From positions 29,330 through 93,329 of the forward strand of contig JAFGNA010000011.1 in assembly GCA_016927245.1 (NCBI GenBank): a DNA stretch of 64,000 nucleotides. The letters run 5' to 3'. Shown piece by piece: positions 1-64,000 of this stretch. A program made the translations under genes and the position numbers. Every line of letters starts with the position of its first letter. Positions within the stretch are counted from its first letter, which is position 1. Source of the stretch: Candidatus Woesearchaeota archaeon. GTDB taxonomy: Archaea > Nanobdellota > Nanobdellia > Woesearchaeales > WJKR01. The notes beneath the pieces are model-generated. The model made no database searches, had not been told where the DNA came from, and saw only the letters and a list, made by a program, of their open reading frames with translations.

Positions 1-3000
1 GGCAGGATTTGTGGAGAATTTCTCGTCGTCGATGCTAGTGAATGATTCGTCCTCGTTGCAGGAGTAGAATGCGTTGTCATAGAAGAGGATGTGCGGCCAG
101 TGGGCAGTGGAGTGGAACGCTCGCGAGACGGGCATGTCGTCGCCGACGGCCCTGCCCGCCCAGCACGCGGCCACGTTGTCGATGTAGAACTCTGCCTGGT
201 CATAGGAGGTGCTCTTGGTGTCCGCGCCGCAGCAATAAGTGCCGGTCCACGTCGTGGTGAACTGCTCTTCGCAGGCGTGGGCGTACGGCACCACTTCTTC
301 TGCGGATGCTTCTTCAGGATTGGGGGGCTCGAGTCCGCGCACCCAGGTGCGGTGGTCGCCGGCGCAAAACCATTCCTGCTCCTCATCTTCTTCGTGGAAG
401 ACGAAGTTGTCGGTGTAGACGGTGACATCGCCGCTTCCAGGGGTGCTCGTCCTTGCGAAGACGATGTTCGCCCCGGTGATGTCATAACGGTAGAACAGGC
501 CCTGATTCTCGATGGGGATGGTGAACTTGTTCCAGATGCCTGATGGCAAGGTGTTGATGATGGCGATGTCCTTTAGTGCGAAGGAGCCCACGTTAGTAGT
601 TGAGGAATAGAAATCGATGCTCTCCGGTCGTAGGAGGCCTGCTGGATCATCATATTTCATCTCGAAGCTGATGCTGTCGAAACGCTGCGATGCACGCGAC
701 GGGATGGTGAAGTGGAGGCTGATGGAATGGTCGCCGCTCCCGGAGACGGCGATGGTGTTTTCCCCTGTCAGCTCTCGCAGGAAGGATTGCTCGAGTAGAT
801 CGAAGCTCTCGATGGTGTAGAGGTGGTTGCCTGGGGTGAAGGTCTTGCCGTTGTCCTCGCCGAGGTAGTCTCCGTCCCAGAGGAACGCGTTCTGGCAGTT
901 CTCATTGGAGCAGCACTCACCAAAGGCGGATTCCCCGTAGATGTCCTGGTAGCACATGATCGCCTCGTTCGGTCGAGGTTCGAAGATGACCGCGTTGCCG
1001 ACGTCATAATCCAGTTTTCCCAAGCAACAGTCGGCCTCGGTCATTCCCAGGGCTTGGACCTCATAGGGCTGTCCTTCAGGGACGTCGCCTCGCAAGCACG
1101 TGAGCCCCGTCCCGGTGGTGACCATGCCGCCGAGCGCCTCGCATGTCTCTTCTTCTGGCAGCTTGCAGTGGCCGTTCAAGCAGCAACGTTCCGTGCCGCC
1201 CGAGGTGGAGACCTCTCTTCCGTCGCCGCTGAAAAAGACGCAGTGCTCTTCTTCTTCGCAGACTTCTGTGTGGGTGATGGCGGATGAGAGTTCTTGACAT
1301 GTTCTCTCCTCGAAGGATGCTGTTCCGCTGGTGGGGCCACGAGCGTCATCCTCATCGGCGAAGCCACTACCACCGCCACCATCACCGTCACTGCCGCCAG
1401 GGAGGTTCTCCTGGTCTTGTTTGCAGACCAAGCTGGAACACTCTCTACCGAAAAGCGAAGGTTTGAAGAAGGTGTAATAATCGTTCGTGACGTAAGAGAG
1501 GCCCGCGCCCGCGGAGGACGCCTCGAAACCACTCGTCGGCTCGAAGTCGTTAGGTATGCCGCCTTCGTACTCGCAGCAACCGATGAAGGAATCCTTGAGC
1601 TCTTTCTTCTCCTCATCGGTGAGGTCCGCGCCGAGCGAGTCGACATAAGTGTCATAGGCCATGCGGGGATCGTCCGTGTTCCATACAGGCATATCGCATT
1701 CGCTCGCCAGGATGTAGTTGAACCATTTCTGCTGGGTCCTATCAGAAGGGTCTGGATTGATGAGCGCGTAGTCGGTGATACCGGGGTGGCAGGAATCATC
1801 GCCGTAGAAGATGCCTGTAAGCGTTGTTGGCGGAAGTAGTTCATAATTGCTGAGGACGATGTCTTCTGATGATTCCGCTCCTCCTATCACGTCGCAGGAG
1901 AACCATTTCTCGCCGTTGGAGATGAAATCGACTTCCCCATCAGGGTGGATGGTGTACTCTTGCTCGTACGCGTCCCACCATTGCCATTGCCCGTCCTGTA
2001 TTGCGATGTGTTGTGGTTCTTGGTTGCCATCATAGTCATTCAGGCAGAGGTAGTCTTCTTCTATGTGGCCGTAATCATCTGTCCCGTCAGTAATGGGTGT
2101 CCAAGTGCAGGTGACGTCAGGGCAGGCGGCCTGGGTGATGTAAAGCGAGCATGGCGTGGTCTCGAGTTCTCCTTCGCATTCTTCTGATACAATCACCTGC
2201 ATGCTTGGGGAAGGCTCGCAGCTGTAGGAGGGGACGTACCCCATTTCATCGCTCCAGTAAGAGTCTGCGACAGCTACGCATCCGGCGTTGTGCCCTTGTT
2301 CATCGCAACCGTCAGGAATGTCTCCTGCGTATACTTCATGTTCTTGGCAGTACGCTTGGGGGTCTGCCGAGGTGACCTTCCACGAGCATTGGTCCACGGT
2401 GTCGCAGTCTTGCTGGTTAGTGATGGATGAGCAGCTGGAAACGTCGCTGGGCCTGCAGGCGAAGTTCGCATCATCGCCGCAGCAACCGTCGCTACCGTCG
2501 GTTATTTCGCCTATACTGTACCAGGGAACCGCGGTGGAGAAGCTCTGGTAGACATTAGGCCCTGCTCCCTCCACGTTGCTTGCACAGTATCGTTCCTCTT
2601 CTCCGGTCTTCCAGCCTCCAGTGGTGCAGTAGTGTGTATTGCCCGAGTCGTCAGTATAGCTGAGTATTCCTATCTCATTCTCGTCATCGCCGCAGCAATG
2701 ATAGCTCTTGTCAGGAAGGGTCATCCTTTCCGAATCATAGTATTTTCCTCCTGCGTATTCGCAGAACTTCTGGTTCTCGTCACCGTCATAGACAAGGAGA
2801 AAATCATCTTGGTTGAGGAACCTGTTATATACAGGAAACTCTGATATGCGGTTCACAGTGTCTGCATTCAGGGTCCAATGCTCATAAATGTTGACTTGCG
2901 CGTTCTCGTCGCGGGAATAGGTGTCATCCCCTTGCATCCTGACCATCATGGTCAAGAAGTAGACTCCTTCTGGAAGGGTGGAGAAGTCGTACGTGTCATC

Positions 3001-3714
3001 GGTCGTGGTATGCCACCCAGAATCGCCGGCACGGTTGTCCAAGTACCTGAAATCATGGAGAAAGACGTCATGACTATTCACTTTCGTAGGCCCGCCAGAA
3101 AAATCTACCTTTCCGGTAAGGTGATTAACGTCGAATACCATGAGATCGAACACTGCGAGTTCGCAGTCGTGATAGTTATCTTGCCATGCGCGCCAGTTGA
3201 AGCCGATGTTGTTGAGATCCGGTACACTATCGTCAAGGTCGTGGTAGAAGTACGCCCCGACGATGAAGATGCCACCGTCTTCCTGCCGGGTTATCTTCAA
3301 GGAAGTGTCCTGAACGCAGTTCAGGACGCAGCCTGGACAGTACCCTCGCTCAAGATAGTAGCTGGCGTACGGATTGAAATATTCAGAAACCTGACTCTTA
3401 TAGAAGGATACATAATCATCATAGGCCTTATCGCCTGGAACTGCTCCTTCGAGGGAATCCTTCACATCAGGACATCCAGTATCCAAAAAGCCACCGTTTA
3501 TGTGTATAGGGGGAAAAGGAGCCTCGAGCAGCACGATGAGGGATGTTTCGAGGTTGTCACCAGGTTTCACACCTCCCTGGCAAGACTCGCTTCCTAGGCC
3601 ATCATTGCCGCCTGAGTTCGAGATGAGTGTGACCGTGGCGTGCGCTGAGGGTGCAATCGCCAAGAGCACTACTAACAGTAGTAGCGATAGTGTCCCATTT
3701 GCTCGTCCATCCAT
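1..3714 (-). CDS. Large secreted cysteine-rich surface protein, >1237 aa. N-terminus is inside the window and the C-terminus lies beyond position 1.
   Basis: Minus-strand frame is open from the ATG at 3714 to the window edge. Spot translations at 3601-3714, 1801-1860 and 1-60 show no stops. The track lists no minus ORF in this frame because no stop falls in the window. N-terminus MDGRANGTLSLLLLVVLLAIAPSAHA is a signal peptide. There are many Cys, including repeated CCGDD and CxC motifs. Plus-strand ORFs across this region are antisense artefacts. Confidence 0.7.
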   Translation of the reverse strand, partial: MDGRANGTLSLLLLVVLLAIAPSAHATVTLISNSGGNDGLGSESCQGGVKPGDNLETSLIVLLEAPFPPIHINGGFLDTGCPDVKDSLEGAVPGDKAYDDYVSFYKSQVSEYFNPYASYYLERGYCPGCVLNCVQDTSLKITRQEDGGIFIVGAYFYHDLDDSVPDLNNIGFNWRAWQDNYHDCELAVFDLMVFDVNHLTGKVDFSGGPTKVNSHDVFLHDFRYLDNRAGDSGWHTTTDDTYDFSTLPEGVYFLTMMVRMQGDDTYSRDENAQVNIYEHWTLNADTVNRISEFPVYNRFLNQDDFLLVYDGDENQKFCEYAGGKYYDSERMTLPDKSYHCCGDDENEIGILSYTDDSGNTHYCTTGGWKTGEEERYCASNVEGAGPNVYQSFSTAVPWYSIGEITDGSDGCCGDDANFACRPSDVSSCSSITNQQDCDTVDQCSWKVTSADPQAYCQEHEVYAGDIPDGCDEQGHNAGCVAVADSYWSDEMGYVPSYSCEPSPSMQVIVSEECEGELETTPCSLYITQAACPDVTCTWTPITDGTDDYGHIEEDYLCLNDYDGNQEPQHIAIQDGQWQWWDAYEQEYTIHPDGEVDFISNGEKWFSCDVIGGAESSEDIVLSNYELLPPTTLTGIFYGDDSCHPGITDYALINPDPSDRTQQKWFNYILASECDMPVWNTDDPRMAYDTYVDSLGADLTDEEKKELKDSFIGCCEYEGGIPNDFEPTSGFEASSAGAGLSYVTNDYYTFFKPSLFGRECSSLVCKQDQENLPGGSDGDGGGGSGFADEDDARGPTSGTASFEERTCQELSSAITHTEVCEEEEHCVFFSGDGREVSTSGGTERCCLNGHCKLPEEETCEALGGMVTTGTGLTCLRGDVPEGQPYEVQALGMTEADCCLGKLDYDVGNAVIFEPRPNEAIMCYQDIYGESAFGECCSNENCQNAFLWDGDYLGEDNGKTFTPGNHLYTIESFDLLEQSFLRELTGENTIAVSGSGDHSISLHFTIPSRASQRFDSISFEMKYDDPAGLLRPESIDFYSSTTNVGSFALKDIAIINTLPSGIWNKFTIPIENQGLFYRYDITGANIVFARTSTPGSGDVTVYTDNFVFHEEDEEQEWFCAGDHRTWVRGLEPPNPEEASAEEVVPYAHACEEQFTTTWTGTYCCGADTKSTSYDQAEFYIDNVAACWAGRAVGDDMPVSRAFHSTAHWPHILFYDNAFYSCNEDESFTSIDDEKFSTNPA

Positions 3715-3795
3715 GCAGTGCCCTCAAACCCTCTTTTCAGAGGTATCCTTGCAGCAGGTAGTTTAAAAAGTTTGCTTTTTTGTCGAGAATGTTCG

Positions 3796-4359
3796 TCACA
3801 GCATTTCAAGAAAGTGTGCTCGTTCTTTCGGCGCGCGTACGCGGAGCGGTGTCGTGGCGAACGAGCTGGTCTGCGTGGCGGCGCCGTAGTTGCGTATGAT
3901 GCGCTTGTTCTGCTGCATCCTTCCGAGCACGCGCGCCTGGTCGGGGTTTCCTAAGAGCAGTGAGAGGTCGAAGCAGTACGTCTTCTTCTTCTCTGCGAGT
4001 ATCTTGGCGAGCACGTGGTTCATGCCGCTTCCGCGGTGGTGCGTCTTGTCCTTGTCCTCGAGCGTCTCCGCGCCGTGCAAGTACCGCACCTGCTTGCTTT
4101 CCGCTACGTCTCTCGTCGCGGTCCCGATGAGTTCGTCGTAGTGCTGCGCGTATTTCTGCGCTTCTCGTGCGTCTTTGATGAGGAGCGCTTTGCGGAGCTT
4201 GGCGTCCTTCACGCCTTCTTGGAGCTCTCTGAACGCGTCGTCGTTGGTCTTGTCGTGCTTCTGGAAGGCTATGAGGAGTTCTTTGGTGCCGAGCGACGCG
4301 GCGAACAGCGCGGTCTCGGTCGTGTTCTTGGCGTCGGTGTAGAGGATGATGTCTTGCAT
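3796..4359 (-). CDS. rnp3: RNase P protein component 3 (Rpp30)
   Basis: C-terminal half aligns with Pyrococcus Rpp30: G(M/I)(N/D)HVLAKIL..KK...FDLSLLL..NP..RA..LGRM. TATA TATTTAAAT lies about 30 nt upstream. Confidence 0.7.
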   Translation of the reverse strand: MQDIILYTDAKNTTETALFAASLGTKELLIAFQKHDKTNDDAFRELQEGVKDAKLRKALLIKDAREAQKYAQHYDELIGTATRDVAESKQVRYLHGAETLEDKDKTHHRGSGMNHVLAKILAEKKKTYCFDLSLLLGNPDQARVLGRMQQNKRIIRNYGAATQTSSFATTPLRVRAPKERAHFLEML

Positions 4360-4512
4360 GTGGTGGTCGTGGAAGCGAGAGGACTATTTAAATCATGCTC
4401 TCGTGCCCGGAAAAACTACTGGACAGGTGGAGGGTGAGGCTTTATAACGCCGCGTGCGTTCGCACGTATTCGACCGAAAGAAATAAATAATAATTATACT
4501 TATGTATAATTC

Positions 4513-4752
4513 ATGGTGGGGAAGATAACGCTGACAGGAACCATCCTCAAATGGGGGAACTCCTACGGCATCCGCATCAACAAGGAAGAAGTGGAAAGGA
4601 TGAGACTGCAGGAGAAGCAACAAGTCGAGGTAGCCATCAAGCCCATCAAGAACCCTCTGCTCGAACTCTGGGGATCAGCAAAGGACAACCCCATAACCAA
4701 GGAGGACTTTCTCAGGATACGAAGAGAGCTAGAAGGTGAATTCGGAAAATGA
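4513..4752 (+). CDS. vapB: AbrB/MazE (SpoVT-AbrB) type antitoxin, VapB-like
   Basis: KWGNSYGIRINKEEVERMRL is a swapped-hairpin motif like MazE KRWGNSPAVRIP. 79 aa. Overlaps the downstream PIN gene by 4 nt. Confidence 0.7.
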   Translation: MVGKITLTGTILKWGNSYGIRINKEEVERMRLQEKQQVEVAIKPIKNPLLELWGSAKDNPITKEDFLRIRRELEGEFGK

Positions 4753-5111
4753 AACTGTGCCTGGACACCTATGCTCTCGTCGAGATAGAGAAGAACACAC
4801 CCACATACCGTTCCATAATAGAGGAGGAATTCATCATCACCGCAGCAGCTCTAGGAGAATTCTACTATCTCATGGCACGATTGAAAGGCGCAAGAACCGC
4901 GGAGTACTGGGCCAAGCGCCTGCTGCCATTCACCGAGGACGTTGACAAGCACCTATGGGTGGAGTCGATGCGATTCAGAGCAGAGCACTACAAGGAGAAG
5001 CTGTCGGTCATCGACGCGCTCAGCTACACCTACGCGAGGAAGCACAAGCTCTTGTTCGTCACGGGCGACGCCGCGTTCAAGGACAAGCCAGGAGTCAAGC
5101 ACATCGCCTAG
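4749..5111 (+). CDS. vapC: PIN-domain ribonuclease toxin VapC
   Basis: N-terminal LDTYALVE with conserved acidic residues and C-terminal LLFVTGDAAF are typical of PIN/VapC. 120 aa. Translationally coupled to the AbrB-type gene. Confidence 0.75.
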   Translation: MKLCLDTYALVEIEKNTPTYRSIIEEEFIITAAALGEFYYLMARLKGARTAEYWAKRLLPFTEDVDKHLWVESMRFRAEHYKEKLSVIDALSYTYARKHKLLFVTGDAAFKDKPGVKHIA

Positions 5112-5875
5112 GCGACGCCGAGCGCCTTGCGCAACCCGAAGCTGAGCGCGACGCTGAACAAGATGTAGATGCCGATCCACCCCCAGTTCCCTACTAACGG
5201 GAAGCCCTCCAGCGGCTTGATCTTCTCGTTGCTCAGCGTGACGGCGCTGAAAGGCGCCACTTTCACCTTCTCGAACGGCGGCGCGTACTGGCCAGTCTCA
5301 GAGGAGATGACGACCTCCTTGGCAGTGCTCGCCCCCGAGGCGTGCGTGAAGGCCAACTGGTACGTCCCCTCCTCACCCATCAAGGTCCACGACGCCACCC
5401 CATCAATCACTTCCTTGGTCCACGTGTCATTCCTGTGCAAGCCCAGCTCAGGAATGGTGTCCAAGGTGACCTCGCCCGCAGCCCCTTTCTGGAGCTGCAT
5501 CGTGACGGTGAACGGCTCTCCCGGCAGCAGCGGCTCGTACGCCATGTGCGCGTTCAACCAGCCGAAGATGATGATGATGGGGATGAGCGTGTACAAGGTG
5601 GGCTTGAAGCTCTGCTTCATGATCTCCATGTTCTTGCCCATCATCTCCTGCTGGACCTTCATAGCCTTCTTCGGGTCAGTCTTAGAAAGCTCCTTGACCT
5701 TCTTCTGATACCCTTTCATCTCCGCCTTCAACGCCTTCATCCGCTGCTGGTCGGTCAAGTACTTATACGCAATCGTGGTCAGTGTGGTGATGACCACGCT
5801 GATGACGAGGATGGCGAGCCAGCTCGGCAAAGCCAATAGCGGCGAGAAGACCGGGTCGAGGAAGCTCCCTACCAT
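5108..5875 (-). CDS. DUF106 / EMC3-TMCO1-like membrane protein (archaeal Oxa1/YidC-superfamily insertase homolog)
   Basis: Coiled-coil Lys-rich segment KALKAEMKGYQKKVKE..KKAMKVQQEMMGKNMEIMKQSFKPTLYTLIPIIIIFGWL matches DUF106 architecture. TM helices. Located next to secY as in many archaea. Confidence 0.55.
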   Translation of the reverse strand: MVGSFLDPVFSPLLALPSWLAILVISVVITTLTTIAYKYLTDQQRMKALKAEMKGYQKKVKELSKTDPKKAMKVQQEMMGKNMEIMKQSFKPTLYTLIPIIIIFGWLNAHMAYEPLLPGEPFTVTMQLQKGAAGEVTLDTIPELGLHRNDTWTKEVIDGVASWTLMGEEGTYQLAFTHASGASTAKEVVISSETGQYAPPFEKVKVAPFSAVTLSNEKIKPLEGFPLVGNWGWIGIYILFSVALSFGLRKALGVA

Positions 5876-5962
5876 GGAAGGACGGGAACACCAAGCCTAT
5901 TTAAAGATAGTGGAAGAATACCGGATACGCCACGACGAGGGAGCAAGGAAAGGCCTATAATA

Positions 5963-7294
5963 TCATCCGCCCATGAACTTCCTCATCATCGGGTTCATGT
6001 CGTACATGTGCTGCTTCGCGATCTCCTCGTACAAGCGGTACACGATCATGACGGTGAGCAGGATGCCCGTCCCCGAGCCGATAGCCCCGGTGAGGTCAGC
6101 CACCCCTGCCAACAACCCGATGGCGATGCCACCCATGATGGTCAATGGCCCGATGTACCTTTGCAGCAACCGCTCCAGGACGCGCTGGTCCTTCCTGAAC
6201 CCTGGTATGGACAAGCCAGAGGCCATGATCTGCTTGGCCTGCGACCGAGCGTCCAGCCCCGACGTCTGCACCCAGAACCAGCTGAACAAGACTGAGCCGC
6301 CGACCATGAGGAGGAGGTAGACCGCTCCTTGCGCGAGCTGCAAACCTGACAGCGTGCCGGTGATGACGCTGTTAAGGAGGTTAGGGGCGCGCACCCACGC
6401 GGCTATCCCCGTCTCCGCGCTGCCCGTGATGAGGTTGGCCATGAGCTGGATGTTCGCGAGCAAAGCCGCGACGAGGATGACTGGGATGTTCGAGGTGTAG
6501 AGGAAGTTGAGCGGCCACCGTATACCATGACCCCTGATGCGGCCGAAGCTGAGCGGTATCTCGACCTTCATGGCCTGGACGAACACGACGAACGCGAACA
6601 CGGCGATGGTGGCGAGGATGGCACCGAGAGCGAGCCCCGCAGCGGCGCTGTCGAGGTTGAGGAATGACTGGAATATCTGCCAGACCTTGCCCACGGCGTA
6701 CTGCCCCTGCTCCTTGAGCGGGCTGAAGAGCTGGATCACGATGGACTTCGACACCCCTGCTGCGATGAACAAGCTGATGCCCGAGCCGAAGCCCCATTTC
6801 GAGACGACCTCGTCCATGAACATGATCATCAAGCCGCCGAGGAAGAGCTGGAACACGAGGAGCGATGAGGACACGCCCGGCTCCGGCGAGATGCCGCCTA
6901 GGTTGACGTAGATGAACGATTCGAGGATGATGAAGAAAACGCTGAGGAGCTTCTGGAACCCTTGGAAGCGCTTCTTGCCATCAGGCGTGGTGAGGTCGAA
7001 CTTGAACAACCCGCTCCCATTGAGGAGCTGGAGGATGATGCTCGCCGTCACTATAGGCCCGATGCCGAGGCTGATGATGCTGCCGAACTCCGCGCCGAGC
7101 ACGATGCTCATGAACTCGAGCTGGAGCCTCGTCTCCTCAGAGGCGCCGAAGACAGGGATGAGCCCGAGCACGAAGTAGATGATGAGGACGGTCAGCGTCC
7201 AGGTGAGCTTCTGCTTGAAAGCGAGCTTCTTCTGCGTGGGATGAGCGACTTCAGGAAGGTTCGTCAAGAACTTGTCGTACCAAGCCATAGTCAA
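5963..7294 (-). CDS. secY: Preprotein translocase subunit SecY
   Basis: 443 aa polytopic membrane protein with SecY signature regions. Last gene of the ribosomal protein operon. Confidence 0.9.
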   Translation of the reverse strand: MTMAWYDKFLTNLPEVAHPTQKKLAFKQKLTWTLTVLIIYFVLGLIPVFGASEETRLQLEFMSIVLGAEFGSIISLGIGPIVTASIILQLLNGSGLFKFDLTTPDGKKRFQGFQKLLSVFFIILESFIYVNLGGISPEPGVSSSLLVFQLFLGGLMIMFMDEVVSKWGFGSGISLFIAAGVSKSIVIQLFSPLKEQGQYAVGKVWQIFQSFLNLDSAAAGLALGAILATIAVFAFVVFVQAMKVEIPLSFGRIRGHGIRWPLNFLYTSNIPVILVAALLANIQLMANLITGSAETGIAAWVRAPNLLNSVITGTLSGLQLAQGAVYLLLMVGGSVLFSWFWVQTSGLDARSQAKQIMASGLSIPGFRKDQRVLERLLQRYIGPLTIMGGIAIGLLAGVADLTGAIGSGTGILLTVMIVYRLYEEIAKQHMYDMNPMMRKFMGG

Positions 7295-7770
7295 GCGTCC
7301 TCTGCAGTGGCGGGTGCTGTGCCTTCTCCGGGACCAACAGCGAGGGTGACGGTGCCGCCCGCCTTCTTAACCTTTTCTATGGCGCGCGGCGTCGCCGCGG
7401 CGACGGTGATAGCCCACTTCCTGCTCGGCTTGCCCGTGGCGAGGAGCTTGGTGTACCCTGCCTTGGCGAGGTCGATGGACTCGCCGATGAGGAAGCCTTC
7501 TTCTCGCAACGTGACGGCGTGCGACTCGAGGTGGGCTATGGTGACGGGCGATCGCGGGGAGCGGTGCTTGCTGATGAATCCTCGCTTGCCCGCGTAGTTG
7601 GTGCTGCGCCAGATGCTCGGCTTCTTCGCGTCACCTCTTTTTCCGGAGCCGGCGGCGCCGCGGCCGCCGCGGTGGCCCGCTCCTCGGTGCTTCTTCATGG
7701 CGCCCCAGCCGTGCGTCTTGCTGCCTCGCTGCCGGGTGTTCTTCTTGCGCTTGTGGTCCATGGTGATCAC
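7291..7770 (-). CDS. rpl15: Ribosomal protein uL15
   Basis: GRGxGSGxGKTxGRG Gly/Arg-rich N-terminus. Position between L30 and secY. Confidence 0.9.
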   Translation of the reverse strand: MITMDHKRKKNTRQRGSKTHGWGAMKKHRGAGHRGGRGAAGSGKRGDAKKPSIWRSTNYAGKRGFISKHRSPRSPVTIAHLESHAVTLREEGFLIGESIDLAKAGYTKLLATGKPSRKWAITVAAATPRAIEKVKKAGGTVTLAVGPGEGTAPATAEDA

Positions 7771-8159
7771 GTCATCCTCTTGATGAGCTCGTCCATGCGC
7801 TCCTTGCGGTCGCCAAGGGCTCCTCCTGTCGAGAAGGGCTTCTTGATGCCTTTGCGCTCGAAGCCGCCGCGAGGGGGGTGAAGGGCGAAGGCTTGCTGCT
7901 CCTCGCCGGCGCCCCGCCGCTTGGCGAGCTCTCGATAGGTCTCGTCGGCGATGGCGCCCCAGGTGATGGCGTCCTTGGCCTTGCGGAGCATGCCCCTCGT
8001 CGACGCGTCATCCTTGAGGATGACGCACGCGTGCTTCTTCTTGAGGCCGAGGAGGTCGAGGGTGCGCTTGACGTCGCGGTGGAGCCCTATCCTGCCCCTG
8101 ATGAGCACGGCCACCAACCGTTGGTCGCCTTGTCGATGCGGTTGCTTGTTCTCAGTCAT
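7767..8159 (-). CDS. rpl30: Ribosomal protein uL30
   Basis: LIRGRIGLHRDVKRTLDLLGL motif. Operon position. Confidence 0.85.
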   Translation of the reverse strand: MTENKQPHRQGDQRLVAVLIRGRIGLHRDVKRTLDLLGLKKKHACVILKDDASTRGMLRKAKDAITWGAIADETYRELAKRRGAGEEQQAFALHPPRGGFERKGIKKPFSTGGALGDRKERMDELIKRMT

Positions 8160-8947
8160 GCGTCCTCACCTGTGGGCGTTGCTTCTTCGGCCTCGGCTCC
8201 CTTTTTCGGCGTTCTTCCTTCGATGATGCTGAACTGTTCTATCTGGTCATGCTTGACTTTCATCTTGGAGAGCCGCTTGAGGGCTTGCTCTACGGCCTTG
8301 ACGAGGTTGACCTTGTTCTTTGACTGCCCGCGCGTCCTCGCCCAGCAGTCCTTGATGCCCGCCAGCGCGAGGATCTTCGCCATCTCTTTCTCCACGACGA
8401 GACCTTTGCCTTTCGGCGCGGGCATGAGCTTGACGACGACGCTGCCGCACTTGCCCTCGACGGCGAAGGGGATGCTGTGGGGTTCTGACGAGGAGTCCTC
8501 CCAGCTGCCCGCGCCTCTTCGTATCTTGAACAATGCCAGCTTGGCGTTCCGCACGGCCTTCTCCCGCGCGGGGATGGTCTCCTTGCTCTTGCCAAGGCCG
8601 AGGCCGATGTAGCCGTCCTTGTTGCCGACGACGGCGTACGCGCTGAAGGTCGGCTTGTTGCCTTCCATGGTCTTCTTCTGCGTCTGCCTGAAGACTCGTC
8701 GCTGGCCGCCACCGAACTTTCCCTTGCTCTGGCCGATGAGGATGAGCTCTGATTCCAGGTCGAGGAGGGTGTCCGCTATCTCTGGCTCGAGGACTCGGAG
8801 GCCGTTGTCGAGTATCTGGTCGATGTCGGTGATTTCCTTCGCCTGGACTTTCCTGCCGAGCTCGGTCTTCGGCTGCCAATCGGCGAGGTATGCCTTCGGG
8901 TCTATGTCTTCCCGTCGTCTTCGTGGTTGTCTTGGTCTGGGTGCCAT
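8156..8947 (-). CDS. rps5: Ribosomal protein uS5
   Basis: S5 dsRBD and C-terminal domains (GRRxxFxALVVVGNxxGxVGxGxGKA-like). Likely start MAPRPRQ at 8947; the track ORF over-extends to 9085. Confidence 0.85.
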   Translation of the reverse strand: MAPRPRQPRRRREDIDPKAYLADWQPKTELGRKVQAKEITDIDQILDNGLRVLEPEIADTLLDLESELILIGQSKGKFGGGQRRVFRQTQKKTMEGNKPTFSAYAVVGNKDGYIGLGLGKSKETIPAREKAVRNAKLALFKIRRGAGSWEDSSSEPHSIPFAVEGKCGSVVVKLMPAPKGKGLVVEKEMAKILALAGIKDCWARTRGQSKNKVNLVKAVEQALKRLSKMKVKHDQIEQFSIIEGRTPKKGAEAEEATPTGEDA

Positions 8948-8951
8948 GTGA

Positions 8952-9470
8952 TCATGCTCCTTTCGTGATGGCTTCCTTGAGCTTGCTGAACGCTTCGGCG
9001 ATCGGCGCTCCTTGGACGTGCTTGCCGATGAGCCTGTCTTCCGGCGGGAAGACTTCGTCCGATGCGGGGACGTCAAGCCCGCCATCGATGGCTCCTTTGA
9101 GGGCTGCGTACAGCCGTGATCCTTTGATGGGTGTCTGGAGGCCGAGGTCGAGCACGGCGTGGGCGACCTCGTGCTCCTTGGCGGCGCGTGCGAGGAGGAG
9201 TCCTGTGAGGTAGCACGCGGGGAGGTTCTTGGCGGAGTGCTTCCAGCCCATGCCTTCGAGCTTCTTGCTGCTCACCCCGATGATGACTCGGTCGCCGTCG
9301 GGGTGGTAGTCGACGATCTGCATGATGAGATGCTTGTTCGTCCTCCTGATGACGAGCCGGTGCGTCCTTCCCTTGAGGAGCTCCAGCCGTTTCTTGTAGT
9401 TCGTCTTCCCTTCCCGCTTGCGGCGGTAGGGGACGGTCCTCCTCGTCGTGCTCTTCGTCATGGTGATCAC
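8952..9470 (-). CDS. rpl18: Ribosomal protein uL18
   Basis: RRRxRxGKTNYxxR N-terminus typical of archaeal L18. Confidence 0.9.
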   Translation of the reverse strand: MITMTKSTTRRTVPYRRKREGKTNYKKRLELLKGRTHRLVIRRTNKHLIMQIVDYHPDGDRVIIGVSSKKLEGMGWKHSAKNLPACYLTGLLLARAAKEHEVAHAVLDLGLQTPIKGSRLYAALKGAIDGGLDVPASDEVFPPEDRLIGKHVQGAPIAEAFSKLKEAITKGA

Positions 9471-9919
9471 TCTTTCTTGGTGAGCCTGTGCTCGTCGATG
9501 TAGATCTTGATGTGCTTCTTGCTCCTGAAGAACCCTCCTTTCGCCTTGCGGTAGAGGCCGGTGAAGGTCCGGGTGTCGATGCGGCCCTTGGTCTTGAGTT
9601 CTTTGAGGAAGTCCCGCTGCGCCCTGATGCGCCTCATCCAGGATTCTTTCTTCGGCGCGTGCGCGGTCTTCTTGCCTTTCTTGCTCCCCGCGCCTTTGCG
9701 GAGGCCTTTTCCTCGTTGCGCCTTCCCCTTGTTCGCGCGTGCGCGCGACACGCCCTTCTTCTGGACCTTGGTGATGGCGCCGTCGCCTATCAGTCCTCTG
9801 AGGTCTGTCTTGGTGATGGCTTCTTTGAGGTCTTCTGCCCGTGACGGGTCTACCTTGACGCGCTTCGGGCTGACCTTGAGGATCTTGGCCGCGGTCTTCT
9901 TCTGGTTGTCGAGCTTCAT
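9467..9919 (-). CDS. rpl19e: Ribosomal protein eL19
   Basis: KLxNQKRLAAxILKVGxxRVWxDP-like N-terminus. Confidence 0.9.
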   Translation of the reverse strand: MKLDNQKKTAAKILKVSPKRVKVDPSRAEDLKEAITKTDLRGLIGDGAITKVQKKGVSRARANKGKAQRGKGLRKGAGSKKGKKTAHAPKKESWMRRIRAQRDFLKELKTKGRIDTRTFTGLYRKAKGGFFRSKKHIKIYIDEHRLTKKE

Positions 9920-9926
9920 GGTAGGG

Positions 9927-10523
9927 TCACATGCCTTTCTTGCTGGTCAGGACCTTGTCCTGCTCCTTCTTCGCTTCCTGCTTCTTCTCCTCGTCGCTCT
10001 TGGCGGCTTCGTCCTTGGCGGCTTCCTCGGCTTTCTTCGCCGCCCGCTTCTCTGCTTCCTTGAGCTTCTTGTCCTTGGCCGCTTGTCGCTCTGCCTCTCT
10101 GCGCTTCTTGTCTTCCTTCTCCTTGAGGAGCGCCTTGGTGCGTTCTTGGTACGCCGCGACGGGGAGGTTGGTGATCGCGAGTCCTTTCTTCTTCGCCGCT
10201 TCTATGAGTTGCTCCTTCTTCTTCCTGCCCGTGTTGGCGAGCAGCGCCGCTTGCGTCTTGGGGTCGAGCGCTTCGAGCTCGGCCAGGGTGCTCACGGCGG
10301 TGATGGCTTTGCCCGTCGCGTCCTTGCCGCGCAGGGCTGATGGGGTGCCATGACCGGTCTTGACGACGTCCTTGTAGCCTTTCTTCCGGAGCCGCATCTT
10401 GTTGTGGAGCCCTTTCGGGCGTCGCCAGCCTTCGTTGAGGCGTCGTTTCTTGTGGCTGTCGGCCCTCGTGAACGACGGGTTGGCCGCTTTCTTGTCTTGT
10501 TTTGCCTTGAGGAGCTTCTCCAT
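9927..10523 (-). CDS. rpl32e: Ribosomal protein eL32 with K/E/A-rich C-terminal extension
   Basis: FxRxDSHKKxRLxEGWRRPKGLHNKMR core. About 75 aa of low-complexity Lys/Glu/Ala tail. Confidence 0.85.
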   Translation of the reverse strand: MEKLLKAKQDKKAANPSFTRADSHKKRRLNEGWRRPKGLHNKMRLRKKGYKDVVKTGHGTPSALRGKDATGKAITAVSTLAELEALDPKTQAALLANTGRKKKEQLIEAAKKKGLAITNLPVAAYQERTKALLKEKEDKKRREAERQAAKDKKLKEAEKRAAKKAEEAAKDEAAKSDEEKKQEAKKEQDKVLTSKKGM

Positions 10524-10529
10524 GCGTGA

Positions 10530-11075
10530 TCACATCATTTTTCCTGCTTTCTCGGTGATGTAGATGCCGTCTTGGAAGACGCGCTTGTCGAACCCTGACC
10601 GCTTGGTGAGCTGTTCGATGTCAGCGGCGACTTGTCCTGCCCGTTCCTTGTCGGGGCTCGTCACGGTGATGACGTCGCCGTCTATCTTGACGTCGGCTCC
10701 TTCCTTGAGTGAGAGGACGCGGGGCACCTTTTCGCCGATGAAGTTCTTGACTTCGAGCTTTCCGTCCTTGATAGTGATGCTCATGGGGAAGTGGCCTGAG
10801 CATATCTTGAGCTTGTACGTGAACCCTTCTTTGGCGCCCGTTGCCATGTTCTTGATGTGCGCCTTGTAGGTGAATAGCTTGTTCTTCTGCAGCTTGGTCA
10901 TGTTCTTCCCTGCTAGGGTGACTGCGCCGTCGTTGACGGTTATGGCGAAGGCTCTCGCGGGGAATCCTCGGGATATCTCTCCTTTCTCGCCCTTGAGCGA
11001 GAGGACGTCTCCTTGCTTCGTCGCCTTGACGCCTTCGGGGAGTTCGATGGTTTCGTTGATGTCGAGCCTTGCCAT
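10530..11075 (-). CDS. rpl6: Ribosomal protein uL6
   Basis: Two-domain L6 pattern. Operon position. Confidence 0.9.
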   Translation of the reverse strand: MARLDINETIELPEGVKATKQGDVLSLKGEKGEISRGFPARAFAITVNDGAVTLAGKNMTKLQKNKLFTYKAHIKNMATGAKEGFTYKLKICSGHFPMSITIKDGKLEVKNFIGEKVPRVLSLKEGADVKIDGDVITVTSPDKERAGQVAADIEQLTKRSGFDKRVFQDGIYITEKAGKMM

Positions 11076-11102
11076 GTTCCTCTTCCTTCGCTTGTTTATC
11101 CT

Positions 11103-11504
11103 TTAGTAGCAGTAGCTGATGAGCGTTCCGCCGATGCCTTGCGCTTTCGCTTCCTGATGGGTCATGAGCCCTTTGCTGGTGCTGATGATGATGATGCCGA
11201 AGTCCTTGCTGGGCAGGAAGCGCTGCTCGTACTTCTCGTAGCCGTCTTTGCCGATGCGGAACCGCGGCTTGATGACGCCGCACTGGTTGATGGCGCCGAT
11301 GAGGTGTATTTCGAGCAGGTTTCCTTTGCTGTCTTCGTGTTCCTCGTGGCTGCCGAGGTAGCCGTTGTCCTGCATGATCCGCAGCACGCCTTTGATGAGC
11401 GTCGAGTTCTGCGCAGTCCTGACCGCTTGCTTGCCTTTGCGCTCATAGTTGAGGATGTGGCTGAGGACGTTCGCGAGTGGGTCGTTGTTGGTCATCAATG
11501 TCAC
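11103..11504 (-). CDS. rps8: Ribosomal protein uS8
   Basis: DPLANVLSHILNYERKGK start. 133 aa. Confidence 0.9.
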   Translation of the reverse strand: MTLMTNNDPLANVLSHILNYERKGKQAVRTAQNSTLIKGVLRIMQDNGYLGSHEEHEDSKGNLLEIHLIGAINQCGVIKPRFRIGKDGYEKYEQRFLPSKDFGIIIISTSKGLMTHQEAKAQGIGGTLISYCY

Positions 11505-11507
11505 CTG

Positions 11508-11738
11508 TTAGCTGTACTTCTTGAAGCCGAGTTCTTTCGCCGTCTCTCGGAAGCATTGCCGGCACAGGTTGAGCCCGTACTTGCTGATGTGCGCGCCTGT
11601 TCGGCCGCAGCGAGTGCACTTCTTCGCGCTCTCGCCGAACTTGCGGTCCTTTGGCTTGTTGTGCTTCTCGTACTTCTCCCGCTTGGCTTTCTTGTGGCCT
11701 ATCTGCTTGAGTGTCTTGGCGTGGTCTGACGTGGTCAT
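11508..11738 (-). CDS. rps14: Ribosomal protein uS14 (zinc-binding type)
   Basis: [25 protein letters not shown] CxxC...CxxC. Confidence 0.9.
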
Positions 11739-12262
11739 GCTGCTTCACCGCCGACTGTTATCTTGAACTGTTCTTTCATGAACGCTATGGCGTCCTGCTT
11801 GTTGACGAGGTGGTGCTTGCCTATCTTCCGTTTCTGCCGCTTGCGCTTCTTGACCCTGTAGCCGGGCCTGTCGAGCGTGATGCTGGCTTGGAGCCCGATG
11901 ATGCCGATGTCCGGGTCGTACTTCGCTCCTTGGATGTCGACGTATTCGGGTATGCCGAAGCTGATGTTGCCGTGCTCGTCGAAGCAGCTGCTGCTGAGGG
12001 CGTTGTCCTTCGCTGAGAGTATCCTGGGGATGAGCGCTTCTGCCTCTTTTCCTCGCAGCGTGATCTTGACGCCTATGGGCAGCCCTGGCCTGAGGCTCCA
12101 TCCTTGTATGCGTTTCTGGGTGATGGTGCGCACCGGGTCGATGCCGGTGATGTTCTTGAGGAGCCTCTCGCCTTTCTTGAGCAGGTTCTCGTCCTTGCCG
12201 GCCCCGATGTTCAGGGTGACTTTCTCTATCCTGATGGCTCGCATGTCGGTCATGGTGAACAC
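11735..12262 (-). CDS. rpl5: Ribosomal protein uL5
   Basis: KVTLNIGAG..., [12 protein letters not shown] motifs. Confidence 0.9.
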
Positions 12263-12942
12263 GTGATCGCTGGTTGCTGCTCGCCGGTGATGTACACGTA
12301 GGCGCGCTTGGTGCCGAACTCTTTGTCCTCGGTCTTGATGACGGCCGCGTCGCCGCTGATCCCTTGAAGCGTGCCGGTCATGCCGGCGTGCTTGCCTTTG
12401 TACACGATGATGCTGGCGCCTTCCTTGAGCGCGAGGCGTTGCTTTACTTCTTGCTCGGGGAGGGTGATGAGTAGTGAGTCGCCGACGGCGTACTCGTCCT
12501 TGTCGGTGATGATCGTCCGGCCGTCGCTGAGCTGGATCTGCGTCTTGCCCTTGCTCACGGTCCGCTTGCCGTCTATCCGCGCGATCTTAAGCTTTGCTTC
12601 CTTCTCGGGGATGGGTATCGCTTGGAGCTTTCCCTTGGCTGAGAAGCCGAGCCGGTAGTGCTGCTTGGTCTTGGGGAAGCTAATGACGTCCATGAACCCG
12701 ACGTTGTAGCGCTCGTCGTGCCGTCGCTTGCCGTCGACGAGGACTTCCTGCTCCTTGATGATGCGCTTTGCCTCCTTGCGGGTGTCAGCGACGCGGGCCA
12801 GTTCTTTCATGAACGTGTTGAGGCTGGTGCTGTGCGTGAGGGGGTGGGCTCCTGGGTTTGGGCGCGTGATGAACACGTGTCGCTTCCTGAGGATGTCCCA
12901 TGTCTTCGGGGCGGCTATCCGTTTGAGATGGTGCTGTGCCAT
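12250..12942 (-). CDS. rps4e: Ribosomal protein eS4
   Basis: HLKRIAAPKTWDILRK N-terminus, KOW-like region. Confidence 0.9.
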   Translation of the reverse strand: MAQHHLKRIAAPKTWDILRKRHVFITRPNPGAHPLTHSTSLNTFMKELARVADTRKEAKRIIKEQEVLVDGKRRHDERYNVGFMDVISFPKTKQHYRLGFSAKGKLQAIPIPEKEAKLKIARIDGKRTVSKGKTQIQLSDGRTIITDKDEYAVGDSLLITLPEQEVKQRLALKEGASIIVYKGKHAGMTGTLQGISGDAAVIKTEDKEFGTKRAYVYITGEQQPAITCSP

Positions 12943-13340
12943 TATCGCTTTGCTCCTTGTGCTTGTCGTTCGAGCTTTGCCTTGCGCTTCTTGTCATCAA
13001 GGTTGAGCTCGGTGATCATGAGGTTTGAGGGGTGGAATGCTTGTTGGACCTTGTTCCCGTCGGGCTTGGTGCGCTCCACCTTGAGGAGGTAGACTTTGGT
13101 GCGCTTGAGGTCTACTTTCTCCACCTTCGCTTCTTTTCCTTTGTTGCTGCCCCTGAGCACCTTGACCTTGTCGCCTTCGCGCAGCCTGGCTGAGCGCTTG
13201 CCGTGCTTCTTCTTGAGCTCTTCCGAGAGGTGCGCTGAGAGGAATCGTCCCTTGACGTGGTACGGCGCGTTGTGCGCGTACTTGCGCTGCTTGCGTCGCT
13301 GCTCGCTCCTGTTCCAGGTGGTTGCGAATGCTGGTTTCAT
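12942..13340 (-). CDS. rpl24: Ribosomal protein uL24
   Basis: KOW motif GDKVKVLRGSNKGKEAKV. Confidence 0.9.
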   Translation of the reverse strand: MKPAFATTWNRSEQRRKQRKYAHNAPYHVKGRFLSAHLSEELKKKHGKRSARLREGDKVKVLRGSNKGKEAKVEKVDLKRTKVYLLKVERTKPDGNKVQQAFHPSNLMITELNLDDKKRKAKLERQAQGAKR

Positions 13341-13347
13341 GTTGTCG

Positions 13348-13749
13348 TCACACGATGATGTTGGCTACCTTCGCGATGCCCGACCATCTGGTCGTGGCCT
13401 CCTTCGCGATGGGCCCTTTGAAGATGGTGCCTTTGGGGTTTCCCTTCTCGTCCTTGAGGACGACCGCTGCGTTGTCTTCGAACTTGATGCGGGTGCCGTC
13501 GGGGCGCCTGTACTCTTTTCGTTGGCGGACGATGACGGCGAACACGACTTGCTTGCGCATGTCAGGCCTTCCCTTGACCACGCTTGCCTGGACGAGGTCG
13601 CCGATGCCTGCGGCGGGGCTCTGGCCCTTGACGGTCTTGTGGCCTTTGACGCTGAATATCTTGAGGACCTTGGCGCCGCTGTTGTCGCAGGTCTCTATCC
13701 TGCTGCCTAGCGGGAGCCCTTTGGTGATCGTGGCGTTGACCGCTTTCAT
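13348..13749 (-). CDS. rpl14: Ribosomal protein uL14
   Basis: LxVCDNSGAKxLxII-like start (IETCDNSGAKVLKIF). Confidence 0.9.
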   Translation of the reverse strand: MKAVNATITKGLPLGSRIETCDNSGAKVLKIFSVKGHKTVKGQSPAAGIGDLVQASVVKGRPDMRKQVVFAVIVRQRKEYRRPDGTRIKFEDNAAVVLKDEKGNPKGTIFKGPIAKEATTRWSGIAKVANIIV

Positions 13750-14156
13750 GCTTGTTCACTCTTCTCGGCCTTCTTCTTCGGGGCGGCCTTCTTCTTCGGG
13801 GTCTTCTTCGGAGCGGCCTTCTTCTTGGCTGCTCGCTTCGCGGATTGCTCCTTCTTGGGTGCCTCTTTAGGGGCTGCTGGCGCTTCTTCTGCTTCTTCTC
13901 CGCCGAGCTTCTTGATGATGGTGAAGCGCTTGGTCTTGCTGAGCGGCCTCGTCTCCATGATGATGACCTTGTCGCCGGTGCGCGCGTCGATGTCGTCCGG
14001 GTTGTGTGCCTTGACCTTGGTGCGCCGCTTCTCGTACCGCTCGTACTTAGGGATGTAGTGCCTCCTATTCCATTCGACCGTGACGGTCTTGCTCATCTTG
14101 TCGCTCGTCACGATGCCGATGAAGGTGCGTCCGCGCGTGCTGGTCTTGGTGTTCAT
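13746..14156 (-). CDS. rps17: Ribosomal protein uS17 with Lys/Ala/Pro-rich C-terminal tail
   Basis: OB-fold core (GIVTSDKMSKTVTVE). About 55 aa AKKKAAPKK-type extension. Confidence 0.9.
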   Translation of the reverse strand: MNTKTSTRGRTFIGIVTSDKMSKTVTVEWNRRHYIPKYERYEKRRTKVKAHNPDDIDARTGDKVIIMETRPLSKTKRFTIIKKLGGEEAEEAPAAPKEAPKKEQSAKRAAKKKAAPKKTPKKKAAPKKKAEKSEQA

Positions 14157-14392
14157 GGTCTGTTCCCTTTGATGCGTTCCGTTGGTGTCTTGGTGATGTC
14201 CTTCCCTCGGATGATGTCTCCCTCGACGTTGAGGGTGACGTGGTCCTTGATGAAGGTCTTGTCGTCGATGGTGATGGTGTTCTTCGTCTCGTCGGTGATG
14301 ACGCCTTCCTTACCGGTGAGCGTCGGGTTGGTGCTACTCGTGATGCGCGCATGCCTGCCTATCAAGGGCTTCCTCTTCTCGGCTCCTCTCAT
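14153..14392 (-). CDS. rnp1: RNase P protein component 1 (Rpp29/Pop4)
   Basis: LIGRHARITSSTNPTLTGKEGVITDETKNTITI matches the Rpp29 Sm-like barrel. Classic position between L29 and S17. Confidence 0.75.
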   Translation of the reverse strand: MRGAEKRKPLIGRHARITSSTNPTLTGKEGVITDETKNTITIDDKTFIKDHVTLNVEGDIIRGKDITKTPTERIKGNRP

Positions 14393-14715
14393 CGTCGGAG
14401 GTGGGCGTTCACGATCTCGATGGTGTCAGGGGCGAAGCCGAGCTTGACGAGCTCGCTCTTGATGTCCTTGGCGTGGTTGCCTTGGAGCTCGATGAAGCCG
14501 TCCTTCGCGGTGCCGCCGCACGCGAACTTCGCTTTGAGCTTCTTTGCCAGGTCCTTGATGTCGATCTCGTGCTCATTGATGCCTTCTACCACGGTGTAGG
14601 GTTTGCCGAACTTCTTCTTGGTGAGGGACACGGTGACCTTCTGGTTCTCCTTTGCGAGGCTCTCGAACGTGCCCAGCTCCTTGGGAAGCCCGGTGATGGG
14701 ATCAATTTCCGGCAT
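14389..14715 (-). CDS. sui1: Translation initiation factor aSUI1 (eIF1 homolog)
   Basis: GKPYTVVEGINEHEIDIKDLAKKLKAKFACGGTAKDGFIELQGNH matches the SUI1 signature. Confidence 0.85.
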   Translation of the reverse strand: MPEIDPITGLPKELGTFESLAKENQKVTVSLTKKKFGKPYTVVEGINEHEIDIKDLAKKLKAKFACGGTAKDGFIELQGNHAKDIKSELVKLGFAPDTIEIVNAHLRR

Positions 14716-14920
14716 GCTGTTGCTGTACCTCCTTCTGTTGTTGTGTGCGCAGGGTGTGTATCCTTGCGATGATCTTCTTGAACTGCTTGATCTGGCCGGG
14801 GCTCTTCGGCGCGGTACCCGTGGCCACTTGTGATTGGAGTTTGATGAGCTCGGCGCGGACCTCTTTCTCCTTCTTGTCGAGGTCTTCAGGCCTCATCGCG
14901 GAGAGCTCTGCGTACTTCAT
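14702..14920 (-). CDS. rpl29: Ribosomal protein uL29
   Basis: 72 aa helical protein, ELxKLxxxxATG-like. Operon position. Confidence 0.85.
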   Translation of the reverse strand: MKYAELSAMRPEDLDKKEKEVRAELIKLQSQVATGTAPKSPGQIKQFKKIIARIHTLRTQQQKEVQQQHAGN

Positions 14921-15657
14921 TGCCTGTCACCTGTTTCTTGCTCTTTCTCTGCCTTCCCTGACGATCCTCCTGGCTTCTCGTCCTTCGCGGGCGTTTCTTC
15001 CTCGGTCGCTTCTCCTGCGGGTGTCGCTTGCTCTTCTGTCTCTTCGACCATGGTCTGCGGCTGGTTGAGGAGTTCTACGCTGTCAGGGAGCTTGGTGTCT
15101 CCTGGCATGATGCTGACTTTGATGCCGACAGCCCCTGTCTTGAGGAACGCGGTGGTGTACGCCACGTTGACGCCGGTGAGGGCGATGTCGCCGCACTTCT
15201 TGAGGTAGCCTTCGTAGAAGCGCCAGTTCTTGGCTCGTTGGCTGGGGACCTTGCCGCTGATGATGATCTCGACGCCGAGCGCTCCTGCTTGCATGACGCC
15301 TCGCAATGCCTTGTAGCCGGCGCCCTTGAACTGCTTGGTGCCGAACCGCTCCATGGATGAGGCGATGCTCTCCGCGACGATGGAGGGGTCGAGGAAGACT
15401 TCTTGTATCTCCTCTATCTCTATCTGCGGGTTCTCGAGGTCGAAGTGCTCTTTGAGGTCCTTGGTGAGCTTCTGGATGTTGCTGCCTGCTCGTCCGACGA
15501 CGAGTCCTGGCCTGCTCGCGCTCACCACGATTTTCTCTCCGAGGGGGGTCCGCTGGAGCTTGACTTCGCTGAGGCCTACTCTGTTGAGGTGGCTGGCGAC
15601 GAATTCCTTGATGCGGAACTCCTTCATGTTTTCCGAGACGAATTTCCTTTCTATCAT
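14917..15657 (-). CDS. rps3: Ribosomal protein uS3 with acidic/T/P-rich C-terminal tail
   Basis: KH-domain GRAGSNIQKLTKDLKE plus S3 C-terminal domain. Confidence 0.9.
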   Translation of the reverse strand: MIERKFVSENMKEFRIKEFVASHLNRVGLSEVKLQRTPLGEKIVVSASRPGLVVGRAGSNIQKLTKDLKEHFDLENPQIEIEEIQEVFLDPSIVAESIASSMERFGTKQFKGAGYKALRGVMQAGALGVEIIISGKVPSQRAKNWRFYEGYLKKCGDIALTGVNVAYTTAFLKTGAVGIKVSIMPGDTKLPDSVELLNQPQTMVEETEEQATPAGEATEEETPAKDEKPGGSSGKAEKEQETGDRQ

Positions 15658-16394
15658 GGTTGCGCGTTCTCCTTTGCTCCTGGTGTGGGTGCTGCTTGTT
15701 CCTTGTCGTCCTTGCCTGCGGTCTTCTTCGTCGCTTCTGGCTTCGGCTTCGCCGCCTTCTTGGGTTGTTCGGCCTGTTTCGGTGTTGGCTGCTTCCCGGG
15801 CGCGTCTTCCTTGGCGGTCTCAGGCTTCTCCTTGGCCGCTGCTGGCGTGGTCGTTGCGCTCCTGCTCGTCCCTGCTTCTTCTTCGGGTCGTTCTGGCGCT
15901 TCCTTCTTCGTGGCGGGTGGTTGCGCGGTCTTCGTGGCTTTCTTTGCTTTCCGCTTCGCGCCCGGCGCCTCTACCACGACAATCTCGACGTGCGTCCGCT
16001 TGGTCTGCCGTCGTCGCTGCCTGCCGAAGTGGAACGGCCTGCTTGCGAGGTGCGCTGCGAGGTGCTTGATGAGGAGGTCTGTTGCCAGTCCTTGCTGGCT
16101 CGCGTTGGCTTCTGCCATGTTGATGAGGTCTATGAACGCCTTGCTCGCTTTCTCCGGGTACCTGCCCGCGGCGATGCCTCGCTTGTGGCCGACGCCGTTG
16201 GTGAACCGTTTGAACGGGAGGGCTTCTTGCCGTTTGATGACTCGTTCGAGGTATGCTTTTGCCGCGTCGGTCCGCTTGCCTCGGAGGTGGTTGCAGAGTT
16301 CTATGGCTGCTTTGGTGCTGATGGGCGCGTCCTTGAGGACCGCTCTCGCAGCGTCTTGTCCCGATCCTTGGTATGCGTAGGTGTAATCAGCCAT
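15654..16394 (-). CDS. rpl22: Ribosomal protein uL22 with about 90-aa Lys/Ala/Pro/Glu-rich C-terminal extension
   Basis: L22 core about 155 aa. Tail is PAAAKEKPETAKEDAPGKQPTPKQAEQPKKAAKPKPE.... Confidence 0.9.
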   Translation of the reverse strand: MADYTYAYQGSGQDAARAVLKDAPISTKAAIELCNHLRGKRTDAAKAYLERVIKRQEALPFKRFTNGVGHKRGIAAGRYPEKASKAFIDLINMAEANASQQGLATDLLIKHLAAHLASRPFHFGRQRRRQTKRTHVEIVVVEAPGAKRKAKKATKTAQPPATKKEAPERPEEEAGTSRSATTTPAAAKEKPETAKEDAPGKQPTPKQAEQPKKAAKPKPEATKKTAGKDDKEQAAPTPGAKENAQP

Positions 16395-16401
16395 TTTCTT
16401 C

Positions 16402-16788
16402 TTATCTCACTGACGCGGCGGCGCTGCTCTTCGTGGCGCCTACGCCTGGCCCTCCGTGCTTGACGATCTTCCTGGTGAGGGCGAGTTGTCCGAGGCGCAT
16501 GCCGATCATCTCTGGTTGGACGTGCACGTCGTTGTATCCTTTGCCGTTGTGCACCTTGATGACCTTGCCTACCATGTGGGGGAACACGATCATCTCTCGG
16601 TGGTGCGTCTTGACGTTGTCCTTTCGCTTGGTCTTCTCGTATAGTTGCTTGAGCTCTTCGCTCATCCTATTGGCGGTTCGTCGCTCCCTCGTCGGGAGGA
16701 GCTCGACGAAGCCGTCGAAGTCCAGGTCATTGAGCTGCTCGACGGTGTAGCCTCGGTACGTGAATTCCTTTCTTGCCATGATCATCAC
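16402..16788 (-). CDS. rps19: Ribosomal protein uS19
   Basis: KEFTYRGYTVEQL..., IVFPHMVGKVIKVHNGKGY. Confidence 0.9.
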   Translation of the reverse strand: MMIMARKEFTYRGYTVEQLNDLDFDGFVELLPTRERRTANRMSEELKQLYEKTKRKDNVKTHHREMIVFPHMVGKVIKVHNGKGYNDVHVQPEMIGMRLGQLALTRKIVKHGGPGVGATKSSAAASVR

Positions 16789-16789
16789 T

Positions 16790-17491
16790 TCATCGTTTCC
16801 TGCCGGTCCTCCTCGCGGCGATGGCGCCGACCTTCCTGCCGGGCGGCGCGTTCCTGCTCGTCGGCTTGGCTTTCGACTTCCTGAGCGATCGTTTGTTGCC
16901 GAATGGGTGGGCGACGGCGTTCATCGCGCTGCCTGATACTGAGGGGTAGTACTTGTTCCTCGCCTTCATGGCGTGGTGCCGCTTGCCCGCTTTGAGGAAT
17001 GGTTTCTCCGTCCTGCCGCCGCCGGCGACGATGCCGATGATGGCTCTGCAGTTGGGGTTGAAGGTCTTGCTCTTCTTGCTGGGGAGCTTGACCGTGACTC
17101 CTGTGTCTGACCGGGCGACGAGCTTTGCCGCGCCGCCGCTGCTCCTGACGAATCGTCCGCCGTCTCCTGGTTTGAGCTCGATGTTGAAGACGGGGGTGCC
17201 TTCAGGGATTGCTTTGAGGGGGAGGACGTTGCCGTGGCTGATGGGCGCCTCTGCGCCCATGGGGTAGGTCTTGCCGACGTAGATGCCTTCCGCTGCGATG
17301 ATGAGCCCGTGGGTGTTGTCGTCGTACTTGACCCGTGCGAGGGGGGCGCTGTGGCCTGTGCTGTGGAGGAGGTCTATCACCTCGTATGATTGCTTTGGCT
17401 GCACCGTTGCTTCGCCTGCGGATGCGAAGCTCTTGGCGCGGAACCTGCCGCTTCCTTTTCCTCTTCGTTGCTGGATGAGGTTCTTGCCCAT
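16790..17491 (-). CDS. rpl2: Ribosomal protein uL2
   Basis: GGGRTEKPFLKAGKRHH..., SGSAMNAVAHPFG motif. Confidence 0.9.
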   Translation of the reverse strand: MGKNLIQQRRGKGSGRFRAKSFASAGEATVQPKQSYEVIDLLHSTGHSAPLARVKYDDNTHGLIIAAEGIYVGKTYPMGAEAPISHGNVLPLKAIPEGTPVFNIELKPGDGGRFVRSSGGAAKLVARSDTGVTVKLPSKKSKTFNPNCRAIIGIVAGGGRTEKPFLKAGKRHHAMKARNKYYPSVSGSAMNAVAHPFGNKRSLRKSKAKPTSRNAPPGRKVGAIAARRTGRKR

Positions 17492-17505
17492 GTTCTTTTT
17501 TCTCC

Positions 17506-17757
17506 TTACATGAGGCCGAGCTTGGTGGCCACGTCTATCGCGGGGGTTTCTTTGTTGAACGTGATGTACGCTCGTTTCTTGTTGTCGTGCGTGTTGAGGG
17601 TCCTGACGTCGTCGACCTTGACGTTGAACGCTTCTTCGATGGCTTGTTTTATCTGTGGCTTGGTCGCTTGTTGGTCGACGATGAAGATGAGCTGGTTCTG
17701 GCTTTCCATGAGCCTGATGCTCTTCTCCGTTGAGAGAGGGTACTTGATGATGTTCAT
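17506..17757 (-). CDS. rpl23: Ribosomal protein uL23
   Basis: IIKYPLSTEKSIRLME start. Confidence 0.9.
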   Translation of the reverse strand: MNIIKYPLSTEKSIRLMESQNQLIFIVDQQATKPQIKQAIEEAFNVKVDDVRTLNTHDNKKRAYITFNKETPAIDVATKLGLM

Positions 17758-18692
17758 GCGCTCACCTCAGGCTTCGCTGCGGCTTTGGGCGCGTCCGCAT
17801 GCTTGGCTTGCTTTGCTTGCTTGGGTGCGGGTTTCTTCGCCGGCGCTTCTTCCTCTGACGGCTTCTTTGCCTGCTTGGCTCGTTGCTCGGTGAACAGCTT
17901 GTCCTTTCCTAGTCTGTCGATCGCTGCTTGGGTGTACAGGGTCATCCTGCCGGGCGCGGCTCCTGGTGCGAGGATCTCGGCGTTGAGCTCGTCCACTTTG
18001 GTCGCTTCGACGCCGGGGATGTTGTCTGCCGCGTTGAGGAGCGGGCAGTCATCACTGGTGACGATGAGGATGCTCGTCGCTCGCTTGTACTTGCGGCCGC
18101 GCATGGTGCCTCTGCCTGCTCGTACCTTGCGGTTCTCCGCTCGTGCGAGGTCGTCAGCTAGTCCTATGTCGCGCAGCGCTTGTTCGAGGTCTTTGGTCTT
18201 CTTGAGTTGTTCGAAGTCGTCGGTGATGATGAAGGGGTACGTCTCAGGCGTTTTGTGTCCTCGTGCGCTGACGAGGTCCTTGTCCATGGTGGCCGCCATG
18301 GCTGACCGTATGGCTTTCCGTCGTTCCTTGTCGTTGATCTTGATGGCGGTCTGCTTGTCCGCTTTGGGGGGGTGCGCTCGTCGGCCGCCGACGGTTTGCG
18401 GGGCGAACGCGCCGGTCCAGTTGAACCTGGTGCCTCGGTAGCTCATGGCTTTCCTTGGGGTTCTTGATTGGCCGATGCCGTACGTTCCTCGGTAGTCGTG
18501 CCGTCGTTTGCTGATGCGGACGCTGGCGCGCTTGCCCGCTCCGGGGTCTGCGCCGTGGCGTTCCTTCCTGGCTGCTTGTAGGGCGAGGACTGCTCGTTTG
18601 ATGAGGTCTGGCCGGACCGCTTCTTGGAATTGCGCTGGCAGGGTCGTCTTGCCTTTGTTCGTGTTGTCCGGTGCGATGATGGCGAGTTGCAT
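17754..18692 (-). CDS. rpl4: Ribosomal protein uL4 with Lys/Ala/Pro-rich C-terminal extension
   Basis: L4 core plus about 60 aa AKKPSEEEAPAKKPAPKQAKQAK tail. Confidence 0.9.
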   Translation of the reverse strand: MQLAIIAPDNTNKGKTTLPAQFQEAVRPDLIKRAVLALQAARKERHGADPGAGKRASVRISKRRHDYRGTYGIGQSRTPRKAMSYRGTRFNWTGAFAPQTVGGRRAHPPKADKQTAIKINDKERRKAIRSAMAATMDKDLVSARGHKTPETYPFIITDDFEQLKKTKDLEQALRDIGLADDLARAENRKVRAGRGTMRGRKYKRATSILIVTSDDCPLLNAADNIPGVEATKVDELNAEILAPGAAPGRMTLYTQAAIDRLGKDKLFTEQRAKQAKKPSEEEAPAKKPAPKQAKQAKHADAPKAAAKPEVSA

Positions 18693-18695
18693 GGC

Positions 18696-19673
18696 TTATC
18701 TTCCTTGCTTGCTGTCCTTGTTGATGGCTTTCACGGTCGGTGCGGGTTGCTTCTTCTTCTGCCTGATGGCTTTTGCCATGATGACTAGTCGTTTCTTCGG
18801 TCCTGGCACCGTGCCTTTGATGAGGAGGTAGGTGTTCTTGACGTTGCCGTAGTGGGTGATGCCGCCTGCTTGGTTGACTTCTTCCGGGGCGTCGCTTATC
18901 TTGAGGATGGCGTTGTTGTATTGTGTTCGTTGGTGGTAGCCCATCTGTCCCGCGTGGGCGATGCGGTACATGAAATGCGCTTGGCCTGACCAGCCGCCGA
19001 GCGAGCCGGGGGTGCGTCGTCCTTTCTCGCTCTTGTGTGGTTTGAGGCCTATGCCGAACCGCTTGACGGCTCCTTGGAATCCTTTGCCGGTGGTGATGGC
19101 GTGGAGGTCTATGAGGTCTCCTTCTCGGAGGAGGTCTTGCGCGGTTATCTCTTTGTTGGCGTGCTCTTTGACGTAGGCGAGTTTTTCCTCGTTGGTCCCT
19201 CCTAGTTTGATCTCGAAGAGGTCTGGCTTCTTCTTGAAGCCTATCTTCTTGGGCTGGGTGTACGCGATGATGGTGATGTCTTTCGCTTCTTCGGGGTTGA
19301 TGGCGTTGATGTCGTGCTTGGCGTTCTTGGGGATGGTGAGCTTGCGTGCGAGGTCTTTGTCCGTGTTGATGATGACTTCCTTGCTGACCGCGACGCCGTA
19401 GCCGTGGGGCTTGTAGGCGCGTACGCTGTATATCCTCATGGGCGGGCATTCGATGATGGTGACGGGGATGGTGATTTCTTGGTTCTTGGAGGTCGAGGAT
19501 TTGCGGTTGTCCGTCGCGGTGATGTGGGTCATGCCTGCTTTGTAGCCGGCGAACGCGAGGGGCTTGGCGTCTTTGGCCGTGGCCCATGACCGCACCCTGG
19601 CTACTGGTCTCTTGGCTCGTTTCCGGGGCCAGTATTGCATGCTGCCGAATCGTGGTCGTTTCGCCTTTGGCAT
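18696..19673 (-). CDS. rpl3: Ribosomal protein uL3 (first gene of the operon)
   Basis: FAGYKAGMTHI..., FQGAVKRFG signature. 325 aa. Confidence 0.9.
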   Translation of the reverse strand: MPKAKRPRFGSMQYWPRKRAKRPVARVRSWATAKDAKPLAFAGYKAGMTHITATDNRKSSTSKNQEITIPVTIIECPPMRIYSVRAYKPHGYGVAVSKEVIINTDKDLARKLTIPKNAKHDINAINPEEAKDITIIAYTQPKKIGFKKKPDLFEIKLGGTNEEKLAYVKEHANKEITAQDLLREGDLIDLHAITTGKGFQGAVKRFGIGLKPHKSEKGRRTPGSLGGWSGQAHFMYRIAHAGQMGYHQRTQYNNAILKISDAPEEVNQAGGITHYGNVKNTYLLIKGTVPGPKKRLVIMAKAIRQKKKQPAPTVKAINKDSKQGR

Positions 19674-19971
19674 GGTGTCGTCCTTGTGAGTGCAGCCTTT
19701 TGCTGGAGCATCCCTTGAGAATACGCTCTTCGCGTACTGAAAAGGGGCTTCTTTTCAGGCTGCTGGTGTGTTCGTCACAATCCTTTGAAGGTGACGTGTG
19801 GTGGGGGAGAACGTGAAGGGTTTTTTAAAGCTATCGTGTGGAAAAGAATGTTAAAAAAATTAGTTTCCATATAGTAATTTCTATAAGGAACATAATCTGT
19901 CAGCATACCCAAAAAGAAATAAATTCTATAAAGAAAATAATTCGGGGAAAACAAAGAGAGAACAAAAAGAC
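19674..19971 (-). promoter_or_regulatory. Ribosomal-protein operon promoter and leader. Elements are a leader hairpin (~19737-19763), a TATA-like TTTTTTAAAG (~19821-19830) and a tandem palindromic upstream motif (19863-19896).
   Basis: AT-rich region upstream of rpl3. Motif gtTTCCATATAGtaatTTCTATAAGGAAcataat is shared with the pheS and rpl34e promoters. Inverted repeat tgaaaagGGGCTTCttttca lies in the leader. Confidence 0.5.
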
Positions 19972-20856
19972 TCACCGCACATAACTCTCAACGAGTCCGA
20001 CTAGCTCCTCAGGCGTCTCGACGATGTGACGAAAGTACGCCTGGCCAGAATCAGTCTTCACACCCTCCATAAGGACATCCCTGCCGTCAAAGCCCCACGC
20101 GACCCCGACGGGGACGAGCCGCTCCTTCCTGTAACTCCCCGTCCGCGCGACGTCAGTGCACGCCTGCAAATCAGAGAGCGTGTCGCCGACGAACATCGTC
20201 GCCTCGCCAGCCGCGCCCAAGACGCTCAAGGAGAGCGCGACCGCTATCTTGGACGGCTTCATGATGGCCTGGCTGTTCCCATTCGCGTCGTACCGCTTAA
20301 GCGTCTCCGCCGTGACGAAGGAATCGAAACAACACAAAAGGCCATGATGAGAAAGGTCGCGGTAGATGGACTTCCAGCTATTCGTCGTGTTGATCGCGAG
20401 CCGTACGCGCTGGTTGAATGAGGCATCCTCCTGGAGGTGGCCGAGCTCCCAGACCCGCTTGACCGCCTGCGGCATGCCGTCGAAAGCAGGGGCGACGTAC
20501 GCCTCCTTGAACCGCTCATAATGCTTCCAGACCGGGTGCGCGTGGTCGCTCATGTCGCAAGGGAGCCCGAACGCGTCGTACAAGAACTGCCCGCCGCCGA
20601 CGTTGTAGAGATGATTGTACACTTGGAGGAACCCTTGGAAGTCGACCGGCACGACCCGCTCGCCAGGGCTGTCCTCGAGCGCGACGCGACGCTCCTTCGT
20701 GAGCTCCTCCTTCTCCCCCACCGCGGCGAAACGTGAGAAGTAAGCAAGGGGCGCATCGCCGTTGCTATGCTTGTTCCAGTACAAGAACCACTCGTACTGG
20801 CGCATGGACGTGTCCCCTATCGTGCCGTCATAGTCGAAGATGATCGCGTCGAGCAT
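19972..20856 (-). CDS. HAD-superfamily hydrolase
   Basis: MLDAIIFDYDGTIGDT (motif I DxD), KPSK, GDTLSDLQA (motif IV). Likely start at 20856; the track ORF to 21009 overlaps the primase gene. Confidence 0.7.
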   Translation of the reverse strand: MLDAIIFDYDGTIGDTSMRQYEWFLYWNKHSNGDAPLAYFSRFAAVGEKEELTKERRVALEDSPGERVVPVDFQGFLQVYNHLYNVGGGQFLYDAFGLPCDMSDHAHPVWKHYERFKEAYVAPAFDGMPQAVKRVWELGHLQEDASFNQRVRLAINTTNSWKSIYRDLSHHGLLCCFDSFVTAETLKRYDANGNSQAIMKPSKIAVALSLSVLGAAGEATMFVGDTLSDLQACTDVARTGSYRKERLVPVGVAWGFDGRDVLMEGVKTDSGQAYFRHIVETPEELVGLVESYVR

Positions 20857-20896
20857 CACGGGGAGAGAAGCGAGAAAGGATATATATTGTTTTTCC

Positions 20897-22423
20897 TCAT
20901 GAGTGGTCCTCTCGCGCTTTCTGCCGCTCACGATACGCCCGCCGCATCGCCTTCTGCTCATCGGTGAGCTTCGCGCGTCCGCCCTTCCCCCTCCCTTGCG
21001 AGTGCTCATATTTCAGCCTCGCGTACTGCAACGGGTTCTTGATGCGGTCGCAGAACTCGTCAGGCCTGCACACCCCGAAGTCCTGGTAGTACCGCTTGCA
21101 GTTGTGCGGCGGCGCGGCGTCCTTCTTAGCCCGCTCGTAACGCAACCGCCCCTTGATGATCACTTGCCGCAAAGGCTCCTCGTTCTGCTGGTTCCACTCG
21201 TCCAATCGGTCTTCTATCTGCTCGAAGCTCCAACCAGCGCCGCGCAGGAAGTTGATGAGGGTGAAGAGCGCTCGCTTGCGCCCGTCTTTCAGACCGGAAA
21301 GCATGGCATGGATGCAAGGAGGAAAGTATTCTTCTGGGATGGCCTCTTCGGGGATGGCGTACTCTTTCTTCTCCGCGACGTCCTCTTCCAGTTTGGGATC
21401 GGAGTCGTACGCGGCGATGAGGAGCTTCGTCGCCTCTTCGGGCACGGCCGCTGAGCGGTCGAGGAAGGGAATGGAGAAGTCCACAGCATCGGGTTCGGCC
21501 TGTGATTTCTTGAACGAGAGCACCCTGTCCTTGTCGACGGGCACGCTCACCAGTTCGGACTTCTCATGGAAGCTGTAGGGCATGCGGTAGAGGTGCCGGT
21601 GCGCCAATAAGATGGTGTCAACCTCGATGATGGTGAGCGGGTCGAACCTGGCAGGGCCCTCCCTCCGCCGCTGCCGCGTGACGTGCTCCTGCATGATCGC
21701 GCCGCACGACGGGCACAGGTTCGTCCCTCCTTCCTGGTCCGTCTTGGCGATGAGGCCGCACGACGGGCAGAGCAAGTGCACCTTGCGCTCCTCCTCCTGC
21801 GCGGTGGTGAGATCCTCGACGCGCTTCCCGAGGCGCTTCGCCAATCGCTCCTTGCTAATCCGGTACTGCCCGTCGAACAAGAGGTGGTCGTCGCGCTCTT
21901 CCAAGTAGTGCTCAACGAGGTAGTCGAGGAGGTAGTACGCGATCCTCCTCGGCGCTTCCGGGAACAAGTCCTTCGTCTTTTGTCCTTGGAACATCTCAGG
22001 GAATGACTGGAACGGGACGGCGACGTGGAATCCTTTGTTCCCGCTGAACTTCGCCGTGACCGCGGCGATGCCGTGCGCCTCCAGCGCCTTGATGAAGAGG
22101 TGGGTGATGAGCTTGGACAACGGCCAGTACGGGCAGTCCACGTCGAGGATGAGATCCCACCCTGTCCGGAGCTCCTCGACGTCCTTCCTACCCATACCGG
22201 TCTGGATGAGCAAGGGGTTGCTCCACAACTCCTCAGAGCAGTGAAACGAAGAGGCTTTCTTCTTCGCGAGCTCGAGCACGTCGCCCTCATTGAACAACGC
22301 GTCGGGGCGCTTCCCGAAAAAGGTCTGGAACCGCACCGAGACCTCCTTGTCACGGGCCTGCTCGACGAGGGCTCGCCGCACCTCGGGCAGCTTGTAGAAT
22401 GAGAGCGTCTTGGCGATGAACAT
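20897..22423 (-). CDS. priSL: Fused DNA primase: PriS catalytic domain, then zinc ribbon, then PriL C-terminal Fe-S domain
   Basis: PriS motifs LILDVD (DxD), FSGNKGFHVAVPF (SGxRGxH) and RHLYRMPYSFHEKSELVSVPVD. Zn ribbon CPSCG..x11..CPSCG. C-terminus FPPCIHAML plus three further Cys (NCKRYY..GVCRPDEFCDRIKNPLQY) match the PriL-CTD 4Fe-4S domain. No PriL N-terminal domain. Confidence 0.75.
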   Translation of the reverse strand: MFIAKTLSFYKLPEVRRALVEQARDKEVSVRFQTFFGKRPDALFNEGDVLELAKKKASSFHCSEELWSNPLLIQTGMGRKDVEELRTGWDLILDVDCPYWPLSKLITHLFIKALEAHGIAAVTAKFSGNKGFHVAVPFQSFPEMFQGQKTKDLFPEAPRRIAYYLLDYLVEHYLEERDDHLLFDGQYRISKERLAKRLGKRVEDLTTAQEEERKVHLLCPSCGLIAKTDQEGGTNLCPSCGAIMQEHVTRQRRREGPARFDPLTIIEVDTILLAHRHLYRMPYSFHEKSELVSVPVDKDRVLSFKKSQAEPDAVDFSIPFLDRSAAVPEEATKLLIAAYDSDPKLEEDVAEKKEYAIPEEAIPEEYFPPCIHAMLSGLKDGRKRALFTLINFLRGAGWSFEQIEDRLDEWNQQNEEPLRQVIIKGRLRYERAKKDAAPPHNCKRYYQDFGVCRPDEFCDRIKNPLQYARLKYEHSQGRGKGGRAKLTDEQKAMRRAYRERQKAREDHS

Positions 22424-22480
22424 GGAGTGGTCGGAAAGGAATAAACTATTTATGCGTTGCGCGCGCGTGACCCGTGGGCA

Positions 22481-22945
22481 TCAGTCGTCAAGCAGCGCCC
22501 ATCGCAGCGTCTCCTTCCGGAGGTTGCCCGTCGTGCGGACACGCTCGAAGCGCGTGACGGCGTGGCCCTCGAAGCAGGCGGACACGCGCTCAGCCCCGAC
22601 GTCCTCGTAGTAGTAGCACCTGACCTTGTTCGCGGGGTGCTGGCCTTCTACCAAGTCAAGGTATGGATGGAGCTCGCGCGCCACGTCCTGCATGGCCAGT
22701 TGCGGCATGACCGTGTCTTCGCGGTCTTCGACGTACTCATGCAGCACGGTGAACGTGGTGTTCTCCTCGTACGATCCCTGCTCGTTGAACTCCTCCAATC
22801 CCGTGTCGGCCGCGTACTGCCGCGCCCGGTACTCGTAGGGTGGGTCGAGCGCCGCCAACTCGTCCCTGAGCGTGACCTGCCTTGGAGGGCTGCACGCCGC
22901 TGAGAGGGATGAGAAGAGGAGCAAGGAGAGGAGGAACAAGCGCAT
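22481..22945 (-). CDS. Small secreted lipoprotein, function unknown
   Basis: MRLFLLSLLLFSSLSAAC lipobox-type signal peptide. 154 aa from the Met at 22945. Confidence 0.5.
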   Translation of the reverse strand: MRLFLLSLLLFSSLSAACSPPRQVTLRDELAALDPPYEYRARQYAADTGLEEFNEQGSYEENTTFTVLHEYVEDREDTVMPQLAMQDVARELHPYLDLVEGQHPANKVRCYYYEDVGAERVSACFEGHAVTRFERVRTTGNLRKETLRWALLDD

Positions 22946-22947
22946 CT

Positions 22948-23172
22948 TCACACGAGTCGCTCGCCGGTCTCGTTGTCCATGATGTGGATGACGCCGACGG
23001 GGCACGCCTCCGCCGCGGCCTTGTTCGCGGCCAACTCGTCCTCCTCGATGTCTCGCTTGAGCACGTCCGCCTTGCCATCAGTACCCATCCGCCAGTTCGC
23101 CTCGTTCTCGCTGACGCACGCGGCGGCGCCGATGCACCCGTCGCGGTCGAATGTTATCGTGTACTTCGCCAT
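22948..23172 (-). CDS. fdx: Single-cluster ferredoxin (Pyrococcus Fd-like)
   Basis: DGCIGAAAC...EACPVGVIHI. Compare P. furiosus Fd CIGDAIC...EACPVSAI. 74 aa. Confidence 0.7.
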   Translation of the reverse strand: MAKYTITFDRDGCIGAAACVSENEANWRMGTDGKADVLKRDIEEDELAANKAAAEACPVGVIHIMDNETGERLV

Positions 23173-23227
23173 GAGTCCACCACCTCCTCATCAGTCAATG
23201 GCTGAGAGGGTTTATATGGGTTGCGGT

Positions 23228-26200
23228 CTAGCGATAGTGGACGCGCTCGGCGAGGGCGCCGGCCGCTGCGCATCGCCATGACTGGTGGTCAACGACGCCT
23301 TCGAGGAGCCGCTCGGTGAGCTCTGGGGTGATGAGGGATGAGAGGTGGTTGCGGATCCTTGCCCGTTGCTTCTCCAGGTAGAGGTCCCAGTCAGGCCTGG
23401 CTTCGTTCACTTGTAGGAGGTAGACCCGTGTCTGCTTATTGTTGCTGCGCTCCAGGGCGTACGGCCTGCCGGTCTGCTCGTCGACGTGCATGTCCTGCGC
23501 GTCCGGCCTGTGTTTGGAGAAGCCGCTGAAGGGGTGGTAACTGATGCCGGGGGGCAGCTTGGTCCGGAAGTGGAGTTCTTCGCCGTCTTGGAGGAGTGTG
23601 TAGCGGTCCGAGGCTTTGCTGTAGAGCAACAGTTCTTCTGGTGGCAGGCGTCTCTCCGCGACGTTGTTGTAGCCGTCGATGATGGCTTCTAATGCTTGCT
23701 CGAACCGTCCTGCGATGATGCCTTGATAGAATCCTTGGAATTGTCGCATCTCGTTCATGTTGAGGTGGTGCGCGGGGTGGTCGACTATCTTTATTCCTTT
23801 GTAGTGGCCGTGGATGGTGGTGTAGAGCTGCTGGTCGCCTATGAGGTGGTTGCCCGCTTCTGAGAGCTTAGTGTCGTGGGTGATGAGCGCCTCTTCGAAG
23901 GTGTGGATGATGGGGTGCGCTCCTTCGTATTTCTCCAGGAATGATGAGGGGTCTCCTTGGAGGTAGAAGTAAGGGCCTTCTTGGTGTATCATTCTCAAGC
24001 CATGTTCTTCTGCTACTCGCTTCGCGCTGCGCACCATTCGTTCCAGTCGCGTCTTCGCTTCCTCGTATGTTGTTTGGAATTGTTGTTCGAACTTGTACTT
24101 GGCTTTTGCGAGCTTGCTCTCGTTGTTGAGGAGGTATCGGAGGTCTTCTGCGTCTATTTCTTCGTGGGCACGCAGGGCGAACGGGGCTGCTGCCACTGCC
24201 CGCTTGAGCGCTTCTTCGCTGATCGAGCCGTGGAAGAGGTCGTTGCTCGTCGTCTTGTTGTGGTTCTTGAGGAGTCTTTGGTAGTACCTAATGGTTTCTT
24301 GGTATCGGGGGCTTTCTTTGGACACTTTTTGTCGTTTCCGTTCCAGTCCTCGTCGTAGCTTGTCGACCCGTTCGTAGTCTGCTATGAGCCATTCCGCGAG
24401 GGCGTTGCCGTACCTGCTGAGCAGGACGCGGTCTTCCTTGCTCCTGGGGCGCTCGTTGAAGATGACGGCCGCTTCCGGGTTGGTCTTGACGAGGAGGTCT
24501 TTGAGGGCGTGGCCGTAGCGGAGCATGAGGAGGTGCACTTGCACGTAGAGCCCTGGCTCAGCCCTCGTGTTCCCGAGCCTTTCGAGCGTCTTCCTGAATC
24601 CTTGCTTGTTCTCCGCGTATTCCGCTCTCATTTGTTGGCTGCTGCGGAAGAGCTTGTCGTACTCCGCTCCTGTCGTCTTGAGGAATGCTCGTTCGTTCGT
24701 CTTCTGCACTGCTCTTGAGGAGTAGGCGAGGTGCTCTATCGGCAGGTTGAGCCTGTCCGCGAAGTTGGTGACGCGGTCGAGGAAATTGGTGAATGTCGGC
24801 GAGGCCCGCATCTTCGCGAGGATGGCGACGTCCTTGCCCGCGTACGACGCTATCTTCCTCGCCGCTTCCTCGCTCTCTCGTTGGATGTCATTGAGGGTCT
24901 TCCCTTGCATGAGGAGTACTTCTTGTATGTGCTCGTTGTCCTTGATGCGGTGGTATTGCCTCGCCTTCTCTTCCAATAGTTCCATCTCGTCATACGTCAG
25001 TTCCTTGTCGAACGCTTTTTCTCCGAGCATGACCTTGGCGACGAGCGATAATTTCTTGTTCGGCAGCCAGTCGTATTGTATCTGCGCGAACCGCAGGAAG
25101 TCTATGAGCAGCCTGCTCTTGACGCCTATGCGTTCGAAGAACCTCGTCGTGGCCTCGTGGACTGGTTGGTGCTGGTCTTCCTCGTCGGGGGTGAATGATT
25201 CTTCCAGGCTCTTGAGCTCTTCCGCGTCTCGTAGGTTGATGTAGTCGAACTTGCCGTTGTGCGCGGTCATGAGCAACGGGTCCTCTCGCCTGATGCTCTC
25301 CTTCACCCCTAGCAACAGCTTGGCGATGTCTCCTTGGTAGTCGATGACGTCGTGGTCCGCGAAGGTTGGTTGGCCGGTGCCGCTCGCGGTGTGCATCTCT
25401 TGCTTGTACACTTCTCCTTCTCGTTCGTAGTGGATGACGACCCAGCTGGTCTCGGGCTTGTCCGTCTTCCAGCCGGGTATCTCGATGTCGAGGTGCGCCC
25501 ATGTGTGGTCGATGAGTTCTGTGTGGCTGGGAGTCCTTGCGGGCCAGAGGAGGCTTGTGTCTTGGAGGAGTAGTTCCAGCTCTCCTTCCCTCATGACAGG
25601 GGTCATGCCTCTTGCTTGCTCGAGCGTGGTGTAAAGCTCTTGGAGCTCGTCCCGTTCCTTGATGAGGTGTTCTGGGAGGTGCTTGAGGTAGGCGTTCTGC
25701 TCTGCTAGTTTGCTGGTTGGTTGCTTGTCCATCGCCGCCTTGTCGAGCTCGTTGCTCATCCTCGTCACGTACGCCTTGTTCTTCCCTTTTGCGTGCGCCC
25801 GTAGCTTCTCCTTGAGCGCTCTTCGCCTCTCGTTGTAGAGCTTCGCCATGGCGATGCTTGTCTTGAGGCCTGTTCGTAGCGCGAGTACCGTGCCGGGGTT
25901 GCCGTAGTGCTCCCTGGCGGTCCGCGTGTAGTTCTTGGTGTCGAAGTTCGTTCCTTGCCGTTCCCGCAGCAGTGGTGCGATGCTCGGCGGCCCGGCGAGT
26001 TGTATGACGTTGAATGAGTGGTTCTCGTGCTTGTTCTTCTTGCGGTAGGTGATGCTGATGCCAGGGATGGTTTGGACGTCTGCGAGGACGTCTTCTAGCG
26101 CTTTGTGGGTTGAGAAGTGCCTGCTGGTGAAGACGTGTTCTCGTAGCGGTACGAGCAGCGTTCCTGTGTTCTTGAGGTAGAGTTCCGCTACGTCGTGCGT

Positions 26201-26293
26201 CGGTCTTGCTTTGATGTCGGTGAGTATCCTCTCGACGACGTCACTCCTGCTCATGGTTGGTGGTGAAGCTGGTCGAGCATATAAGCGTTTCAC
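23228..26293 (-). CDS. Family-B DNA polymerase-like protein. 3'-5' exonuclease motifs are present; polymerase catalytic motifs are not recognisable.
   Basis: Exo I AHLDIEIPGW (DIE). Exo II MTAHNGKFDYINL..RDAEEL (hNGxxFDxxYL). Possible Exo III LTYDEMELL. The C-terminal 500 aa has only degenerate counterparts of motif A (EPGLYVQV), motif B (LLSRYGNAL) and motif C (YLQGDPSS), with no DxD or DTD. Size and domain order match a PolB. Confidence 0.55.
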   Translation of the reverse strand: MKRLYARPASPPTMSRSDVVERILTDIKARPTHDVAELYLKNTGTLLVPLREHVFTSRHFSTHKALEDVLADVQTIPGISITYRKKNKHENHSFNVIQLAGPPSIAPLLRERQGTNFDTKNYTRTAREHYGNPGTVLALRTGLKTSIAMAKLYNERRRALKEKLRAHAKGKNKAYVTRMSNELDKAAMDKQPTSKLAEQNAYLKHLPEHLIKERDELQELYTTLEQARGMTPVMREGELELLLQDTSLLWPARTPSHTELIDHTWAHLDIEIPGWKTDKPETSWVVIHYEREGEVYKQEMHTASGTGQPTFADHDVIDYQGDIAKLLLGVKESIRREDPLLMTAHNGKFDYINLRDAEELKSLEESFTPDEEDQHQPVHEATTRFFERIGVKSRLLIDFLRFAQIQYDWLPNKKLSLVAKVMLGEKAFDKELTYDEMELLEEKARQYHRIKDNEHIQEVLLMQGKTLNDIQRESEEAARKIASYAGKDVAILAKMRASPTFTNFLDRVTNFADRLNLPIEHLAYSSRAVQKTNERAFLKTTGAEYDKLFRSSQQMRAEYAENKQGFRKTLERLGNTRAEPGLYVQVHLLMLRYGHALKDLLVKTNPEAAVIFNERPRSKEDRVLLSRYGNALAEWLIADYERVDKLRRGLERKRQKVSKESPRYQETIRYYQRLLKNHNKTTSNDLFHGSISEEALKRAVAAAPFALRAHEEIDAEDLRYLLNNESKLAKAKYKFEQQFQTTYEEAKTRLERMVRSAKRVAEEHGLRMIHQEGPYFYLQGDPSSFLEKYEGAHPIIHTFEEALITHDTKLSEAGNHLIGDQQLYTTIHGHYKGIKIVDHPAHHLNMNEMRQFQGFYQGIIAGRFEQALEAIIDGYNNVAERRLPPEELLLYSKASDRYTLLQDGEELHFRTKLPPGISYHPFSGFSKHRPDAQDMHVDEQTGRPYALERSNNKQTRVYLLQVNEARPDWDLYLEKQRARIRNHLSSLITPELTERLLEGVVDHQSWRCAAAGALAERVHYR

Positions 26294-26394
26294 TCATGAG
26301 TGGTCATCGATTCTTTCAGCGGGTTATTCCTCGTCGAGGAGGTATAAAAAAGCCTTGCTAAAGCCTTAAATACGACTGGTTCTTCTCCGACGGG

Positions 26395-26640
26395 ATGGAG
26401 GTCGCGTACATCCTCGTCCAAGCCCGTCACGGCAAGCTCAAAATAGCGTCTGCGGCGCTGCGCAAGTATGAGGAGATTGAGGAGCTTCACGAGATCTACG
26501 GCAGGTATGACATCATCCTCAAGGTGGTGTGCGCGGACCGGTCAGAGATGAAATCGTTCATGCAGAACAAGCTGCACATCACCGAAGGCATACGCGCGAC
26601 GGAGACATTGGTGGTGAATGACCTGCAGAGCGGGGAGTGA
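26395..26640 (+). CDS. Stand-alone Lrp/AsnC C-terminal ligand-binding (RAM) domain protein
   Basis: AYILVQARHG...YGRYDIILKVVCADRSEM...GIRATETLVV matches the AsnC_trans_reg domain. 81 aa. Confidence 0.7.
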   Translation: MEVAYILVQARHGKLKIASAALRKYEEIEELHEIYGRYDIILKVVCADRSEMKSFMQNKLHITEGIRATETLVVNDLQSGE

Positions 26641-26734
26641 GTTCATTTAACACCGTGTTAGTATTTGCGCCTTGGCAACTGCAACCACTTCAAGCGTCGT
26701 CCTTTGAATCAAATAAAAGACACACAAGAAGCTA

Positions 26735-27046
26735 TTATTTATTATACACTTCATCAGGAAAACAACAAGCCGAGCACGATTGTCCGCTACTGCAAGTTTT
26801 ATGATAAGGCCAAGAGTTACCAGGCATTTTGCACATGCAATAATTATCCCCTGTTGAAAACGACGGCAAGCTTCTCGCGTCCCCGACGACGTTGCCCTCT
26901 TCATCAACTACTACTATCTCGCCGCCATAAGAACTCGCCGACGCAGCGTTATTATGTTGCAGCATCACCAAGCTCACCAGTCCGACGACCGCCACGATGG
27001 CGACCATTGCGATGAGCGCGAACGCCTGGTTGTTCTTCTCTGCCAT
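26735..27046 (-). CDS. Small membrane-anchored or secreted Cys-rich protein; 3' half lies in an AT-rich patch
   Basis: MAEKNNQAFALIAMVAIVAVVGLVSLVML hydrophobic N-terminus (pilin-like without the canonical G). C-terminus CMCKMPGNSWPYHKTCSSGQSCSACCF. Codon usage switches to AT-rich in the last ~50 codons. Confidence 0.35.
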   Translation of the reverse strand: MAEKNNQAFALIAMVAIVAVVGLVSLVMLQHNNAASASSYGGEIVVVDEEGNVVGDARSLPSFSTGDNYCMCKMPGNSWPYHKTCSSGQSCSACCFPDEVYNK

Positions 27047-27094
27047 GAATGCAACACCTCGCACAAAGGTTGTGAAGTGTCCATCAAAGAAATA

Positions 27095-29305
27095 CTATTT
27101 AAACCTTTCTAGTGAATACGCCGCTTCCAACAAGTCCCGTATGGCTTTCGCCTTCTTCTCCCCTATGAGCTCGACCTCCTGCAATTCTTCCGAAGACGCT
27201 TCCAGCACGCCTCTCACCGACCCGAACCGTTCCAAGAGCGGCTTGGCGAGCCTGGGCCCGATGCCTGGCAACGAAGAAACAACGTATTCTTGCTGTTCGC
27301 GCAGCGACCAAGGCTTGCTCGTGTGCGGGTGGTAGTACGGGTCCTCATCCTTGTGCGCCCGCCGCGCCAAGGCCAGGAGCACGCCTGCCGTGTCCACGGG
27401 AGAAGTGGTGCGCAGCAGGGGGATGTGGTAGGACGTCACGATGGTGGCGAGCATGCCCCTGATGGCGGCGGGGTTGACGCGCCGCTGCGCGTACAGGTCT
27501 TCGAGGCCTTCGATGATGAGCACGGGCTTGTACACGGTGCGCAGCTCTGACAACTGCCCGAGCAAGCGGCCGTCGACGATGCTGTCCACGAAGTCCTTGA
27601 CCGTCTTGTACTCCACGACGACGTCATCGCTGATCCTGTAATCGCCGACGCGGAGCTGCTCGAGGTCTAGCTTGGCGTCCTGGGCCAGCAATGATTTCAT
27701 CACGGGCGAGCCCTTCTCGCGGTAATCGACGGTGATGGTAAGTTCCTGCGCGCCGCCGCCGTAGTCCTGCAAGGTCGGCTGCTCGTTCGCAGTGGGCGTG
27801 AATGATCGCTGCAGCTGCTCGATGGCGCGGTACATGCGCTTCTCCTTGTGGTGAGCGCTCCACCGGTAGCCCTCATCCCGAGTCCCCTTTGTGATGAGCA
27901 AGTACACCTTGCCCGCCTCTTGGCGTCCCGTGCGTCCCCGCCGCTGCACCGTCCTTATAGCGGAGGGGATGGGCTCGTAGAACACGACCGCGTCCACGGC
28001 GGGGATGTCCAGCCCTTCCTCGGCCACGGACGTCGCTATCAGTACTTGGAAGTCGCCGTCACGGAACCGTTGCAGCATTGCTTGCTGCTGCTTCTGCGAC
28101 AGGCCGGTGCCGTTCCGCTTCGCCTGGCCGACGAAGACCTCCGCTGATGCTATCTCTTGGAGCCGTCGCTTGAGCACGGCCGCGGTGTCACGGAACTGGG
28201 TGAACACGATGAGCTTCTTCTTGTCGTCTTCCAAGAGCTCCTGCGTCACCAATGACTGCAGGGCGGTGACCTTTGGGTGCTCCTCTCCTTGTCCGAGCAG
28301 GCGGTCGGCGATGATAGCGGCTGATTTGAAGTCAGGGTCCTTGACCAGGTTCTGGACGGCTTTCACCTTGGTCTTCTCGGCTTGCCGCCGGAGCGATTCC
28401 AAGTATGCTGACAGGGCGGCCACGGTCTGCGTCTCGCACAGTTCCAGGGCGTGCTGCACCTTCAACGCCTCTGCTAGCAGGCTGATGGTCTTCAGGACTT
28501 CGTAGCCTTTCTCTCCTTGCGCGGTCTTGGCGTGCAACGCGGCTTGCGCCCTGAGCAGCCCTGTCTTGTTCAGCTCTGATACTTTCAGGACGCCCATCGC
28601 TTGTGCGTCCGCTAATTTGTTGTCGTGGCAGCGCTGGAGGTGGCCGCGCAGCTTGAGGAGGTCTTCTGAGAGCGGGACGTTCTTGAACGTGATGTCGAGG
28701 TCCTGGACGTACTGCGCCACGTCAGGGTCTTCCTGGGAGCGCACTTCGATGCGGTCGATGAACAGGTTCTGGCACACTGCCTTGATGGTCTCCTCGTCCG
28801 ATCCTGGCGACGCGGTCAGGCCGAGGATGCGCTCGTGCAGGGCGTGCTTGTGGTAGTGCTGGGCGATGAAGACGTACGCGTAGTCTCCGAGGGCTCGGTG
28901 CGCCTCATCGAAGACGAGCAAGGCCACGTCGTCCAAGTGTAGCCGCCTGCTGATGAGGTCGTTCTCCATGCCTTGCGGCGTGCTGAAGACGAACGTCGCC
29001 TCCTTCCACAGCTTCGCCCTTTTCTCAGGGGGGACGTGACCGGTGAACAGTGCGAACGAGTCATCGGGGAAGTCGAACAATGACCTGAACGTGTCGAGGT
29101 GTTGCTGCGCCAACGGCTTGGTCGGCGCGAGGAACACTATCTTGCCGTGGGCGTGCTCGTCCAGGCGGTGCGCCGCCAGCAAAGCCGCGATGGCGGTCTT
29201 GCCCATCCCTGTGGGGAGCACGACGAGCGTGTTCTGCTGCGCCGCCGATGAGAGGATGGTCTCTTGGTAGCGTCGCGGCGAGAATCCTGGCTTGAGAAGT
29301 ACCAT
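27095..29305 (-). CDS. hef: Hef helicase-nuclease (SF2 helicase, XPF-type nuclease, HhH2)
   Basis: N-terminal DEAH-type helicase (PTGMGKT, DEAH). C-terminal nuclease VDYREKG...GDYRISDDVVVEYKTVKDFVDSIVDGRL. HhH2 LPGIGPRLAKPLLERFGSV. The nuclease motif reads EYK instead of the canonical ERK. Confidence 0.85.
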   Translation of the reverse strand: MVLLKPGFSPRRYQETILSSAAQQNTLVVLPTGMGKTAIAALLAAHRLDEHAHGKIVFLAPTKPLAQQHLDTFRSLFDFPDDSFALFTGHVPPEKRAKLWKEATFVFSTPQGMENDLISRRLHLDDVALLVFDEAHRALGDYAYVFIAQHYHKHALHERILGLTASPGSDEETIKAVCQNLFIDRIEVRSQEDPDVAQYVQDLDITFKNVPLSEDLLKLRGHLQRCHDNKLADAQAMGVLKVSELNKTGLLRAQAALHAKTAQGEKGYEVLKTISLLAEALKVQHALELCETQTVAALSAYLESLRRQAEKTKVKAVQNLVKDPDFKSAAIIADRLLGQGEEHPKVTALQSLVTQELLEDDKKKLIVFTQFRDTAAVLKRRLQEIASAEVFVGQAKRNGTGLSQKQQQAMLQRFRDGDFQVLIATSVAEEGLDIPAVDAVVFYEPIPSAIRTVQRRGRTGRQEAGKVYLLITKGTRDEGYRWSAHHKEKRMYRAIEQLQRSFTPTANEQPTLQDYGGGAQELTITVDYREKGSPVMKSLLAQDAKLDLEQLRVGDYRISDDVVVEYKTVKDFVDSIVDGRLLGQLSELRTVYKPVLIIEGLEDLYAQRRVNPAAIRGMLATIVTSYHIPLLRTTSPVDTAGVLLALARRAHKDEDPYYHPHTSKPWSLREQQEYVVSSLPGIGPRLAKPLLERFGSVRGVLEASSEELQEVELIGEKKAKAIRDLLEAAYSLERFK

Positions 29306-29358
29306 GGACTAGGAAAAGCGGAGAACGTTTAAATGCGTTGTGACGTCGTGGCCAGTGC

Positions 29359-29589
29359 TTATTTGCGTCCTCTGGCCATCGGCGCCCTGCTCACATCGCC
29401 GTCCTTGTCGACGAAGTACAGGTAACCGGACTCCTTGCGCGCACCGACAGAGGCGACTTTCTCAGCGTTGCCGCCTCCTCTCGAGCCGCCGCGTACCATC
29501 GGCGCCCTGCTCACATCGCCGTCCTTGTCGACGAAGTACAGGTAACCGGACTCCTTGCGCACGCCTGCGCGGGCTACTTTTTCTGCCAT
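29359..29589 (-). CDS. Small protein built from two 40-aa repeats of AEKVAxxGxRKESGYLYFVDKDGDVSRAPMxRG
   Basis: Likely start MAEKVA at 29589 with TATA ATTTAAAT at ~29647. Contains a perfect 65-bp direct DNA repeat (29376-29440 and 29496-29560, period 120 bp). SH3/Sul7d-like beta-hairpin pattern (YxFxDKDGxxxRAxM). Confidence 0.5.
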   Translation of the reverse strand: MAEKVARAGVRKESGYLYFVDKDGDVSRAPMVRGGSRGGGNAEKVASVGARKESGYLYFVDKDGDVSRAPMARGRK

Positions 29590-29724
29590 TGTTGATCCAC
29601 CACCCCCTTCCGTAGAAGGATATCGGTTGCTTCCTAGACGCAATCGTATTTAAATGTTGCGCTTTTCTCGTCGGGGAGAAGCCCTGGAGAAAGCTTTTTT
29701 ATTCTCACCCCGTTCCCTTAGACC

Positions 29725-29994
29725 ATGCTCCTACTCAAGTTCTTCGGCATCATGGACTTGTACAGCGCCGCGGTGATGGTCCTCGTGCAGACAGGGGCGG
29801 CGCCGTGGCGCATCATCATCACCGCCGCTGCTTGGCTCCTCTTGAAGGGGTGGGTGTTCCGGGGCGAGCCTGCGAGCATGATCGACACGGCCATTGGCGT
29901 CTACCACCTCCTCATGTTCTTCTTGCCCGTCCCGGTCTTGACGTTCGTGTTCGCGGGTTACCTCGTCATCAAGGGCGTGCTGTCCTTGTTCTAG
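29725..29994 (+). CDS. Small integral membrane protein (3 TM), unknown
   Basis: 89 aa, hydrophobic helices. Host-like codon usage. Confidence 0.4.
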   Translation: MLLLKFFGIMDLYSAAVMVLVQTGAAPWRIIITAAAWLLLKGWVFRGEPASMIDTAIGVYHLLMFFLPVPVLTFVFAGYLVIKGVLSLF

Positions 29995-30710
29995 GCGTCG
30001 AGGTGGTTGCGGTAGATCCAGAGGAGGAACAGGCCGAACGCGGTGGCGACGACGTAGCTGAACACCCCTGCGATGAGGATGAGCCCGAAGTACGCGGCGA
30101 CGAACGCCACGCTGAAGAACCAGAGTCCTCGTCGGTAGTAGAGGATGTGGAACGCTTCTGTGTCGCTGAACGGGAGGAGGATGCCGAAGAACGCGATGGC
30201 CGCGACGGTCTTGATGACGAGGTCGAGGCCGGGGCCGGGGGCTGCCAGGGCGAACGGCTTGAGGAACGCCATGAGGAGGACGCACGTGGCCGGGGCGGCG
30301 AGTCCTATCATGGCGAGGTGCTTGAGGTTGAGGAGGTAGCGGTGCGCGCCGAGCCTGAGGCGTTTGGATTCCTGGACGTGGATGGCGCCTGGTGCGACCA
30401 GGGGGACTGCGCCGTAGATGAACACGGTGAGGAAGAAGCCGAGGGGGAGCCACCACTTGTGCAGGGTGTACGTGGCGTGGTAGCCTGCTTGGTACGCCAC
30501 CCATTTCTGCGCGGCGACGCGGAGGAGGAGGACTGCGAGCGCGGTGAGGAAGACGATGAGGTACGATGCGAGGAACTCGTCGAGGGGTATCTCCACTTGC
30601 ACGTACCAGTTCCTGAAGTTCATCACGATGCCGATGGCCGCGGCGGTGATGAGCGCGTGTAGGAGCTCTTTACGCTTGAACCTGCGGAACGCTGGCGGGT
30701 CGTCGTTCAT
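29991..30710 (-). CDS. Polytopic membrane protein, unknown
   Basis: About 6 TM helices. Likely start MNDDPPAF at 30710. The longer track ORF reads through the end of the TraB gene. 4-nt ATGA overlap with TraB. Confidence 0.5.
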   Translation of the reverse strand: MNDDPPAFRRFKRKELLHALITAAAIGIVMNFRNWYVQVEIPLDEFLASYLIVFLTALAVLLLRVAAQKWVAYQAGYHATYTLHKWWLPLGFFLTVFIYGAVPLVAPGAIHVQESKRLRLGAHRYLLNLKHLAMIGLAAPATCVLLMAFLKPFALAAPGPGLDLVIKTVAAIAFFGILLPFSDTEAFHILYYRRGLWFFSVAFVAAYFGLILIAGVFSYVVATAFGLFLLWIYRNHLDA

Positions 30711-31402
30711 GCGCCTTCCTTGGCGCGCCGCCTTAATAATGTTATGGTTTCCTCGAATGCTCTTCGCAGGCCGTTGAGGTGGCCTGCGCCGACGATGACG
30801 AGGATGCGTTTGTCCTGTTCCTGGAGTGCCGCTGCGGCGAGCTTGCGGGCCATGTAGTGGTTGCGGTCCTCGACCAAGACTTTGTGGAATGAGGGGTAGC
30901 GGTCTTTGAGCTGTTCTAATAGTGTGGTGATGAGTTTTGCTTCGGGGACTTTCTTGAGGTCTATCCTGATCTTGGGCTGCTTCTTCCACCGGCCGAAGAG
31001 GAGGTCTGATAGGAAGCGTCGTTTCTCCTTCTTGGTGAGGGTGTGGGAGAGCTTGCGCAGCGTGACTTGGATGTCTTGGTCGAGGAGGAGAAGCGGTAAT
31101 TGGTGCTGTCTTGCGAGGTCTGCCGCCGCTTTCATGTCCGCGCCTGGCCGCATCCCGACCGCCCTGCCTAGCTTTTGCTGGAAGTAGCTGCCGATGACGG
31201 CGAAGAGGTAGCCGCTGATGCCGACGTGCTTGATGATCCTTGGGGAGTAGCTGGGCTTTTGGTTGCTGAGGAGCGCGTGGAGCCGTTGCCGGTCGAGCTC
31301 GACGGCGATGATGTCGGGCTTGGTCTCCTCTACCGCTTTTGTGATGGCGTTGACGGATTGCTCGGCGATGTGGCTGGTGCCGAGGAAGGTGATGTGGGTC
31401 AC
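30707..31402 (-). CDS. TraB/PrgY/GumN family protein
   Basis: ITFLGTSHIAEQSVNAI...PDIIAVELD N-terminal signature and GAGHLNGL C-terminal motif of the TraB family. Confidence 0.65.
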   Translation of the reverse strand: MTHITFLGTSHIAEQSVNAITKAVEETKPDIIAVELDRQRLHALLSNQKPSYSPRIIKHVGISGYLFAVIGSYFQQKLGRAVGMRPGADMKAAADLARQHQLPLLLLDQDIQVTLRKLSHTLTKKEKRRFLSDLLFGRWKKQPKIRIDLKKVPEAKLITTLLEQLKDRYPSFHKVLVEDRNHYMARKLAAAALQEQDKRILVIVGAGHLNGLRRAFEETITLLRRRAKEGA

Positions 31403-31427
31403 TGAGTGGTGGAATGCGGCCTCGTTT

Positions 31428-32144
31428 TTAAGGGTTCAGTTCTGGCAGCGGCTCGCCGATCACGCGGTGGTGCTTGTAGAGGTAGTTGTAGAACTTGGCC
31501 GCGCGCTCAGCCCTTGTCTCGTTGAGCGCCGCGTATTCCTTGAATCGTGCCGGTAGCTCGTGGCTGTAGCGTCGGAAGTACCTGCTCGTGCTGTGGTCTT
31601 TTTCTATCATGTTGAGGAGGTCGTGCTTGTCCTTGTCCCTGCCGGTGAAGAGCTTGGTGCAGAACAGGTCTGCCGGGCAGGGTGTGTAGAGGGTTATGCG
31701 GCTGCCGAAGAGCTTCCTTGTGTGCAGGTGCTTGACGTGGCCGTCTGGCATCGCCCATTTGATGCGCTTGATCTTGTGCGCGCGCTCGGCGAAGTCTTGG
31801 GGGAGGTTTGCTGAGGGGAGGTTGAGGCCGAAGTTCTGTACGGTGGCGTTCGGGCTGAGCGTGATTCGCTGGTCGACCTTGCCGTCCTTGAGTATCTCGA
31901 TGGCTACTTCTCCGTTTGCTATCTTGCGGTTGATCTCCTTGGGGATGCCTTGGAACCGGCCGTCGCGGTTGAGGCAGATGATGTCGACGTCTTCCGAGCC
32001 GTACTCGCGCATCCCGAGCACGGTGAGTGCTGAGCCGCCGATGAGGCACAGGTCTGTGTGCACTGGCACGAACGGCGTGAGCTTCCAGATGATCCGGGAG
32101 AGCATGGGCTCATCGATGGTGTTCTTCTTCGGGCCTTCGTACAT
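31428..32144 (-). CDS. Nucleotidyltransferase of the AbiEii/DUF1814-like family
   Basis: LIGGSALTVLGMREYGSEDVDII (GS...DxD minimal NTase) and C-terminal GRDKDKHDLLNMI resembling the AbiEii RDlyDl motif. No AbiEi-like partner is visible. Confidence 0.4.
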   Translation of the reverse strand: MYEGPKKNTIDEPMLSRIIWKLTPFVPVHTDLCLIGGSALTVLGMREYGSEDVDIICLNRDGRFQGIPKEINRKIANGEVAIEILKDGKVDQRITLSPNATVQNFGLNLPSANLPQDFAERAHKIKRIKWAMPDGHVKHLHTRKLFGSRITLYTPCPADLFCTKLFTGRDKDKHDLLNMIEKDHSTSRYFRRYSHELPARFKEYAALNETRAERAAKFYNYLYKHHRVIGEPLPELNP

Positions 32145-32260
32145 GGTGGTGGTGCTGGCACGGGGTGATTATAAATCTTTTTCTTGGGGTGGTTGTTCGT
32201 CTGCCTTGTCGGAGGGAAACTTATTAATAGGGGTGTTTCGATGGTGTTGTCGGTGATACT

Positions 32261-32581
32261 ATGAGCATCAAGCGGTTGGAGAAGAAGCTTATTGATGAGT
32301 ATGAGGATGTCATCTTGGATGAGATCAAGAAGGGCGATGTCAAGCAGGTGTCTGATTGGGTGAAGGATTTCTTGAGCAAGTTCGGCGATTACTTGGATCA
32401 CCGGTTCATGCGGAACAATGTGGATATCGGCGGGTTGCACATCGAGTTCGGGACTCATTATCGTTCCGAGCATCATCTTTCTATCAAGCGGGAGGTGCAG
32501 AGCGCCTATCAGAAGATTCTTGACGCGGTCAAGGAAGCAGGGCTGGCGGACTCGTTGAACGAGGAGTTGAGGAAGCGCTGA
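32261..32581 (+). CDS. Hypothetical protein (106 aa), divergent from the NTase gene
   Basis: ORF with acceptable codon usage. 3' end overlaps the convergent HExxH gene by about 50 nt. Confidence 0.3.
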   Translation: MSIKRLEKKLIDEYEDVILDEIKKGDVKQVSDWVKDFLSKFGDYLDHRFMRNNVDIGGLHIEFGTHYRSEHHLSIKREVQSAYQKILDAVKEAGLADSLNEELRKR

Positions 32582-33314
32582 TGTTGGCGTAGCGCGTGAG
32601 CATCTCGTGGGATACCCGTCGCTCTTGGTTGCTCGTCCGCTCTAGGTGGTGGAGGAGTAGGTAGTCGTGGTCGCTGATGCCGTGCTCGTTCGCGATCCTT
32701 TTCGCGCGTTGCTCGACGGCTAGTTCCTCTTCTAAACTGCCTTTCTCGTGTCCATTCACTTCGTTGTGCGCTTCTTCGTGCGCGAGTATGGCGCCGATGA
32801 AGGGTGATTGCGGATTGGTGAAGAGCTGATGTCTTCGCAGCTCTGGGCGGGCGAGGTCTGTGTAGGCTTGCATGACGTCGAGGTAGGTCTGTCTGAGATA
32901 GAGGTCTCGGCGGATGTTGGCGGCGGCGTTGGTGAACGGGGCGTTCGCGGAGGTCTCGTGGATGAGTAGGGTGTACTTCGTGGCCTTGCCTGATGGGTAG
33001 GTGTACGTCATGGGTTGTTTGCGTGCCTTGATGAACTGGCCGTAGAAGCTGTACGCTACCTCTTCATCAGTGTCGAGGATGATGCCTGCGTCTATGGGGT
33101 TGTCGTGCTCGCGGGGCTGCGCGTCCTTCATGAGCTCGTTCAGGAAGTTTGTGTTCTTGAGCAGTGCGCGTATCTCTTCAGGGTTGAGCTCGAGGTCTTG
33201 CACGACGTACGTGAGCAGGGTGCTGTGCGGGGTTTCTTTGATGTCTTCGATGCTCTTGAGAGGGGTGAAGGTTATTTCGTCGCGATAATTCAAGGGGTTC
33301 AGTGTTGGTCGCAT
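32529..33314 (-). CDS. Putative zinc metalloprotein with HExxH..H motif
   Basis: AILAHEEAHNEVNGHEKG near the C-terminus. Family uncertain (DUF45/WLM/SprT-like or ImmA-like). The last ~30 aa of the track ORF may be read-through. Confidence 0.35.
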   Translation of the reverse strand: MRPTLNPLNYRDEITFTPLKSIEDIKETPHSTLLTYVVQDLELNPEEIRALLKNTNFLNELMKDAQPREHDNPIDAGIILDTDEEVAYSFYGQFIKARKQPMTYTYPSGKATKYTLLIHETSANAPFTNAAANIRRDLYLRQTYLDVMQAYTDLARPELRRHQLFTNPQSPFIGAILAHEEAHNEVNGHEKGSLEEELAVEQRAKRIANEHGISDHDYLLLHHLERTSNQERRVSHEMLTRYANISASSTPRSTSPPALLP

Positions 33315-33349
33315 GGTCGCTTCCTCTCAGCGAGAATGGTGTTGGGGGG

Positions 33350-34153
33350 TCATGCCTTGACCTTGATCTTATCCCATGCTAGGTCGAACAGTTGCTCGAG
33401 CGCTTGCGCGAAGAGCTGCGTGTTCACCCAGACGCCGACGTCGTAGGAGGGGTGTACTTCTGTGTCGTCGGCGAGCATGAACAGGACTTGCGTGGTGTCG
33501 ATGATCATGAACCGCGCGTTGAGTCCTTTGAGGTCTTTGACTTCCGCGAACTCGCTGATGGCCTTCGCTCCTTCCATGTTCTTCTCGGTCAGGGGTGCGG
33601 CGACCCGTACTTGCACGCCTCTTTCCGCGGCTTTCTTGAGCTGGCGGAGCAGGGCGTCTCCTTTGCGGTTGAGGCCTCCTTCGCTCGTGATGAGGGTGAT
33701 GCGTTCCTCTGCTTCTTTTATCATGAGGTTGAGGTGTTCGTAGATGTTGTTCTGGCCTTTCACGCTGCCGGTGAGGTCTTCGGGCTCGACGGTGTCGATG
33801 CCGTTGTTGTGTAGTTGTGTTAGTTCTTTGAGGACGTCGCTGCCGTATAGCTCGTCCATGGTTTTCAGCGTGGCCGCTGTTTCTTCGTGTACGCGTTTCT
33901 TTACTCGTTCCACGACTTCTTCTGGGGGCACGGCTATGTACTTGATGGGCTTGCCGAGCTTCATGATGATGAATCCTTTCTTCTCCAATGATTCTAGGAT
34001 GTCGTAGGATCTTGATCGTGGCACGTTGCTGATGTCTGAGAGTTCGCCTGCTGTCGCGACGCCTCGTGAGAGCAGCGCAGTCCATATCTTCGCTTCGTAG
34101 GTGTTGAGGCCGAAGTCTTTTATTTTTTTGAGGAAGTCTTGTTGTACAATCAT
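33350..34153 (-). CDS. trmB: TrmB-family transcriptional regulator (paralog 1)
   Basis: N-terminal wHTH LNTYEAKIWTALLSRGVATAGELSDISNVPRSRSYDILESLEKKGF plus TrmB C-terminal domain. About 65% identical to the paralog at 60852-61661. Confidence 0.85.
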   Translation of the reverse strand: MIVQQDFLKKIKDFGLNTYEAKIWTALLSRGVATAGELSDISNVPRSRSYDILESLEKKGFIIMKLGKPIKYIAVPPEEVVERVKKRVHEETAATLKTMDELYGSDVLKELTQLHNNGIDTVEPEDLTGSVKGQNNIYEHLNLMIKEAEERITLITSEGGLNRKGDALLRQLKKAAERGVQVRVAAPLTEKNMEGAKAISEFAEVKDLKGLNARFMIIDTTQVLFMLADDTEVHPSYDVGVWVNTQLFAQALEQLFDLAWDKIKVKA

Positions 34154-34656
34154 CTTGTGAGAGGAATACTCGAGGTTTTATATAGTTTTCTAAATGTTAC
34201 TATTATAAAGTAAATACAATTTTGTGAGTTATCTCCAACCCAATCATTTCCTGTAGAAATTGTGAAAGGAAGGGTGGAGGTTGGGTGTACTCGTCAATGA
34301 TTTCTTGTTTTTCAGTGCTGTGAATAAACCAAATATAAAGAATATTTTCAAAAATATATTATTATAATTATATTTTATAAAAAAATAATCTATATAGAAA
34401 TTAATTGGTGGTGGTAAGAAACCACCGTCGAGAAAAGAAATACCTACACAACACACCTCTAACCAACACAAACCCCACATCACACACCAACACTCCACAC
34501 GAATAAAAGGGGTGAGGCTTATCGTTTCCAATACAACCATCCAGAAACCACACATCCCCATACCACATAACAAGAGTGCAAAAAACTTAAAAACAACCCT
34601 CTTTTCCTTTGGAAACGTATTGTAGGGGTGCACAAGTGGTCAACAACAACCTAACG
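34154..34656. promoter_or_regulatory. oriC: Putative chromosomal replication origin (oriC) upstream of orc1/cdc6
   Basis: About 500-bp non-coding AT-rich region. ORB-like elements: TTTCCTGTAGAAA...GGGTGG (~34247-34285), CTCCACACGAATAAAAGGGGTG (~34493-34515) and TTCCTTTGGAAACgtattgtaGGGGT (~34605-34629). 80-bp >90% AT DUE (~34330-34410). Hairpin GGTGGT..ACCACC (~34408-34426). A/C-only tract (~34441-34500). Confidence 0.6.
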
Positions 34657-35850
34657 ATGTTCTTCGAGAAGTTCCTCACCAAGGAATCACTCTTCAAAGA
34701 CAAGAAAGTACTCCAATCAACCTATATCCCAGACGAAATAAACCACCGAGACGAGCAAATAAACACCATCGCACAGATACTCGCACCAGCGCTCCGCAAA
34801 GAGAAACCAAGCAACCTCTTCATCTACGGCAAGACCGGCACAGGAAAGACCCTAAGCATCCGCTACACCGCAGAGCAGATGGAACAAGTCGCCAAGCAGC
34901 AAGAAGTCCCACTCTCAGTGTTCTACCTCAACTGCAAGCTCAAGAAGATAGCAGACACCGAGTACCGCCTCATCGCCGAGCTCGCGAGATTCTTCGGGAA
35001 AGCAGTCCCCCCAACAGGCCTCCCCACAGACGAAGTCTACAACATCTTCTTTAAAGCGCTCGACAGCGAAGAACGAGTCGTCCTCCTCATCCTCGACGAG
35101 ATAGACCAACTCGTCAAGAAAGCAGGTGACGAGATAATCTACAACCTCACCCGCATCAACGCCGAGCTCAAAAGGAGCCACGTCAGCATCATCGGCATCA
35201 GCAACGACCTCATGTTCGCGAACAACATCGACCCACGAGTCAAGTCATCGCTATCAGAGGAAGAGATAGTCTTCCCCCCATACAACGCCCTCCAGATACA
35301 AGACATCCTGCACAAGCGGTCATCCCAAGCGTTCAAGGACAGCATCATCACCGAAGGCGTCATCGCCAAGTGCGCCGCCTACGCGGCGAGAGAGCACGGA
35401 GACGCGAGACGAGCTCTCGAACTCCTCCGCGTAGCAGGAGAGCTAGCAGAAAGGAAAGGAGACACCACCATCATGATAACGCATATCGACGACGCGGAGG
35501 AGAAGATAGAACGCGACCGCATCCTCGACATCGTCAAGACCCAGCCAAAACAATTCCAAGCGACGCTCTACCCCATCCTGATGACCCACCAGAAGAAGAA
35601 AGGGCTCGTCTACACAGGAGAGATATACGACGTCTACAAGGACCTCTGCGAGAAGATAGGGCTACGGCCCCTCACCCAAAGGAGGATCAGCGACATCGTC
35701 GCAGAGCTCGACATGCTCGGCATCATCAACGCCAAAGTCATCAGCAAGGGACGATTCGGCAGGACGCGCGAGATAGCGCTCGCCATCCCCTCACAAGTAG
35801 AGCCGAAGATAAGGAAGATACTCGAGGAAGACCTCGGGGTCGCAGCATGA
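34657..35850 (+). CDS. orc1: Orc1/Cdc6 replication initiator
   Basis: AAA+ Walker A GKTGTGKT, Walker B LILDEID, sensor and a C-terminal winged helix. ATG at 34657; the track TTG start at 34609 lies inside the ORB. Confidence 0.9.
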   Translation: MFFEKFLTKESLFKDKKVLQSTYIPDEINHRDEQINTIAQILAPALRKEKPSNLFIYGKTGTGKTLSIRYTAEQMEQVAKQQEVPLSVFYLNCKLKKIADTEYRLIAELARFFGKAVPPTGLPTDEVYNIFFKALDSEERVVLLILDEIDQLVKKAGDEIIYNLTRINAELKRSHVSIIGISNDLMFANNIDPRVKSSLSEEEIVFPPYNALQIQDILHKRSSQAFKDSIITEGVIAKCAAYAAREHGDARRALELLRVAGELAERKGDTTIMITHIDDAEEKIERDRILDIVKTQPKQFQATLYPILMTHQKKKGLVYTGEIYDVYKDLCEKIGLRPLTQRRISDIVAELDMLGIINAKVISKGRFGRTREIALAIPSQVEPKIRKILEEDLGVAA

Positions 35851-35863
35851 GCACCAAACCCAA

Positions 35864-37390
35864 ATGACCCTGACAGGGTATGCGGGAGGACAGGTGGCAA
35901 GCCACATGGTATCAGTACAAGAGCTCCTGGACAACGGCGTCCTCATCGACCCAGGACTCGTAGAGCAGGGAATACCAGGAACAGTCCTCGGGCGGATACT
36001 CGAGAAGTACGGCGAAGACCTCGTAGTCATAGAGAAAGACATGGTCGAAGAATGCGCCGACCCCCAAGAGACCGGCGGCGCGAACGTCGAGGTCATCTGG
36101 TCCTACGATCAAGAGCCGAAGAAGCGCACCTACGACGACTTCGTAAAGCTCCTCCAAACACGTTTCCGTGAGCTTGAACACCTGCTCAAGACGCGGCAAG
36201 AACTCGCCTCGACGACCTCCATCAACAGGATAAAAGCAAAGCAGGACCGCGACCACGTCAGCGTCATCGCCATGGTCAAAGACAAGTCCGAGACCGCGAA
36301 CAACAACATCATGCTCGTCCTAGAAGACTTCTCAGGAACCATCAAAGCGCTCATATCATGCAAGAAACAGGAATTGTTCGACCTCGCCAAGGACGTGCAA
36401 CTCGACGAGGTCCTCGGCTTCACCGGCATGGGAGCGGGCGACATCATCTTCGTGGACAACATCATCTTCCCCGACATACCACTCACCAAGGAGCTCAAGA
36501 AGGCACCAAGGGAAGAGTACGCGGCGTTCATAGGCGACCCGCACTTCGGCAGCAAGGCTTTCCTCAAGGACGACTTCGAGCGCATGCTCCTCTGGCTACA
36601 AGGGAAAGCAGGGAACGACGAGCAGAGAGCCCTCGCCGCGAAGGTGAGATACGTGTTCATCACCGGCGACCTCGTCGAAGGAGTAGGCGTCTACCCCGGA
36701 CAAGAAAACGACCTCACCATCAAGGACATCAAGGAGCAATACGCAGAAGCCGCCGAGTACCTCTCACGCATACCACCCCGCATGCGCATCATCCTCTTCA
36801 CCGGCAACCACGACGCCGGCCGCCTCTCAGAGCCGCAAGAGCCCATCATGCGCGAGTACGCCCCGCAGCTGTACCACCACCCGAACATCACGATCACGAG
36901 CAACCCATCCATGGTGAACATCGGCGCCGCCGACGGCTTCCCAGGCCTCGACTGCCTCCTCTACCACGGCGGCAGCTTCATCTACTACGCAGACACTATC
37001 CCCAGCATCAGGGCGGCAGGAGGCCAGAAACGAGTCGATCTCATCATGCGCTACCTCCTGCAACGACGACACCTAGCCCCGACGCACAACGCGGCCATGA
37101 CCATCCCCACTACTGACAAGGACTGGCTGCTCATCGACCGAGTCCCAGACCTGTTCATCAGCGGCCACATCCACCGCGTGAGCGTCAGCAACTACAGGAA
37201 CGTGACGTGCATCAACGCAGGTTGCTGGACAGAGATAACTGAGGACCAGGTGAAGCGAGGCCTGGAGCCGCAGCCGAGCAAGCTCATCATCATCGGCCTG
37301 CACAACAGGCAAGTAAAATTGATGAACTTCAAAAAGGAACGATCAGCGCCCGCTAAGAGGACGAGCGATGAAGAACAGGAGGATCCCTGA
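35864..37390 (+). CDS. dp1: DNA polymerase II (PolD) small subunit DP1
   Basis: Calcineurin-like phosphoesterase motifs GDPHFG, GNHD, GHIH. OB-fold N-terminal region. 508 aa. Confidence 0.9.
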   Translation: MTLTGYAGGQVASHMVSVQELLDNGVLIDPGLVEQGIPGTVLGRILEKYGEDLVVIEKDMVEECADPQETGGANVEVIWSYDQEPKKRTYDDFVKLLQTRFRELEHLLKTRQELASTTSINRIKAKQDRDHVSVIAMVKDKSETANNNIMLVLEDFSGTIKALISCKKQELFDLAKDVQLDEVLGFTGMGAGDIIFVDNIIFPDIPLTKELKKAPREEYAAFIGDPHFGSKAFLKDDFERMLLWLQGKAGNDEQRALAAKVRYVFITGDLVEGVGVYPGQENDLTIKDIKEQYAEAAEYLSRIPPRMRIILFTGNHDAGRLSEPQEPIMREYAPQLYHHPNITITSNPSMVNIGAADGFPGLDCLLYHGGSFIYYADTIPSIRAAGGQKRVDLIMRYLLQRRHLAPTHNAAMTIPTTDKDWLLIDRVPDLFISGHIHRVSVSNYRNVTCINAGCWTEITEDQVKRGLEPQPSKLIIIGLHNRQVKLMNFKKERSAPAKRTSDEEQEDP

Positions 37391-40300
37391 TGGCCAAGGA
37401 TGGCATGGCGTGCAGCCCCGCCATCAAGGCGTACTTCGACGATATCGAACGCAAGACGAAGAAAGCCTTCGAGGCGGCCACGGAGGCACGCCAACAAGGA
37501 TACGACCCTGAACGATTCGTAGAGGTCAAGCTCGCCAAGAACATGGCTGAACGAGTAGTAGGCATCATCAGCGTCGCGGCCCCGCAGATCATCGGCAGCG
37601 GCGTGACCGAGCGCATCATCGAGCTCGAGAAGGAGTACGGCCTCCAGGACTGGCGAGTCGCGTTCGTCATCGCGCTCGAGATAGCGCGGCAACGACACTG
37701 CTCCTTCAAGGACGAGCTCGAGGCGATAGAGGTAGGCGTCAGGACAGGGTTCGCGTACGTCACGGTGGGCGTGGTCTCCTCCCCGCTAGAAGGGCTGACG
37801 AGCATCGACATCAAGCGTCGCAGGGACGGCCGAGGAAGCTATTTCTGCCTGAACTACGCAGGCCCCATCAGGAACGCTGGGGGGACCGCCGCCGCAGTCT
37901 CAGTCCTCATCGCTGACTACGTTCGCAAGCACCTAGGCTACGCAAAGTACGACCCTGATGAGAAAGAGGTGCAGCGCTGCTACGCCGAGCTCGAGGACTA
38001 CCACCAATACGTCGCCAACCTGCAATACTACCCGTTCAAGGAGGAGTCCGAGTTCCTCATGCGGCACATCCCCGTAGAGATAGCCGGCGACCCGTCTGAG
38101 AAGCGAGAGGTGTCCAACGTCGGCGTCAAGGACCTCCCGCGCGTGCAGACCAACCACCTCCGCAGCGGCTACTGCCTCATCCACTCATCATGCATCCCGC
38201 TCAAGGCTCCCAAGCTATGGAAGCAGATCTCCAAGTGGAAGGAAGAGATGGGCATGGAGGACTGGGAATTCCTCGAAGAGCACATCAAGCTGCAGAAGGA
38301 GCTCAAGGCGAAGCAGGCAGAGCAGACAGCCCAGCACCAAGAGAGCGACGCGAAGATCAAGCCTGACGGCACCTTCGTCGCAGACCTCGTCGGCGGCCGA
38401 CCAGTACTCGGACACCCGATGAGGAGCGGCGGCTTCCGCCTCCGGTACGGCAGGAGCAGGGCTTCCGGCTACTCAGGACAAGCGACACACCCGGCAACCC
38501 TCGCCATCCTGAACGGGCTCATCGCCACGGGCACCCAGCTCAAAGTGGAACGGCCAGGGAAAGCCGCGGCGTTCACCACGTGCGACACCCTCATGGGGCC
38601 CATCGTCAAACTCGATGACGGCAGCGTGGTGTCGTTGCGGGACGAGGCGACCGCTCGTGAACTCTCCCCGCGCGTCAAGGAGATACTCTACCTCGGCGAC
38701 GCCCTCATCAACTATGGCGATTTCTTCGACCGCGCCCACGTCCTCGTCCCCCCAGGCTACGTCGAGGAGTTCTGGGCGCTCGAGGCCGAGGAGTCGTTGC
38801 GAGAGCACGGCGATGAGCCAGACGCGCGGCTACGGGAAGCGATCAATAACCCGCTCTCCACCAAGGTGTCTTTCTCAGAGGCAAAGTCATGGTCCTCTTC
38901 TTACGGCTTGCCGTTGCACCCCTCGCACCTGTTCTTTTACGCCGAGGTCGACAAGGAGCAGTTGCTCGCCCTCGCGTCCTGGCTTGGCAAGGCGTCGTTC
39001 ATGCTCGGAGGCTCCCCCAGCGTATCGCTCCCGCTCCCTCACCCTGGGAAGCGCACGCTCGAGCTGCTCGGCGTGCCGCACCGCGTCGAGGATGGCCTCG
39101 CAGTCGTGTCCGGCGACGACGCCCTCGCGCTCACGGCCACGTTGCGGGTGAGGAGTAAGGAGGAGGCGTCATCGCTCGAGTCGTTCGTCAAGGACGCGGA
39201 GGGCTCAGCGCTCAGCATCGTGCAGGAGCGAGCATCGTTCATCATCAAGGACAAGTCAGGATTGTTCATAGGGGCGCGCATGGGACGGCCGGAGAAGGCG
39301 AAGATGCGTAAGATGACAGGCAGCCCGCACACGTTGTTCCCCGTCGGCGCTGAGGGCGGCCGGCTCCGCAGCTTCCAGTCAGCGTTGGAGAAGGGGCTCG
39401 TCACCGCGGAGTTCCCCGTGTTCCTCTGCCCTGAGTGCGGTCATCGCTCCCCTTTCTCTGTGTGCGACAAGTGCGGCGCTCTCGGCGTTCGCCAGAAGGT
39501 TCATCCGCGAACTGAGGATCTCGTGCCGCCCGGGGCTGCTGAGGAATCAGGGATCGAGTTCCTTGACTTCAAGCGGTGGGGCGTGCCTATCAGGGACCTC
39601 TTCGACTATTGCTTGCGGCGCATGGGCACGAAGGTGTACCCTGACTTGGTCAAGGGCGTTCGCGGCACGGTAGGCAAGGACCACACCCCCGAGCACCTCC
39701 TCAAAGGCATCTTGCGGGCGAAGCACGACGTCTACGTGAACAAGGACGGCACGGTGCGGTACGACGCGTCAGAGGTCGCCCTGACGCACTTCAAACCGAA
39801 AGAGGTCGGGACGCCTGTCGCTCGTCTGCGAGAGCTCGGCTACACCAAGGATAATAAGGGGGAGGAGTTGCGGCGCGATGACCAGGTGCTTGAGCTCCGC
39901 GCCCAGGACGTCGTCCTGCCCGCCTGCCCTGACAGCCCTGATGAGGGGTCTGACAAGGTGCTCGTGAGCATAGCGAAGTTCCTGGACGAGCTGCTCGTCA
40001 CGTTGTACGGGCTCCCGCCGTTCTATAATGTCTCTTCTCGCGATGACCTCGTCGGCCACATCGTCGTGGGGTTGGCGCCGCACACCAGCGCAGGGGTGGT
40101 GGGGCGTATCATCGGCTTCAGCAAGACGCAAGGGTTCTTCGCGCACCCGTTGTACCACGCCGCTATGCGACGGGATTGCGATGGTGACGAGTCGTGCTTC
40201 TTCCTCCTCATGGACGCGTTCATGAACTTCTCCCGCCGCTTCATGTCAACGTCTCGCGGTAGCACCATGGACGCTCCTTTGGTGTTGACTACCTTGCTCA

Positions 40301-40932
40301 ACCCGGCAGAGGTGGATGACATGGCGTTCAAAATGGACATCGCTGATCATTACCCGCTCGAGTTCTACCGTGCGTGCCAGGAGTACAAGATGCCGTGGGA
40401 TGTTTCTGTCAGGAAGATCGGCGACGTCCTCTTCACCCCCGCGCAGTTCGAGGGTATGCGCTTCACGCACGGCACTGATGACATCAACGCAGGGGTGTTG
40501 TGCAGCGCGTACAAGCTCTTGCCGTCCATGGGGGAGAAGATTGCCGCTCAGATGGACTTGGCGGAGAAGCTGCGCGCGGTGGACACCGCTGATGTCGCTC
40601 GCTTGGTCATCGAGAAGCACTTCATCAGGGATACCAAGGGCAATCTGCGCAAGTTCTCATTGCAGCAGTTCCGGTGCGTGCAGTGCAACGAGAAGTTCAG
40701 GCGTCCTCCTCTGAACGGCCGGTGCTCCTCGTGCGGCGGCAAGGTCATCTTCACGATTTCTGAAGGATCAGTCACCAAGTACTTGGAGCCGTCGTTATTG
40801 CTCGCGGAGAAGTACGACCTGGACGCGTATTTGCGGCAGACGCTGGAGCTGACCAGGGTGCGTGTCGAGTCGTACTTCGGCAAGGAGAAGGAGAAGCAGA
40901 CAGGGTTAGCGGGCTGGCTGGGCGGCGGGTGA
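37390..40932 (+). CDS. dp2: DNA polymerase II (PolD) large subunit DP2
   Basis: 1180 aa. Conserved DP2 regions including Zn-binding CPECG..CDKCG and the catalytic region. No intein (canonical length). Confidence 0.9.
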   Translation: MAKDGMACSPAIKAYFDDIERKTKKAFEAATEARQQGYDPERFVEVKLAKNMAERVVGIISVAAPQIIGSGVTERIIELEKEYGLQDWRVAFVIALEIARQRHCSFKDELEAIEVGVRTGFAYVTVGVVSSPLEGLTSIDIKRRRDGRGSYFCLNYAGPIRNAGGTAAAVSVLIADYVRKHLGYAKYDPDEKEVQRCYAELEDYHQYVANLQYYPFKEESEFLMRHIPVEIAGDPSEKREVSNVGVKDLPRVQTNHLRSGYCLIHSSCIPLKAPKLWKQISKWKEEMGMEDWEFLEEHIKLQKELKAKQAEQTAQHQESDAKIKPDGTFVADLVGGRPVLGHPMRSGGFRLRYGRSRASGYSGQATHPATLAILNGLIATGTQLKVERPGKAAAFTTCDTLMGPIVKLDDGSVVSLRDEATARELSPRVKEILYLGDALINYGDFFDRAHVLVPPGYVEEFWALEAEESLREHGDEPDARLREAINNPLSTKVSFSEAKSWSSSYGLPLHPSHLFFYAEVDKEQLLALASWLGKASFMLGGSPSVSLPLPHPGKRTLELLGVPHRVEDGLAVVSGDDALALTATLRVRSKEEASSLESFVKDAEGSALSIVQERASFIIKDKSGLFIGARMGRPEKAKMRKMTGSPHTLFPVGAEGGRLRSFQSALEKGLVTAEFPVFLCPECGHRSPFSVCDKCGALGVRQKVHPRTEDLVPPGAAEESGIEFLDFKRWGVPIRDLFDYCLRRMGTKVYPDLVKGVRGTVGKDHTPEHLLKGILRAKHDVYVNKDGTVRYDASEVALTHFKPKEVGTPVARLRELGYTKDNKGEELRRDDQVLELRAQDVVLPACPDSPDEGSDKVLVSIAKFLDELLVTLYGLPPFYNVSSRDDLVGHIVVGLAPHTSAGVVGRIIGFSKTQGFFAHPLYHAAMRRDCDGDESCFFLLMDAFMNFSRRFMSTSRGSTMDAPLVLTTLLNPAEVDDMAFKMDIADHYPLEFYRACQEYKMPWDVSVRKIGDVLFTPAQFEGMRFTHGTDDINAGVLCSAYKLLPSMGEKIAAQMDLAEKLRAVDTADVARLVIEKHFIRDTKGNLRKFSLQQFRCVQCNEKFRRPPLNGRCSSCGGKVIFTISEGSVTKYLEPSLLLAEKYDLDAYLRQTLELTRVRVESYFGKEKEKQTGLAGWLGGG

Positions 40933-40984
40933 TCTGGAGGGTTTTTCTTTCTGGGTATGATTACTGTTAACACTCGAGCTTGGT

Positions 40985-41120
40985 CGATTTTCGTAGAAAA
41001 TCAGACGGAGCTGCAAGCGAAGTGACCAAGGTCGTGTTTAGCTCTTCCGAAGCCGCAGGCTGAGAGGACGCAGTCCGTGGGTCGAGGAGAACTTTTGTTC
41101 GACGACGAAGTCACTGTTCC
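40985..41120. repeat. Non-coding repeat element, copy A of a ~150-nt family
   Basis: ttcgtagaaaatcagacggagctgcaagcgaag...cgtgggtcgaggagaacttttgttcgacgacgaag is about 70-75% similar to copies at 41893-42045 and 42048-42090. Confidence 0.4.
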
Positions 41121-41213
41121 TATAACAAAAAAGAGAGAGTTGCCGCCGCTCATTCGTACCTTTTTAAACCAAAAACCAGAAGGTTTTTATAGTTATACAA
41201 ACTTATATACCTT

Positions 41214-41492
41214 ATGCCGCAAGCACTAGCAAAAAAAGAAATTCTACATTATCCTCGATTAGACACTGTTCTAATGGTTGAGGAGCTCATCAAAGAACAC
41301 TCAGGCGAGTACAAAAAAAAGGCACTTTGGGAGTCACTTCCAAAAGGAATGATGTATCAAACATTCTGTGTGGTCTTTGATTACTTGCTAGATTCAGGAA
41401 AAATCGCTCTAGATAAAGAAGGACACATCGCATGGATCTGGAATCCAGAACTCGTAAAAAAATACTTGTCAAAACCAGAACTTTGGGTGTGA
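41214..41492 (+). CDS. Putative antitoxin partner (92 aa, possible winged-helix)
   Basis: Small ORF ending 4 nt before the RelE-like gene start. Low GC. No recognisable RelB/Phd motif. Confidence 0.3.
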   Translation: MPQALAKKEILHYPRLDTVLMVEELIKEHSGEYKKKALWESLPKGMMYQTFCVVFDYLLDSGKIALDKEGHIAWIWNPELVKKYLSKPELWV

Positions 41493-41495
41493 ACC

Positions 41496-41825
41496 ATGGA
41501 GTCAAAGGTAACATTTGGAGATATAAAGCTCAAAGAAGCATATACTAAATTGAAGACTTCAAAAACTGAAGATCAAATGCTTTACAAATGGATAACAAGA
41601 GCAATAGATGATCTAAAAGTAAATGCCTTTTGTGGAACGCAAGTTCCAAAGAGAGTCATCCCAAAAATCTACACTGAGAAATACGAGACGGACAATCTTT
41701 GGAAATATGACTTGCCAAAAGGATGGAGACTCATCTACACTATAGCAAATGGCGAAGTACTTATCATTTCAATAATTCTAGAATGGATGACTCACAAAGA
41801 CTACGAAAAAAGATTCAAATACTAA
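41496..41825 (+). CDS. relE: RelE/ParE-family toxin (mRNA interferase)
   Basis: C-terminal KGWRLIYTIANGEVLIISIILEWMTHKDYEKRF matches the archaeal aRelE pattern (GDYRVIYSV....V.IL.L.PRG) and overall fold pattern. Confidence 0.5.
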   Translation: MESKVTFGDIKLKEAYTKLKTSKTEDQMLYKWITRAIDDLKVNAFCGTQVPKRVIPKIYTEKYETDNLWKYDLPKGWRLIYTIANGEVLIISIILEWMTHKDYEKRFKY

Positions 41826-41892
41826 AAAAGGCGGCAACTCTCTCAAAAACAATAAATAACAGTGATTGAGCTATACATCGGGCTTAAGGAGA

Positions 41893-42095
41893 GTTTCGAC
41901 TGAAAGGAGAAATTCGGGCGGAGTCTGCAAGACGAAGCTCTTTAAGCCCTGTTAAGTCGCCCCGAGCAATTTATTGCGAGAGCCTGCAAGGCGTGGGTCG
42001 GAGTAAAACTTGTTTTACGTAGAAGTAAAATTTGAGCTCTTAATATTCATTCGACTGAAGGGAGTCAAAATGTGCGGAGCACTAGTGGAAGCTTA
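41893..42095. repeat. Non-coding repeat element, copies B1 (full) and B2 (partial) in tandem; possible small structured RNA
   Basis: TTCGACTGAA(A/G)GGAG..GCGGAG repeated about 155 nt apart. B1 contains ggagtctgcaagacgaag and gagcctgcaaggcgtgggtcggag, matching copy A. About 45% GC. Confidence 0.4.
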
Positions 42096-42650
42096 TTAAA
42101 ATAATGAATCCTTAAAATAATCTTTGTAGTATATTGATCTTGAATTGCTAATTAATTTGTCATTATTATAATTAATTATTTCTAATGCTAGTTCTACATC
42201 ATAAAAATTTCTTTCAAAATATATTTCATTATTCTTGCTCCTATCATCAAAATATCCTAACCGTATTTGTTTTTGTTTTTCAATATCCTTTTCTCCTTTG
42301 AAAAGTTTAACTTGTATTTTTTGTTCAAGTGTTATTGGACTATAGAAACCTTCAAATACTAATTTTTTAATAGGTACTGTTTTTTTCGCAGGTACAACAT
42401 CTAAAATATATTTAGTTATCATACCACATTGAATATTTTGGACTGTAATCATATCTCCATAGATATCATCAAAACGTTTACCATCTTGTCCAATTGTTTC
42501 CCCATTATGATCTAGTGAGACTATCTTGATTGATTGGTGAACTATTTGAGATTCTGTAAGTATGTGTGCTATTTTAAATTCTTCAGTAACTATTAAATCT
42601 GAAATGCTTTTGTAAACTCGTTTCTTTGAATCCATATTATTGGAATTCAA
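42096..42650 (-). CDS. Hypothetical protein, about 30% GC, apparently foreign origin
   Basis: 184 aa. Strongly AT-biased codons unlike host genes. No recognisable motifs. Confidence 0.4.
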   Translation of the reverse strand: MNSNNMDSKKRVYKSISDLIVTEEFKIAHILTESQIVHQSIKIVSLDHNGETIGQDGKRFDDIYGDMITVQNIQCGMITKYILDVVPAKKTVPIKKLVFEGFYSPITLEQKIQVKLFKGEKDIEKQKQIRLGYFDDRSKNNEIYFERNFYDVELALEIINYNNDKLISNSRSIYYKDYFKDSLF

Positions 42651-42848
42651 TTTATCTATAAAAAGTTTTCCGCAGCTTTCACTTTTTGTTTCTTTTTTTT
42701 AAAAAGAAAGAGAGCTCAAATTTTATTCGACTTAACACGTATTTAGCGACCTTTTGGGAGCATAAAACGTGTTATGATTGCCGCGTAGCGGATGCTTTCC
42801 GGCTTCTTAGCTGTCATCGTTTTGAATTACTCTCTTTTTTGTTCCTTC

Positions 42849-43658
42849 ATGGATTATATGGCTCGTTTGCAGGAGGAGTGTGATCTTCGTGGTTTTAGCC
42901 GTCAGACTAAGAAGACTTATGCGTGTGTCGTCTCTTCTTTCCTCTGTTTTGTTGAGAAAAGAGGTTTAACCCTTGACAAGGTGGGTGTTAAGTCGTATTT
43001 GCTCTCCTTGCAGGTCTCTGCTAACGCCGCTCGCCTCTATCACGCCGCGCTCAAGTTCTTCTTCGCCAGCGTCCTCGATGACCCTTTCTCTGACGTGGAA
43101 GTCCCTAAGAAGCGGAAGCCTAAGATCCTTCCCAAGGTCCTCTCTAAGGAGCAGATCAAGAAAATCATTGATTCCACGGAGAACCTCAAGCATCGCCTTG
43201 TCATCAAGCTCCTCTACTCGTCTGGTTTGCGCCTCCAAGAACTCATCAATCTCAAAAGGGCGCATGTCGACTTCGACAGGGGTCTTATCAACGTCGTCCA
43301 AGGCAAGGGCAAGAAGGATCGGGTCACCCTCCTCTCAAATGAACTCCGGTTGGACCTCCTCAAATACTACAGCTTAACAACTTTCCAGACGCCGTACGTG
43401 TTCGAAGGACGAAAAGGCAAGTACAGCAAGAAGTCCGTGCAGAAGGTCTTGGAGAAAGCGGGGAAAGCCATCGATGCAGAGCTCACCCCGCACATGCTCC
43501 GCCATTCCTTCGCCACGCACCTCTTGGAGGCTGGCGTCGACATCCGTTTCATACAGAAACTTTTAGGTCACGCTGATGTGAAGACGACCGAGGTCTACGC
43601 GTACGTCTCCAATCAGTCGCTCGCCGCTATCGAGAACCCGTTGGATCGCTTGGCTTAG
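42849..43658 (+). CDS. Tyrosine recombinase/integrase (XerA/XerC/D-like)
   Basis: C-terminal catalytic HMLRHSFATHLLEAGVDIRFIQKLLGHADVKTTEVYAYV (H..R, H, Y) and N-terminal SAM-like domain. About 50% GC with T-ending codons (gat, cgt, ctt, ttt) unlike host C-ending usage. Likely start at 42849. Confidence 0.8.
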   Translation: MDYMARLQEECDLRGFSRQTKKTYACVVSSFLCFVEKRGLTLDKVGVKSYLLSLQVSANAARLYHAALKFFFASVLDDPFSDVEVPKKRKPKILPKVLSKEQIKKIIDSTENLKHRLVIKLLYSSGLRLQELINLKRAHVDFDRGLINVVQGKGKKDRVTLLSNELRLDLLKYYSLTTFQTPYVFEGRKGKYSKKSVQKVLEKAGKAIDAELTPHMLRHSFATHLLEAGVDIRFIQKLLGHADVKTTEVYAYVSNQSLAAIENPLDRLA

Positions 43659-44068
43659 ATCTTGCTCGTGAACGTGTAGCGGGCGCCGCACGCTTGGCAT
43701 TTGAAGTAGTAGATGTCGCCTTCTTTTGACAGTTTCGTGTCGGGCTTGTGGCATTCCCTGCAGATGACGAACTCGTCCGCGTAGCTTTGCAGCTTCTCGT
43801 TGATCTTGCTGGCGGGGATCTTGCTGCCGAAGATGATGAGTTGGTTGACTTGTTCTGCGGTGGTGGCGAGCTCTCGGGAGAGGTATTTGAGGAGGTGCTT
43901 TATGGGTCTGTGCAGGGCGTCCGCTATCTGGTGCAGGTTGCTGATGATGGTCTTGGTGCCTTGCTGGTGGCCTTTGACTTTGGGCAGTTGGAACCGTTCT
44001 TCAGCGTGGTTGATCTCGGGCAGGGCTTCTTTTGCCTGTTTGAGGAGTTGGTGGTAATCGGGAGGCAT
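43655..44068 (-). CDS. eif2b: Translation initiation factor aIF2 beta subunit
   Basis: C-terminal zinc ribbon CRECHKPDT...KCQACGA and N-terminal helix region typical of aIF2-beta. Confidence 0.85.
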   Translation of the reverse strand: MPPDYHQLLKQAKEALPEINHAEERFQLPKVKGHQQGTKTIISNLHQIADALHRPIKHLLKYLSRELATTAEQVNQLIIFGSKIPASKINEKLQSYADEFVICRECHKPDTKLSKEGDIYYFKCQACGARYTFTSKI

Positions 44069-44149
44069 GCGTGCTGAGAACCAGCGGTGTTTTATAAAGC
44101 TGTTGGGTCCTCTAGTTTTTTAAAGGGAAGGTGTTTTCTCGGTGTCCGC

Positions 44150-44223
44150 GGGCTCTTAGCTCAGCCTGGTAGAGCGCAACGTTCGCAACGTTGAGGCCGC
44201 GGGTTCGAATCCCGCAGAGTCCA
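44150..44223 (+). tRNA. tRNA-Ala: tRNA-Ala (anticodon CGC), no encoded CCA
   Basis: Cloverleaf derived by hand. Acceptor GGGCUCU/AGAGUCC with G3:U70 Ala identity pair. D-arm GCUC-AGCCUGGUA-GAGC. Anticodon stem CAACG/CGUUG, loop UUCGCAA. T-arm GCGGG-UUCGAAU-CCCGC. Discriminator A. Upstream TATA TTTTTTAAA at about -30. Confidence 0.85.
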
Positions 44224-44262
44224 TCGCTTCTCTTTTTTGGTTTTGTTCTTGGGGTTTTTTCT
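44224..44262 (+). terminator. T-rich terminator tract downstream of tRNA-Ala
   Basis: tcgcttctcttttttggttttgttcttggggttttttctc. Archaeal terminators are oligo-T runs. Confidence 0.5.
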
Positions 44263-44596
44263 CGTCGGGTTGTTTGGTGGTCAATGATTTTGTTTCACTA
44301 TAGTATTTACTATATTGCAAATAAATAATTTGAATTAATTTCATTAAGGAAAATTATTCTCTCGTACTCACAACCTATAAATACGAGTTATGCAACCAAG
44401 ATCAATGATGGACAGCAGGCACGCTTGGATGACGTACGTCATTGTCCGAGACTGCGTGCTGTTCGCCAAGCGATCCGCGTGCTAGGGCAACACCAAGAAC
44501 CGGTGGTGCACGAGCGCGCGGACAACAAGGTTCTCCGAAGCTCTGCACCGCCAGCGACGGCGCTGTCCCGCACACGGACCGCATGAAGCAACAGCC

Positions 44597-45004
44597 ATGG
44601 AGGTGGTGAAATTGTACAGCTGTGTGGAATGCGGGGAGGTCATCACCAACCCCATCAGCGAGCAGCGCCTCGCCCTCGAGTTCAGGGCGTGGCTGGCAGA
44701 GATGGACGGCGCTTTGGAAGAGCGGTTCTCCGAAGAGTACGTCTCGCGCGCCGACTTCATCGACGAAGAATGCGTCGGCCAGGAGTGCATCCTGACCAAG
44801 CGGAAGATGGATGTCTGCCCGTATTGCGTCGCCGCACAGCTCATCGACTGGCTGCACAGCGCCACGTTCGACCCGGTCGTCCTGGATGCAGCCCTGGATT
44901 TCTTCGTCGCCCGCCAGGATGAGCCGTACGTCCTGCAGCGGTTGCGGGCGAAAGGATGTGGCGTGAGGATCATGCTGACGCGAACCCAGCGGCTCATGGC
45001 ATGA
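44597..45004 (+). CDS. Hypothetical CxxC...CxxC zinc-ribbon protein
   Basis: YSCVECGEV...DVCPYCVAAQ. GC3-rich host-like codons. The overlapping 297-aa minus-strand ORF (44402-45295) is judged antisense noise. Confidence 0.45.
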   Translation: MEVVKLYSCVECGEVITNPISEQRLALEFRAWLAEMDGALEERFSEEYVSRADFIDEECVGQECILTKRKMDVCPYCVAAQLIDWLHSATFDPVVLDAALDFFVARQDEPYVLQRLRAKGCGVRIMLTRTQRLMA

Positions 45005-45050
45005 CTGTTTTTCCTTTTTTTTCCATCTGCATTCGGTTCTTTTCCAGGCA

Positions 45051-45102
45051 TCCCCTCCACAGCGCCTCTCCCCCGCAAATCTCCACAGGAAATGAAAGGG
45101 TG
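45051..45102. promoter_or_regulatory. ORB-like element(s) between the Zn-ribbon gene and tbp
   Basis: CTCCACAGGAAATGAAAGGGTG (~45081-45102) closely matches the oriC element CTCCACACGAATAAAAGGGGTG. A second CTCCACAG half lies at ~45054. An AT-rich stretch follows. Confidence 0.4.
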
Positions 45103-45239
45103 AAAAAACTATACTGTTGTATTTTTTACCAGATATTTTTAAACTTCGCTCGACGAGAAGCGCCCAACTAGTCTTTTCCATGAGAAACGGAGGGGGTTCC
45201 GCCTCCGCAACACACATTTCCTCATATCTAGTTTGATTT

Positions 45240-45342
45240 AAAAAAAGATTTATAAAGGGGAAGTGTTTTCCCCTTAAAAGAGACCCGCAGTTCATCTGGT
45301 GTGGGGGATGAAACCAAGAAGGTCTTCCGAAGGTGATACCCT
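45240..45342 (+). promoter_or_regulatory. tbp promoter: TATA TTTATAAA preceded by an A-rich BRE region, with downstream palindrome GGGGAAgtgtTTTCCCC
   Basis: aaaaaaagatttataaaggggaagtgttttcccc lies about 60-95 nt upstream of the tbp ATG. Confidence 0.5.
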
Positions 45343-45900
45343 ATGGCAGCAACCAAGGAACCCAAACCGCAAGACATCCAAGTGGTAAACATCGTCGTCT
45401 CCACCAGCCTAGGACACGACATCCCCTTGGAGAAGATGGCAGCCACCCTGTCCAACACTGAGTACAACCCAGAACAATTCCCAGGACTGGTCATCAGGAT
45501 AAAAGACCCCAAGACCTCCGCCCTAGTCTTCAGCAGCGGCAACGTCGTGTGCACCGGTGCGCGCAGCATTCCCAAAGTAGAAGAGAGCATCCAGAAGATC
45601 ATCGAATCCCTGGAGAAGATCGGCATCACCATCACCATCAAGCCGAAAATCAACATCCAGAACATCGTCGCCTCAGGCAACATCGGCACAGACCTCAACC
45701 TGAACACCCTGGCGATGAAGCTGGACAACACGGAATACGAGCCGGAACAATTCCCAGGACTCGTCCTCAAGCTGAAAGAAGCAAAAGCGACGTTCCTGCT
45801 CTTCAGCAACGGCAAGGTCGTGTGCACCGGTACCAAATCGGAAGCCATGGTACACGAGGCACTGGACAAGCTGGTGGAAAAGCTTAAGACCGTGATGTGA
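45343..45900 (+). CDS. tbp: TATA-box binding protein
   Basis: Two TBP repeats: QNIVASGNIGTDLNL, EYEPEQFPGLVLKL, KVVCTGTKS. 185 aa. Downstream hairpin plus T-run terminator at about 45903-45935. Confidence 0.95.
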   Translation: MAATKEPKPQDIQVVNIVVSTSLGHDIPLEKMAATLSNTEYNPEQFPGLVIRIKDPKTSALVFSSGNVVCTGARSIPKVEESIQKIIESLEKIGITITIKPKINIQNIVASGNIGTDLNLNTLAMKLDNTEYEPEQFPGLVLKLKEAKATFLLFSNGKVVCTGTKSEAMVHEALDKLVEKLKTVM

Positions 45901-45974
45901 TTCCCTCCTGCATGCCAGGAAGGGCTTTTTTATACGTGATAAACCTCTTGATGAAGTAGTGCGAACCAGGTGGT

Positions 45975-48002
45975 GTGATGGACGCGACAGCGCAAGTGAC
46001 GAAGTTCAGCGAGTTCTTCGAGAGCGTATGCTACGAGGACCTAGTCAAGGCGGTCAGCAAGGGGAACAAGCACATCATCATCCCCTTCAACGAGCTCTCC
46101 CAATTCCACGTCGAACTCGCAGAAGACCTCCTCGACGACCCGGAGAACGTCCTCCTGGCGGCCAGGCACACCATCGAGCAGATGGACCTCGGCGGCGACA
46201 CCAAAGGATTCGAGGTACGATTCTCCAACCTGCCGCAAACCACGCATATCAAGGTCAGAGACATCAGGAGCAAGCACATCGGCAAGTTCCTCCAGATGGA
46301 AGGCATCGTCCGCCAGAAATCAGACGTCCGCCCGCAAGTCACCTCTGCCCGTTTCGAATGCCCGAGCTGCGGCAACATCATCCCAGTCCTCCAGCTCGAC
46401 CAGAAATTCAAGGAGCCGCACACGTGCGCGTGCGGCAGGAAAGGTCAGTTCCGGCTCATCCACAAGGAGCTCGTCGACGCCCAGAAGATAGTCCTAGAAG
46501 AGGCACCAGAGGACATGGAAGGAGGAGAGCAGCCTAAAAGGCTGAACATCTTCCTCAAGAACGACCTCGTTTCCCCCATAACCGACAAGAAGACCAACCC
46601 GGGCAGCAAGGTCCGCCTCACAGGAATCGTCAAGGAAATCCCCATCATCCTCGCCACGGGCGGCAAGTCCATCAGGTTCGACCTAGTGTGTGAGAGCAAC
46701 CATGTCGAGCCCGTGCAGGAAGAGTTCACCAACATCGTCCTGAAGCCGGAAGAGGAGGAGCGCATCAAGGAGCTAAGCAAGGACCCCAACGTCTTCGACA
46801 TCCTCGCCAAGTCATTAGCGCCGACCATCTACGGCCACGAGCGCATCAAGGAAGCCCTACTCCTGCAATTGTTCGCCGGCGTGAAGAAGACCAGCGACGA
46901 CGGCGTCTCGCGAAGAGGAGACATCCACATCCTGCTCATCGGGGACCCGGGCGCGGGGAAAAGCCAGTTGGTGCGCCGCATGAGCGTCGTGGCGCCGAAG
47001 AGCCGGTTCATCAGCGGCAAGGGCGCCTCCGGCGCCGGCATGACCGCCTCCGTCGTGAAGGACGAGTTCCTCCGTGGCTGGGCGCTGGAAGCAGGGGCGT
47101 TAGTGCTCGCCAACAAGGGCATCGCCTGCATCGACGAGATGGACAAGATGAGCCCCGAGGACACCAGTGCCATGCACGAGGCGCTCGAACAACAAACAGT
47201 CACCATCAGCAAGGCGAACATCCAAGCGACGTTGCGGTGCGAGACGACCGTCCTCGCAGCCGCCAACCCGAAGCTCGGCCGCTTCGACCCGTACGACCTG
47301 ATAGCCAAGCAGATCGAGATGCCCTCAACGCTCATCAACCGCTTCGACCTCATATTCCCCATGAAGGACCTCCCAGACCCTGAGCGCGACGACCAAATGG
47401 CCTCATTCATCCTCAACCTCCATCGTGGCGAAGCAGGAGAGAAGCAGGAAGGATTGCTCGAGACCGACTTCGTCAGGAAATACATCGCGTACGCCAAGCA
47501 GCACATCAGACCAGAGCTCACGGACGACGCGCTAGCAGAGATCAAGAAGTACTACGTGCAGATGCGCAACCAAGGCACCAACGAGGGAGCGATCTCCGCC
47601 ATCCCCATCTCCGCGCGCCAGCTCGAGGCATTGGTGCGTCTGGCAGAGGCGAGCGCGAAGTCCCGCCTCTCCCCCAAGGTGACCAAGAAGGACGCGCAGC
47701 GAAGCGTCGAGCTCGTCCACTACTGCCTCCGCCAGATAGGCATGGACCCTGATACGGGAAGGATGGACATCGACCGCATCACCACCGGCATCACCGCCTC
47801 GCAACGGAGCAACATCGCCATCGTCAAGGAAGTCATCTCGGAACTGGAGAGCGCGCTCGGCAAGATGATACCTGTGGATGACGTCGTGCGCGAGGCAGAG
47901 ATCAAAGGCGTGTCACAGGACAAGACGACGGAGATCGTGGAGCGGTTGAAGCGGAGCGGCGACCTCTTCAGCCCGAAGAACGGGTTCATCAGCAAGATAT
48001 GA
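45975..48002 (+). CDS. mcm: MCM replicative helicase
   Basis: Zn finger CPSCG..C.C. Walker A GDPGAGKS, Walker B CIDEMDKM, arginine finger SRFDL. C-terminal wH. 675 aa, no intein. Confidence 0.95.
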   Translation: MMDATAQVTKFSEFFESVCYEDLVKAVSKGNKHIIIPFNELSQFHVELAEDLLDDPENVLLAARHTIEQMDLGGDTKGFEVRFSNLPQTTHIKVRDIRSKHIGKFLQMEGIVRQKSDVRPQVTSARFECPSCGNIIPVLQLDQKFKEPHTCACGRKGQFRLIHKELVDAQKIVLEEAPEDMEGGEQPKRLNIFLKNDLVSPITDKKTNPGSKVRLTGIVKEIPIILATGGKSIRFDLVCESNHVEPVQEEFTNIVLKPEEEERIKELSKDPNVFDILAKSLAPTIYGHERIKEALLLQLFAGVKKTSDDGVSRRGDIHILLIGDPGAGKSQLVRRMSVVAPKSRFISGKGASGAGMTASVVKDEFLRGWALEAGALVLANKGIACIDEMDKMSPEDTSAMHEALEQQTVTISKANIQATLRCETTVLAAANPKLGRFDPYDLIAKQIEMPSTLINRFDLIFPMKDLPDPERDDQMASFILNLHRGEAGEKQEGLLETDFVRKYIAYAKQHIRPELTDDALAEIKKYYVQMRNQGTNEGAISAIPISARQLEALVRLAEASAKSRLSPKVTKKDAQRSVELVHYCLRQIGMDPDTGRMDIDRITTGITASQRSNIAIVKEVISELESALGKMIPVDDVVREAEIKGVSQDKTTEIVERLKRSGDLFSPKNGFISKI

Positions 48003-48012
48003 GGTTCGTGCG

Positions 48013-48648
48013 ATGGCAGACGAGCGACCGGTGAAGCGGCAGACCGCGCATCCCTGCTCCGCGAGCGTCATCGCCCAAGGGACGTACGTGCGCCACGAAG
48101 GATGGGAGCCCAACTTCCTCGCCACCCCCCTCGGCGCGCTCTCACGGGTGAGCATGGCAGGGGTGATCGTGCAGCAAGAGCATTCCCAGGCGTCATTGGA
48201 CGACGGCACCGGCACCGTGGTGCTGCGATCGTTCGATGACGACCTCTCCTCATTCTCCGTGGGCGACACGGTCCTCGTCGTCGGGAGGCCGCGCGTGTAC
48301 GCCGAGCAGACTTACATCCTCATAGAGATTATCAGGCGTTTGGGCTCCCGAGCGTGGCTCAAGTACCACGCGGAGCGGCGGGAGCTGCTCCAACGCCACA
48401 TCCCGCCTGTGCCCGTTTCCGAGGCGCCTTCGCGCCCGGCGCCCCCCGCGCTGCCAGTCCAGGGACGGGCGCCCAGCGCCGCTCCTTCACTCATCACCGT
48501 CATCCGCGAGCTTGACCGGGGAGAAGGCGCCCCGACCGACGAGGTGCTGCGTAAGGCAGGTCCTGGCGCTGAGGAGAAGCTGCGCTCCTTGATAGCGGAG
48601 GGCGAGGTGTTCGAGCTCCGCGCCGGCAAGGTCAAGGTGTTGGAGTAA
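48013..48648 (+). CDS. OB-fold protein with C-terminal winged-helix (RPA32-like architecture), immediately downstream of mcm
   Basis: Central beta-rich region GTGTVVLRSFDD...VGDTVLVVGRPRVY suggests an OB fold. C-terminus LITVIRELDRGEGAPTDEVLRKAG...EGEVFELRAGKVKVLE is wH-like. Family assignment tentative. Confidence 0.4.
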   Translation: MADERPVKRQTAHPCSASVIAQGTYVRHEGWEPNFLATPLGALSRVSMAGVIVQQEHSQASLDDGTGTVVLRSFDDDLSSFSVGDTVLVVGRPRVYAEQTYILIEIIRRLGSRAWLKYHAERRELLQRHIPPVPVSEAPSRPAPPALPVQGRAPSAAPSLITVIRELDRGEGAPTDEVLRKAGPGAEEKLRSLIAEGEVFELRAGKVKVLE

Positions 48649-48862
48649 ACCTTAAATATGAGAGGTGTCCTGTTCTTCTCCTGATGGTACCCCGACGTTC
48701 AGGAACGGGTTCATTCTTTGCTTTCACGTACTGCTATTTTCGGTGAGCGATCCCTCGCCCGCCTCAACTCCTTTCATGGTCTTCTTGCCTGGGACGAACC
48801 ACGGGCGATCACTGGCAAGATAGACCTTTTTTTCCCAGGACTCATCATGGAGGTTATTCATC

Positions 48863-49183
48863 ATGGAACTCAAGGAAGCATTATCTGGTGTCCTCGGGTA
48901 TGACGGAGGCGTTTCTGCCAACACGTGCCCGGAGGTCGTAGGCCATTGCTTGGAAGTGATTACGTGCCAGCTCGCGGTGCTGCGCGAGCACGATGACGAC
49001 AAGGGGTTGTCTCGATCACTCTATCGTCAAGCAACGAGCGTCATCGGCGTGAAGGGGTACGTCTTGCTGCGTGCCCTCGGCGTTGAGCATCCCGAGCGGG
49101 TGTCCGTCGTGGTCGATGAGCATGTTGATTACCGGAGCCTTGCAGGGGTGATGGGCGTCGCTGCGTGGTACGCGCACCGCTAG
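48863..49183 (+). CDS. Hypothetical protein (106 aa)
   Basis: Longest GC3-rich ORF in the 48650-49190 gap. Competing antisense ORF at 48724-49002. No motifs. Confidence 0.25.
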   Translation: MELKEALSGVLGYDGGVSANTCPEVVGHCLEVITCQLAVLREHDDDKGLSRSLYRQATSVIGVKGYVLLRALGVEHPERVSVVVDEHVDYRSLAGVMGVAAWYAHR

Positions 49184-49464
49184 TGGCGTTTGGCTTTTCG
49201 CTCGACGACAATCCTTTCATGAACGCCGAGGTAGACGAGTCCTGCAACCACGACGAGCGCGATGGTCGCCCAGAGCAGGACGTTCATCGACGCTATCTCC
49301 TCTGGCAGCGGCGCTCCCGGCTCGGTCATGCCGATGCCGCCGTCTTCCCGGAAGTACATGGCTTCTCCAGTGGCGTCGCGGTAAGTCTGCATGTTCGCGC
49401 TGAGCGAGAGGATGCTGAATAATCCCAGGACGACCAGGACCACGTGGATGGTTTTCTTGTGCAT
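49180..49464 (-). CDS. Small membrane protein (2 TM)
   Basis: 94 aa. Two hydrophobic helices flanking a short acidic loop. Confidence 0.4.
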   Translation of the reverse strand: MHKKTIHVVLVVLGLFSILSLSANMQTYRDATGEAMYFREDGGIGMTEPGAPLPEEIASMNVLLWATIALVVVAGLVYLGVHERIVVERKAKRH

Positions 49465-49479
49465 GTTTTTTTCCCTCTC

Positions 49480-50334
49480 TCAAAAGATGATGGGTGTCAC
49501 CCATACCTCGAGCACGGCCGCGATGACGAGCAGTCCGAAGCTGACGAGGAAGAGGTCTGCGCTGTCGAGGAGTATGTGCTCGAACTTCCTCGTGCCGAAG
49601 TCGTGTCGTATGATGGCGATGCTGATGATGCCGCCCGCGAGCCCGGCGGTGAAGTATGCGAGTATCTCGGGAACGCCGTGGATGACGTATTTCAGCAATC
49701 CTATGCCGATGATGCTGAAGTACTGCGCGGCCTTCTCGATGCCGATGAGGTGCGCGTAGCTGGCGAGGTTGCCCCGTATGAAGTTGCCGATGGCCACTCC
49801 TATCACCGAGGCGTTCCAGGTGAGGATGAAGATGGCGCCTGCGCCGTACAGCACGGAGAAGATGCCGCAGAAGATCATGACTTTGATGTTGTTGAGGAAG
49901 ATGTGCGTGAACACGGCGAGCTGCTCTTGGAACGTCTGCCCGGTGATGCTGCCGTTGATGTTGTTGATGGTGTTGGTCTGGCTCTCGAACAGGGTGCCGA
50001 CCGTGTCGACGGGCAGCACGGTGTACCATAGCACGCACGCGATGGTCATGCCGAGGAAGAGGTACATGAAGAAGCTGAGGGCTTTGCCGTGCTCCTGCAG
50101 CAACGCCCTCTCCGGGAGGTCCTTGAGGTCTTTCTCTTCTTCGTACTTGATCGTGTTGTACATTAGTGGCACGGCTGCTATCGCGGCGAGGAAGACGAAT
50201 ATCATGCTCGCGTAGCTGTAGAACACCCAGAGGCCGAGGCCGATGGCGACGCTGGCGTACAGGAACCCGTACAGGACCATCCTGCCAGGGGTCTTCTCTG
50301 CCTTGGCGGGGTTGATGAGGGATTCGAGGACCAT
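49480..50334 (-). CDS. SpoIIM/DUF95-like polytopic membrane protein
   Basis: GIFSVLYGAGAIFILTWNASVIG and the overall 6-TM topology resemble the stage II sporulation protein M family (PF01944) that is widespread in archaea. Confidence 0.45.
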   Translation of the reverse strand: MVLESLINPAKAEKTPGRMVLYGFLYASVAIGLGLWVFYSYASMIFVFLAAIAAVPLMYNTIKYEEEKDLKDLPERALLQEHGKALSFFMYLFLGMTIACVLWYTVLPVDTVGTLFESQTNTINNINGSITGQTFQEQLAVFTHIFLNNIKVMIFCGIFSVLYGAGAIFILTWNASVIGVAIGNFIRGNLASYAHLIGIEKAAQYFSIIGIGLLKYVIHGVPEILAYFTAGLAGGIISIAIIRHDFGTRKFEHILLDSADLFLVSFGLLVIAAVLEVWVTPIIF

Positions 50335-50412
50335 GCCTTTTCCGTGACGACGCTGTTTATATAGTTTTTCTTCGCGGAATCTTTAAATGTCATTCGTGTT
50401 CCTCTTGTTTCC

Positions 50413-50604
50413 ATGCGGGTCCTTATCGAGCCGGCAGGGGAGGAGTTGTCTTCCTTCGCGCCTGATGTGCGCTCCTTATTGGAGGAGCATTCCTTGCATC
50501 CTTCCTCGGTGCTCGTGGTGCGTAACGGCGTCTTGGTCACTGAGGACGAGCCTTTATTGCCTGACGATGAGGTCAGGTTGTTGCGTGTCATGAGCGGCGG
50601 CTAG
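50413..50604 (+). CDS. ThiS/MoaD-fold small ubiquitin-like sulfur carrier ending in Gly-Gly (SAMP/TtuB-like)
   Basis: 63 aa, C-terminus ...DEVRLLRVMSGG then stop. Beta-grasp pattern. Confidence 0.7.
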   Translation: MRVLIEPAGEELSSFAPDVRSLLEEHSLHPSSVLVVRNGVLVTEDEPLLPDDEVRLLRVMSGG

Positions 50605-50643
50605 CAGTGATATTTATAAACTTCCGGTGCTTCTTGGGCGTCC

Positions 50644-51507
50644 ATGGAGTGCGCGGTGTGCGGCGGGAAGGCGGTGTTCTCTGCTCCCGCGCTCTGCGAG
50701 GAGCATTTCTGCGAGCACGTCGAGTTGGTGGTGCGGGAGACTGTGGAGCGGTACGGGTTGTTCACCAGGGACGACCGGGTGTGCGTCGCCGCGTCCGGCG
50801 GCAAGGATTCCTCTGTCGCGTTGCACGTCTTGCAAGCGCTCGGCTATCGCGTCGAGGCGTTGGCAGTGGATGAGGGCATCGCTGGCTATCGCGAAAGCAC
50901 CCTCGCTTGCTTGCGCTCGCTCTGCGATGAGCGAGGTATCCCTCTCCGGGTCGTCTCTTTCGCGGAGGAGGTCGGTGCGCCGCTGGATGACTTGGTCAAG
51001 GGTCGTCGCCCGTGCAGCGTGTGCGGCGTGTTCAGGCGTTCCTTGCTGAACAAGCACGCGAAGGGGTGCGACGTCCTCGTGACCGGGCACAACTTGGATG
51101 ACGAGTCGCAGTCAGTGCTGATGAACCTGGTTAAGGCGAGCGGCGGCCGTTTGCGGAGGGGCTATCTTCGTTCCCCCTCTGCCGAGGGTTTCGTCCCGCG
51201 TGTCAAGCCTCTCGCGCGCTTGTCTGAGCGTGAGGTGTTGGCGTACGCCTTCTTGCAGGGGTTGCCGTCCTCGTCAGGGGTGTGCCCGTACGCGCGTTCC
51301 TCGCTCCGGTTCCGGGTGCGCGACGTCTTGGACGAGTATGAGGCGGCGCGCCCTGGCATGAAGCGTTCTTTGGCGGACGCGGCGCTGCGCGTCTCTGCGC
51401 CTGTCGCGAGCTCGTTCTCCGCGTGCCCGGTGTGCGGCGGCCCTGCCGCTGGTGGGGTGTGCCGTGCGTGCTCGTTGCGCGAGGAGTTGCTGGGTGATGC
51501 TCCTTGA
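50644..51507 (+). CDS. ttuA: PP-loop ATPase of the TtuA/Ncs6/NcsA tRNA 2-thiolation family
   Basis: SGGKDS PP-loop. N-terminal CAVCG...C..C, central CSVCG, C-terminal CPVCGG..x..CRAC zinc/Fe-S Cys clusters. Directly after the GG carrier gene. Confidence 0.75.
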   Translation: MECAVCGGKAVFSAPALCEEHFCEHVELVVRETVERYGLFTRDDRVCVAASGGKDSSVALHVLQALGYRVEALAVDEGIAGYRESTLACLRSLCDERGIPLRVVSFAEEVGAPLDDLVKGRRPCSVCGVFRRSLLNKHAKGCDVLVTGHNLDDESQSVLMNLVKASGGRLRRGYLRSPSAEGFVPRVKPLARLSEREVLAYAFLQGLPSSSGVCPYARSSLRFRVRDVLDEYEAARPGMKRSLADAALRVSAPVASSFSACPVCGGPAAGGVCRACSLREELLGDAP

Positions 51508-52259
51508 CTCGTTCGTGGGATCGTCGTTGGCGTATCTTCAAGGATTCGGTGCACCTCGAGCTCAGCGTTATGCGTCACAAGTTGTCAGATCAAGGCTTGC
51601 TCTCGTCGTTCTTCAAGCTCGTCCTCATAGTCTTCCTTCTCTTCTTCGTCGGCTCGGTCGTGACGTTCTTGTTCACGGATCAGGCGCACCTCTCATCGTT
51701 CGTCTCTTCCGCCGGCGCGTGGGGGCCGCTCCTCATCATCGGGTTCATCATCCTCGAGGTGGTGTTGGCGCCTGTTCCTGGCACGTTCATCATGGTCGCT
51801 GCCGGCGCGTTGTACGGTACTTGGCTGGGCGCGTTGTACAGCTATGCTGGTAACGTGCTTGGCTCCTTGCTCGCGTTTTTCCTCGCGCAGCGGTTCGGTC
51901 GGCCGTTCGTGGAGCGCATCATCTCGCACAGCAATCTCCGCCGCTATGACCGGTTCTTCAAGGACAACCGTCATTGGGTATTGTTGTTCTACATGCTGCC
52001 GGTCATCCCGGTGGACATCTTGAGCTTCACGTGCGGCTTGTCATCGTTGCGTTGGCGGCGCTTCCTCACGGTCATCATGGTCGGCTTCATCCCGAACACG
52101 CTTATCCTTGCGTTCTTGGGCGAGCAGCTTGCGGGCTTGAGCTTGGTCGCTATGGTGTTCTACACCTTGCTGTTCCTGCTCGTGTTCTCGTTGCTGTCCT
52201 GGTTGTTCCGCTTGCTGGTCAAGCGGCACAAGCAGCGAAGGATGGAGAAAGATATTTAA
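51504..52259 (+). CDS. DedA/SNARE-associated (TVP38/TMEM64) family membrane protein
   Basis: VLAPVPGTFIMVAAGALYG, FFLAQRFGRPFVERI motifs. 4-nt overlap with the ttuA-like gene. Confidence 0.6.
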   Translation: MTRSWDRRWRIFKDSVHLELSVMRHKLSDQGLLSSFFKLVLIVFLLFFVGSVVTFLFTDQAHLSSFVSSAGAWGPLLIIGFIILEVVLAPVPGTFIMVAAGALYGTWLGALYSYAGNVLGSLLAFFLAQRFGRPFVERIISHSNLRRYDRFFKDNRHWVLLFYMLPVIPVDILSFTCGLSSLRWRRFLTVIMVGFIPNTLILAFLGEQLAGLSLVAMVFYTLLFLLVFSLLSWLFRLLVKRHKQRRMEKDI

Positions 52260-52282
52260 ACTTCTTTTTTTGTGTCAGGGTT

Positions 52283-52561
52283 ATGAGGCGTTTCTTGTTC
52301 TGGGCCGGCGGGTTGGTCTTGGTCTTGGTGCTGCTCTCGTCGTTCGCTTCCGGCTTGTTCCCGAGGCACGTCGCGTGCGAACAGTACTACGGGTCGTATG
52401 CTAACCCGGTGAGCGCTCCGGAGCAGACCTCTACGGCCGTGGCGCCTGATTGGTTTATCCTTGCTGAGTGCCAGGGCGTGCAGAATGACTTGTACTTGGC
52501 GTATTATTTCATCGCGGTCGGCGCGGCGCTGGTCGGTATCGGTTTCGTGACGGGGAGGTGA
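52283..52561 (+). CDS. Small secreted/membrane protein
   Basis: MRRFLFWAGGLVLVLVLLSSFASG signal-like N-terminus and C-terminal TM. ATG at 52283 with TATA about 27 nt upstream. Confidence 0.35.
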   Translation: MRRFLFWAGGLVLVLVLLSSFASGLFPRHVACEQYYGSYANPVSAPEQTSTAVAPDWFILAECQGVQNDLYLAYYFIAVGAALVGIGFVTGR

Positions 52562-52791
52562 GTTTTTTTTTGTCGATTCCTTTCGAGCAATCGTTGGTGA
52601 ATTGGTTGTTGCTGGGCGGCGTGGTCGCGATACTGTACGGGTTGCGGTATTTGGTCTTGCTGGAGCGGCGGTTGGCGTCGGTCGAGGAGAACATCCGGGA
52701 GGTGCTTCGTAGGTTGGAGTTGGATGAGCGTGAGATCTTGTTGCGGGAGAAGCTCATCGAGAAGGCGGTGCTGAAGCGGTCTCGGAAGTGA
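52558..52791 (+). CDS. Small membrane protein with C-terminal coiled coil
   Basis: 77 aa, one TM then LERRLASVEENIREVLRRLELDERE. Overlaps the previous gene by 4 nt. Confidence 0.35.
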   Translation: MSFFLSIPFEQSLVNWLLLGGVVAILYGLRYLVLLERRLASVEENIREVLRRLELDEREILLREKLIEKAVLKRSRK

Positions 52792-52804
52792 TGGTTGGGT
52801 CTTG

Positions 52805-53080
52805 CTATAGTTGGTTGACGATGTAGAGGTAGGTCAGGGTCGCTTCACCGTCGTTGCGGACGTCGTGTTCCTGTTCTTTTTTGATGTAGTGCGTCTCTCC
52901 TCGTGTTATGGTCGTCGTGTTCCCTTCTTCCAGCACGGTCGCCGTCCCTTCGAGGATGACGAGGATTTCTTCCTTGTTCTCGGTCGTGTGCGCGCCTACG
53001 TTCTCGCCCGGTCGTAGCGTGACTCGTCCTGCTTTGAGCCGTTCGCTTCGTGGTGGTTTGATGATGCTGTCGCTTTCCAT
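52805..53080 (-). CDS. Cupin-domain protein
   Basis: LRPGENVGAHTTENKEEILVILEGTATVLEEGNTTTITRGETHYIKKEQEHDVRNDG matches the cupin_2 pattern (G.H.H...E..yvl.G). Confidence 0.6.
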   Translation of the reverse strand: MESDSIIKPPRSERLKAGRVTLRPGENVGAHTTENKEEILVILEGTATVLEEGNTTTITRGETHYIKKEQEHDVRNDGEATLTYLYIVNQL

Positions 53081-53768
53081 CTTCTTGCAATCCCTCTTTT
53101 TCTTTCTTCGTTAATGGTCGCCAGGTGCCTTCTGGGATGTTTAGCCTGACGTCGCCGATGGCGACGCGTTTCAGGTCTTTGACGTGGTATCCGAGCGCGT
53201 GGCAGTATTTCTTGACGATCTTGTTCCTGCCTTCGTGGATGGTGAGTTCGATGAGTTTTGGCTTGATCTTCCGTAGCTTTGCTTGTACGCGCCTGCCTTC
53301 TATGGTGATGCCTTTCCTCGTCCTTGCCATGGCTTCTTTGGTGAGTGGCTTGTCCAGGGCTGCTTGGTAGGTTTTCGTCGTCTTGTTGCTTGGGTGCATG
53401 ATTCGTTGGGCGAAGTCGCCGTCCGAGGTGAGGAGGAGCAGTCCTCTCGCGTCCCTGTCGAGCCGCCCGACGGGGTAGACTGGTCTCGGTACGCCTTTGA
53501 GGAGTTCCATGACGTTCTTGCGTCCCCAGAGGTCTGTTCTCGTGGTGAGGTAGCCTGATGGTTTGTGCAGTGCGAGGTAGAGGTGTGCTTCTTGCGTTAT
53601 CCGTTGTTTCCCGGCCATGATGGTGTCTTTGTCGGGGTCTGCTTGGTCGCCGAGGGTTATCTTCTGCCCGTTCACCGTGACTTTGCCTGCGGCGATGAGC
53701 TCTTCGGCTTTGCGTCTGCTGCAGAATCCTGATGCGGCGATGATTTTCTGGACGCGTTGCCTGTGCAT
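52845..53768 (-). CDS. rsuA: RsuA/RluB-family rRNA pseudouridine synthase (bacterial type) with a ~75-aa Arg/His-rich C-terminal read-through tail
   Basis: S4 domain (RVQKIIAASGFCSRRKAEELIAAGKVTVNG) and catalytic VGRLDRDARGLLLLTSDG. After ...GTWRPLTKKEKEGL the frame stays open 236 nt into the cupin gene in another frame. Confidence 0.7.
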   Translation of the reverse strand: MHRQRVQKIIAASGFCSRRKAEELIAAGKVTVNGQKITLGDQADPDKDTIMAGKQRITQEAHLYLALHKPSGYLTTRTDLWGRKNVMELLKGVPRPVYPVGRLDRDARGLLLLTSDGDFAQRIMHPSNKTTKTYQAALDKPLTKEAMARTRKGITIEGRRVQAKLRKIKPKLIELTIHEGRNKIVKKYCHALGYHVKDLKRVAIGDVRLNIPEGTWRPLTKKEKEGLQEDGKRQHHQTTTKRTAQSRTSHATTGRERRRAHDREQGRNPRHPRRDGDRAGRREHDDHNTRRDALHQKRTGTRRPQRR

Positions 53769-53897
53769 GTCTTTTTGTTGTTGTCTTGGTGTTTTTAATG
53801 TTTTGGATATTTCTTTTCATTATGGTAATTTCTATATGGAACTTAATTTTTTCCCCCACCCGAACCTTTATAAACACGCTGTTGTTCTCCACCCACC
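53769..53897. promoter_or_regulatory. Divergent promoter region with the conserved palindromic motif GGTAATTTCTATATGGAACTTAAT (53825-53848) and TATA TTTATAAA (~53867) for rpl34e
   Basis: The same motif is found upstream of the rpl3 operon and pheS. Confidence 0.45.
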
Positions 53898-54161
53898 ATG
53901 CAGCACAAGCAGAAATCAAGGACGCTGGCGAGGAAGCAGGTCAAGACGCCCGGCGCGCGCGTCGTCACGCACTACGTCAGGCGCAAGCCCAAACAAGCCA
54001 CCTGCGCCCAGTGCGGCGCCAAGCTGAAGGGCGTGCCGCGAGGCAGGCCCGCGCAGATAAAGGCGACGCCGAAATCATCCCGCAGGCCTGAGCGCCCATA
54101 CGGCGGCGTCCTCTGCAGCGCGTGCACGCGTGCGAAGCTGAAAGGAGCTGCGAGACAATAA
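53898..54161 (+). CDS. rpl34e: Ribosomal protein eL34
   Basis: KTPGARVVTHYVRRKPKQATCAQCGAKLKGV...RPYGGVLCSACTR Zn-ribbon L34e signature. Confidence 0.9.
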   Translation: MQHKQKSRTLARKQVKTPGARVVTHYVRRKPKQATCAQCGAKLKGVPRGRPAQIKATPKSSRRPERPYGGVLCSACTRAKLKGAARQ

Positions 54162-54244
54162 GACACCGAGCAGCCTCTCCAGGTGCGGCCGGCGACGGGC
54201 ACCGATCCTTCTGGGAGGGAGGCTTATTCGGAGGTGAACCAACC

Positions 54245-54709
54245 ATGTTCGACATCGGAAGAGTGTGCGTGAAGATAGCAGGGAGGGACGCCGGCAAGCA
54301 ATGCGTCATCATCCAGAAATTGGACGGCGGCATGGTCGTCATCGACGGCCAGACCAGGAGGAGGAAGTGCAACGTGCGCCACCTCGAGCCAACAGATGCC
54401 ACGGTAGAACTAAAAGAGAACGCTCCGGCAGCAGAGGTCAAGAAGGCGTTCTCGAAGCTCAACATAGAGGTTCGAGAGACCAAGCCGAAGCAGGCGGGCG
54501 AGAAGCCGAGGAAGCAGAAGGCGAAGAAGATCCTTGCCGAGGAGAAGCAAGCCAAGAAGGAGCCCTCAAAGAAGCCTCGAGCGCCGAAGGCGGAGACGCC
54601 ACTGGCCGACGCTGATGAGGTCGCGAAGGAGCTCGCAGGAGGCAAGGCGTCAAGACCTACTGAGAAGGAGCAAGAACCATCCGCGGGCCCCGCGGAGAAG
54701 AAGCAATAA
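54245..54709 (+). CDS. rpl14e: Ribosomal protein eL14 (KOW) with Lys-rich C-terminal extension
   Basis: MFDIGRVCVKIAGRDAGKQCVIIQKLDGGMVVIDGQ KOW-like start. About 70 aa K/E/A/P-rich tail. ATG at 54245; the track ORF from 54122 over-extends. Confidence 0.85.
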   Translation: MFDIGRVCVKIAGRDAGKQCVIIQKLDGGMVVIDGQTRRRKCNVRHLEPTDATVELKENAPAAEVKKAFSKLNIEVRETKPKQAGEKPRKQKAKKILAEEKQAKKEPSKKPRAPKAETPLADADEVAKELAGGKASRPTEKEQEPSAGPAEKKQ

Positions 54710-54723
54710 CACTTTTTTTTCCC

Positions 54724-56424
54724 TTACAGCTTCACTTCCTTGTCCACCAATGAGAAGATGAGCGCGACGTCCAGCTCGAACGCCGCCGCCGGCATGCCCA
54801 GCTCGAACCCTTCGAGCACTTCAGGGCTTATTTCCCCGATGGAGCCGAGCTTCTCTCCCTTAATGGAGATGGTGCCTGCCCTCCCCGTGATGAAATGGCT
54901 TGACTCATGCGCGTGCACCTCTGCCTTGAACGACAACGCCTCGCACAACGAGTCCAGCACCTGCCGTATCTTCGTGTACTCTGCGTCCTCGCCGCACACC
55001 AAGACCGACAATCGCATCCCTTCACCCACCCCTGTCTCCTGCTCGTCGTCCTGCCAGAACACGTCGCCGAGCTCGAAGACGTTCTGCGGGTACTCATGAT
55101 GCTTGTTCCGTTGCAGGACGCGCAGCCCGGAAGGCAGCAGCAGTTTCCTGAGCGTGTCGTACTCCTTTGACGCAGCACCCGCCACCCGTACCAGGTCTTC
55201 ATCACCGTTCCTGAACAGCGCGGTCTGCTCTTCCTTGGCGGTGAGGTTGTAGTTCTTGATCTCTATGAGGCCGAGGCCTGAGAGTATCTCGCGCAGCTTC
55301 GCCTTGAACCCTTCGAGGGCGTCCTCCTCGCCCACCGTGGCGACGTCGGGAATGACTGATGCTATGTTCTCCATGCCGTGCGCGATGGCCAAGTCTTCGA
55401 CGAGGTCGATGGGGTGGATGATGTCCGTTCGGTAGGACGGGATGAGCGCGACGAGATCGTTGCCGTGGCTGCCTTCCTCGCACCCGATGCCCATCCTTCC
55501 CAGGAGTTTCCGCGTAGTGCCCTCATCAAGGTCGTAGCCCAAGTACTTGTTGACATAGCCGCGCTTAAAAGGCAATCTCCAAGGGGTCATCTGCGGGCTC
55601 TCGCGCAGACCGCCCAGCGCCTTGGGATACTCGATGCGCATCTCCTCGGCCTTGCCACCCATGTCGATCATGGCAGCGGTGATGATGCTGATGGCGCCGT
55701 GCACCACGTGCCAAGAGAACCCTGAACACTCGATGAACACGTCCCTCGTCTTCTCCGTTATCTTCCCTGTCTTCTCGGAGTTGATGATGGGCGGCATGCT
55801 CAGCACCTCTCCTTTCGCGTCCATGAAGACAGGGAACCGCTCCTCTCCTTCGAGGAGGCGCCCGTACTCCCTGCCTGCCGGGTGCTGCGACAGTATCTGG
55901 GGCCCGGTCAGCTCTTCTGATGATTCCAAGGGCTGGAACCTGATGTCTTCTGGCTTGCGCGCTGCGTACGTGATGGGCAGGGTGATGTGCTCCAACGGAT
56001 AGATGCCGATGGCGCACCGTTTCCTGTTCCTGCCGTACGTGACGTGCAATTTCTCTTGTACCTGGATGACGTCCTTGATGTGCTGGTCCGTGAATGTCAT
56101 GCCTTTGATGATGGCGCACGCCGTGTACGGCCTGACATCCTTCACGGACGGGTCGATGATGACTCGTGCGTCCTCACCGCCTTTTTTCACATGGTACTTC
56201 TTCAGGCCTGCTCGGTCGCCGACGAAGGCGGTGAAGGCTCGTTCGAAACCTTGCTGGCTGAGCAGGTCCGGCCTGTTAGGGAATATCTCGACGTCGATGT
56301 CGTCGCCGTCGATGCGCTCCAGGTCTGTCCCGAGGAATGCTATCCTGTCTCGCAGTTCCTCGTCTGTCAGTTTCTTTTTCAGCGCTGCCTGCAGGGCTTT
56401 CTTGGAGATGGTGATGGTGGGCAT
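54724..56424 (-). CDS. pheT: Phenylalanine--tRNA ligase beta subunit (archaeal type)
   Basis: 566 aa. B3/B4 and B5 domains plus the catalytic-like C-terminal module typical of archaeal PheT. Confidence 0.9.
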   Translation of the reverse strand: MPTITISKKALQAALKKKLTDEELRDRIAFLGTDLERIDGDDIDVEIFPNRPDLLSQQGFERAFTAFVGDRAGLKKYHVKKGGEDARVIIDPSVKDVRPYTACAIIKGMTFTDQHIKDVIQVQEKLHVTYGRNRKRCAIGIYPLEHITLPITYAARKPEDIRFQPLESSEELTGPQILSQHPAGREYGRLLEGEERFPVFMDAKGEVLSMPPIINSEKTGKITEKTRDVFIECSGFSWHVVHGAISIITAAMIDMGGKAEEMRIEYPKALGGLRESPQMTPWRLPFKRGYVNKYLGYDLDEGTTRKLLGRMGIGCEEGSHGNDLVALIPSYRTDIIHPIDLVEDLAIAHGMENIASVIPDVATVGEEDALEGFKAKLREILSGLGLIEIKNYNLTAKEEQTALFRNGDEDLVRVAGAASKEYDTLRKLLLPSGLRVLQRNKHHEYPQNVFELGDVFWQDDEQETGVGEGMRLSVLVCGEDAEYTKIRQVLDSLCEALSFKAEVHAHESSHFITGRAGTISIKGEKLGSIGEISPEVLEGFELGMPAAAFELDVALIFSLVDKEVKL

Positions 56425-56427
56425 GCT

Positions 56428-56772
56428 TTATTCGCACCTTTTCATGATGGTCTTCTCTCCATCGCTCTTTATTATCATCGTGTCCTCATCAGGGAATCTT
56501 ATCCGTGCAGTTCCGTTCGCGCTGCCCGGCGGCTGGTTTTCCATGATGACCGTTCTTCCTTTGAGGGTGTAGCTCCCTGTGGCGAAGTTTATCCTCGTGC
56601 TCCCGTTGAGCAAAGACCAGATGACTTCTCCTTGTTCGGTGAAGGTGATCGTTGTTCCTGATACGTTCCGTTGCTCGTCTTGCCAGCACCCTATGAGGTC
56701 TTCTTGTTGCGCGCCGCAACCGGCGGTGATGGCTCCTATCGCTATGATGCTCACTATTAAGAGTGCTTTCAT
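56428..56772 (-). CDS. Small lipoprotein, unknown
   Basis: MKALLIVSIIAIGAITAGC lipobox-type signal. 114 aa beta-rich. Confidence 0.45.
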   Translation of the reverse strand: MKALLIVSIIAIGAITAGCGAQQEDLIGCWQDEQRNVSGTTITFTEQGEVIWSLLNGSTRINFATGSYTLKGRTVIMENQPPGSANGTARIRFPDEDTMIIKSDGEKTIMKRCE

Positions 56773-57461
56773 CGTCTTTCCTCTTTTTTTCTCTGCTTCA
56801 TGTTCCTCTCACTCGCGGACTCGCGCTTCGCCGGCTTCTTCTTGACCTTAGGGTTCACTCGTAGCTTCCAGTTCTGATGCTTCTCGTGCTCGAGCATCTC
56901 GAGGTCGTGCGCGGTCTGTTGCTTGGTCTGGTTCTTGATGAGCTTCAGCAGCAGTTCGACCGCTTCTTCTGCTGAGTCCGCGCCGTAGATCTTCTGGGTC
57001 TTGCGGATGTCGAAGTACGTGTCGCTGATCTCTTTCGCCATGCCTCCTGAGGGGGTGACGCACACGGTCGGCTTGCTCTGCATGTACGCGTACGTCACCT
57101 CGTTCAGCGTTCCTGCGCCGCCGCCGACGGCGATGGCGCCGTCGCAGCTGTTCAGGTTGATGCTGTTCCTGCTCCACCCGATGCCGGTCGCGACGACGTA
57201 GTCCGCGTAGTCGTTCACGCGTGACTTGTCCTCCCAGGGGATGATGGCGAGGGTGGTGCCGCCGTACTTCTTCGCTCCTTTCATGGCCGCTTCCATGACG
57301 CCCAGCCCTCCTCCGGTGATGACGACGCAGTCCCTCTTCGCGAGCTCTTCTCCTGCTTTCTCGGCGTAGGCGTACGCCTTCTTGGTGCAGATGACCTTGC
57401 TGCTTCCCAGCACTGCTACCTGGATTTTTTTCATGGTCTCTTCCCTCATTCTTTTTTTCAC
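56769..57461 (-). CDS. LOG/TIGR00725-like Rossmann-fold protein (SLOG superfamily)
   Basis: KKIQVAVLGSS...VVITGGGLGVMEAAMKGA...TLAIIP...AIAVGGGAGTL pattern of the LOG / lysine-decarboxylase-like family. Lys-rich C-terminal tail. Confidence 0.55.
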   Translation of the reverse strand: MKKRMREETMKKIQVAVLGSSKVICTKKAYAYAEKAGEELAKRDCVVITGGGLGVMEAAMKGAKKYGGTTLAIIPWEDKSRVNDYADYVVATGIGWSRNSINLNSCDGAIAVGGGAGTLNEVTYAYMQSKPTVCVTPSGGMAKEISDTYFDIRKTQKIYGADSAEEAVELLLKLIKNQTKQQTAHDLEMLEHEKHQNWKLRVNPKVKKKPAKRESASERNMKQRKKEERR

Positions 57462-58987
57462 TTGATGAAGTTCTTCATCCTCCGTAGTTGCTTGAGATCG
57501 TTCTGGTAGAGCTCACGGATGTCTGTGATGCCGTAATGGGGCGCGATGATGCGCTCTAATCCCAGCCCCCAGGCGAGGACCGGTATCTCCTCTCCGATGA
57601 GCGTCTTGGTGACTTCTGGCCGGAAGATGCCTGCGCCGCCCATCTCGACCCATTCCTTCTTGGCAGGGTGCCATACTTCTGGTTCTACTGAGGGCTCGGT
57701 GTAGGGGAAGTGTCCTGGCCGCATCCTCACCTTCGGGAATCCCATTTTCTTGTAGAATTCCTCGAGGTAGCCTTTGAGGTGTCGGAGGTTTGCGTTAGGG
57801 TCGATGACGATGCCGTCGACCTGGTGGAACTCGAAGAGGTGTTTCCAGTCCAGCGATTCGTTCCGGTAGACCTTGCCGATGACGAAGTGTTTTGCGGGGA
57901 TGCCTGTTTCCTTGACGGTCCTGAGCGTCCTTGCTGACAGGACGGTGGTGTGCGTCCTGAGCACGTTGCGCAGCGCCACTTCCTCGTCGAATGGGGTGCG
58001 CCACCCTTTGCTTCCTGTGTCGCCGCCGTGCTCGTGCGCTGCCTTGACGCGTTCCCATGCTTCCTTGTCGGTCACCTTGCCTTTCATGGGGTGCTTGAGG
58101 TAGTAGGTGTCCTGCATCTCCCTTGCTGGGTGGTCTTGCGGGACGAAGAGCGCGTCGAGGTCCCAAAAAGCTGTCTGGACGTGCGTGCCGGTCATCTCTT
58201 TGAATCCCATGTCCAGCCAGATGCGCTTGGCGTACTGCGTGGCCTCGTTGATGAAGTGCTGTCTGCCCCTGTTGATGCGGGGCACGTTGATGCTGACGTC
58301 GTACGGCCTGAATCGCTTCTTCTTCCACGAGCCGGTCTCGAGCATCCTTGGCGTGAGCCGGTCGACTCCTCCTTCTGCGTCGATGCCTTCTCTGAGGAGG
58401 GCGGCTCCTGCTTTTGTAATCGTCGCTCTCACGGTCTTCTTGGTCTCGACTTTGATGATGTTCTTCCGTGTCTTGAGGCTGGTGAGGGCGAATAGCTCTT
58501 CTGGCTTGAGTTGCTTGGTGGGGATTGGGAATTCTTGTTGGAGGAATAGTTCTTCTAGGGAGGGTTTTTCCAGGAGCTTCTTGCCCGTGCCGTTGAGGGT
58601 GAGGGTGAGGTGGTTGTCTTCCTTGCTGATGTCGATGGCCGCCTTTTTTTTCAGGGAGCCGATGATGATGTCGATCTCTTCCGGGGCGATGCCTGCTTCG
58701 GTGAGGGCTGGGACGCTCTTGCTGCCGTCTTTGAGGAGTTCCAATGCCCTTCTTTCCGGCAGTCCTTGTTCCTTGTATCGGCGCCCGTTCGTGTCGAGGG
58801 TGACGAGTTCTTCCTTCTCTTCGTGGAGGGTGACGAGCTTTTTGTTGCTGAGCCATTGCAGGGCGCGCATGGTTTCTACTTCTTGGAGCTTGCTGGCTGC
58901 TGCCAGGTCGTGCAGCTCTGGGTGTTTCTCGACGAGGGGGAGTGTTTTTCGTTCGAGCGCGTGTAGGCTCTCGCCTAGGTTTCTCAT
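57458..58987 (-). CDS. pheS: Phenylalanine--tRNA ligase alpha subunit
   Basis: Class II aaRS motifs (FRPEVT..., GLGLERI). Archaeal-type N-terminal wH repeats. Start MRNLGES at 58987 with TATA GTATATATAAG about 29 nt upstream; the track ORF to 59263 over-extends. Confidence 0.9.
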   Translation of the reverse strand: MRNLGESLHALERKTLPLVEKHPELHDLAAASKLQEVETMRALQWLSNKKLVTLHEEKEELVTLDTNGRRYKEQGLPERRALELLKDGSKSVPALTEAGIAPEEIDIIIGSLKKKAAIDISKEDNHLTLTLNGTGKKLLEKPSLEELFLQQEFPIPTKQLKPEELFALTSLKTRKNIIKVETKKTVRATITKAGAALLREGIDAEGGVDRLTPRMLETGSWKKKRFRPYDVSINVPRINRGRQHFINEATQYAKRIWLDMGFKEMTGTHVQTAFWDLDALFVPQDHPAREMQDTYYLKHPMKGKVTDKEAWERVKAAHEHGGDTGSKGWRTPFDEEVALRNVLRTHTTVLSARTLRTVKETGIPAKHFVIGKVYRNESLDWKHLFEFHQVDGIVIDPNANLRHLKGYLEEFYKKMGFPKVRMRPGHFPYTEPSVEPEVWHPAKKEWVEMGGAGIFRPEVTKTLIGEEIPVLAWGLGLERIIAPHYGITDIRELYQNDLKQLRRMKNFIK

Positions 58988-59270
58988 GGGTGTTTGGGTG
59001 CTTGGTGGGCGTATATATAAGTGTTCCTTCTCAAAATTGTTTTCTATATGGCATATAATTTTTTTGTTCATAACCCCTTTCCGAACAAGACACCCACACG
59101 CATCAGAACACCAAGAAAGAAGCATCGATTCTCTGACGACTTCATCCCCGGAGAAGCCACCTGATGACGCCTCGCCCCGAGTAAACCCCAACAACCACCA
59201 ACGGGCTCCCAGCACGGGAGCGTACGGAAACTCAGGAAAAAGAGAACGAGCGGCTCGGCACAAGGAACGC

Positions 59271-60809
59271 TCACGAGCAGCCCACGCGCTGCCGGCTCAC
59301 CACGACGTTATCAAGGTACACATGGATAGGCGTCAAGCCGAAGTCGCCATCATAATAACCACCAAGCTTCAAGTAGTCAAGCTTGCCACCGTCCCCGACC
59401 ACCACTCCTGACTGATCATACACGCCTACGTCATCCACCCACAACCGCACCGCGCCGTTCGCCGCGCCGTCATCGTTCGCGAGCACCTCCTGCTCGATAC
59501 AGTACCAATGACCGTTATCCAACACCCTACTCGTCACCTGCTCAGAACCATCAACGACCAGAGACAGCCGACCCTTGGCATCATCGCCCTGCCACCTCCT
59601 GATAAGCAGCTCGACCCCCCAATCATTCTCCTCCCCGAACAGGAACAAGCTCAGCCCATCCACGGGGTGGATGAAGTCCTCCTCGAAATACACGTAGTAC
59701 CGGAGGAACAAGTCACGACTCTCGGCCAGCGCGGTGTCAGCGTACTGGTCCTTCTTCAAGGAAGTGCTGCCCGACATGTAAATCAAGTCGAGCCCGTACT
59801 GGCCGCTGTACGGCATGTCCTGATTCACTTTCGAATTAGGGTTGAGGTAGTCCCACGTGTTCGCCGTGCCGCTCTCGAAGCCATCATAGAAGATGACTTC
59901 AGGGGTGCCACAAGCCGCGTACTGGAACGTGTTATCGCAACAATACCCCTCATACCTGCTCGTGCCGCCGCACACACACCCCGTTCCCGGGATAGATCCC
60001 TCCCCGCACTGATCGCACTCCAAGTCCTGCCCATCGCAGTCCTGGTCCTTGCCATCACCACACACCTCCGTGGCCGCGGGATGGACCTTGCTGTCGCTGT
60101 CATCGCAATCGTTCGCGAGGAGGTAGCCGTCCAAGTCGAGGTCATCATCCCTCGTCGTCTCATCGCAATCATCATCGACGCCATTGTACGGCACCTCCGC
60201 CATCCCAGGATTGACGCTCGCATCGTCATCGTCGCAATCAAGCTCGGAGAAGATGCAGTCAACGCTGTTCGTCACGCCGTACAAGTCACCATCGCTGTCA
60301 GGACAAACCACCAGGGCCTCGCTCTCCAGGTCAACGCCCTGCACGTGCCAGTAGCCGCAATCAGCAGGCTCCTTGCACCCGCACCTCCACTCATCATCCA
60401 CGCCCTTGCACACCCACGCACCGATATAGAAATCATCCCCTTCCCGCAGCGTGAACGAGGCGTACTCTCCCTCTATCGTTATGGCCGCGCTGCCGCCCAA
60501 CCACTCATCCCCTGGGAGGACTGCTCGTCGCCAGCCGCCTGCAGTGTAGTAATAGAGATGGTGATAAATCATGCCGTTCGCCTCGGCGATAGCGACGTCC
60601 ACCTCGAATGATTCAGCATCTGATTGGCGGTGTGTGAGGGAGATGATCTTCTGCCCGGTGAACGCGTCATAGGGAGGAGCGAACTGATCAGTGTCCTCTG
60701 ACTGCAGCACCGCGTGTCCGGTCAGCGACGGCCCCGCCTCGATGAGGAAGAGGAGTGCCACGAACAGGAAGGCCCACTGCCAGTACAGGATCCGCGCAAC
60801 TCGTTGCAT
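59271..60809 (-). CDS. Secreted protein with MopE-type putative metal-binding Cys/Asp repeats and a C-terminal jelly-roll (lectin/lyase-like) domain
   Basis: Signal peptide MQRVARILYWQWAFLFVALLFLIEAG. Repeats CPDSDGDLYG..., DCDDSDSKVHPAATEVCGDGKDQDCDGQD match the C-x-D-x-D...C-D-G-x-D-x-D-C-D-G motif. Beta-rich C-terminal 200 aa. Confidence 0.6.
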   Translation of the reverse strand: MQRVARILYWQWAFLFVALLFLIEAGPSLTGHAVLQSEDTDQFAPPYDAFTGQKIISLTHRQSDAESFEVDVAIAEANGMIYHHLYYYTAGGWRRAVLPGDEWLGGSAAITIEGEYASFTLREGDDFYIGAWVCKGVDDEWRCGCKEPADCGYWHVQGVDLESEALVVCPDSDGDLYGVTNSVDCIFSELDCDDDDASVNPGMAEVPYNGVDDDCDETTRDDDLDLDGYLLANDCDDSDSKVHPAATEVCGDGKDQDCDGQDLECDQCGEGSIPGTGCVCGGTSRYEGYCCDNTFQYAACGTPEVIFYDGFESGTANTWDYLNPNSKVNQDMPYSGQYGLDLIYMSGSTSLKKDQYADTALAESRDLFLRYYVYFEEDFIHPVDGLSLFLFGEENDWGVELLIRRWQGDDAKGRLSLVVDGSEQVTSRVLDNGHWYCIEQEVLANDDGAANGAVRLWVDDVGVYDQSGVVVGDGGKLDYLKLGGYYDGDFGLTPIHVYLDNVVVSRQRVGCS

Positions 60810-60851
60810 GCTATGCTCCCCAGGACAGGAACGAGGAAAAAATAAGGGACG

Positions 60852-61661
60852 TCACTTGACCTTGACGGGCTTCATGCTCTTCCAGCCGAGCTCGAACAAT
60901 TGTTCCAGCGCCGCTGCGAAGAACGGCGTGTTGATCCAGATGCCGATGTCATACGTCGGGTGCACATCCTCGTCATCCATGACCATGAACACCAACTCCT
61001 TGCCGTCAACGACGACGAACCGGGCCTTGGTCAGCGTGTTACGCACCTCTGCCACGTCCTCGAGGTCCTTGGCCACGTCCTCGGTGTCCTTGTTCATCGG
61101 CGCGGCGATGCGTATCTTGACGCCGCGCTTCTTGAGCTGATCGAACACCGGCTTGAACCCCTCGACCTTGCGCAAGAATCCCTGACTGGTCGTCATGATG
61201 GTGACCGTCTCTTCAGCGTTCCTGATGGTGAGTTCAAGATGGTTGTACAAGTTGTGCCTGCCTCGAAGGCTGCCGGACAGGTCGCTCGGCTCCACGAGCT
61301 CGACGCCTTGCGTGTGCAGTGAGTTGAGCTCGCCGATGACATCCGTGCCCTTGAGCTCCTCCAGCTTCTTCACCTGTTCGTCAGCATCCTCCTTGACGTG
61401 CTTCTTCACACGCTCCAGGACCTCCTTCGGCGACACCGCGATGTACTTGATGGGCTTGCCGAGCTTCATGATGACGAAACCCTTCTTCTCCAATGATTCC
61501 AGGACGTCATAGGACCTGGACCGCGGCACATTCGCGATGTCAGAAAGCTCGCCCGCCGTGCTGACGCCTCGCGAGAGCAACGCAGTCCATATCTTGACCT
61601 CGTACAAGTTCAGCGAAAAATACCTACGCAGCTTGGTCAGAAACTCTTCTTTCACTATCAT
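60852..61661 (-). CDS. trmB: TrmB-family transcriptional regulator (paralog 2)
   Basis: About 65% identical to 33350-34153 over the full length (LNLYEVKIWTALLSRGVSTAGELSDIANVPRSRSYDVLESLEKKGF...). Confidence 0.85.
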   Translation of the reverse strand: MIVKEEFLTKLRRYFSLNLYEVKIWTALLSRGVSTAGELSDIANVPRSRSYDVLESLEKKGFVIMKLGKPIKYIAVSPKEVLERVKKHVKEDADEQVKKLEELKGTDVIGELNSLHTQGVELVEPSDLSGSLRGRHNLYNHLELTIRNAEETVTIMTTSQGFLRKVEGFKPVFDQLKKRGVKIRIAAPMNKDTEDVAKDLEDVAEVRNTLTKARFVVVDGKELVFMVMDDEDVHPTYDIGIWINTPFFAAALEQLFELGWKSMKPVKVK

Positions 61662-61826
61662 TGCTCACTACCCCCCACTCAAGGGACGTATTCACCCCTT
61701 TTTAATGCAGACTAGTTTCCACTACTATAAATATGTTACGATTTTTTTTCATCGTGCAATGGTATATCTCATTCGTCATAAGATAAAAGTGAAATCACGC
61801 GAGAAACCTTCCTGCTTTTGCAGACA

Positions 61827-62672
61827 TCATCGTGAGAGCTCGTAGAACTCCTCGTCACCGAAGACGAACCTGTCCCACCCAGCCCTTTTTTCCTTGAGGA
61901 AGCGCGTGAACCAGTTGTCCTCGTTGCCAGTCCTAAACGACCGGCCGCCGATGCTCCTCGTGGAGAAGCTGATGATAATCCTACGCACCCACTTGTTCCC
62001 CAGCAAGGCCTCGATGACCTTCTTGGACAGGTCCCGCTCCTGTGATTCCAGCGTGTCCACGAGCTTGAGCAGCAACGCGGTGTCGGCCCTTGTCCTCTTG
62101 AGCCGTTCCCTCGCCGCTTCTCGTGAGAGGTCGCAGACGTACGCCTCGCCGTCGATGCTCTGCTGCTCGAAGAACGACCGCACGAACGCCATGTCCTCCT
62201 CGCTGACATCGCAGCACGTGTACGCCGGCTTGCCAGGCAGCCACCGGTACGCGAGGGGGTTCATCCCGCACCCGATATCAAGGACGCGCCGCGGCGGGTC
62301 GCGCGCGAACAGCCGTCCGTATAACTCTCGGTAATGGTCCTGCCGCTCACCAGTGGACTTGTGGGTGTTGAGGAGCTGACCGATGATGCGCCGCTCCTCG
62401 TCAACGCCATGAGCCGCTCCCAGACGGACGAGGAGCTGCTCGCGCTTCTCATTGCTGGAATTCTGGAACACGCCATAGATCTCGCGCAGCTCCGCCCTGA
62501 CCTCCTTGACCGACCGGCGATACTCCCTCGACTTCTCATTGTAACCATTGTCCTCGAGTGCTTTTGCCGTCTTCTCGTGGCGGTCGAGATAGGCCTGCAC
62601 GTGCCTCTCGACGAATGCGTCCGGGAGCGATGAAAGCTCTTTCTTGTCCTTGACGCTCTCAGCGAGTTTCAT
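61827..62672 (-). CDS. Class I SAM-dependent methyltransferase of the FmrO / ArmA-Rmt family (16S rRNA m7G1405 MTase homolog)
   Basis: VLDIGCGMNPLAYRW (motif I). C-terminal ALLLKLVDTLESQERDL...IISFSTRSIGGRSFRTG closely parallels RmtB/ArmA ALIFKLLPLLEREQAG...AVSFPTRSLGGRGKGME. Start MKLAESV at 62672. Confidence 0.55.
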   Translation of the reverse strand: MKLAESVKDKKELSSLPDAFVERHVQAYLDRHEKTAKALEDNGYNEKSREYRRSVKEVRAELREIYGVFQNSSNEKREQLLVRLGAAHGVDEERRIIGQLLNTHKSTGERQDHYRELYGRLFARDPPRRVLDIGCGMNPLAYRWLPGKPAYTCCDVSEEDMAFVRSFFEQQSIDGEAYVCDLSREAARERLKRTRADTALLLKLVDTLESQERDLSKKVIEALLGNKWVRRIIISFSTRSIGGRSFRTGNEDNWFTRFLKEKRAGWDRFVFGDEEFYELSR

Positions 62673-62980
62673 GCGGCGACCATCGCCTTGAGTAGCCGTG
62701 GAAAGAATATGACGATGATGATGAGCACGAAGAACCCCCACAATGCCAAGGCCATCATGATGTCCGCTCGTTGCCGCGTGCGTTCCAAGCAGTACTCCAT
62801 CCTGTTAGCCTTTCCAAGCCCTGATATCATCAAGATGGTCGCTGCGGCGATGATGGAGAGGCCGACGATGATGAGCTTGCCAGCGGAGGGGTCGCCATAG
62901 ATGTCCATCATCAAAGGGACGAGTATGAGGGCGAGGATGCCGATGACCATGGTGGCCGTGACAAGCCTGTCTGCTCCCAT
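62669..62980 (-). CDS. Small membrane protein (3 TM), translationally coupled upstream of the MTase gene
   Basis: 103 aa hydrophobic. Stop overlaps the MTase ATG (ATGA). Confidence 0.4.
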   Translation of the reverse strand: MGADRLVTATMVIGILALILVPLMMDIYGDPSAGKLIIVGLSIIAAATILMISGLGKANRMEYCLERTRQRADIMMALALWGFFVLIIIVIFFPRLLKAMVAA

Positions 62981-62984
62981 ATGC

Positions 62985-64000
62985 CTACCACCTCCGTAGC
63001 CCAGCGATGCCTCCTAGGCCGTCCAGCTGCTTCATCGATTCCTTGCTCGCGACGATGGTTATTAAGGCTTTCCCTTGCTCGGCTGCCTTCATGACCTGCT
63101 CTACCCGTACGAAGTCCCCTCGCTCCCGCTCCTGCATCATGAAGGAGTCGCTCACCAGCAAAGTCTTGAGGCAACCCTCATTCGCCTTGCGTTCGACCTC
63201 GTCGATGCCGTAAGCCGCCTGGTCCTTCGCTACCGCTCCCAGCAGTTCCTGGACGAGCTGGTCCTCCTGCGCGCCCCGGTCCTCCCGCAATGCCTGCTTG
63301 ACCTCTGGTCTGCGGAGGAGTTCCTGCAATGACTGCTCATTCGTGCTTGACACCGTGGCGTACACGGCCTTCTTCGCCAAGTCCTCGGGCAGCGATTCCT
63401 TGAGGTAGTCCTTCCAGAAAGCCGGGCTCGCGGCGATGATGCTCCTCGGCTGGTAGCGCTGGTCGTACTCTGACGCTTGGCGAGCGATGGCCTTCCAGAA
63501 ATCGCTGACCGAGACGCCTTCCTCGCCCTTCTTCGACACCTCTCCCTTGATGCGGGAGAGGACGTCATGGCCGGTGTTGGTGAGCCTGCAGAACAACGCC
63601 TCTTCGCGGTCGAAGAGGACGACGATGATGTTCTCCTCGCTCCGCTCAGTGGCTTCTTGGAGCTTGTTGAGCTGCCACCCCTGCCATTCCTTGGTGATCA
63701 TGAGCTCATCGCCCGGCTGGATGGTGATGGCGTGATGGTCTCCTTTGGCGACTTCGTCAGGTCCGTCGGTGATAGTGCCGAGGACGCGGAGGGAGTCATG
63801 CTCGTACGTCGCCTTCTCTGCCCGGAGGGTGAGGGTCATCTTCTTCCTGACCACTTTCTGGTTGCGGTCGTCCTCTCCTCCCAGCTTGAGCTTGCGCTCC
63901 GTGCTGCCCTTGACGGCGTCGCCCGGCCCTATAAGCCTGCTGAGCAGCCAGAGGTCTTCTGGCGCGTCAGCCTTGACGTGGAGGAATCCTTCCTTGCGGT
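62985..64000 (-). CDS. pelA: Pelota (Dom34 homolog), N-terminus beyond the window edge
   Basis: Frame is open to position 64000. Upstream translation ...LHVKADAPEDLWLLSRLIGPGDAVKGSTERK matches the Pelota N-domain. C-terminal eRF1-like domain with LDGLGGIAGLLRW. Confidence 0.85.
   Translation of the reverse strand, partial: RKEGFLHVKADAPEDLWLLSRLIGPGDAVKGSTERKLKLGGEDDRNQKVVRKKMTLTLRAEKATYEHDSLRVLGTITDGPDEVAKGDHHAITIQPGDELMITKEWQGWQLNKLQEATERSEENIIVVLFDREEALFCRLTNTGHDVLSRIKGEVSKKGEEGVSVSDFWKAIARQASEYDQRYQPRSIIAASPAFWKDYLKESLPEDLAKKAVYATVSSTNEQSLQELLRRPEVKQALREDRGAQEDQLVQELLGAVAKDQAAYGIDEVERKANEGCLKTLLVSDSFMMQERERGDFVRVEQVMKAAEQGKALITIVASKESMKQLDGLGGIAGLRRW

Follow-up and report, generated by a model that had tools for sequence, protein, structure and literature searches.

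The closest described systems to the promoter element analysed here are the operators of two families of archaeal regulators, TrmB and Lrp/AsnC, and the upstream activating sequence (UAS) of haloarchaeal gas-vesicle promoters. TrmB-family operators include TACT-N3-AGTA for Pyrococcus and Thermococcus TrmB, TACT-N7-8-GAGTA for Halobacterium TrmB, and the TGM, TATCAC-N5-GTGATA, bound by TrmBL1/Tgr; characterised TrmB proteins with Y50-D51, residues listed for DNA recognition in both TrmB and TrmBL2, recognise TACT half-sites, and Thermococcus TrmBL2 is a low-specificity chromatin protein (PMC4158304). Lrp/AsnC sites, such as those of Methanocaldococcus jannaschii Ptr2, LysM and Ss-LrpB, place their core a few bp from the BRE and mediate activation by TBP recruitment, and Lrp-type arrays set their sites 2-3 helical turns apart (PMC2995911). 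TrmBL1/Tgr, Ptr2, LysM and TFB-RF1 activate from sites 5' of BRE/TATA, and archaeal regulators bound over or downstream of BRE/TATA repress (PMC4158304, PMC2995911). The GvpE UAS of gas-vesicle promoters is a short bipartite element 5' of the BRE which, placed centrally or in overlap, serves a pair of divergent promoters; it has a different sequence from the motif described here, is served by a bZIP-like activator, abuts the BRE, and is unrelated to translation genes (PMC2241852).

The motif considered here is a 14-bp dyad found in a 64-kb stretch of DNA, hereafter the window, from a high-GC Candidatus Woesearchaeota (DPANN) genome. It resembles TrmB operators in being a palindromic inverted repeat suited to a wHTH dimer, with a half-site, T(A/T)CT, close to TACT, in being one motif shared by a functional set of promoters, and in lying 5' of BRE/TATA, a position tied to activation; the window also encodes two TrmB-family proteins with Y50-D51. 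Unlike those operators, its half-sites are separated by N4 rather than N3, N5 or N7-8, its targets are translation genes rather than sugar metabolism, the local TrmB paralogues have no sugar-binding subdomain, and it occurs as abutting 14-bp tandem units, which have not been described for TrmB. Lrp/AsnC sites, which are 13-17-bp imperfect palindromes with an AT-rich centre that occur in clusters, are matched by a 14-bp dyad with a TATATA centre that occurs in pairs and triplets upstream of the promoter in a constrained position. The match fails on position, however, as ~16 bp separate the nearest unit from the BRE and the centres of neighbouring units are spaced by 14-15 bp. An arrangement like that of GvpE is seen at the rsuA/rpl34e region and at the aIF2beta/orf26 region of one related genome.

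Promoter elements dedicated to ribosomal-protein or rRNA genes are familiar elsewhere, such as the eukaryotic Rap1/Fhl1 sites and TCT initiator, and the Fis/UP elements of bacterial rrn promoters. The likeness to these is in concept only, an upstream element combined with a pyrimidine-rich TTCTCC start box at ribosomal-protein promoters; there is no sequence or protein homology, the transcription machinery differs, and the regulon considered here is small and confined to one lineage. To our knowledge, little work has addressed how archaea coordinate the transcription of ribosomal-protein genes, and a literature search found no ribosomal-protein promoter motif, regulator or promoter-specific factor for archaea or DPANN. 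What is new here is the motif sequence, its set of targets and its narrow phylogenetic range, whereas the type of mechanism, a palindromic operator/UAS, is ordinary.

Genes in the window are GC-rich (~60% GC, GC3 ~0.75-0.85) and are separated by AT-rich spacers (~30-35% GC). Gene calls made in an earlier reading of the sequence alone (the sequence-only reading) agree with Pfam and NCBIfam scans, and the features discussed below are collected in Table 1.

Table 1. Motif units, promoter elements and genes in the 64-kb window; distances are from unit centre to TATA 5' edge where a centre is given.
Feature	Position	Strand	Remarks
rpl3 promoter-proximal unit TTACTATATGGAAA	19864..19877	-	16.8 bits, relatives-only matrix; centre 41 bp 5' of TATA edge
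rpl3 distal unit of tandem pair GTTCCTTATAGAAA	19878..19891	-	14-bp period; orthologous unit in L001, L002
rpl3 third, weaker unit TTTCTTTATAGAAT	19923..19936	-	12.3 bits; 100 bp from TATA edge
rpl3 core promoter, BRE-like sequence and TATA box TTTTCCACACGATAGCTTTAAAAAA	19821..19845	-	TATA columns invariant in alignment
GTTCTCC box at expected rpl3 transcription start	19806..19812	-	TTCTC invariant in rpl3 alignment
rpl3 operon structured 5' leader, conserved	19674..19805	-	two alignments
orf26/orf135 tandem pair TTTCACTATAGTAT + TTACTATATTGCAA	44293..44320	+	units 44293-44306 and 44307-44320
orf26 proximal unit TTTCATTAAGGAAA	44339..44352	+	12.9 bits; 29 bp 5' of TATA
orf26 TATA box	44375-44383	+	
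Downstream target: 26-codon ORF, GC-rich structured spacer, orf135	44405..45004	+	TBP follows
26-codon ORF (orf26)	44405-44485	+	
orf135, zinc-ribbon protein	44597-45004	+	
rpl34e distal unit TTTCATTATGGTAA, also nearest unit to divergent rsuA promoter	53815..53828	+	13.5 bits
rpl34e-rpl14e proximal unit TTTCTATATGGAAC	53829..53842	+	exact match; centre 31 bp 5' of TATA edge
rpl34e TATA box TTTATAAA, then GTTCTCC box	53867..53890	+	ATG at 53898
pheS-SLOG-pheT single unit ATGCCATATAGAAA, degenerate in window	59041..59054	-	7.6 bits; centre 27 bp 5' of TATA edge
pheS TATA box	59012-59020	-	
L3-to-SecY ribosomal-protein operon	5963-19673	-	~30 genes
rpl3	18696-19673	-	
RAM-only protein, 81 aa	26395-26640		
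TrmB-family gene 1 (TrmBL2-like paralogue 1)	33350-34153	-	PF01978 + PF11495
Cdc6/Orc1	34609-35850	+	
XerA-like tyrosine recombinase	42792-43658		
aIF2beta	43655-44068	-	
tRNA-Ala	44150-44223	+	
TBP	45343-45900	+	
MCM	45975-48002	+	
RsuA-like pseudouridine synthase (rsuA)	52845-53768	-	divergent from rpl34e
rpl34e	53898-54161	+	L34e by Pfam
rpl14e	3' of rpl34e	+	NCBIfam
pheS	57458-58987	-	Pfam
SLOG protein and pheT	after pheS	-	
TrmB-family gene 2 (TrmBL2-like paralogue 2)	60852-61661	-	PF01978 + PF11495

Comparison of the rpl3 site of the window with its relatives (contigs encoding close L3, PheS and TBP homologues) defines the repeat unit as a 14-bp dyad, TTNCNNTANNGNAA, with the consensus TTWCtaTAtwGWAA. 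T2, C4, T7, A8, G11 and A13 are invariant across 25 aligned instances, and since these positions pair as T2/A13, C4/G11 and T7/A8, the dyad symmetry proposed for the core in the sequence-only reading is real. That reading had described an element of 20-24 bp at rpl3, between rsuA and rpl34e, and upstream of pheS; all three sites are there, and the unit is better given as the 14-bp dyad. The copy at rpl3 had been taken as a tandem pair, and consists of two abutting 14-bp units accompanied by a weaker third. The rsuA/rpl34e site is likewise a tandem pair, of which only the second unit had been seen, pheS has one degenerate unit, and a matrix scan revealed a fourth cluster near 44.3 kb, three units upstream of orf26, that had been missed.

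Significance was assessed using a symmetrised matrix trained only on the sites of the relatives, with 300 shuffles of the window in 100-bp blocks under a first-order Markov model. At a threshold of at least 10 bits the window contains seven matches, against 0.33 expected (maximum of three in 300 shuffles), and all seven are intergenic, falling in the rpl3, orf26 and rsuA/rpl34e spacers. Because the spacers are AT-rich, whole-window shuffles overstate significance; within the AT-rich islands (4.3 kb), with a matrix that included the window sites, six matches reach 13 bits or more where 0.09 would be expected. When the best motif score was taken over the 250 bp 5' of 35 transcription-unit starts, the distribution was bimodal, with motif promoters at 13-17 bits and the rest at or below 1.8 bits, bar four regions in between: the pheS unit (7.6 bits), a copy in the oriC region (8.4 bits), the region upstream of the integrase (5.4 bits) and aIF2beta, whose 9.9 bits come from the 44.3-kb cluster, 231 bp distant. 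The motif is therefore confined to promoter-upstream DNA, and occurrence within coding regions, which would have spoken against the original proposal, is not observed among the seven window matches.

The oriC copy, which had been put forward as a weaker member of the motif near position 34387, finds no such support. It is single, the start codons on either side are 215-240 bp away, and the interval 34100-34650 contains no related repeats, so the oriC region, with just this one 8.4-bit copy, does not fit an ORB/mini-ORB reading either.

The position of the units relative to the TATA box falls into discrete classes. At rpl34e, pheS and orf26 the proximal unit is centred 27-34 bp from the 5' edge of the TATA box; the figure rises to 40-42 bp at rpl3 in three genomes and at pheS in L089, and to 51 bp at rpl3 in L083. 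These classes step by about one helical turn, an apparent phasing for which the evidence is four independent promoters and two spacing shifts. Units are single or abutting, paired units lie 14-15 bp apart centre to centre, at least ~16 bp separate the edge of the proximal unit from the BRE, and at none of 14 promoters examined does a unit overlap the BRE, TATA box or start site. For rpl34e, pheS and orf26 the TATA 5' edge is 30-33 bp from the ATG (at 53898 in the case of rpl34e), which implies that their mRNAs are leaderless or nearly so. Where a spacer holds two promoters, each TATA box has a unit at ~30 bp: by hand measurement, the rsuA TATA is 28.5-30.5 bp from the unit facing it (the distal unit in L088 and L089, the single unit in L090), and the first unit of the L090 cluster is 30.5 bp from the divergent aIF2beta TATA.

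Upstream of rpl3, L001 and L002, whose L3 proteins are 80% and 73% identical to that of the window, both have the tandem pair, but not the same distal flank or the same sequence in the 18-19 bp that separate the pair from the promoter. One unit is left in L083 (L3 74% identical), and none in L084-L086 (68-70%); the third unit of the window was not seen in relatives. The TATA box, the TTCTC start-site box and the leader are conserved in all seven sequences aligned. A TATA-like box and a hairpin-containing leader of ~120 nt had been noted here previously; the TATA box is present, and the structured leader spans ~130-140 nt, with 29 predicted pairs, ten of them showing compensatory changes across two alignments, and no corresponding family in Rfam. 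A pattern scan located the GTTCTCC box in the rpl34e promoter also, and a GTTCTCA variant at aIF2beta.

The rsuA/rpl34e spacer contains clean pairs in L088 and L089, whereas that of L090 has one unit. Upstream of pheS, where the unit of the window is degenerate, a unit scoring 16 bits occupies the corresponding position in each of L087, L088 and L089. At the fourth cluster, L090 exhibits the same three-unit layout 5' of orf26 (pair 3179-3207, proximal unit 3226-3239); its genome is 42% GC, yet its TBP is 96% identical to that of the window. The spacer within the orf26/orf135 unit is predicted to be structured (fold z = -3.98), and Rfam has no family for this 44.4-kb region. Orf135 belongs to a tiny family (32 representatives found), has no sequence match in Pfam, NCBIfam or the PDB, and its single-sequence AlphaFold model (pLDDT 74.5) gave no significant fold match. 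As it lies downstream of the strongest cluster, orf135 was weighed as a possible autoregulated factor.

Overall, five related genomes, spanning 42-60% GC, retain the motif at the orthologous promoters while the flanks diverge. Retention at the orthologous rpl3, rpl34e and pheS promoters is, on this comparative evidence, the signature expected of a functional cis-element. More distant Woesearchaeota (80 loci, 1.2 Mb, median GC 34%, PheS at or below 57% identity in full-length matches) have no motif 5' of pheS; the 1.2 Mb yielded 12 single matches of at least 14 bits, mostly in genes, and no tandem pairs. This near-absence from AT-rich distant relatives indicates a lineage-specific, selected cis-element rather than a by-product of AT-richness. 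A metagenome scan using the tandem pattern CNNTATAGWAWTTACTATANNGMAA returned six loci, all in unrelated contexts and with GC contents of 18-41%, and added no members to the clade.

The transcription units that carry the motif are the rpl3 operon; rpl34e-rpl14e with the divergent rsuA; pheS-SLOG-pheT; orf26/orf135; and, in L090, aIF2beta. Both ribosomal-protein transcription units of the window have tandem pairs, an outcome with a chance of ~0.01 given four motif regions in 34 (calculated by hand). Within the window alone, translation genes account for four of the five motif promoters compared with 11 of 35 overall, a modest enrichment (hypergeometric p ~0.03, by hand). An upstream scan detected no motif at aIF2beta, tRNA-Ala, pelota, FmrO, RNase P p30 or SAMP/NcsA in the window, and ~180 kb of sequence from the clade contained no further promoter with the motif. 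The suggestion that the element is shared among translation genes thus holds for the rpl3, rpl34e and pheS promoters and fails for the translation apparatus as a whole; the set of targets also includes a 26-codon ORF and a zinc-ribbon protein that matches no known family. We infer that the motif co-regulates part of the translation machinery.

On the sequence evidence, the motif is almost certainly a transcription-factor binding site. The reading that we favour, with a probability of roughly 70%, is that it is a cis-regulatory operator/UAS for a dimeric helix-turn-helix factor that coordinates a small regulon. The specific outer half-sites of the 14-bp dyad, ~9-10 bp apart, together with the invariant, flexible central TpA, fit a dimeric (winged) helix-turn-helix protein: one dimer would occupy each palindrome, reading T(A/T)CT and AG(A/T)A in major grooves about one helical turn apart on either side of the TpA. 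At abutting pairs, with their 14-15-bp period, two dimers could bind cooperatively. The proximal unit, centred ~30, 41 or 51 bp 5' of the TATA box, would correspond to about -60, -71 or -81 from the start site, always 5' of the BRE and apparently on one helix face relative to TBP/TFB. From here the factor would most likely stimulate the pre-initiation complex to assemble, by analogy with position-dependent archaeal regulators, and may thereby coordinate the rpl3-to-secY operon, rpl34e-rpl14e with rsuA, pheS-pheT and the small-ORF/orf135 unit, as well as aIF2beta in one relative. It is probably an activator that acts through the pre-initiation complex in a helix-face-dependent manner, a direction favoured because the units lie 5' of BRE/TATA, where known archaeal regulators activate.

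Some features of the locus count against this explanation. The gap of ~16 bp between unit and BRE is not the abutting arrangement of Ptr2, LysM and Ss-LrpB; the 14-bp spacing puts neighbouring dimers on different helix faces; the apparent helical phasing draws on four promoters and two spacing shifts; and many translation genes have no site, while one target encodes a protein with no family match.

The principal competing view is that the same sites are operators of a repressor or architectural protein, in which a TrmBL2- or Lrp-like oligomer spreads or loops from the units and occludes BRE/TATA, with ribosome synthesis being shut down under poor conditions. Clustered abutting units with extra distal ones would suit such cooperative oligomerisation, TrmBL2 represses when promoter-bound (PMC4158304), Lrp proteins wrap DNA (PMC2995911), and ribosomal-protein promoters, being normally strong, would need down-regulation rather than activation. 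We nevertheless regard repression as unlikely, given that a unit covers the BRE, TATA box or start site at none of the 14 promoters, that the unit-to-BRE spacer is not conserved, and that upstream sites favour activation by positional precedent (PMC4158304). Considerably less probable again is that the units are auxiliary TATA-like sequences, CTATATAG, which bind TBP/TFB and so act as promoters of their own, secondary or divergent, or hold TBP as a local sink where promoters are very strong, with no dedicated factor. The TATATA core does resemble a TATA box, GAAAT precedes TACTATAT at unit junctions in the manner of a BRE-TATA, and two of the four regions are divergent (rsuA/rpl34e, and aIF2beta/orf26 in L090). 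However, the invariant C4, G11, T2 and A13 are outside what TBP reads, the order TTTC-TATA-GAAA is the reverse of BRE-TATA, and the units lie 27-100 bp upstream of separate TATA boxes, with each target, including rsuA and aIF2beta, having a canonical TATA of its own 30-33 bp from the ATG or leader start. Moreover, the genes preceding the rpl3 and pheS sites run in the same direction, so that no divergent transcript is needed there, and ordinary promoters of the window score no higher than 1.8 bits.

That the 28-bp tandem pairs serve the XerA-like tyrosine recombinase as recombination sites, or a mobile element as its attachment sites, is very improbable. A dif site has 11-bp inverted arms around a 6-bp spacer and occurs once per chromosome, in the termination region (PMC2958812). 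The pairs can indeed be parsed with 11-6-11 geometry, in L088 for example as TTTCTATATAG-TAATTA-CTATAGTGAAA, and the integrase gene and an AT-rich island are 0.6-3 kb from the 44.3-kb cluster; but at least three pairs occur within 35 kb around Cdc6/oriC, pheS has an unpaired unit, as does rpl34e in L090, the L090 cluster is kept without a nearby integrase, and units keep the same placement with respect to the TATA box from one genome to another. The dif-like reading was dropped on copy number and location. Chance matches in low-complexity, AT-rich promoter DNA deserve the least credence of all, almost none: AT-rich spacers do inflate the significance obtained from whole-window shuffles, but shuffles that preserve local composition give the 0.33 matches quoted above rather than seven, 1.2 Mb from AT-rich relatives contain almost no matches and no pairs, G and C positions of the unit are invariant, and orthologous conservation persists across genomes of 42-60% GC. 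Readings at the level of RNA or as a terminator were rejected, since the genes on either side of the rsuA/rpl34e site are divergent and the units sit 5' of the TATA box.

If the motif is the operator of a helix-turn-helix factor, the two TrmBL2-like paralogues of the window are the leading candidates, a tentative assignment to which we give slightly less than an even chance. The paralogues are 55% identical overall and near-identical across the wHTH, including Y50-D51, and have one recognition helix in common; both are TrmBL2-like in length and architecture. The gene for the second is two genes upstream of pheS, with conserved synteny. The half-site T(A/T)CT, whose variable base is A 28% and T 68% of the time over the 25 instances, has a spacing of N4; it resembles published TrmB sites and is identical to none. 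A scan of the window found no motif in front of either TrmB gene, and hence there is no hint of autoregulation. No full-length Lrp/AsnC protein (HTH plus RAM) is encoded in the 64-kb window, where a RAM-only protein of 81 aa is present.

A more ambitious proposal is that of a dedicated regulon of translation genes in a DPANN archaeon, in which one palindrome-binding factor on a fixed helix face, together with the TTCTCC box at ribosomal-protein and aIF2beta promoters, coordinates expression of ribosomal proteins, rRNA modification and an aminoacyl-tRNA synthetase. This is doubtful at present, though if true it would constitute an archaeal counterpart of the ribosomal-protein-gene regulons of eukaryotes, and the TBP-adjacent orf135 target might wire the regulon to the basal transcription machinery. 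The scope of the finding is limited, since the element belongs to one lineage and its type of mechanism is familiar. The genomes of DPANN archaea are tiny and encode few regulators, so that a conserved putative operator common to the main ribosomal-protein operon, rpl34e-rpl14e, an rRNA pseudouridine synthase gene and Phe-tRNA synthetase offers a concrete way into the growth control of a lineage that is uncultivated and probably depends on a host. The motif is short and well defined, and its candidate binders are few enough for assays with recombinant proteins and synthetic DNA to suffice.

The rpl3 operon carries a 5' leader of ~130-140 nt that has been kept across seven Woesearchaeota, and for which RNAalifold predicted a fold of 29 pairs, 10 of them showing compensatory changes (for example, CGUCAC/GUGACG to CGUUAC/GUAACG). 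An Rfam search with this leader returned no family match. It stands as a candidate for a new ribosomal-protein operon leader in archaea, and may be an autoregulatory binding site for L4 or L3. Directly upstream of rpl3 lies a gene for a fused primase, PriS-PriL, an arrangement kept in most relatives.

The rpl3, rpl34e and aIF2beta promoters share a pyrimidine-rich box, (G/A)TTCTC(C/A), 9-11 bp downstream of the TATA box, where transcription is expected to start; the rpl3 copy is without variation in 7/7 relatives. A pattern scan of the high-GC clade (the window and its close relatives) found the box to be nearly confined to these three promoters. The box appears to be an initiator-type element restricted to translation genes, one that recalls the eukaryotic TCT/5'TOP motifs.

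Features of the window and of related or compared loci (L001, L002, L083-L086, relatives with rpl3; L087-L090, relatives around pheS, rsuA/rpl34e and orf26; L091, L092, more distant relatives; L093, metagenome contig)
Feature	Position	Strand	Remarks
rpl3 operon 5' leader	19674-19812	-	conserved upstream of rpl3 in L001, L002, L083-L086
(G/A)TTCTC(C/A) box, rpl3	19806-19812	-	equivalents of the three boxes, taken together, in L001, L002, L083-L090
(G/A)TTCTC(C/A) box, rpl34e	53884-53890	+	
(G/A)TTCTC(C/A) box, aIF2beta	about 44075-44081	-	
PriS-PriL fusion	20897-22423	-	508 aa; primase small- and large-subunit domains in one protein
Lrp/AsnC RAM-domain protein, stand-alone	26395-26640	+	also L001 1634-1876, L085 4178-4405
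TrmBL2-like paralog 1	33350-34153	-	adjoins oriC/cdc6
TrmBL2-like paralog 2	60852-61661	-	two genes upstream of pheS; synteny conserved
AT-rich island	41000-43660		GC 0.31-0.40
ParE/YoeB-like toxin ORF	41496-41825		inside AT-rich island
XerA-type tyrosine recombinase	42792-43658		end of AT-rich island
Small ORF + orf135 unit	44405-45004	+	L090 counterpart 3296-3903
Intein-bearing MCM	L091 1293-4709; L092 987-4403		1138 aa; LAGLIDADG endonuclease domain in intein
Array of ATTACTATATAGTAAT-like palindromes	L093 160-340		JGI contig Ga0310342_100473797; GC 18%

In the unit shortly upstream of TBP, a 25-26-codon ORF (MMDSRHAWMTYVIVRDCVLFAKRSAC), conserved in L090 with synonymous changes, precedes a GC-rich stretch whose predicted fold is more stable than those of its shuffles (z = -3.98), and this in turn precedes orf135. 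The latter encodes a zinc-ribbon protein that matched no known family or fold, and whose own family has only 32 representatives among 1.84 billion clusters. This unit would be driven by the strongest cluster of the palindromic motif, a predicted promoter element. The AT-rich island, whose recombinase end adjoins aIF2beta and tRNA-Ala, may be an integrated element; L090 has neither tRNA nor integrase at the corresponding position. The window MCM is intein-free and 675 aa long, in contrast to the intein-bearing form of the two distant relatives. The tandem-pattern scan also detected the L093 palindrome array, in an extremely AT-rich organism and in a context unrelated to the Woesearchaeota sites.

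Potential regulators are also encoded in the window. The RAM-domain protein (81 aa) lacks an HTH, and its gene adjoins that of the Hef helicase-nuclease, as in L001 and L085; in Pyrococcus, stand-alone RAM-domain proteins are modulators of full-length Lrp regulators. The two TrmBL2-like paralogs share 55% identity overall, and because their wHTH and recognition helices are almost identical (VPRSRSYD[I/V]LESLEKKG), both are suggested to read one common DNA motif, perhaps as partners in a heterodimer or in competition with each other.

What the first reader, a model, noticed from the sequence alone, without database searches (positions are those of the whole stretch)
23228..26293. 1021-aa PolB-like protein with intact-looking 3'-5' exonuclease motifs but no recognisable polymerase catalytic motifs
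Exo I (LDIEI) and Exo II (HNGKFDYINL) motifs are present in the right order and spacing. The C-terminal half has no DxxSLYPS, KxxxNSxYG or YGDTDS motifs and keeps only degenerate echoes (PGLYVQV, LSRYGNAL, YLQGDPSS). It sits among replication and repair genes: the fused primase, Hef and a ferredoxin. Inactivated archaeal PolB families are known from comparative genomics, but a variant keeping the exonuclease and losing the polymerase would be functionally distinct. It could be a proofreading or processing factor rather than a polymerase.
Basis: partly seen in the sequence, partly recalled or inferred. Interest (0 to 1): 0.65.

Follow-up and report, generated by a model that had tools for sequence, protein, structure and literature searches.

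The report
PolB relative: exonuclease kept, polymerase lost
A DPANN archaeon that replicates with PolD also carries a full-length relative of family-B DNA polymerases that keeps every proofreading-exonuclease residue but has lost the polymerase catalytic residues, so it probably trims DNA 3' ends rather than synthesising DNA.

Summary

The DEDDy exonuclease residues are kept in at least 95% of about 125 members, and five of the six in at least 97%. The motif A aspartate position is acidic in only 2 of 125 (Met in this protein). Motif C DTD is E-G-P here and variable across the family, and no member has KxxxNSxYG. PolD (with an intact DP1 nuclease), Orc1 and MCM are in the same window.

Best reading: a PolB-derived 3'-5' exonuclease working in replication-linked repair, clamp-tethered in about half the members. 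Activity is inferred, not shown. It is a new variant of a known kind and is currently annotated only as hypothetical.

The parts
23228..26254 (-). Gene for the PolB-derived protein. It is 1008 aa plus stop from the ATG at 26254. The maximal ORF runs to a GTG at 26293 (1021 aa). Residue numbers used in this report set residue 1 at window 26257, which is T13 of the long ORF. NCBI numbering is this number minus 1.
   Evidence: P0001 is NCBI JXA12_02750 'hypothetical protein', Candidatus Woesearchaeota
25874..26257 (-). N-terminal domain (residues 1-128), mixed beta/alpha.
   Evidence: AF2 model, pLDDT mostly 88-95, with a dip to 54 around residues 71-80. The segment label rests on the model's secondary structure and on collinearity with PolB; residue-level structural alignments were not available.
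25613..25873 (-). Family-specific helical insertion (residues 129-215) between the N-terminal domain and the exonuclease. Function unknown; it is the least conserved segment.
   Evidence: four helices in the AF2 secondary structure; no column is >=80% identical
24758..25522 (-). DEDDy 3'-5' exonuclease domain (residues 246-500), the best-conserved segment.
   Evidence: hhalign to E. coli Pol II at 95% and to 7 canonical PolBs at 97.6%, E=3.8e-12; PDB profile hit at E=6e-10; 18 columns >=90% identical versus 0-3 in any other segment
25481..25489 (-). Exo I motif D257-I-E259 (in HLDIEIP).
   Evidence: D in 122/126 and E in 125/125 family members; aligned with the DIE motif of E. coli Pol II; coordinates
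25244..25258 (-). Exo II motif N334-G-K-F-D338.
   Evidence: N in 120/126 and D in 127/130; aligns with NxxxFD of canonical PolBs
24830..24844 (-). Exo III motif Y472-A-G-K-D476.
   Evidence: Y in 127/127 and D in 127/127; aligned with the YNLKD motif of Pol II
24500..24556 (-). Degenerate motif A region, PGLYVQVHLLMLRYGHALK (residues 568-586). G569 and V574 are retained. The catalytic Asp position is Met578.
   Evidence: hhalign aligns G569..V574 with the strand G457..V463 of M. hollandica PolB, which leads to D466 of DYKSLYP; column 578 is Y68 F23 with D+E in 2/125; strand 569-578 in the AF2 model
24002..24457 (-). Fingers-like all-helical region (residues 601-752). No KxxxNSxYG, and very low conservation.
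23942..23995 (-). Degenerate motif C hairpin, RMIHQEGPYFYLQGDPSS (residues 755-772). The DTD turn corresponds to E760-G761-P762 (window 23972-23980).
   Evidence: AF2 strands 755-760 and 763-767; forced hhalign pairs IYGDTDS with IHQEGPY (weak, E=0.036); column 760 is D+E in 52/119 and column 762 in 24/119
23231..23767 (-). Thumb domain (residues 831-1009), ending in AAGALAERVHYR.
   Evidence: second collinear HMMER match to the archaeal PolB thumb, family profile positions 788-831 against PolB 621-665; hhalign; C-terminal motifs
22948..23172 (-). 74-aa ferredoxin-like ORF, 55 nt downstream on the same strand; possibly co-transcribed.
   Evidence: ORF; 66% identical to the Fer4-annotated gene of the syntenic contig L001
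27095..29305 (-). Hef helicase-nuclease (DEAD/Helicase_C + ERCC4 + HhH). It is upstream on the same strand, separated from the gene by a divergent small AsnC-type gene (26395-26640, +).
   Evidence: the same neighbourhood occurs in L001 and L007

Best explanation
The gene encodes a full-length but highly diverged family-B DNA polymerase homologue. The architecture is N-terminal domain, DEDDy exonuclease, palm, fingers and thumb. The polymerase active site has been lost and the 3'-5' exonuclease active site is under strong purifying selection. It belongs to a family of about 900-1100-aa proteins found in DPANN archaea (Woesearchaeota/Nanobdellota).

Most likely mechanism, all inferred: the dead palm, fingers and thumb still grip a primer-template or nicked duplex. 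The 3' end is delivered to the exonuclease site, as in the editing mode of PolB. The enzyme removes mismatched, damaged or blocked 3' termini.

In about half of the family members a C-terminal Q-x-x-L-(x)-F peptide would tether the protein to PCNA. In this genome PolD, whose DP1 nuclease is intact, is the polymerase encoded beside Orc1 and MCM and is presumably the replicase. The protein is therefore an accessory 3'-end processing or extrinsic-proofreading nuclease in replication-coupled repair, not a DNA synthesiser.

Shown: homology, fold, and the pattern of residue conservation and loss.
Inferred: exonuclease activity, lack of polymerase activity, clamp binding and the repair role.
For: Fold:
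- AF2 model with pLDDT 91.6 and pTM 0.90.
- All top 50 Foldseek hits are B-family polymerases, E down to 1.4e-13, with about 1000-1200 alignment columns.

Sequence homology:
- The family profile hits archaeal PolBs in the PDB at E=6e-10, with collinear exonuclease and thumb segments.
- hhalign to 7 canonical PolBs gives 97.6%, E=3.8e-12, and the alignment stops exactly at motif A.

Residue conservation over about 125 members:
- Exo I: D 122/126, E 125/125.
- Exo II: N 120/126, D 127/130.
- Exo III: Y 127/127, D 127/127.
- Motif A Asp position: acidic in 2/125.
- Motif C positions: acidic in 52/119 and 24/119.

Other points:
- No member has DxxSLYP or KxxxNSxYG.
- The exonuclease domain is the best-conserved segment and the fingers are among the least conserved.
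- No charged column in the C-terminal half exceeds 91%.
- PolD DP1 (all five phosphoesterase motifs) and DP2, Orc1 and MCM are in the window.
- Repair helicases lie next to the gene: Hef in the window, L001 and L007, and UvrB 55 nt upstream on the same strand in L002/L005.
- About half of 51 members end in a Q-x-x-L-(x)-F motif (my visual count).
- Precedent: PolX proteins with a dead polymerase site that retain the PHP 3'-5' exonuclease (PMC12926913).
Against: - No biochemistry exists for any member.
- PolB2/Dpo2 and piPolB show that PolBs with non-canonical motif C can still polymerise (PMC7544198, PMC8764526).
- The mapping of motif C rests on a weak forced hhalign (E=0.036) plus the secondary structure of the model. 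I could not superpose coordinates.
- The palm, thumb and KxY-like YY motif remain conserved, so the C-terminal half is under selection for something.
- This protein's own C-terminus (AAGALAERVHYR) is not a recognisable PIP box.
- Gene neighbourhood is not conserved across the family (FtsY, eIF6, deoxyhypusine synthase and others), so the repair link is weak.
- I could not determine whether these genomes also encode an active PolB.
Confidence: 0.6

Rival explanations
1. It is still an active DNA polymerase that uses a rearranged active site, for example a specialised repair or translesion enzyme, as happened with archaeal PolB2/Dpo2.
For: - PolB2 was predicted to be inactivated but is an active TLS extender (PMC7544198 section read; PMC8764526 abstract).
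- The full polymerase architecture is retained with high model confidence.
- Y765 and the YY of the KxY-like motif are conserved.
- E760 sits at the first-Asp position of motif C in this protein, and D769 is nearby in its subclade.
Against: - The motif A aspartate is universal in the 7 canonical PolBs aligned. Here it is replaced by Tyr, Phe or Met in about 98% of members, with no acidic residue at the flanking positions 577 or 579.
- Motif B Lys/Asn are absent, and the fingers have almost no conserved column.
- No acidic column in residues 500-1009 exceeds 91%, and none lies in the two palm strands.
- PolB2 lost its exonuclease residues, which is the opposite pattern.
Confidence: 0.12
2. It is mainly a non-catalytic scaffold, like the inactive C-terminal PolB module of eukaryotic Pol epsilon. 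It would bridge PolD, primase, the CMG-like helicase or PCNA. The exonuclease-site residues would be retained for binding a DNA end rather than for hydrolysis.
For: - It lies in a replication gene neighbourhood with Orc1, PolD, MCM and primase.
- Clamp-binding-like C-termini occur in about half the family.
- Pol epsilon-C is an essential inactive PolB (PMC7544198).
Against: - All five DEDDy catalytic residues plus the Exo II Asn are kept in at least 95% of members, at about 20% overall identity. That is the signature of catalysis rather than mere binding.
- In known scaffold PolBs (Pol epsilon-C, PolB2) these residues decayed (PMC4104785, PMC7544198).
- No Zn-finger C-terminal domain is present.
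Confidence: 0.1
3. The DEDDy domain acts on RNA rather than DNA, for example by trimming RNA primers or RNA 3' ends. The protein would then be an RNA or RNA-DNA hybrid processing factor.
For: - A fused primase that makes unproofread primers is 0.8 kb downstream.
Against: - The domain is specifically of the PolB type, with a Y-x3-D Exo III motif and PolB-specific flanking motifs, and it aligns best to PolB exonucleases.
- The duplex-gripping thumb and palm are retained.
- Nothing in the data points to RNA.
Confidence: 0.08
4. The PolB resemblance is spurious, or the gene is a decaying pseudogene of a PolB.
For: A single-sequence search finds no Pfam, NCBIfam or PDB match.
Against: - An uninterrupted 1008-aa ORF.
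- 157 homologous clusters.
- pLDDT 91.6.
- Profile E-values of 1e-9 to 1e-12.
- Strong site-specific conservation.
Confidence: 0.02

Closest known systems
Archaeal family-B DNA polymerases of the B1/B3-like clade (Thermococcus/Pyrococcus PolB, Desulfurococcus Tok Pol, P. calidifontis PolB)
   Same: - Best sequence-profile hits (E=6e-10 to 1e-7).
- Same Exo I/II/III motifs and the G-x4-V strand before motif A.
- Similar thumb start and C-terminal region.
   Different: - The motif A Asp, motif B Lys/Asn and motif C DTD are all missing.
- An extra helical insertion of about 90 aa follows the N-terminal domain.
- The fingers region is longer.
- It falls below Pfam thresholds for both DNA_pol_B and DNA_pol_B_exo1.
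Archaeal PolB2 / Dpo2 ('inactivated' PolB family, Rogozin 2008; Makarova 2014)
   Same: A diverged archaeal PolB paralogue with a non-canonical polymerase motif C, suspected to act in repair.
   Different: - The pattern of loss is opposite. In PolB2, Exo I is not conserved and Exo III is missing, while polymerase activity persists (PMC7544198; PMC4104785). Here the exonuclease is intact and the polymerase carboxylates are gone.
- No arCOG07300-like or RadA-like neighbours were seen among the called neighbours; this was not specifically searched.
C-terminal inactive PolB module of eukaryotic Pol epsilon
   Same: A PolB fold retained without polymerase catalysis, sitting in the replisome.
   Different: In Pol epsilon-C both the exonuclease and the polymerase are inactivated, and it carries a Zn-binding C-terminal domain (PMC7544198, PMC2669801). 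Here the exonuclease site is strictly conserved and there is no Cys-rich C-terminus.
Prokaryotic PolX proteins with an inactivated polymerase site but an active PHP 3'-5' exonuclease
   Same: Same evolutionary logic: a polymerase whose nuclease function is kept under stronger selection than its synthesis function (PMC12926913).
   Different: An unrelated polymerase family (X, not B) and an unrelated nuclease fold (PHP, not DEDDy).
Stand-alone PolB-type exonucleases (Pfam DNA_pol_B_exo2 PF10108 / RNase_H_2 PF13482 proteins)
   Same: A PolB-like DEDDy exonuclease that works without an attached active polymerase. Such proteins surfaced as hits to a PolB exonuclease fragment.
   Different: Those proteins, as I recall them, are short and consist of the exonuclease domain only. 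This family keeps the entire 1000-aa polymerase body, and it does not reach the Pfam score for those models.

Membership tests
Family-B DNA polymerase (structural and evolutionary superfamily) | Full architecture: N-terminal domain, DEDDy exonuclease, palm, fingers and thumb in that order | tested here: met
   [not shown]
Family-B DNA polymerase (structural and evolutionary superfamily) | Exo I (DxE), Exo II (Nx2-3[FY]D) and Exo III (Yx3D) motifs | tested here: met
   D257/E259, N334/D338 and Y472/D476; conserved in 95-100% of about 125 members; aligned to the corresponding motifs of Pol II and 7 PolBs
Family-B DNA polymerase (as an active enzyme) | Motif A DxxSLYPS with the metal-binding Asp | tested here: not met
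   The Asp position is Met578; the column is Y68 F23 with D+E in 2/125; no DxxSLYP in any of 151 representatives
Family-B DNA polymerase (as an active enzyme) | Motif B KxxxNSxYG in the fingers | tested here: not met
   The pattern is absent from all 151 representatives; no K/R or N column is conserved in residues 601-752. Residue-level structural mapping was not possible.
Family-B DNA polymerase (as an active enzyme) | Motif C YxDTDS with catalytic Asp at the beta-hairpin turn | tested here: not met
   The hairpin turn is E760-G761-P762; the columns are acidic in 44% and 20% of members. The mapping rests on a weak forced alignment plus the model's secondary structure.
Family-B DNA polymerase (as an active enzyme) | Pfam DNA_pol_B (PF00136) or DNA_pol_B_exo1 (PF03104) at gathering score | tested here: not met
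   No hit even at E<=1. Only two very distant family members touch PF03104 (P0134 at 33 bits, P0131 at 20.7 bits, below the cut-off), and none hits DNA_pol_B.
Archaeal PolB2 (Dpo2) group | Exo I not conserved and Exo III missing; single Asp in motif C plus a D(K/R) motif | tested here: not met
   Exo I-III are all intact here; the defining features are taken from PMC7544198
Pol epsilon C-terminal-type inactive PolB | Both exonuclease and polymerase sites inactivated; C-terminal Zn-binding domain | tested here: not met
   The exonuclease site is intact; the C-terminus has no Cys clusters
PCNA-binding replication/repair factor | C-terminal PIP-type peptide (Q-x-x-[LIM]-x-x-aromatic, or the shorter Q-x-x-L-F) | tested here: inconclusive
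   About half of 51 members end in such a motif, by my visual count of the printed C-termini; a strict regex caught 14. This protein and its closest relatives instead end in AAxxLxxRV[HF]. No binding prediction was run.
Active DEDDy 3'-5' exonuclease | Metal-dependent 3'-5' hydrolysis of a DNA 3' end | not testable with these tools
   Only residue conservation and fold were assessed

The most novel reading that the evidence does not exclude
In a lineage of PolD-dependent DPANN archaea, the ancestral PolB has been converted into a dedicated 3'-5' exonuclease that is often clamp-tethered. It keeps the whole polymerase body as a DNA-handling scaffold and may be the only PolB homologue in these small genomes. 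This would be a natural separation-of-function allele. It would show that what such archaea need from PolB is end-editing or extrinsic proofreading (for PolD, or for the unproofread primase), not synthesis.
Probability: 0.4. Interest if true: 0.75.

Novelty: new variant of a known kind. Interest (0 to 1): 0.62.

Why it matters
Inactivated family-B polymerases are known, but in the described cases the pattern differs. Either both sites are lost (Pol epsilon C-terminal module, as described for PolB2) or only the exonuclease is lost (Pol alpha, Pol zeta, PolB2).

A sizeable family (157 clusters at 50% identity) that keeps the exonuclease and discards the polymerase is the missing combination. None of the PolB surveys I read mentions it (PMC7544198, PMC4104785, PMC12926913). 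One survey collected sequences using polymerase-domain queries, which may have missed such proteins.

The family is annotated as 'hypothetical protein' and matches no Pfam or NCBIfam model. It therefore probably counts as 'no PolB' in gene-content tables of DPANN genomes.

If the exonuclease is active, three things follow:
- It bears on the unsettled division of labour between PolB and PolD in archaea; T. kodakarensis PolB is dispensable for replication but important for repair (PMC6759347).
- It offers a natural test of what the non-catalytic PolB body contributes to editing.
- It gives a handle on DNA repair in reduced archaeal genomes.

Tried and rejected
- Single-sequence searches (Pfam, NCBIfam, PDB phmmer) and the 3-sequence profile against the PDB found nothing.
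- The first AF2 run, with 3 sequences, was unusable (pLDDT 44).
- Word-index homologue searches saw only 3-4 relatives. The third, seeded with a D. Tok PolB fragment to collect canonical PolBs, returned only fragments. I therefore took canonical PolBs from annotated plasmid, phage and E. coli records instead.
- A 95-sequence alignment call failed, a Pfam scan of all of A2 exceeded the size limit, and A2 was too diverse for the locus search.
- The afdb50 fold library was unavailable.
- Model coordinates are not exposed to scripts, so I could not superpose the palm on a PolB ternary complex. The motif C mapping rests on hhalign plus secondary structure.
- I tested whether the protein compensates for a dead PolD proofreader and rejected it: DP1 has all five phosphoesterase motifs.
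- I tested for a viral or mobile-element origin and found no relatives in IMG/VR; the neighbours are housekeeping genes.
- hhalign against single PolBs did not discriminate between Pol II-like and archaeal clades.
- The supplement of PMC7544198 held no Woesearchaeota entries in the text available.
Full report
**1. What is at the coordinates**

The finding's coordinates enclose one ORF, on the minus strand, at 23228..26293. It is 1021 aa long counted from a GTG. Homologues and the NCBI model (P0001, JXA12_02750, 'hypothetical protein', Candidatus Woesearchaeota archaeon) start 13 codons further in, at the ATG at 26254, which gives 1008 aa.

Residue numbers below follow the modelled sequence. 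Residue 1 is at window 26257; add 12 for the long ORF, or subtract 1 for the NCBI protein.

**2. Genomic setting**

The window is a piece of a DPANN chromosome and holds these genes:

| Gene | Window coordinates |
|---|---|
| Hef helicase-nuclease | 27095-29305(-) |
| small AsnC-type gene | 26395-26640(+) |
| 74-aa ferredoxin-like ORF, 55 nt downstream of the focal gene | 22948-23172(-) |
| fused PriS-PriL primase | 20897-22423(-) |
| Orc1/Cdc6 | 34609-35850(+) |
| PolD DP1 | 35864-37390(+) |
| PolD DP2 | 37390-40932(+) |
| MCM | 45975-48002(+) |

- A ribosomal-protein operon lies further downstream of the primase.
- DP1 retains all five phosphoesterase motifs: DPH, GD, GNHD, H and GHIH. PolD proofreading therefore appears intact.
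- PolD is the polymerase encoded beside Orc1 and MCM, and it is presumably the replicase.
- No canonical PolB is encoded in the 64 kb.

**3. Is it a PolB relative?**

As a single sequence it matches nothing: not Pfam or NCBIfam at E<=1, and not the PDB by phmmer. A 3-sequence profile also failed against the PDB and gave a useless model (pLDDT 44).

The exhaustive profile search changed the picture. It found 157 cluster representatives at E<=1e-3, of which 90 are at E<=1e-30. Most are 900-1100 aa long.

With a 51-sequence alignment (A2), several independent lines agree:

- **PDB profile search.** The family profile hits archaeal B-family polymerases (D. Tok, 9°N, Tgo, KOD, Pfu) at E=6e-10 to 1e-7. 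There are two collinear segments, one in the exonuclease domain and one at the start of the thumb.
- **Structure prediction.** AlphaFold gives pLDDT 91.6 and pTM 0.90.
- **Foldseek.** It returns only B-family polymerases in the top 50 (Pol delta, E. coli Pol II, P. abyssi, Pol alpha, KOD and others). E-values go down to 1.4e-13, and about 1000-1200 alignment columns span the whole target.
- **hhalign.** Against E. coli Pol II alone it gives 95%. Against seven canonical PolBs collected from annotated records it gives 97.6%, E=3.8e-12.

The PolB relationship is therefore secure and covers the full length.

**4. State of the two active sites**

*Exonuclease.* hhalign pairs D257/E259 with the DIE motif of Pol II. 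It pairs N334..D338 with NxxxFD, and Y472..D476 with YNLKD. I aligned all representatives to the family HMM and counted each column:

| Site | Residue kept | Count |
|---|---|---|
| Exo I | D | 122/126 |
| Exo I | E | 125/125 |
| Exo II | N | 120/126 |
| Exo II | D | 127/130 |
| Exo III | Y | 127/127 |
| Exo III | D | 127/127 |

Overall identity to this protein in the 51-sequence alignment falls to 17-25% for most members. The exonuclease domain is the best-conserved segment. It has 18 columns that are >=90% identical, against 0-3 in every other segment.

*Polymerase, motif A.* The hhalign alignment to canonical PolBs runs up to the strand G569-x4-V574. This equals G457..V463 of M. hollandica PolB, which leads into D466 of DYKSLYP. 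The alignment ends exactly there.
- By register, the motif A aspartate corresponds to Met578.
- That column is Y68/F23, with only 2 acidic residues in 125.
- The flanking columns 577 and 579 have none.

*Polymerase, motif C.* The model has a beta-hairpin at 755-760 and 763-767. A forced alignment of the C-terminal halves is weak (E=0.036) but collinear over 335 columns. It pairs I-Y-G-D-T-D-S with I-H-Q-E760-G-P762-Y.
- Columns 760 and 762 are acidic in 44% and 20% of members.
Its Asp (769) is present in 18 of 51 members.

*Other polymerase features.*
- None of 151 representatives contains DxxSLYP or KxxxNSxYG.
- The fingers-like helical region (601-752) has one column at >=80% identity.
- No acidic or basic column in residues 500-1009 exceeds 91%.
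- The charged columns that are conserved there lie in the helices before motif A, the fingers-like region and the thumb. None lies in the motif A or motif C strands.
- What is retained in the C-terminal half looks structural: G569, V574, Y763/Y765, the YY of the KxY-like motif, a GxKxxD element and the thumb.

**5. Family distribution and context**

Named members are Candidatus Woesearchaeota (P0001, P0003, P0004). Genome loci carry labels of Woesearchaeota, Nanobdellota or 'uncultured Methanosarcinales' TPA MAGs. One of the latter is a 774-kb chromosome, which is DPANN-sized, so that label is doubtful. No relative was found in IMG/VR viral contigs.

Neighbourhoods:
- L001 is fully syntenic with the window.
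- Hef is also adjacent in L007.
- In L002/L005 the gene follows UvrB by 55 nt on the same strand and is followed by AhpC.
- In L019 it is followed by two peroxiredoxins, cysteine desulfurase, NifU and SOD.
- Elsewhere the neighbours are unrelated housekeeping genes: FtsY, eIF6, deoxyhypusine synthase and a Toprim protein.

The repair and oxidative-stress association is therefore suggestive only.

By my visual count, about half of the 51 aligned members end in Q-x-x-L-(x)-F peptides, for example QLSLF, QTSLF, QLELF, QISLF and QLVLGF. These resemble clamp-binding motifs. This protein's subclade instead ends in AAxxLxxRV[H/F].

**6. Interpretation**

The simplest reading is a PolB whose polymerase chemistry has been lost, while the DEDDy exonuclease is maintained by selection. 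The rest of the polymerase body is kept as the DNA-holding scaffold that feeds a 3' end to the exonuclease site. The best structural match being PolB in editing mode is in line with this, though it is weak evidence.

PolD is present with an intact DP1, so the protein is an accessory nuclease. Its task would be removing mismatched, damaged or blocked 3' ends during replication-coupled repair, or editing for enzymes that lack proofreading, such as the primase.

None of this has been shown biochemically. The history of PolB2/Dpo2 demands caution: it was predicted dead and later shown to be an active TLS polymerase (PMC7544198; PMC8764526). PolB2, however, retains the motif A Asp region and lost the exonuclease, which is the opposite pattern.

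**7. Comparison with known systems and novelty**

- Known inactivated PolBs have both sites degraded or only the exonuclease lost. Examples are PolB2, the Pol epsilon C-terminal module, poxvirus F12 and polinton helicase fusions (PMC4104785, PMC2669801, PMC4304020, PMC5499653).
- The closest functional analogy is in family X, where some PolX proteins have a dead polymerase site but keep the PHP 3'-5' exonuclease (PMC12926913).
- The large PolB survey collected sequences with polymerase-domain queries. It reports B7 and B9 groups in Woesearchaeota, and this family does not appear in the text I read.
- I therefore rate it a new variant of a known kind: a PolB-superfamily clade with exonuclease retained and polymerase lost, currently unannotated.

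**8. Verdict**

- Confidence in the statement about homology and site status is about 0.85.
- Confidence in the full mechanistic reading is about 0.6.
- Interest is 0.62.

Noticed in passing
window 33350-48002: A replication gene island: a TrmB-like regulator (33350-34153, -), Orc1/Cdc6 (34609-35850, +), PolD DP1 (35864-37390, +), PolD DP2 (37390-40932, +) and MCM (45975-48002, +). GC skew and AT skew both change sign near 34 kb. The 455-nt gap between TrmB and orc1 is a likely replication origin.
   Followed up: partly
window 20897-22423 (-): A single 508-aa protein carries both PriS (DNA_primase_S) and PriL (DNA_primase_lrg) domains, so it is a fused primase. The syntenic contig L001 has a 547-aa counterpart.
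   Followed up: partly
window 40001-44223: A low-GC patch (0.43-0.49 against about 0.58 elsewhere) lies just after DP2 and ends at the only tRNA gene, tRNA-Ala(CGC) at 44150-44223. It contains only short ORFs and has no Rfam hit other than the tRNA. It could be an integrated element or a non-coding region.
   Followed up: no
L002 1793-13470; L019 10001-17754; L006 8713-9309: In several relatives the gene sits among oxidative-stress genes: AhpC/peroxiredoxins, Fe/Mn-SOD, SufBD, NifU/cysteine desulfurase and an FMN reductase. In L002/L005 it lies directly downstream of UvrB. In the window a ferredoxin-like ORF follows it.
   Followed up: partly
C-termini of family members (alignment A2): About half of the 51 aligned members end in Q-x-x-L-(x)-F peptides (QLSLF, QLELF, QISLF, QLVLGF and others). 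These resemble clamp (PCNA) binding motifs. The window protein's subclade has a different conserved ending, AAxxLxxRV[H/F].
   Followed up: partly
proteins P0129-P0149 (weak hits): Proteins of 700-1070 aa match only the exonuclease part of the family profile. They also lack DxxSLYP, KxxxNSxYG and Pfam DNA_pol_B; two touch DNA_pol_B_exo1. The radiation of polymerase-less PolB-like proteins may be wider than this one family.
   Followed up: partly
L003, L007, L008, L009, L011 (record titles): Several TPA MAGs that carry the gene are titled 'uncultured Methanosarcinales archaeon'. One of them is a complete 774-kb chromosome (OZ246410.1), a genome size typical of DPANN, so the taxonomic label looks unreliable.
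   Followed up: no
window 8001-20000 and 50001-58000: AT skew on the plus strand is very strong (-0.38 to -0.51) where genes lie on the minus strand. Coding strands are therefore markedly A-rich relative to T.
   Followed up: no
window 59271-60809 (-); L007 9458-14083: Large proteins with repeated MopE-type putative metal-binding motifs occur here. The window protein also has a polysaccharide-lyase-like domain. A 1541-aa relative of the motif lies next to the family member in L007.
   Followed up: no

Follow-up and report, generated by a model that had tools for sequence, protein, structure and literature searches.

By definition, an archaeal origin of replication comprises an AT-rich duplex unwinding element (DUE), flanking origin recognition boxes (ORBs) and an adjacent initiator gene (PMC4010727, PMC5333045). 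In Pyrococcus abyssi and P. furiosus, oriC is followed by cdc6/orc1, dp1 and dp2 (PMC1904270), and inverted ORBs with TTCC...GAA cores surround AT-rich DNA, next to the initiator gene and clustered replication genes (PMC1904270, PMC4010727). The Pyrococcus ORBs are 34 bp long, with a longer spacer (TTCCAGTGGAAATGAAACTCTGGGGGG), and occur together with many 13-bp mini-ORBs and a second ORB cluster inside dp1. Origins in the Crenarchaeota, such as oriC1 of S. solfataricus and ori1 of A. pernix, likewise rely on ORBs made of a dyad and a G-string, which extend over 36 bp in S. solfataricus. Crenarchaeal chromosomes carry several origins and Orc1 paralogues, whereas ORC1/Cdc6 is single-copy across Nanobdellota (preprint 10.64898/2026.05.13.725050).

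DPANN archaea are either uncultured or difficult to grow, and so far their origins have been no more than an assumption; the same 2026 preprint rotates 208 Nanobdellota genomes to ORC1, leaving the origin sequence unanalysed. Here, a 64-kb stretch of DNA from a Woesearchaeota/Nanoarchaeota (DPANN) archaeon, hereafter the window, was found to contain what is very likely a chromosomal Orc1-dependent origin of the oriC1 type, predicted to fire from the DNA upstream of orc1. It shares with Pyrococcus the gene order, the inverted ORBs around AT-rich DNA, the cores and the adjacent initiator, but its ORBs span only 22-23 bp, a single weak mini-ORB-like site was recognized, and the window is without an ORB cluster in dp1. 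Combined with about 70 related loci, this locus provides a sequence definition of the Woesearchaeales origin (inverted ORB pair, DUE, central palindrome and promoter ORB). With this definition, genomes can be oriented, growth can be inferred from coverage peaks, and binding experiments can be planned in a single-Orc1 system. While the origin class itself is textbook, specialist interest lies in the central palindrome and the mirror strand composition, neither of which is described for Pyrococcus in PMC1904270 or PMC4010727, and in an additional ORB pair at tbp-mcm.

Gene order and initiator of the orc1 locus

The candidate origin region corresponds to the non-coding segment 34154-34635, located between the divergent gene of a TrmB-family regulator and orc1-dp1-dp2 (Table 1). 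Genes on both sides are directed away from it. The gene order orc1/cdc6, PolD DP1, PolD DP2, proposed in a preliminary description of this DNA, was borne out by Pfam. The region had been drawn to 34656; most likely, it is non-coding only up to 34635, with orc1 beginning beyond that point. GTG 34636 is the probable start codon, because the ATG codons of the two closest relatives (L001, L002) align to it, so that the origin region ends 1 nt before the gene. A TrmB homologue was found in 19 related loci, mostly directly upstream of orc1 and divergent. In the window, the putative TATA box of this gene is only 32 nt before its ATG, and the TrmB mRNA is therefore probably leaderless; the box has the form TATA(A/T)AACC, the same as in the orc1 promoters of relatives. 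On the orc1 side, a conserved block, AAAAYWTAAAAAC, is shared by the window, L001 and L002, with TTTATA(A/T)AACC as its counterpart in other relatives. The probable Shine-Dalgarno sequence of orc1 also has counterparts in L002 (GAGGTGA, 5 nt before the ATG) and L001 (GGGGTG, 4 nt before).

Table 1. Positions of genes and sequence elements at the candidate origin and at tbp-mcm (window coordinates)
Feature	Position	Strand	Remarks
TrmB-family transcription regulator gene	33350..34153	-	Pfam TrmB 1.1e-20; left border, divergent from orc1
Putative TrmB promoter TATA box	34176..34185	-	Minus-strand CTATATAAAA then ACC; read from the sequence
ORB-A, full origin recognition box	34237..34258	-	TTCTACAGGAAATGATTGGGTT; 23.5 bits, best match of the window
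Left arm, G/T-rich, C-poor on plus strand	34259..34320		40-nt bins; between ORB-A and AT-rich core
Duplex unwinding element (DUE)	34306..34405		Highest A+T and lowest duplex stability in 64 kb
Palindrome X	34387..34400		AATCTATATAGAAA; clade form TTWC-WATATW-GAA
Small conserved block	34420..34434	+	AACCACCGTCGAGAA; conserved in window, L001, L002
Right arm, G-free, about 90% A+C	34438..34500	+	63 nt, runs into ORB-B
ORB-B, full origin recognition box	34493..34514	+	CTCCACACGAATAAAAGGGGTG; 17.6 bits; inverted relative to ORB-A; conserved in L001, L002
Weak dyad-only (mini-ORB-like) site	34524..34536	-	TTGTATTGGAAAC; core-only score 10.8 bits
Putative orc1 TATA-like element	34585..34594	+	ACTTAAAAAC; A-rich stretch upstream
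ORB-C	34593..34614	-	TTCCAAAGGAAAAGAGGGTTGT; between orc1 TATA element and start codon; 15.2 bits
Probable orc1 Shine-Dalgarno sequence	34624..34630	+	AGGGGTG; 5 nt before GTG 34636
orc1/cdc6	34636..35850	+	Pfam Cdc6_C, Cdc6_lid, AAA; start codon from alignment
PolD small subunit DP1	35864..37390	+	Pfam DNA_pol_E_B, Metallophos; immediately 3' of orc1 in 47/47 loci
PolD large subunit DP2	37390..40932	+	Pfam PolC_DP2 N-terminal, central and catalytic domains; in 45/47 loci
Second ORB cluster (ORB-D, ORB-E), direct pair	45081..45197	+	45081-45102 and 45176-45197; 146 nt upstream of tbp-mcm

By sequence, the orc1 product is an initiator of the Orc1-1 class. Among PDB entries it is most similar to S. 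solfataricus Orc1-1 (2QBY_A, 1.1e-107), followed by A. pernix ORC1 (2V1U_A, 5.4e-98). The ISM Gly-Leu and both DNA-contacting arginines are conserved in the alignment: opposite G120/L121, R341 and R365 of S. solfataricus Orc1-1 stand TGL (ISM), TQRR (helix-turn-helix Arg) and GRFG (wing Arg), respectively, in a numbering that assumes an inferred 11-residue offset between PDB chain and native protein. Mutation of the winged-helix arginines weakens ORB binding (PMC3089459).

Within the 64 kb, GC skew, AT skew and the direction of the genes all reverse at 34 kb, as they also do at about 20, 45, 49, 54 and 59 kb; skew is uninformative at this scale because the reversals follow gene orientation. 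A 129-aa minus-strand ORF (34244-34633) was rejected as a gene, having no Pfam match and showing indels relative to L001 and L002 that are not multiples of three. An Rfam scan of 33000-36000 at E<=1 returned no RNA family.

Inverted origin recognition boxes around an AT-rich core

ORBs were searched with a 22-nt matrix trained on relatives only. The matrix was seeded with a regular expression, and part of its information content is thus imposed; independent support comes from the unconstrained positions A14, A17 and T23 and from an unbiased 8-mer analysis. At least 12 bits were reached by 7 matches in the window (0.16 expected), with three of the top five in the origin region, where core-only matches were also in excess (5 in 482 nt, for 0.14 expected). 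The consensus of the clade, TTCCATAGGAAATAAAGGGGTG, closely resembles the one published for archaea, CTTCCAGTGGAAACGAAAGGGGT (PMC4153887, Table 2). Methanomassiliicoccales and pan-archaeal ORBs (Pelve et al., as far as quoted in PMC4153887) have the same dyad and G-string, and the 3-nt spacer of the clade consensus recurs in the quoted Methanomassiliicoccales form, GTTCCAGTGGAAATGG-AGGGGTA. Against the consensus sequences quoted there, the ORBs of the window match 13-16 of 23 positions (Methanomassiliicoccales) and 13-15 of 22 (pan-archaeal), the central dyad bases being ATA instead of GTG.

ORB-A and ORB-B are inverted and 234 bp apart, with their dyads facing inward, towards the AT-rich stretch, and their G-strings outward. 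The dyad of ORB-A is conserved in L001 and L002 together with the CACCC upstream of it; the right half of ORB-B is degenerate (ACGAAT for GGAAAT). In the otherwise diverged intergenic alignment of the window with these two relatives, the conserved islands are the ORBs. The weak mini-ORB-like site is partly conserved in L002 as TTTCCAATA. No matrix match of at least 4 bits was detected in 34700-41000, which covers dp1, and a single ORB match about 2.46 kb after the orc1 start occurs in only three relatives (L021, L031, L034).

The preliminary description had placed three ORB-like elements on the two sides of a >90% AT stretch. All three strings are present, namely CTCCACACGAATAAAAGGGGTG (34493-34514), TTTCCTGTAGAAA(n12)GGGTGG (34247-34277) and TTCCTTTGGAAAC followed by GGGGT (34604-34629), the last with a spacer of 8 nt and not 9. 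Flanking of the AT-rich stretch holds for ORB-A and ORB-B, one on each side, while ORB-C overlaps the orc1 promoter. The plus-strand register given to the left and third elements was, however, abandoned, since the minus strand scores far better for both (23.5 vs -2.5 bits for ORB-A, 15.2 vs 3.7 bits for ORB-C). Their supposed G-strings fell as well: the downstream GGGTGG of the left element is not conserved in L001 or L002, where the conserved G-string is the upstream ACCC, and the GGGGT(G) of the third makes a better Shine-Dalgarno sequence for orc1.

Between the ORBs, the richest 80 nt (34323-34402) reach 92.5% A+T, the maximum of the window, which confirms the AT content initially proposed, and an A/T-only run of 40 nt extends from 34350 to 34389. 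According to nearest-neighbour energies, no other duplex in the 64 kb is less stable than this core, whether calculated over 50 bp (34353-34402, z=5.7) or 100 bp (34306-34405, z=5.4). Tandem repeats are limited to one weak array of 2.8 copies of 14 nt, within the core. Assembly contigs frequently break within the AT-only core.

This arrangement is conserved across the order. Among 30 Woesearchaeota/Nanoarchaeota loci, that is, the relatives with enough upstream DNA, 28 display a minus-strand ORB, an AT-rich stretch and a plus-strand ORB in succession; an equivalent 60-nt stretch with 88-100% A+T lies between the ORBs in every case, and nearly all relatives carry the plus-strand ORB at a distance of 84-236 nt ahead of orc1. 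The 1 kb preceding orc1 contains ORBs at a density of 2.44 per kb, compared with 0.043 per kb elsewhere. A scan of metagenomes based on DNA only, combining the central palindrome (see below) with an ORB, returned 39 matches, 34 of them beside an orc1 homologue; of the other five, two had no room for orc1 and three were without it. The initial proposal of an oriC with ORBs and an unwinding element beside orc1-dp1-dp2 is thus supported by every sequence-level criterion tested (initiator class, ORBs, DUE and conservation).

In the proposed mechanism, each ORB would be bound by one Orc1, its winged helix contacting the dyad and its AAA+ ISM the G-string. From their opposite orientations, the two Orc1 molecules would load MCM onto the AT-rich core from either side, after which the core would melt and forks would depart in both directions. 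ORB-C is probably an operator for orc1 autoregulation. Since this box separates the TATA element of orc1 from its start codon, Orc1 bound there would block its own promoter, resulting in negative autoregulation; a dyad, TTTCYNNTGGAA, occurs between TATA box and ATG in most relatives.

Central palindrome and strand-asymmetric arms

A short palindrome, designated X, whose exact 10-mer occurs once in the window, is located where the AT-only run ends on the right, close to the midpoint between ORB-A and ORB-B. The 8-mer CTATATAG was the second most enriched word in a set of 39 origin regions, and X itself was found in 18 of 30 inter-ORB regions, for 0.04 expected, with a density of 1.61 per kb in these regions and 0.002 per kb elsewhere. 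It lies about 70-120 nt from one ORB, at or near the switch in strand composition. No paper on archaeal origins emerged when the literature was searched for this palindrome. The possibility that X is an archaeal promoter (BRE plus TATA) was discarded: as far as the sequence alone can tell, a purine-rich BRE 5' of the TATA is absent. The clade palindrome, TTTTC-TATATA-GAAAA, is T-rich 5' and A-rich 3' on either strand, and promoters here read GAAAAC-TATATAAAA-CC (TrmB) and AAGAATA-TTTATAAAA-CC (orc1 in relatives). X would mark the centre of symmetry of the candidate origin.

The DNA on either side of the core has a mirrored strand composition. The left part is rich in G and poor in C on the plus strand (G 0.31, C 0.10), a polarity that is the same across the 30 loci, and the mirror relationship was significant over these loci (Wilcoxon p=0.0007 for GC, p=0.003 for AT). 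The right arm was at first described as a strictly A/C-only run at 34441-34500. This segment is indeed free of G, but it contains 6 T besides 25 A and 29 C, and strictly A/C-only sequence extends over no more than 19 nt (34461-34479). With 63 nt, the complete G-free run is the longest of the window (P ~0.001 under shuffling of intergenic DNA). Its counterpart in L001 is a 69-nt G-free tract with 51% C, and in more distant relatives the arm at this position is rich in A and poor in T, the A/C tract being the extreme version of the right arm in this genome. Since the flanks are mirror images on the plus strand (G/T left, A/C right), the strand that MCM would track outward, 3' to 5', is G/T-rich on each side.

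Several other candidates in this part of the locus were rejected. The G-free tract leaves no possibility for a small ORF downstream of X, nor do relatives have a conserved one. For a G-quadruplex or i-motif in that tract, inspection revealed a single run of four C/G. Neither L001 nor L002 has retained the hairpin GGTGGT...ACCACC (34408-34427). Words similar to the small conserved block (GACGASAA) occur in the origin regions of L010, L012, L023 and L036; as an origin element, however, CCGNCGAGAA/GACGASAA was dropped because the word is not origin-specific.

A more speculative proposal, which is possible but rather doubtful, is that X represents a lineage-specific centre element of Woesearchaeales for a non-canonical binder and, together with the ORB pair at tbp-mcm (see below), is part of an Orc1 circuit. 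Orc1 itself could bind there, as a symmetric dimer on a 'stretched' dyad; other candidates are TBP and the TrmB-like protein encoded nearby. If this were true, site X would fix where the two MCM rings load and which strand each of them encircles, and the circuit would couple origin occupancy to helicase and TBP expression in the reduced genomes of DPANN archaea.

The ORB pair at tbp-mcm and alternative readings of the locus

Orc1 sites are not unique to the orc1 locus, because a high-scoring ORB pair is also present at 45.1 kb. With 22.3 and 21.7 bits, its two boxes rank above ORB-B and ORB-C, and a pair was identified upstream of tbp in 7/7 loci with tbp in view. These scores, this conservation and the adjacent helicase gene mcm would suit a second or even the main origin, with the orc1-proximal site being secondary, but the pair itself makes this improbable: its boxes are direct and not inverted repeats, their 73-bp spacer (66% A+T; z=3.4, rank 455) is no less stable than ordinary intergenic DNA, and palindrome X is absent. 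Moreover, when tbp-mcm changed sides relative to the origin in this genome, the pair went with them, and it is thereby tied to these genes and not to an unwinding element. In Haloarcula hispanica, a separate ORB cluster lowers the activity of oriC2 (PMC4010727). The tbp-mcm pair is possibly analogous, binding or titrating the initiator away from the DUE; unlike the H. hispanica cluster, it is linked to the tbp-mcm promoter region and moves with the genes.

High-scoring ORBs upstream of tbp-mcm look regulatory. Together with the position of ORB-C between the orc1 TATA element and start codon, here and in most relatives, and with the Orc1-2 paralogue acting as a transcription regulator in Sulfolobales (PMC9738581), they lend some credit to the view that the whole region is only a divergent TrmB/orc1 promoter, its ORBs being Orc1 operators and replication starting elsewhere. 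Yet ORB-A and ORB-B are at neither promoter: seen from the TrmB gene, ORB-A lies 52 nt beyond the TATA box, and some 70 nt separate ORB-B from the orc1 TATA element downstream of it. Promoter control alone requires no DUE and no symmetric layout, whereas these ORBs, in inverted orientation, enclose the duplex with the lowest stability in the window, in a geometry that relatives retain with its AT-rich spacer, and this explanation is decidedly improbable.

That the site is a genuine Orc1-dependent origin, yet a largely dispensable one, replication being mainly recombination-dependent, has precedents in some Thermococcales. An intact oriC-cdc6 locus is kept in T. barophilus (PMC11005403) and in Thermococcus kodakarensis, in which replication is reportedly possible without it (PMC5663688). 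For the archaeon studied here this is very unlikely, in view of the strong purifying conservation of ORBs, palindrome X and layout across an order of fast-evolving, reduced genomes, and of an ORC1 that is single-copy and near-universal in Nanobdellota.

Finally, short dyads such as TTCC..GGAA arise by chance, and the loose core pattern occurs at 0.96 per kb in background DNA, but chance matches in an AT-rich intergenic spacer without replication function are refuted by the sequence statistics, considering the excess of full ORBs and cores over expectation, the conservation of the elements in diverged intergenic DNA and a metagenome scan that returned orc1 neighbourhoods almost exclusively.

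The orc1-upstream region as a predicted origin

The source organism belongs to the Woesearchaeota/Nanoarchaeota (DPANN), a lineage for which no origin-sequence description was found in the searchable literature. The non-coding stretch at 34154-34635 separates two divergent genes (see table) and is quite likely, judging from its sequence, a standard archaeal origin built on Orc1 and origin recognition boxes (ORBs, each a dyad plus a G-string). This class of origin is already known and is new here only as a member from this lineage; modestly new details that deserve experiments, described below, are its central palindrome, its arms of mirrored composition and the ORB pair of tbp-mcm. The oriC interpretation of the preliminary description is supported, after corrections to ORB strands, the G-free tract, a Shine-Dalgarno sequence and the orc1 start. 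Its gene order, orc1/cdc6 followed by the small and large PolD subunits, was confirmed by Pfam. Since the GTG at 34636 matches the ATG of the two closest relatives (L001 and L002) in the alignment, orc1 probably starts there, and the ATG at 34657 implied earlier is probably internal.

Positions of the main features in the window
Feature	Position	Strand	Remark
TrmB-family regulator gene	33350-34153	minus	left border of the non-coding stretch; Pfam
TrmB promoter	34176-34185	minus	outside the ORB pair
ORB-A	34237-34258	minus	23.5 bits (ORB matrix)
Palindrome X	34387-34400		AATCTATATAGAAA; right edge of the AT-only run; clade form TTWC-WATATW-GAA
ORB-B	34493-34514	plus	17.6 bits (ORB matrix)
orc1 TATA-like element	34585-34594		
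ORB-C	34593-34614	minus	15.2 bits (ORB matrix)
orc1 promoter dyad	34602-34616		
orc1/cdc6	probable start GTG 34636		right border of the non-coding stretch; Pfam
PolD small subunit	35864-37390		directly after orc1; Pfam
PolD large subunit	37390-40932		after PolD small subunit; Pfam
Two direct ORBs	45081-45102 and 45176-45197		22.3 and 21.7 bits; upstream of tbp-mcm
tbp	45343-45900		downstream of the direct ORB pair
mcm	45975-48002		after tbp

The best PDB matches to the initiator are S. solfataricus Orc1-1 (2QBY_A, 1.1e-107) and A. pernix ORC1 (2V1U_A, 5.4e-98), both crystallised on origin DNA; its similarity to Orc1-3 or ORC2-type paralogues is much lower. Conserved in the alignment are the Gly-Leu of the ISM, the AAA+ part expected to contact the G-string, and two arginines (helix-turn-helix and wing), mutation of which weakened ORB binding by Orc1-1 (PMC3089459). 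ORC1/Cdc6 is single-copy across Nanobdellota (preprint 10.64898/2026.05.13.725050).

Using the Orc1 protein as query, 47 loci (55-86% identity) were retrieved from Woesearchaeota/Nanoarchaeota genomes. A 22-nt ORB matrix built from ORB-like sites of the relatives only (consensus TTCCATAGGAAATAAAGGGGTG) gave seven matches of at least 12 bits in the window, against 0.16 expected. This consensus resembles the published archaeal one, CTTCCAGTGGAAACGAAAGGGGT, closely and has its 3-nt spacer in common with the Methanomassiliicoccales form (PMC4153887). ORB-A and ORB-B form an inverted pair separated by 234 bp, with dyads facing an AT-rich core and G-strings outward. In a three-way alignment with L001 and L002, the ORB cores stand as conserved islands, most of the remaining spacer having diverged. 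The three strings quoted in the preliminary description are present (34247-34277, 34493-34514 and 34604-34629), save that the spacer in the last is 8 nt, not 9. Their plus-strand register fails at ORB-A (-2.5 bits) and ORB-C (3.7 bits), both of which match on the minus strand. The GGGTGG downstream of ORB-A is absent in L001 and L002, the conserved G-string being the upstream CACCC. As for AGGGGTG, previously taken as the G-string of ORB-C, a Shine-Dalgarno sequence of orc1 is the simpler reading, because only 5 nt separate it from the start codon downstream and because it aligns with GAGGTGA in L002 and GGGGTG in L001 at the same place.

Of the 30 loci (window counted) in which both ORBs occur and the sequence reaches far enough upstream, nearly all have one common layout around AT-rich DNA before orc1: a minus-strand ORB 260-880 nt upstream (1,329 nt in one), a plus-strand ORB at 84-236 nt, often a third site at about 50 nt, and, between the outer two, a 60-nt stretch of 88-100% A+T. 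Matrix matches of at least 14 bits occur at 2.44/kb in the 1 kb upstream of orc1 versus 0.043/kb elsewhere, a ratio that is partly circular because some upstream matches were training sites. In an unbiased 8-mer enrichment, the G-string word AAGGGGTG ranked first (13 of 39 origin regions versus 0.17 expected). Single ORB matches (18.8-21.7 bits) also occur about 2450-2473 nt after the start of the orc1 match in L021, L031 and L034, probably inside dp1, recalling the dp1 ORB cluster of Thermococcales; no such site was found in the window.

In AT-rich relatives, orc1 is preceded by TTTATA(A/T)AACC, 4-7 nt, TTTCYNNTGGAA, 3-8 nt and ATG, a spacing that implies a leaderless mRNA with the dyad between TATA box and transcription start. 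In the window, a short leader bears the Shine-Dalgarno-like sequence. Judging by position, Orc1 bound to the promoter dyad would be able to obstruct the promoter of its own gene.

Both skew and gene orientation switch at 34 kb. Because further switches, at several positions, go along with gene strand, the 64-kb window alone cannot place a replication switch. Some Thermococcales keep an oriC-like locus yet can do without it (PMC5663688; PMC11005403).

The AT-rich core, palindrome X and mirror composition

The AT-rich stretch noticed earlier was borne out: its richest 80 nt (34323-34402) reach 92.5% A+T, extreme against the 58% G+C of the window, and 34350-34389 is A/T-only. Nearest-neighbour energies identified 34353-34402 and 34306-34405 as the least stable 50-bp (z=5.7) and 100-bp (z=5.4) duplexes of the 64 kb. 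Twelve of 44 related contigs (L004, L005, L007, L008, L010, L011, L015, L016, L023, L024, L027 and L031) break off within 500 nt of orc1 on its upstream side, in several cases at palindrome X or within the AT-only core, whereas the following 5.5 kb holds the ends of only four. Assembly is apparently interrupted at this origin.

Palindrome X, near the centre of the ORB-A/ORB-B pair, shares its arms with the ORB dyad, but with 2 bp more between them. The word CTATATAG was the second most enriched 8-mer (13 of 39 origin regions versus 0.42 expected). The exact 10-mer of X occurs once in the window and, among the 47 loci, is almost confined to origin regions. X was found in 18 of 30 inter-ORB regions (0.04 expected), at 1.61/kb versus 0.002/kb elsewhere. 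As an independent test, metagenomes were scanned with a DNA-only pattern (X, 85-115 nt, ORB skeleton). This matched 39 loci, 34 of which directly adjoin an orc1 homologue (52-73% identity), 22 in the order X, ORB(+), orc1 and 12 with the ORB directed away from orc1, corresponding to the distal ORB. Two others lack room for a gene; the remaining three (L050, L075 and L080) have room but no adjoining orc1 homologue, and could be either fortuitous or origin-like sites that are not linked to orc1. X is unlike a normal promoter, since on either strand it runs from a T-rich 5' side to an A-rich 3' side.

In the inter-ORB region of the 30 loci, read on the orc1-sense strand, G exceeds C and T exceeds A in the left half, and the reverse holds in the right half (Wilcoxon p=0.0007 for G/C and p=0.003 for A/T). 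Six high-GC metagenomic relatives mostly carry a T-rich or G/T-rich arm before X and an A-rich arm after it, most clearly in L058 and L081. The run at 34441-34500, formerly described as strictly A/C-only, contains six T, its longest pure A/C run being 19 nt; it belongs to a 63-nt G-free run (34438-34500), the longest in the window and improbable in shuffled intergenic DNA (P about 0.001). This tract is the extreme form of the right arm, and the closest relative, L001, has a matching 69-nt G-free tract. Given the mirror composition, the strand tracked outward 3' to 5' by MCM would be the G/T-rich one on each side. A. pernix Orc1 prefers T-rich single strands (PMC8287685).

A second ORB cluster at tbp-mcm

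Each of the seven loci with tbp in view, including L002, L039, L018, L019, L025 and L043, has a direct ORB pair upstream of that gene. In relatives, the tbp-mcm block lies left of TrmB; in the window it is right of the PolD large subunit (DP2) and inverted, the ORBs having moved along (zinc-ribbon gene, ORB pair, tbp and mcm; window 44597-48648 compared with L002 280-2687). One inversion of the origin-carrying segment would explain the changed side and orientation. The pair may be a weak second origin, against which stand its movement with the genes and a spacer of only 66% A+T that is not unusually unstable. For these two reasons, the pair more probably represents Orc1 sites that belong to tbp-mcm and have a regulatory or titrating role. 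Between the two ORBs, an inverted repeat ATAC-N4-GTAT followed by TTTTTTAC (45108-45125) is conserved in the window and L002.

Other features of the window

The window holds a cluster of replication genes: a primase ORF, a Hef-like gene, orc1, polD, mcm and an OB-fold gene (48013-48648). The primase ORF and the Hef-like gene lie at 20897-22423 and 27095-29305 (both minus strand). The former, with Pfam matches to the small and large primase subunits, may be a fused PriS-PriL; the latter, nearby, encodes a Hef-like helicase-nuclease (DEAD, ERCC4 and HhH domains). Just after DP2, a low-GC island (41000-43700; 0.36-0.43 versus 0.58) with a ParE/YoeB-like toxin (41496-41825) and a tyrosine integrase (42792-43658) adjoins eIF2-beta (43655-44068, minus strand) and tRNA-Ala (44150-44223), and is probably an integrated mobile element. 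The minus-strand ribosomal protein operon at 7300-19600 (S5, S4e, L2 and others, then SecY; AT skew near -0.5) has A-free plus-strand runs as long as 165 nt (15657-15821). T-free in the coding sense, these runs create many spurious ORFs and are probably charged low-complexity extensions.
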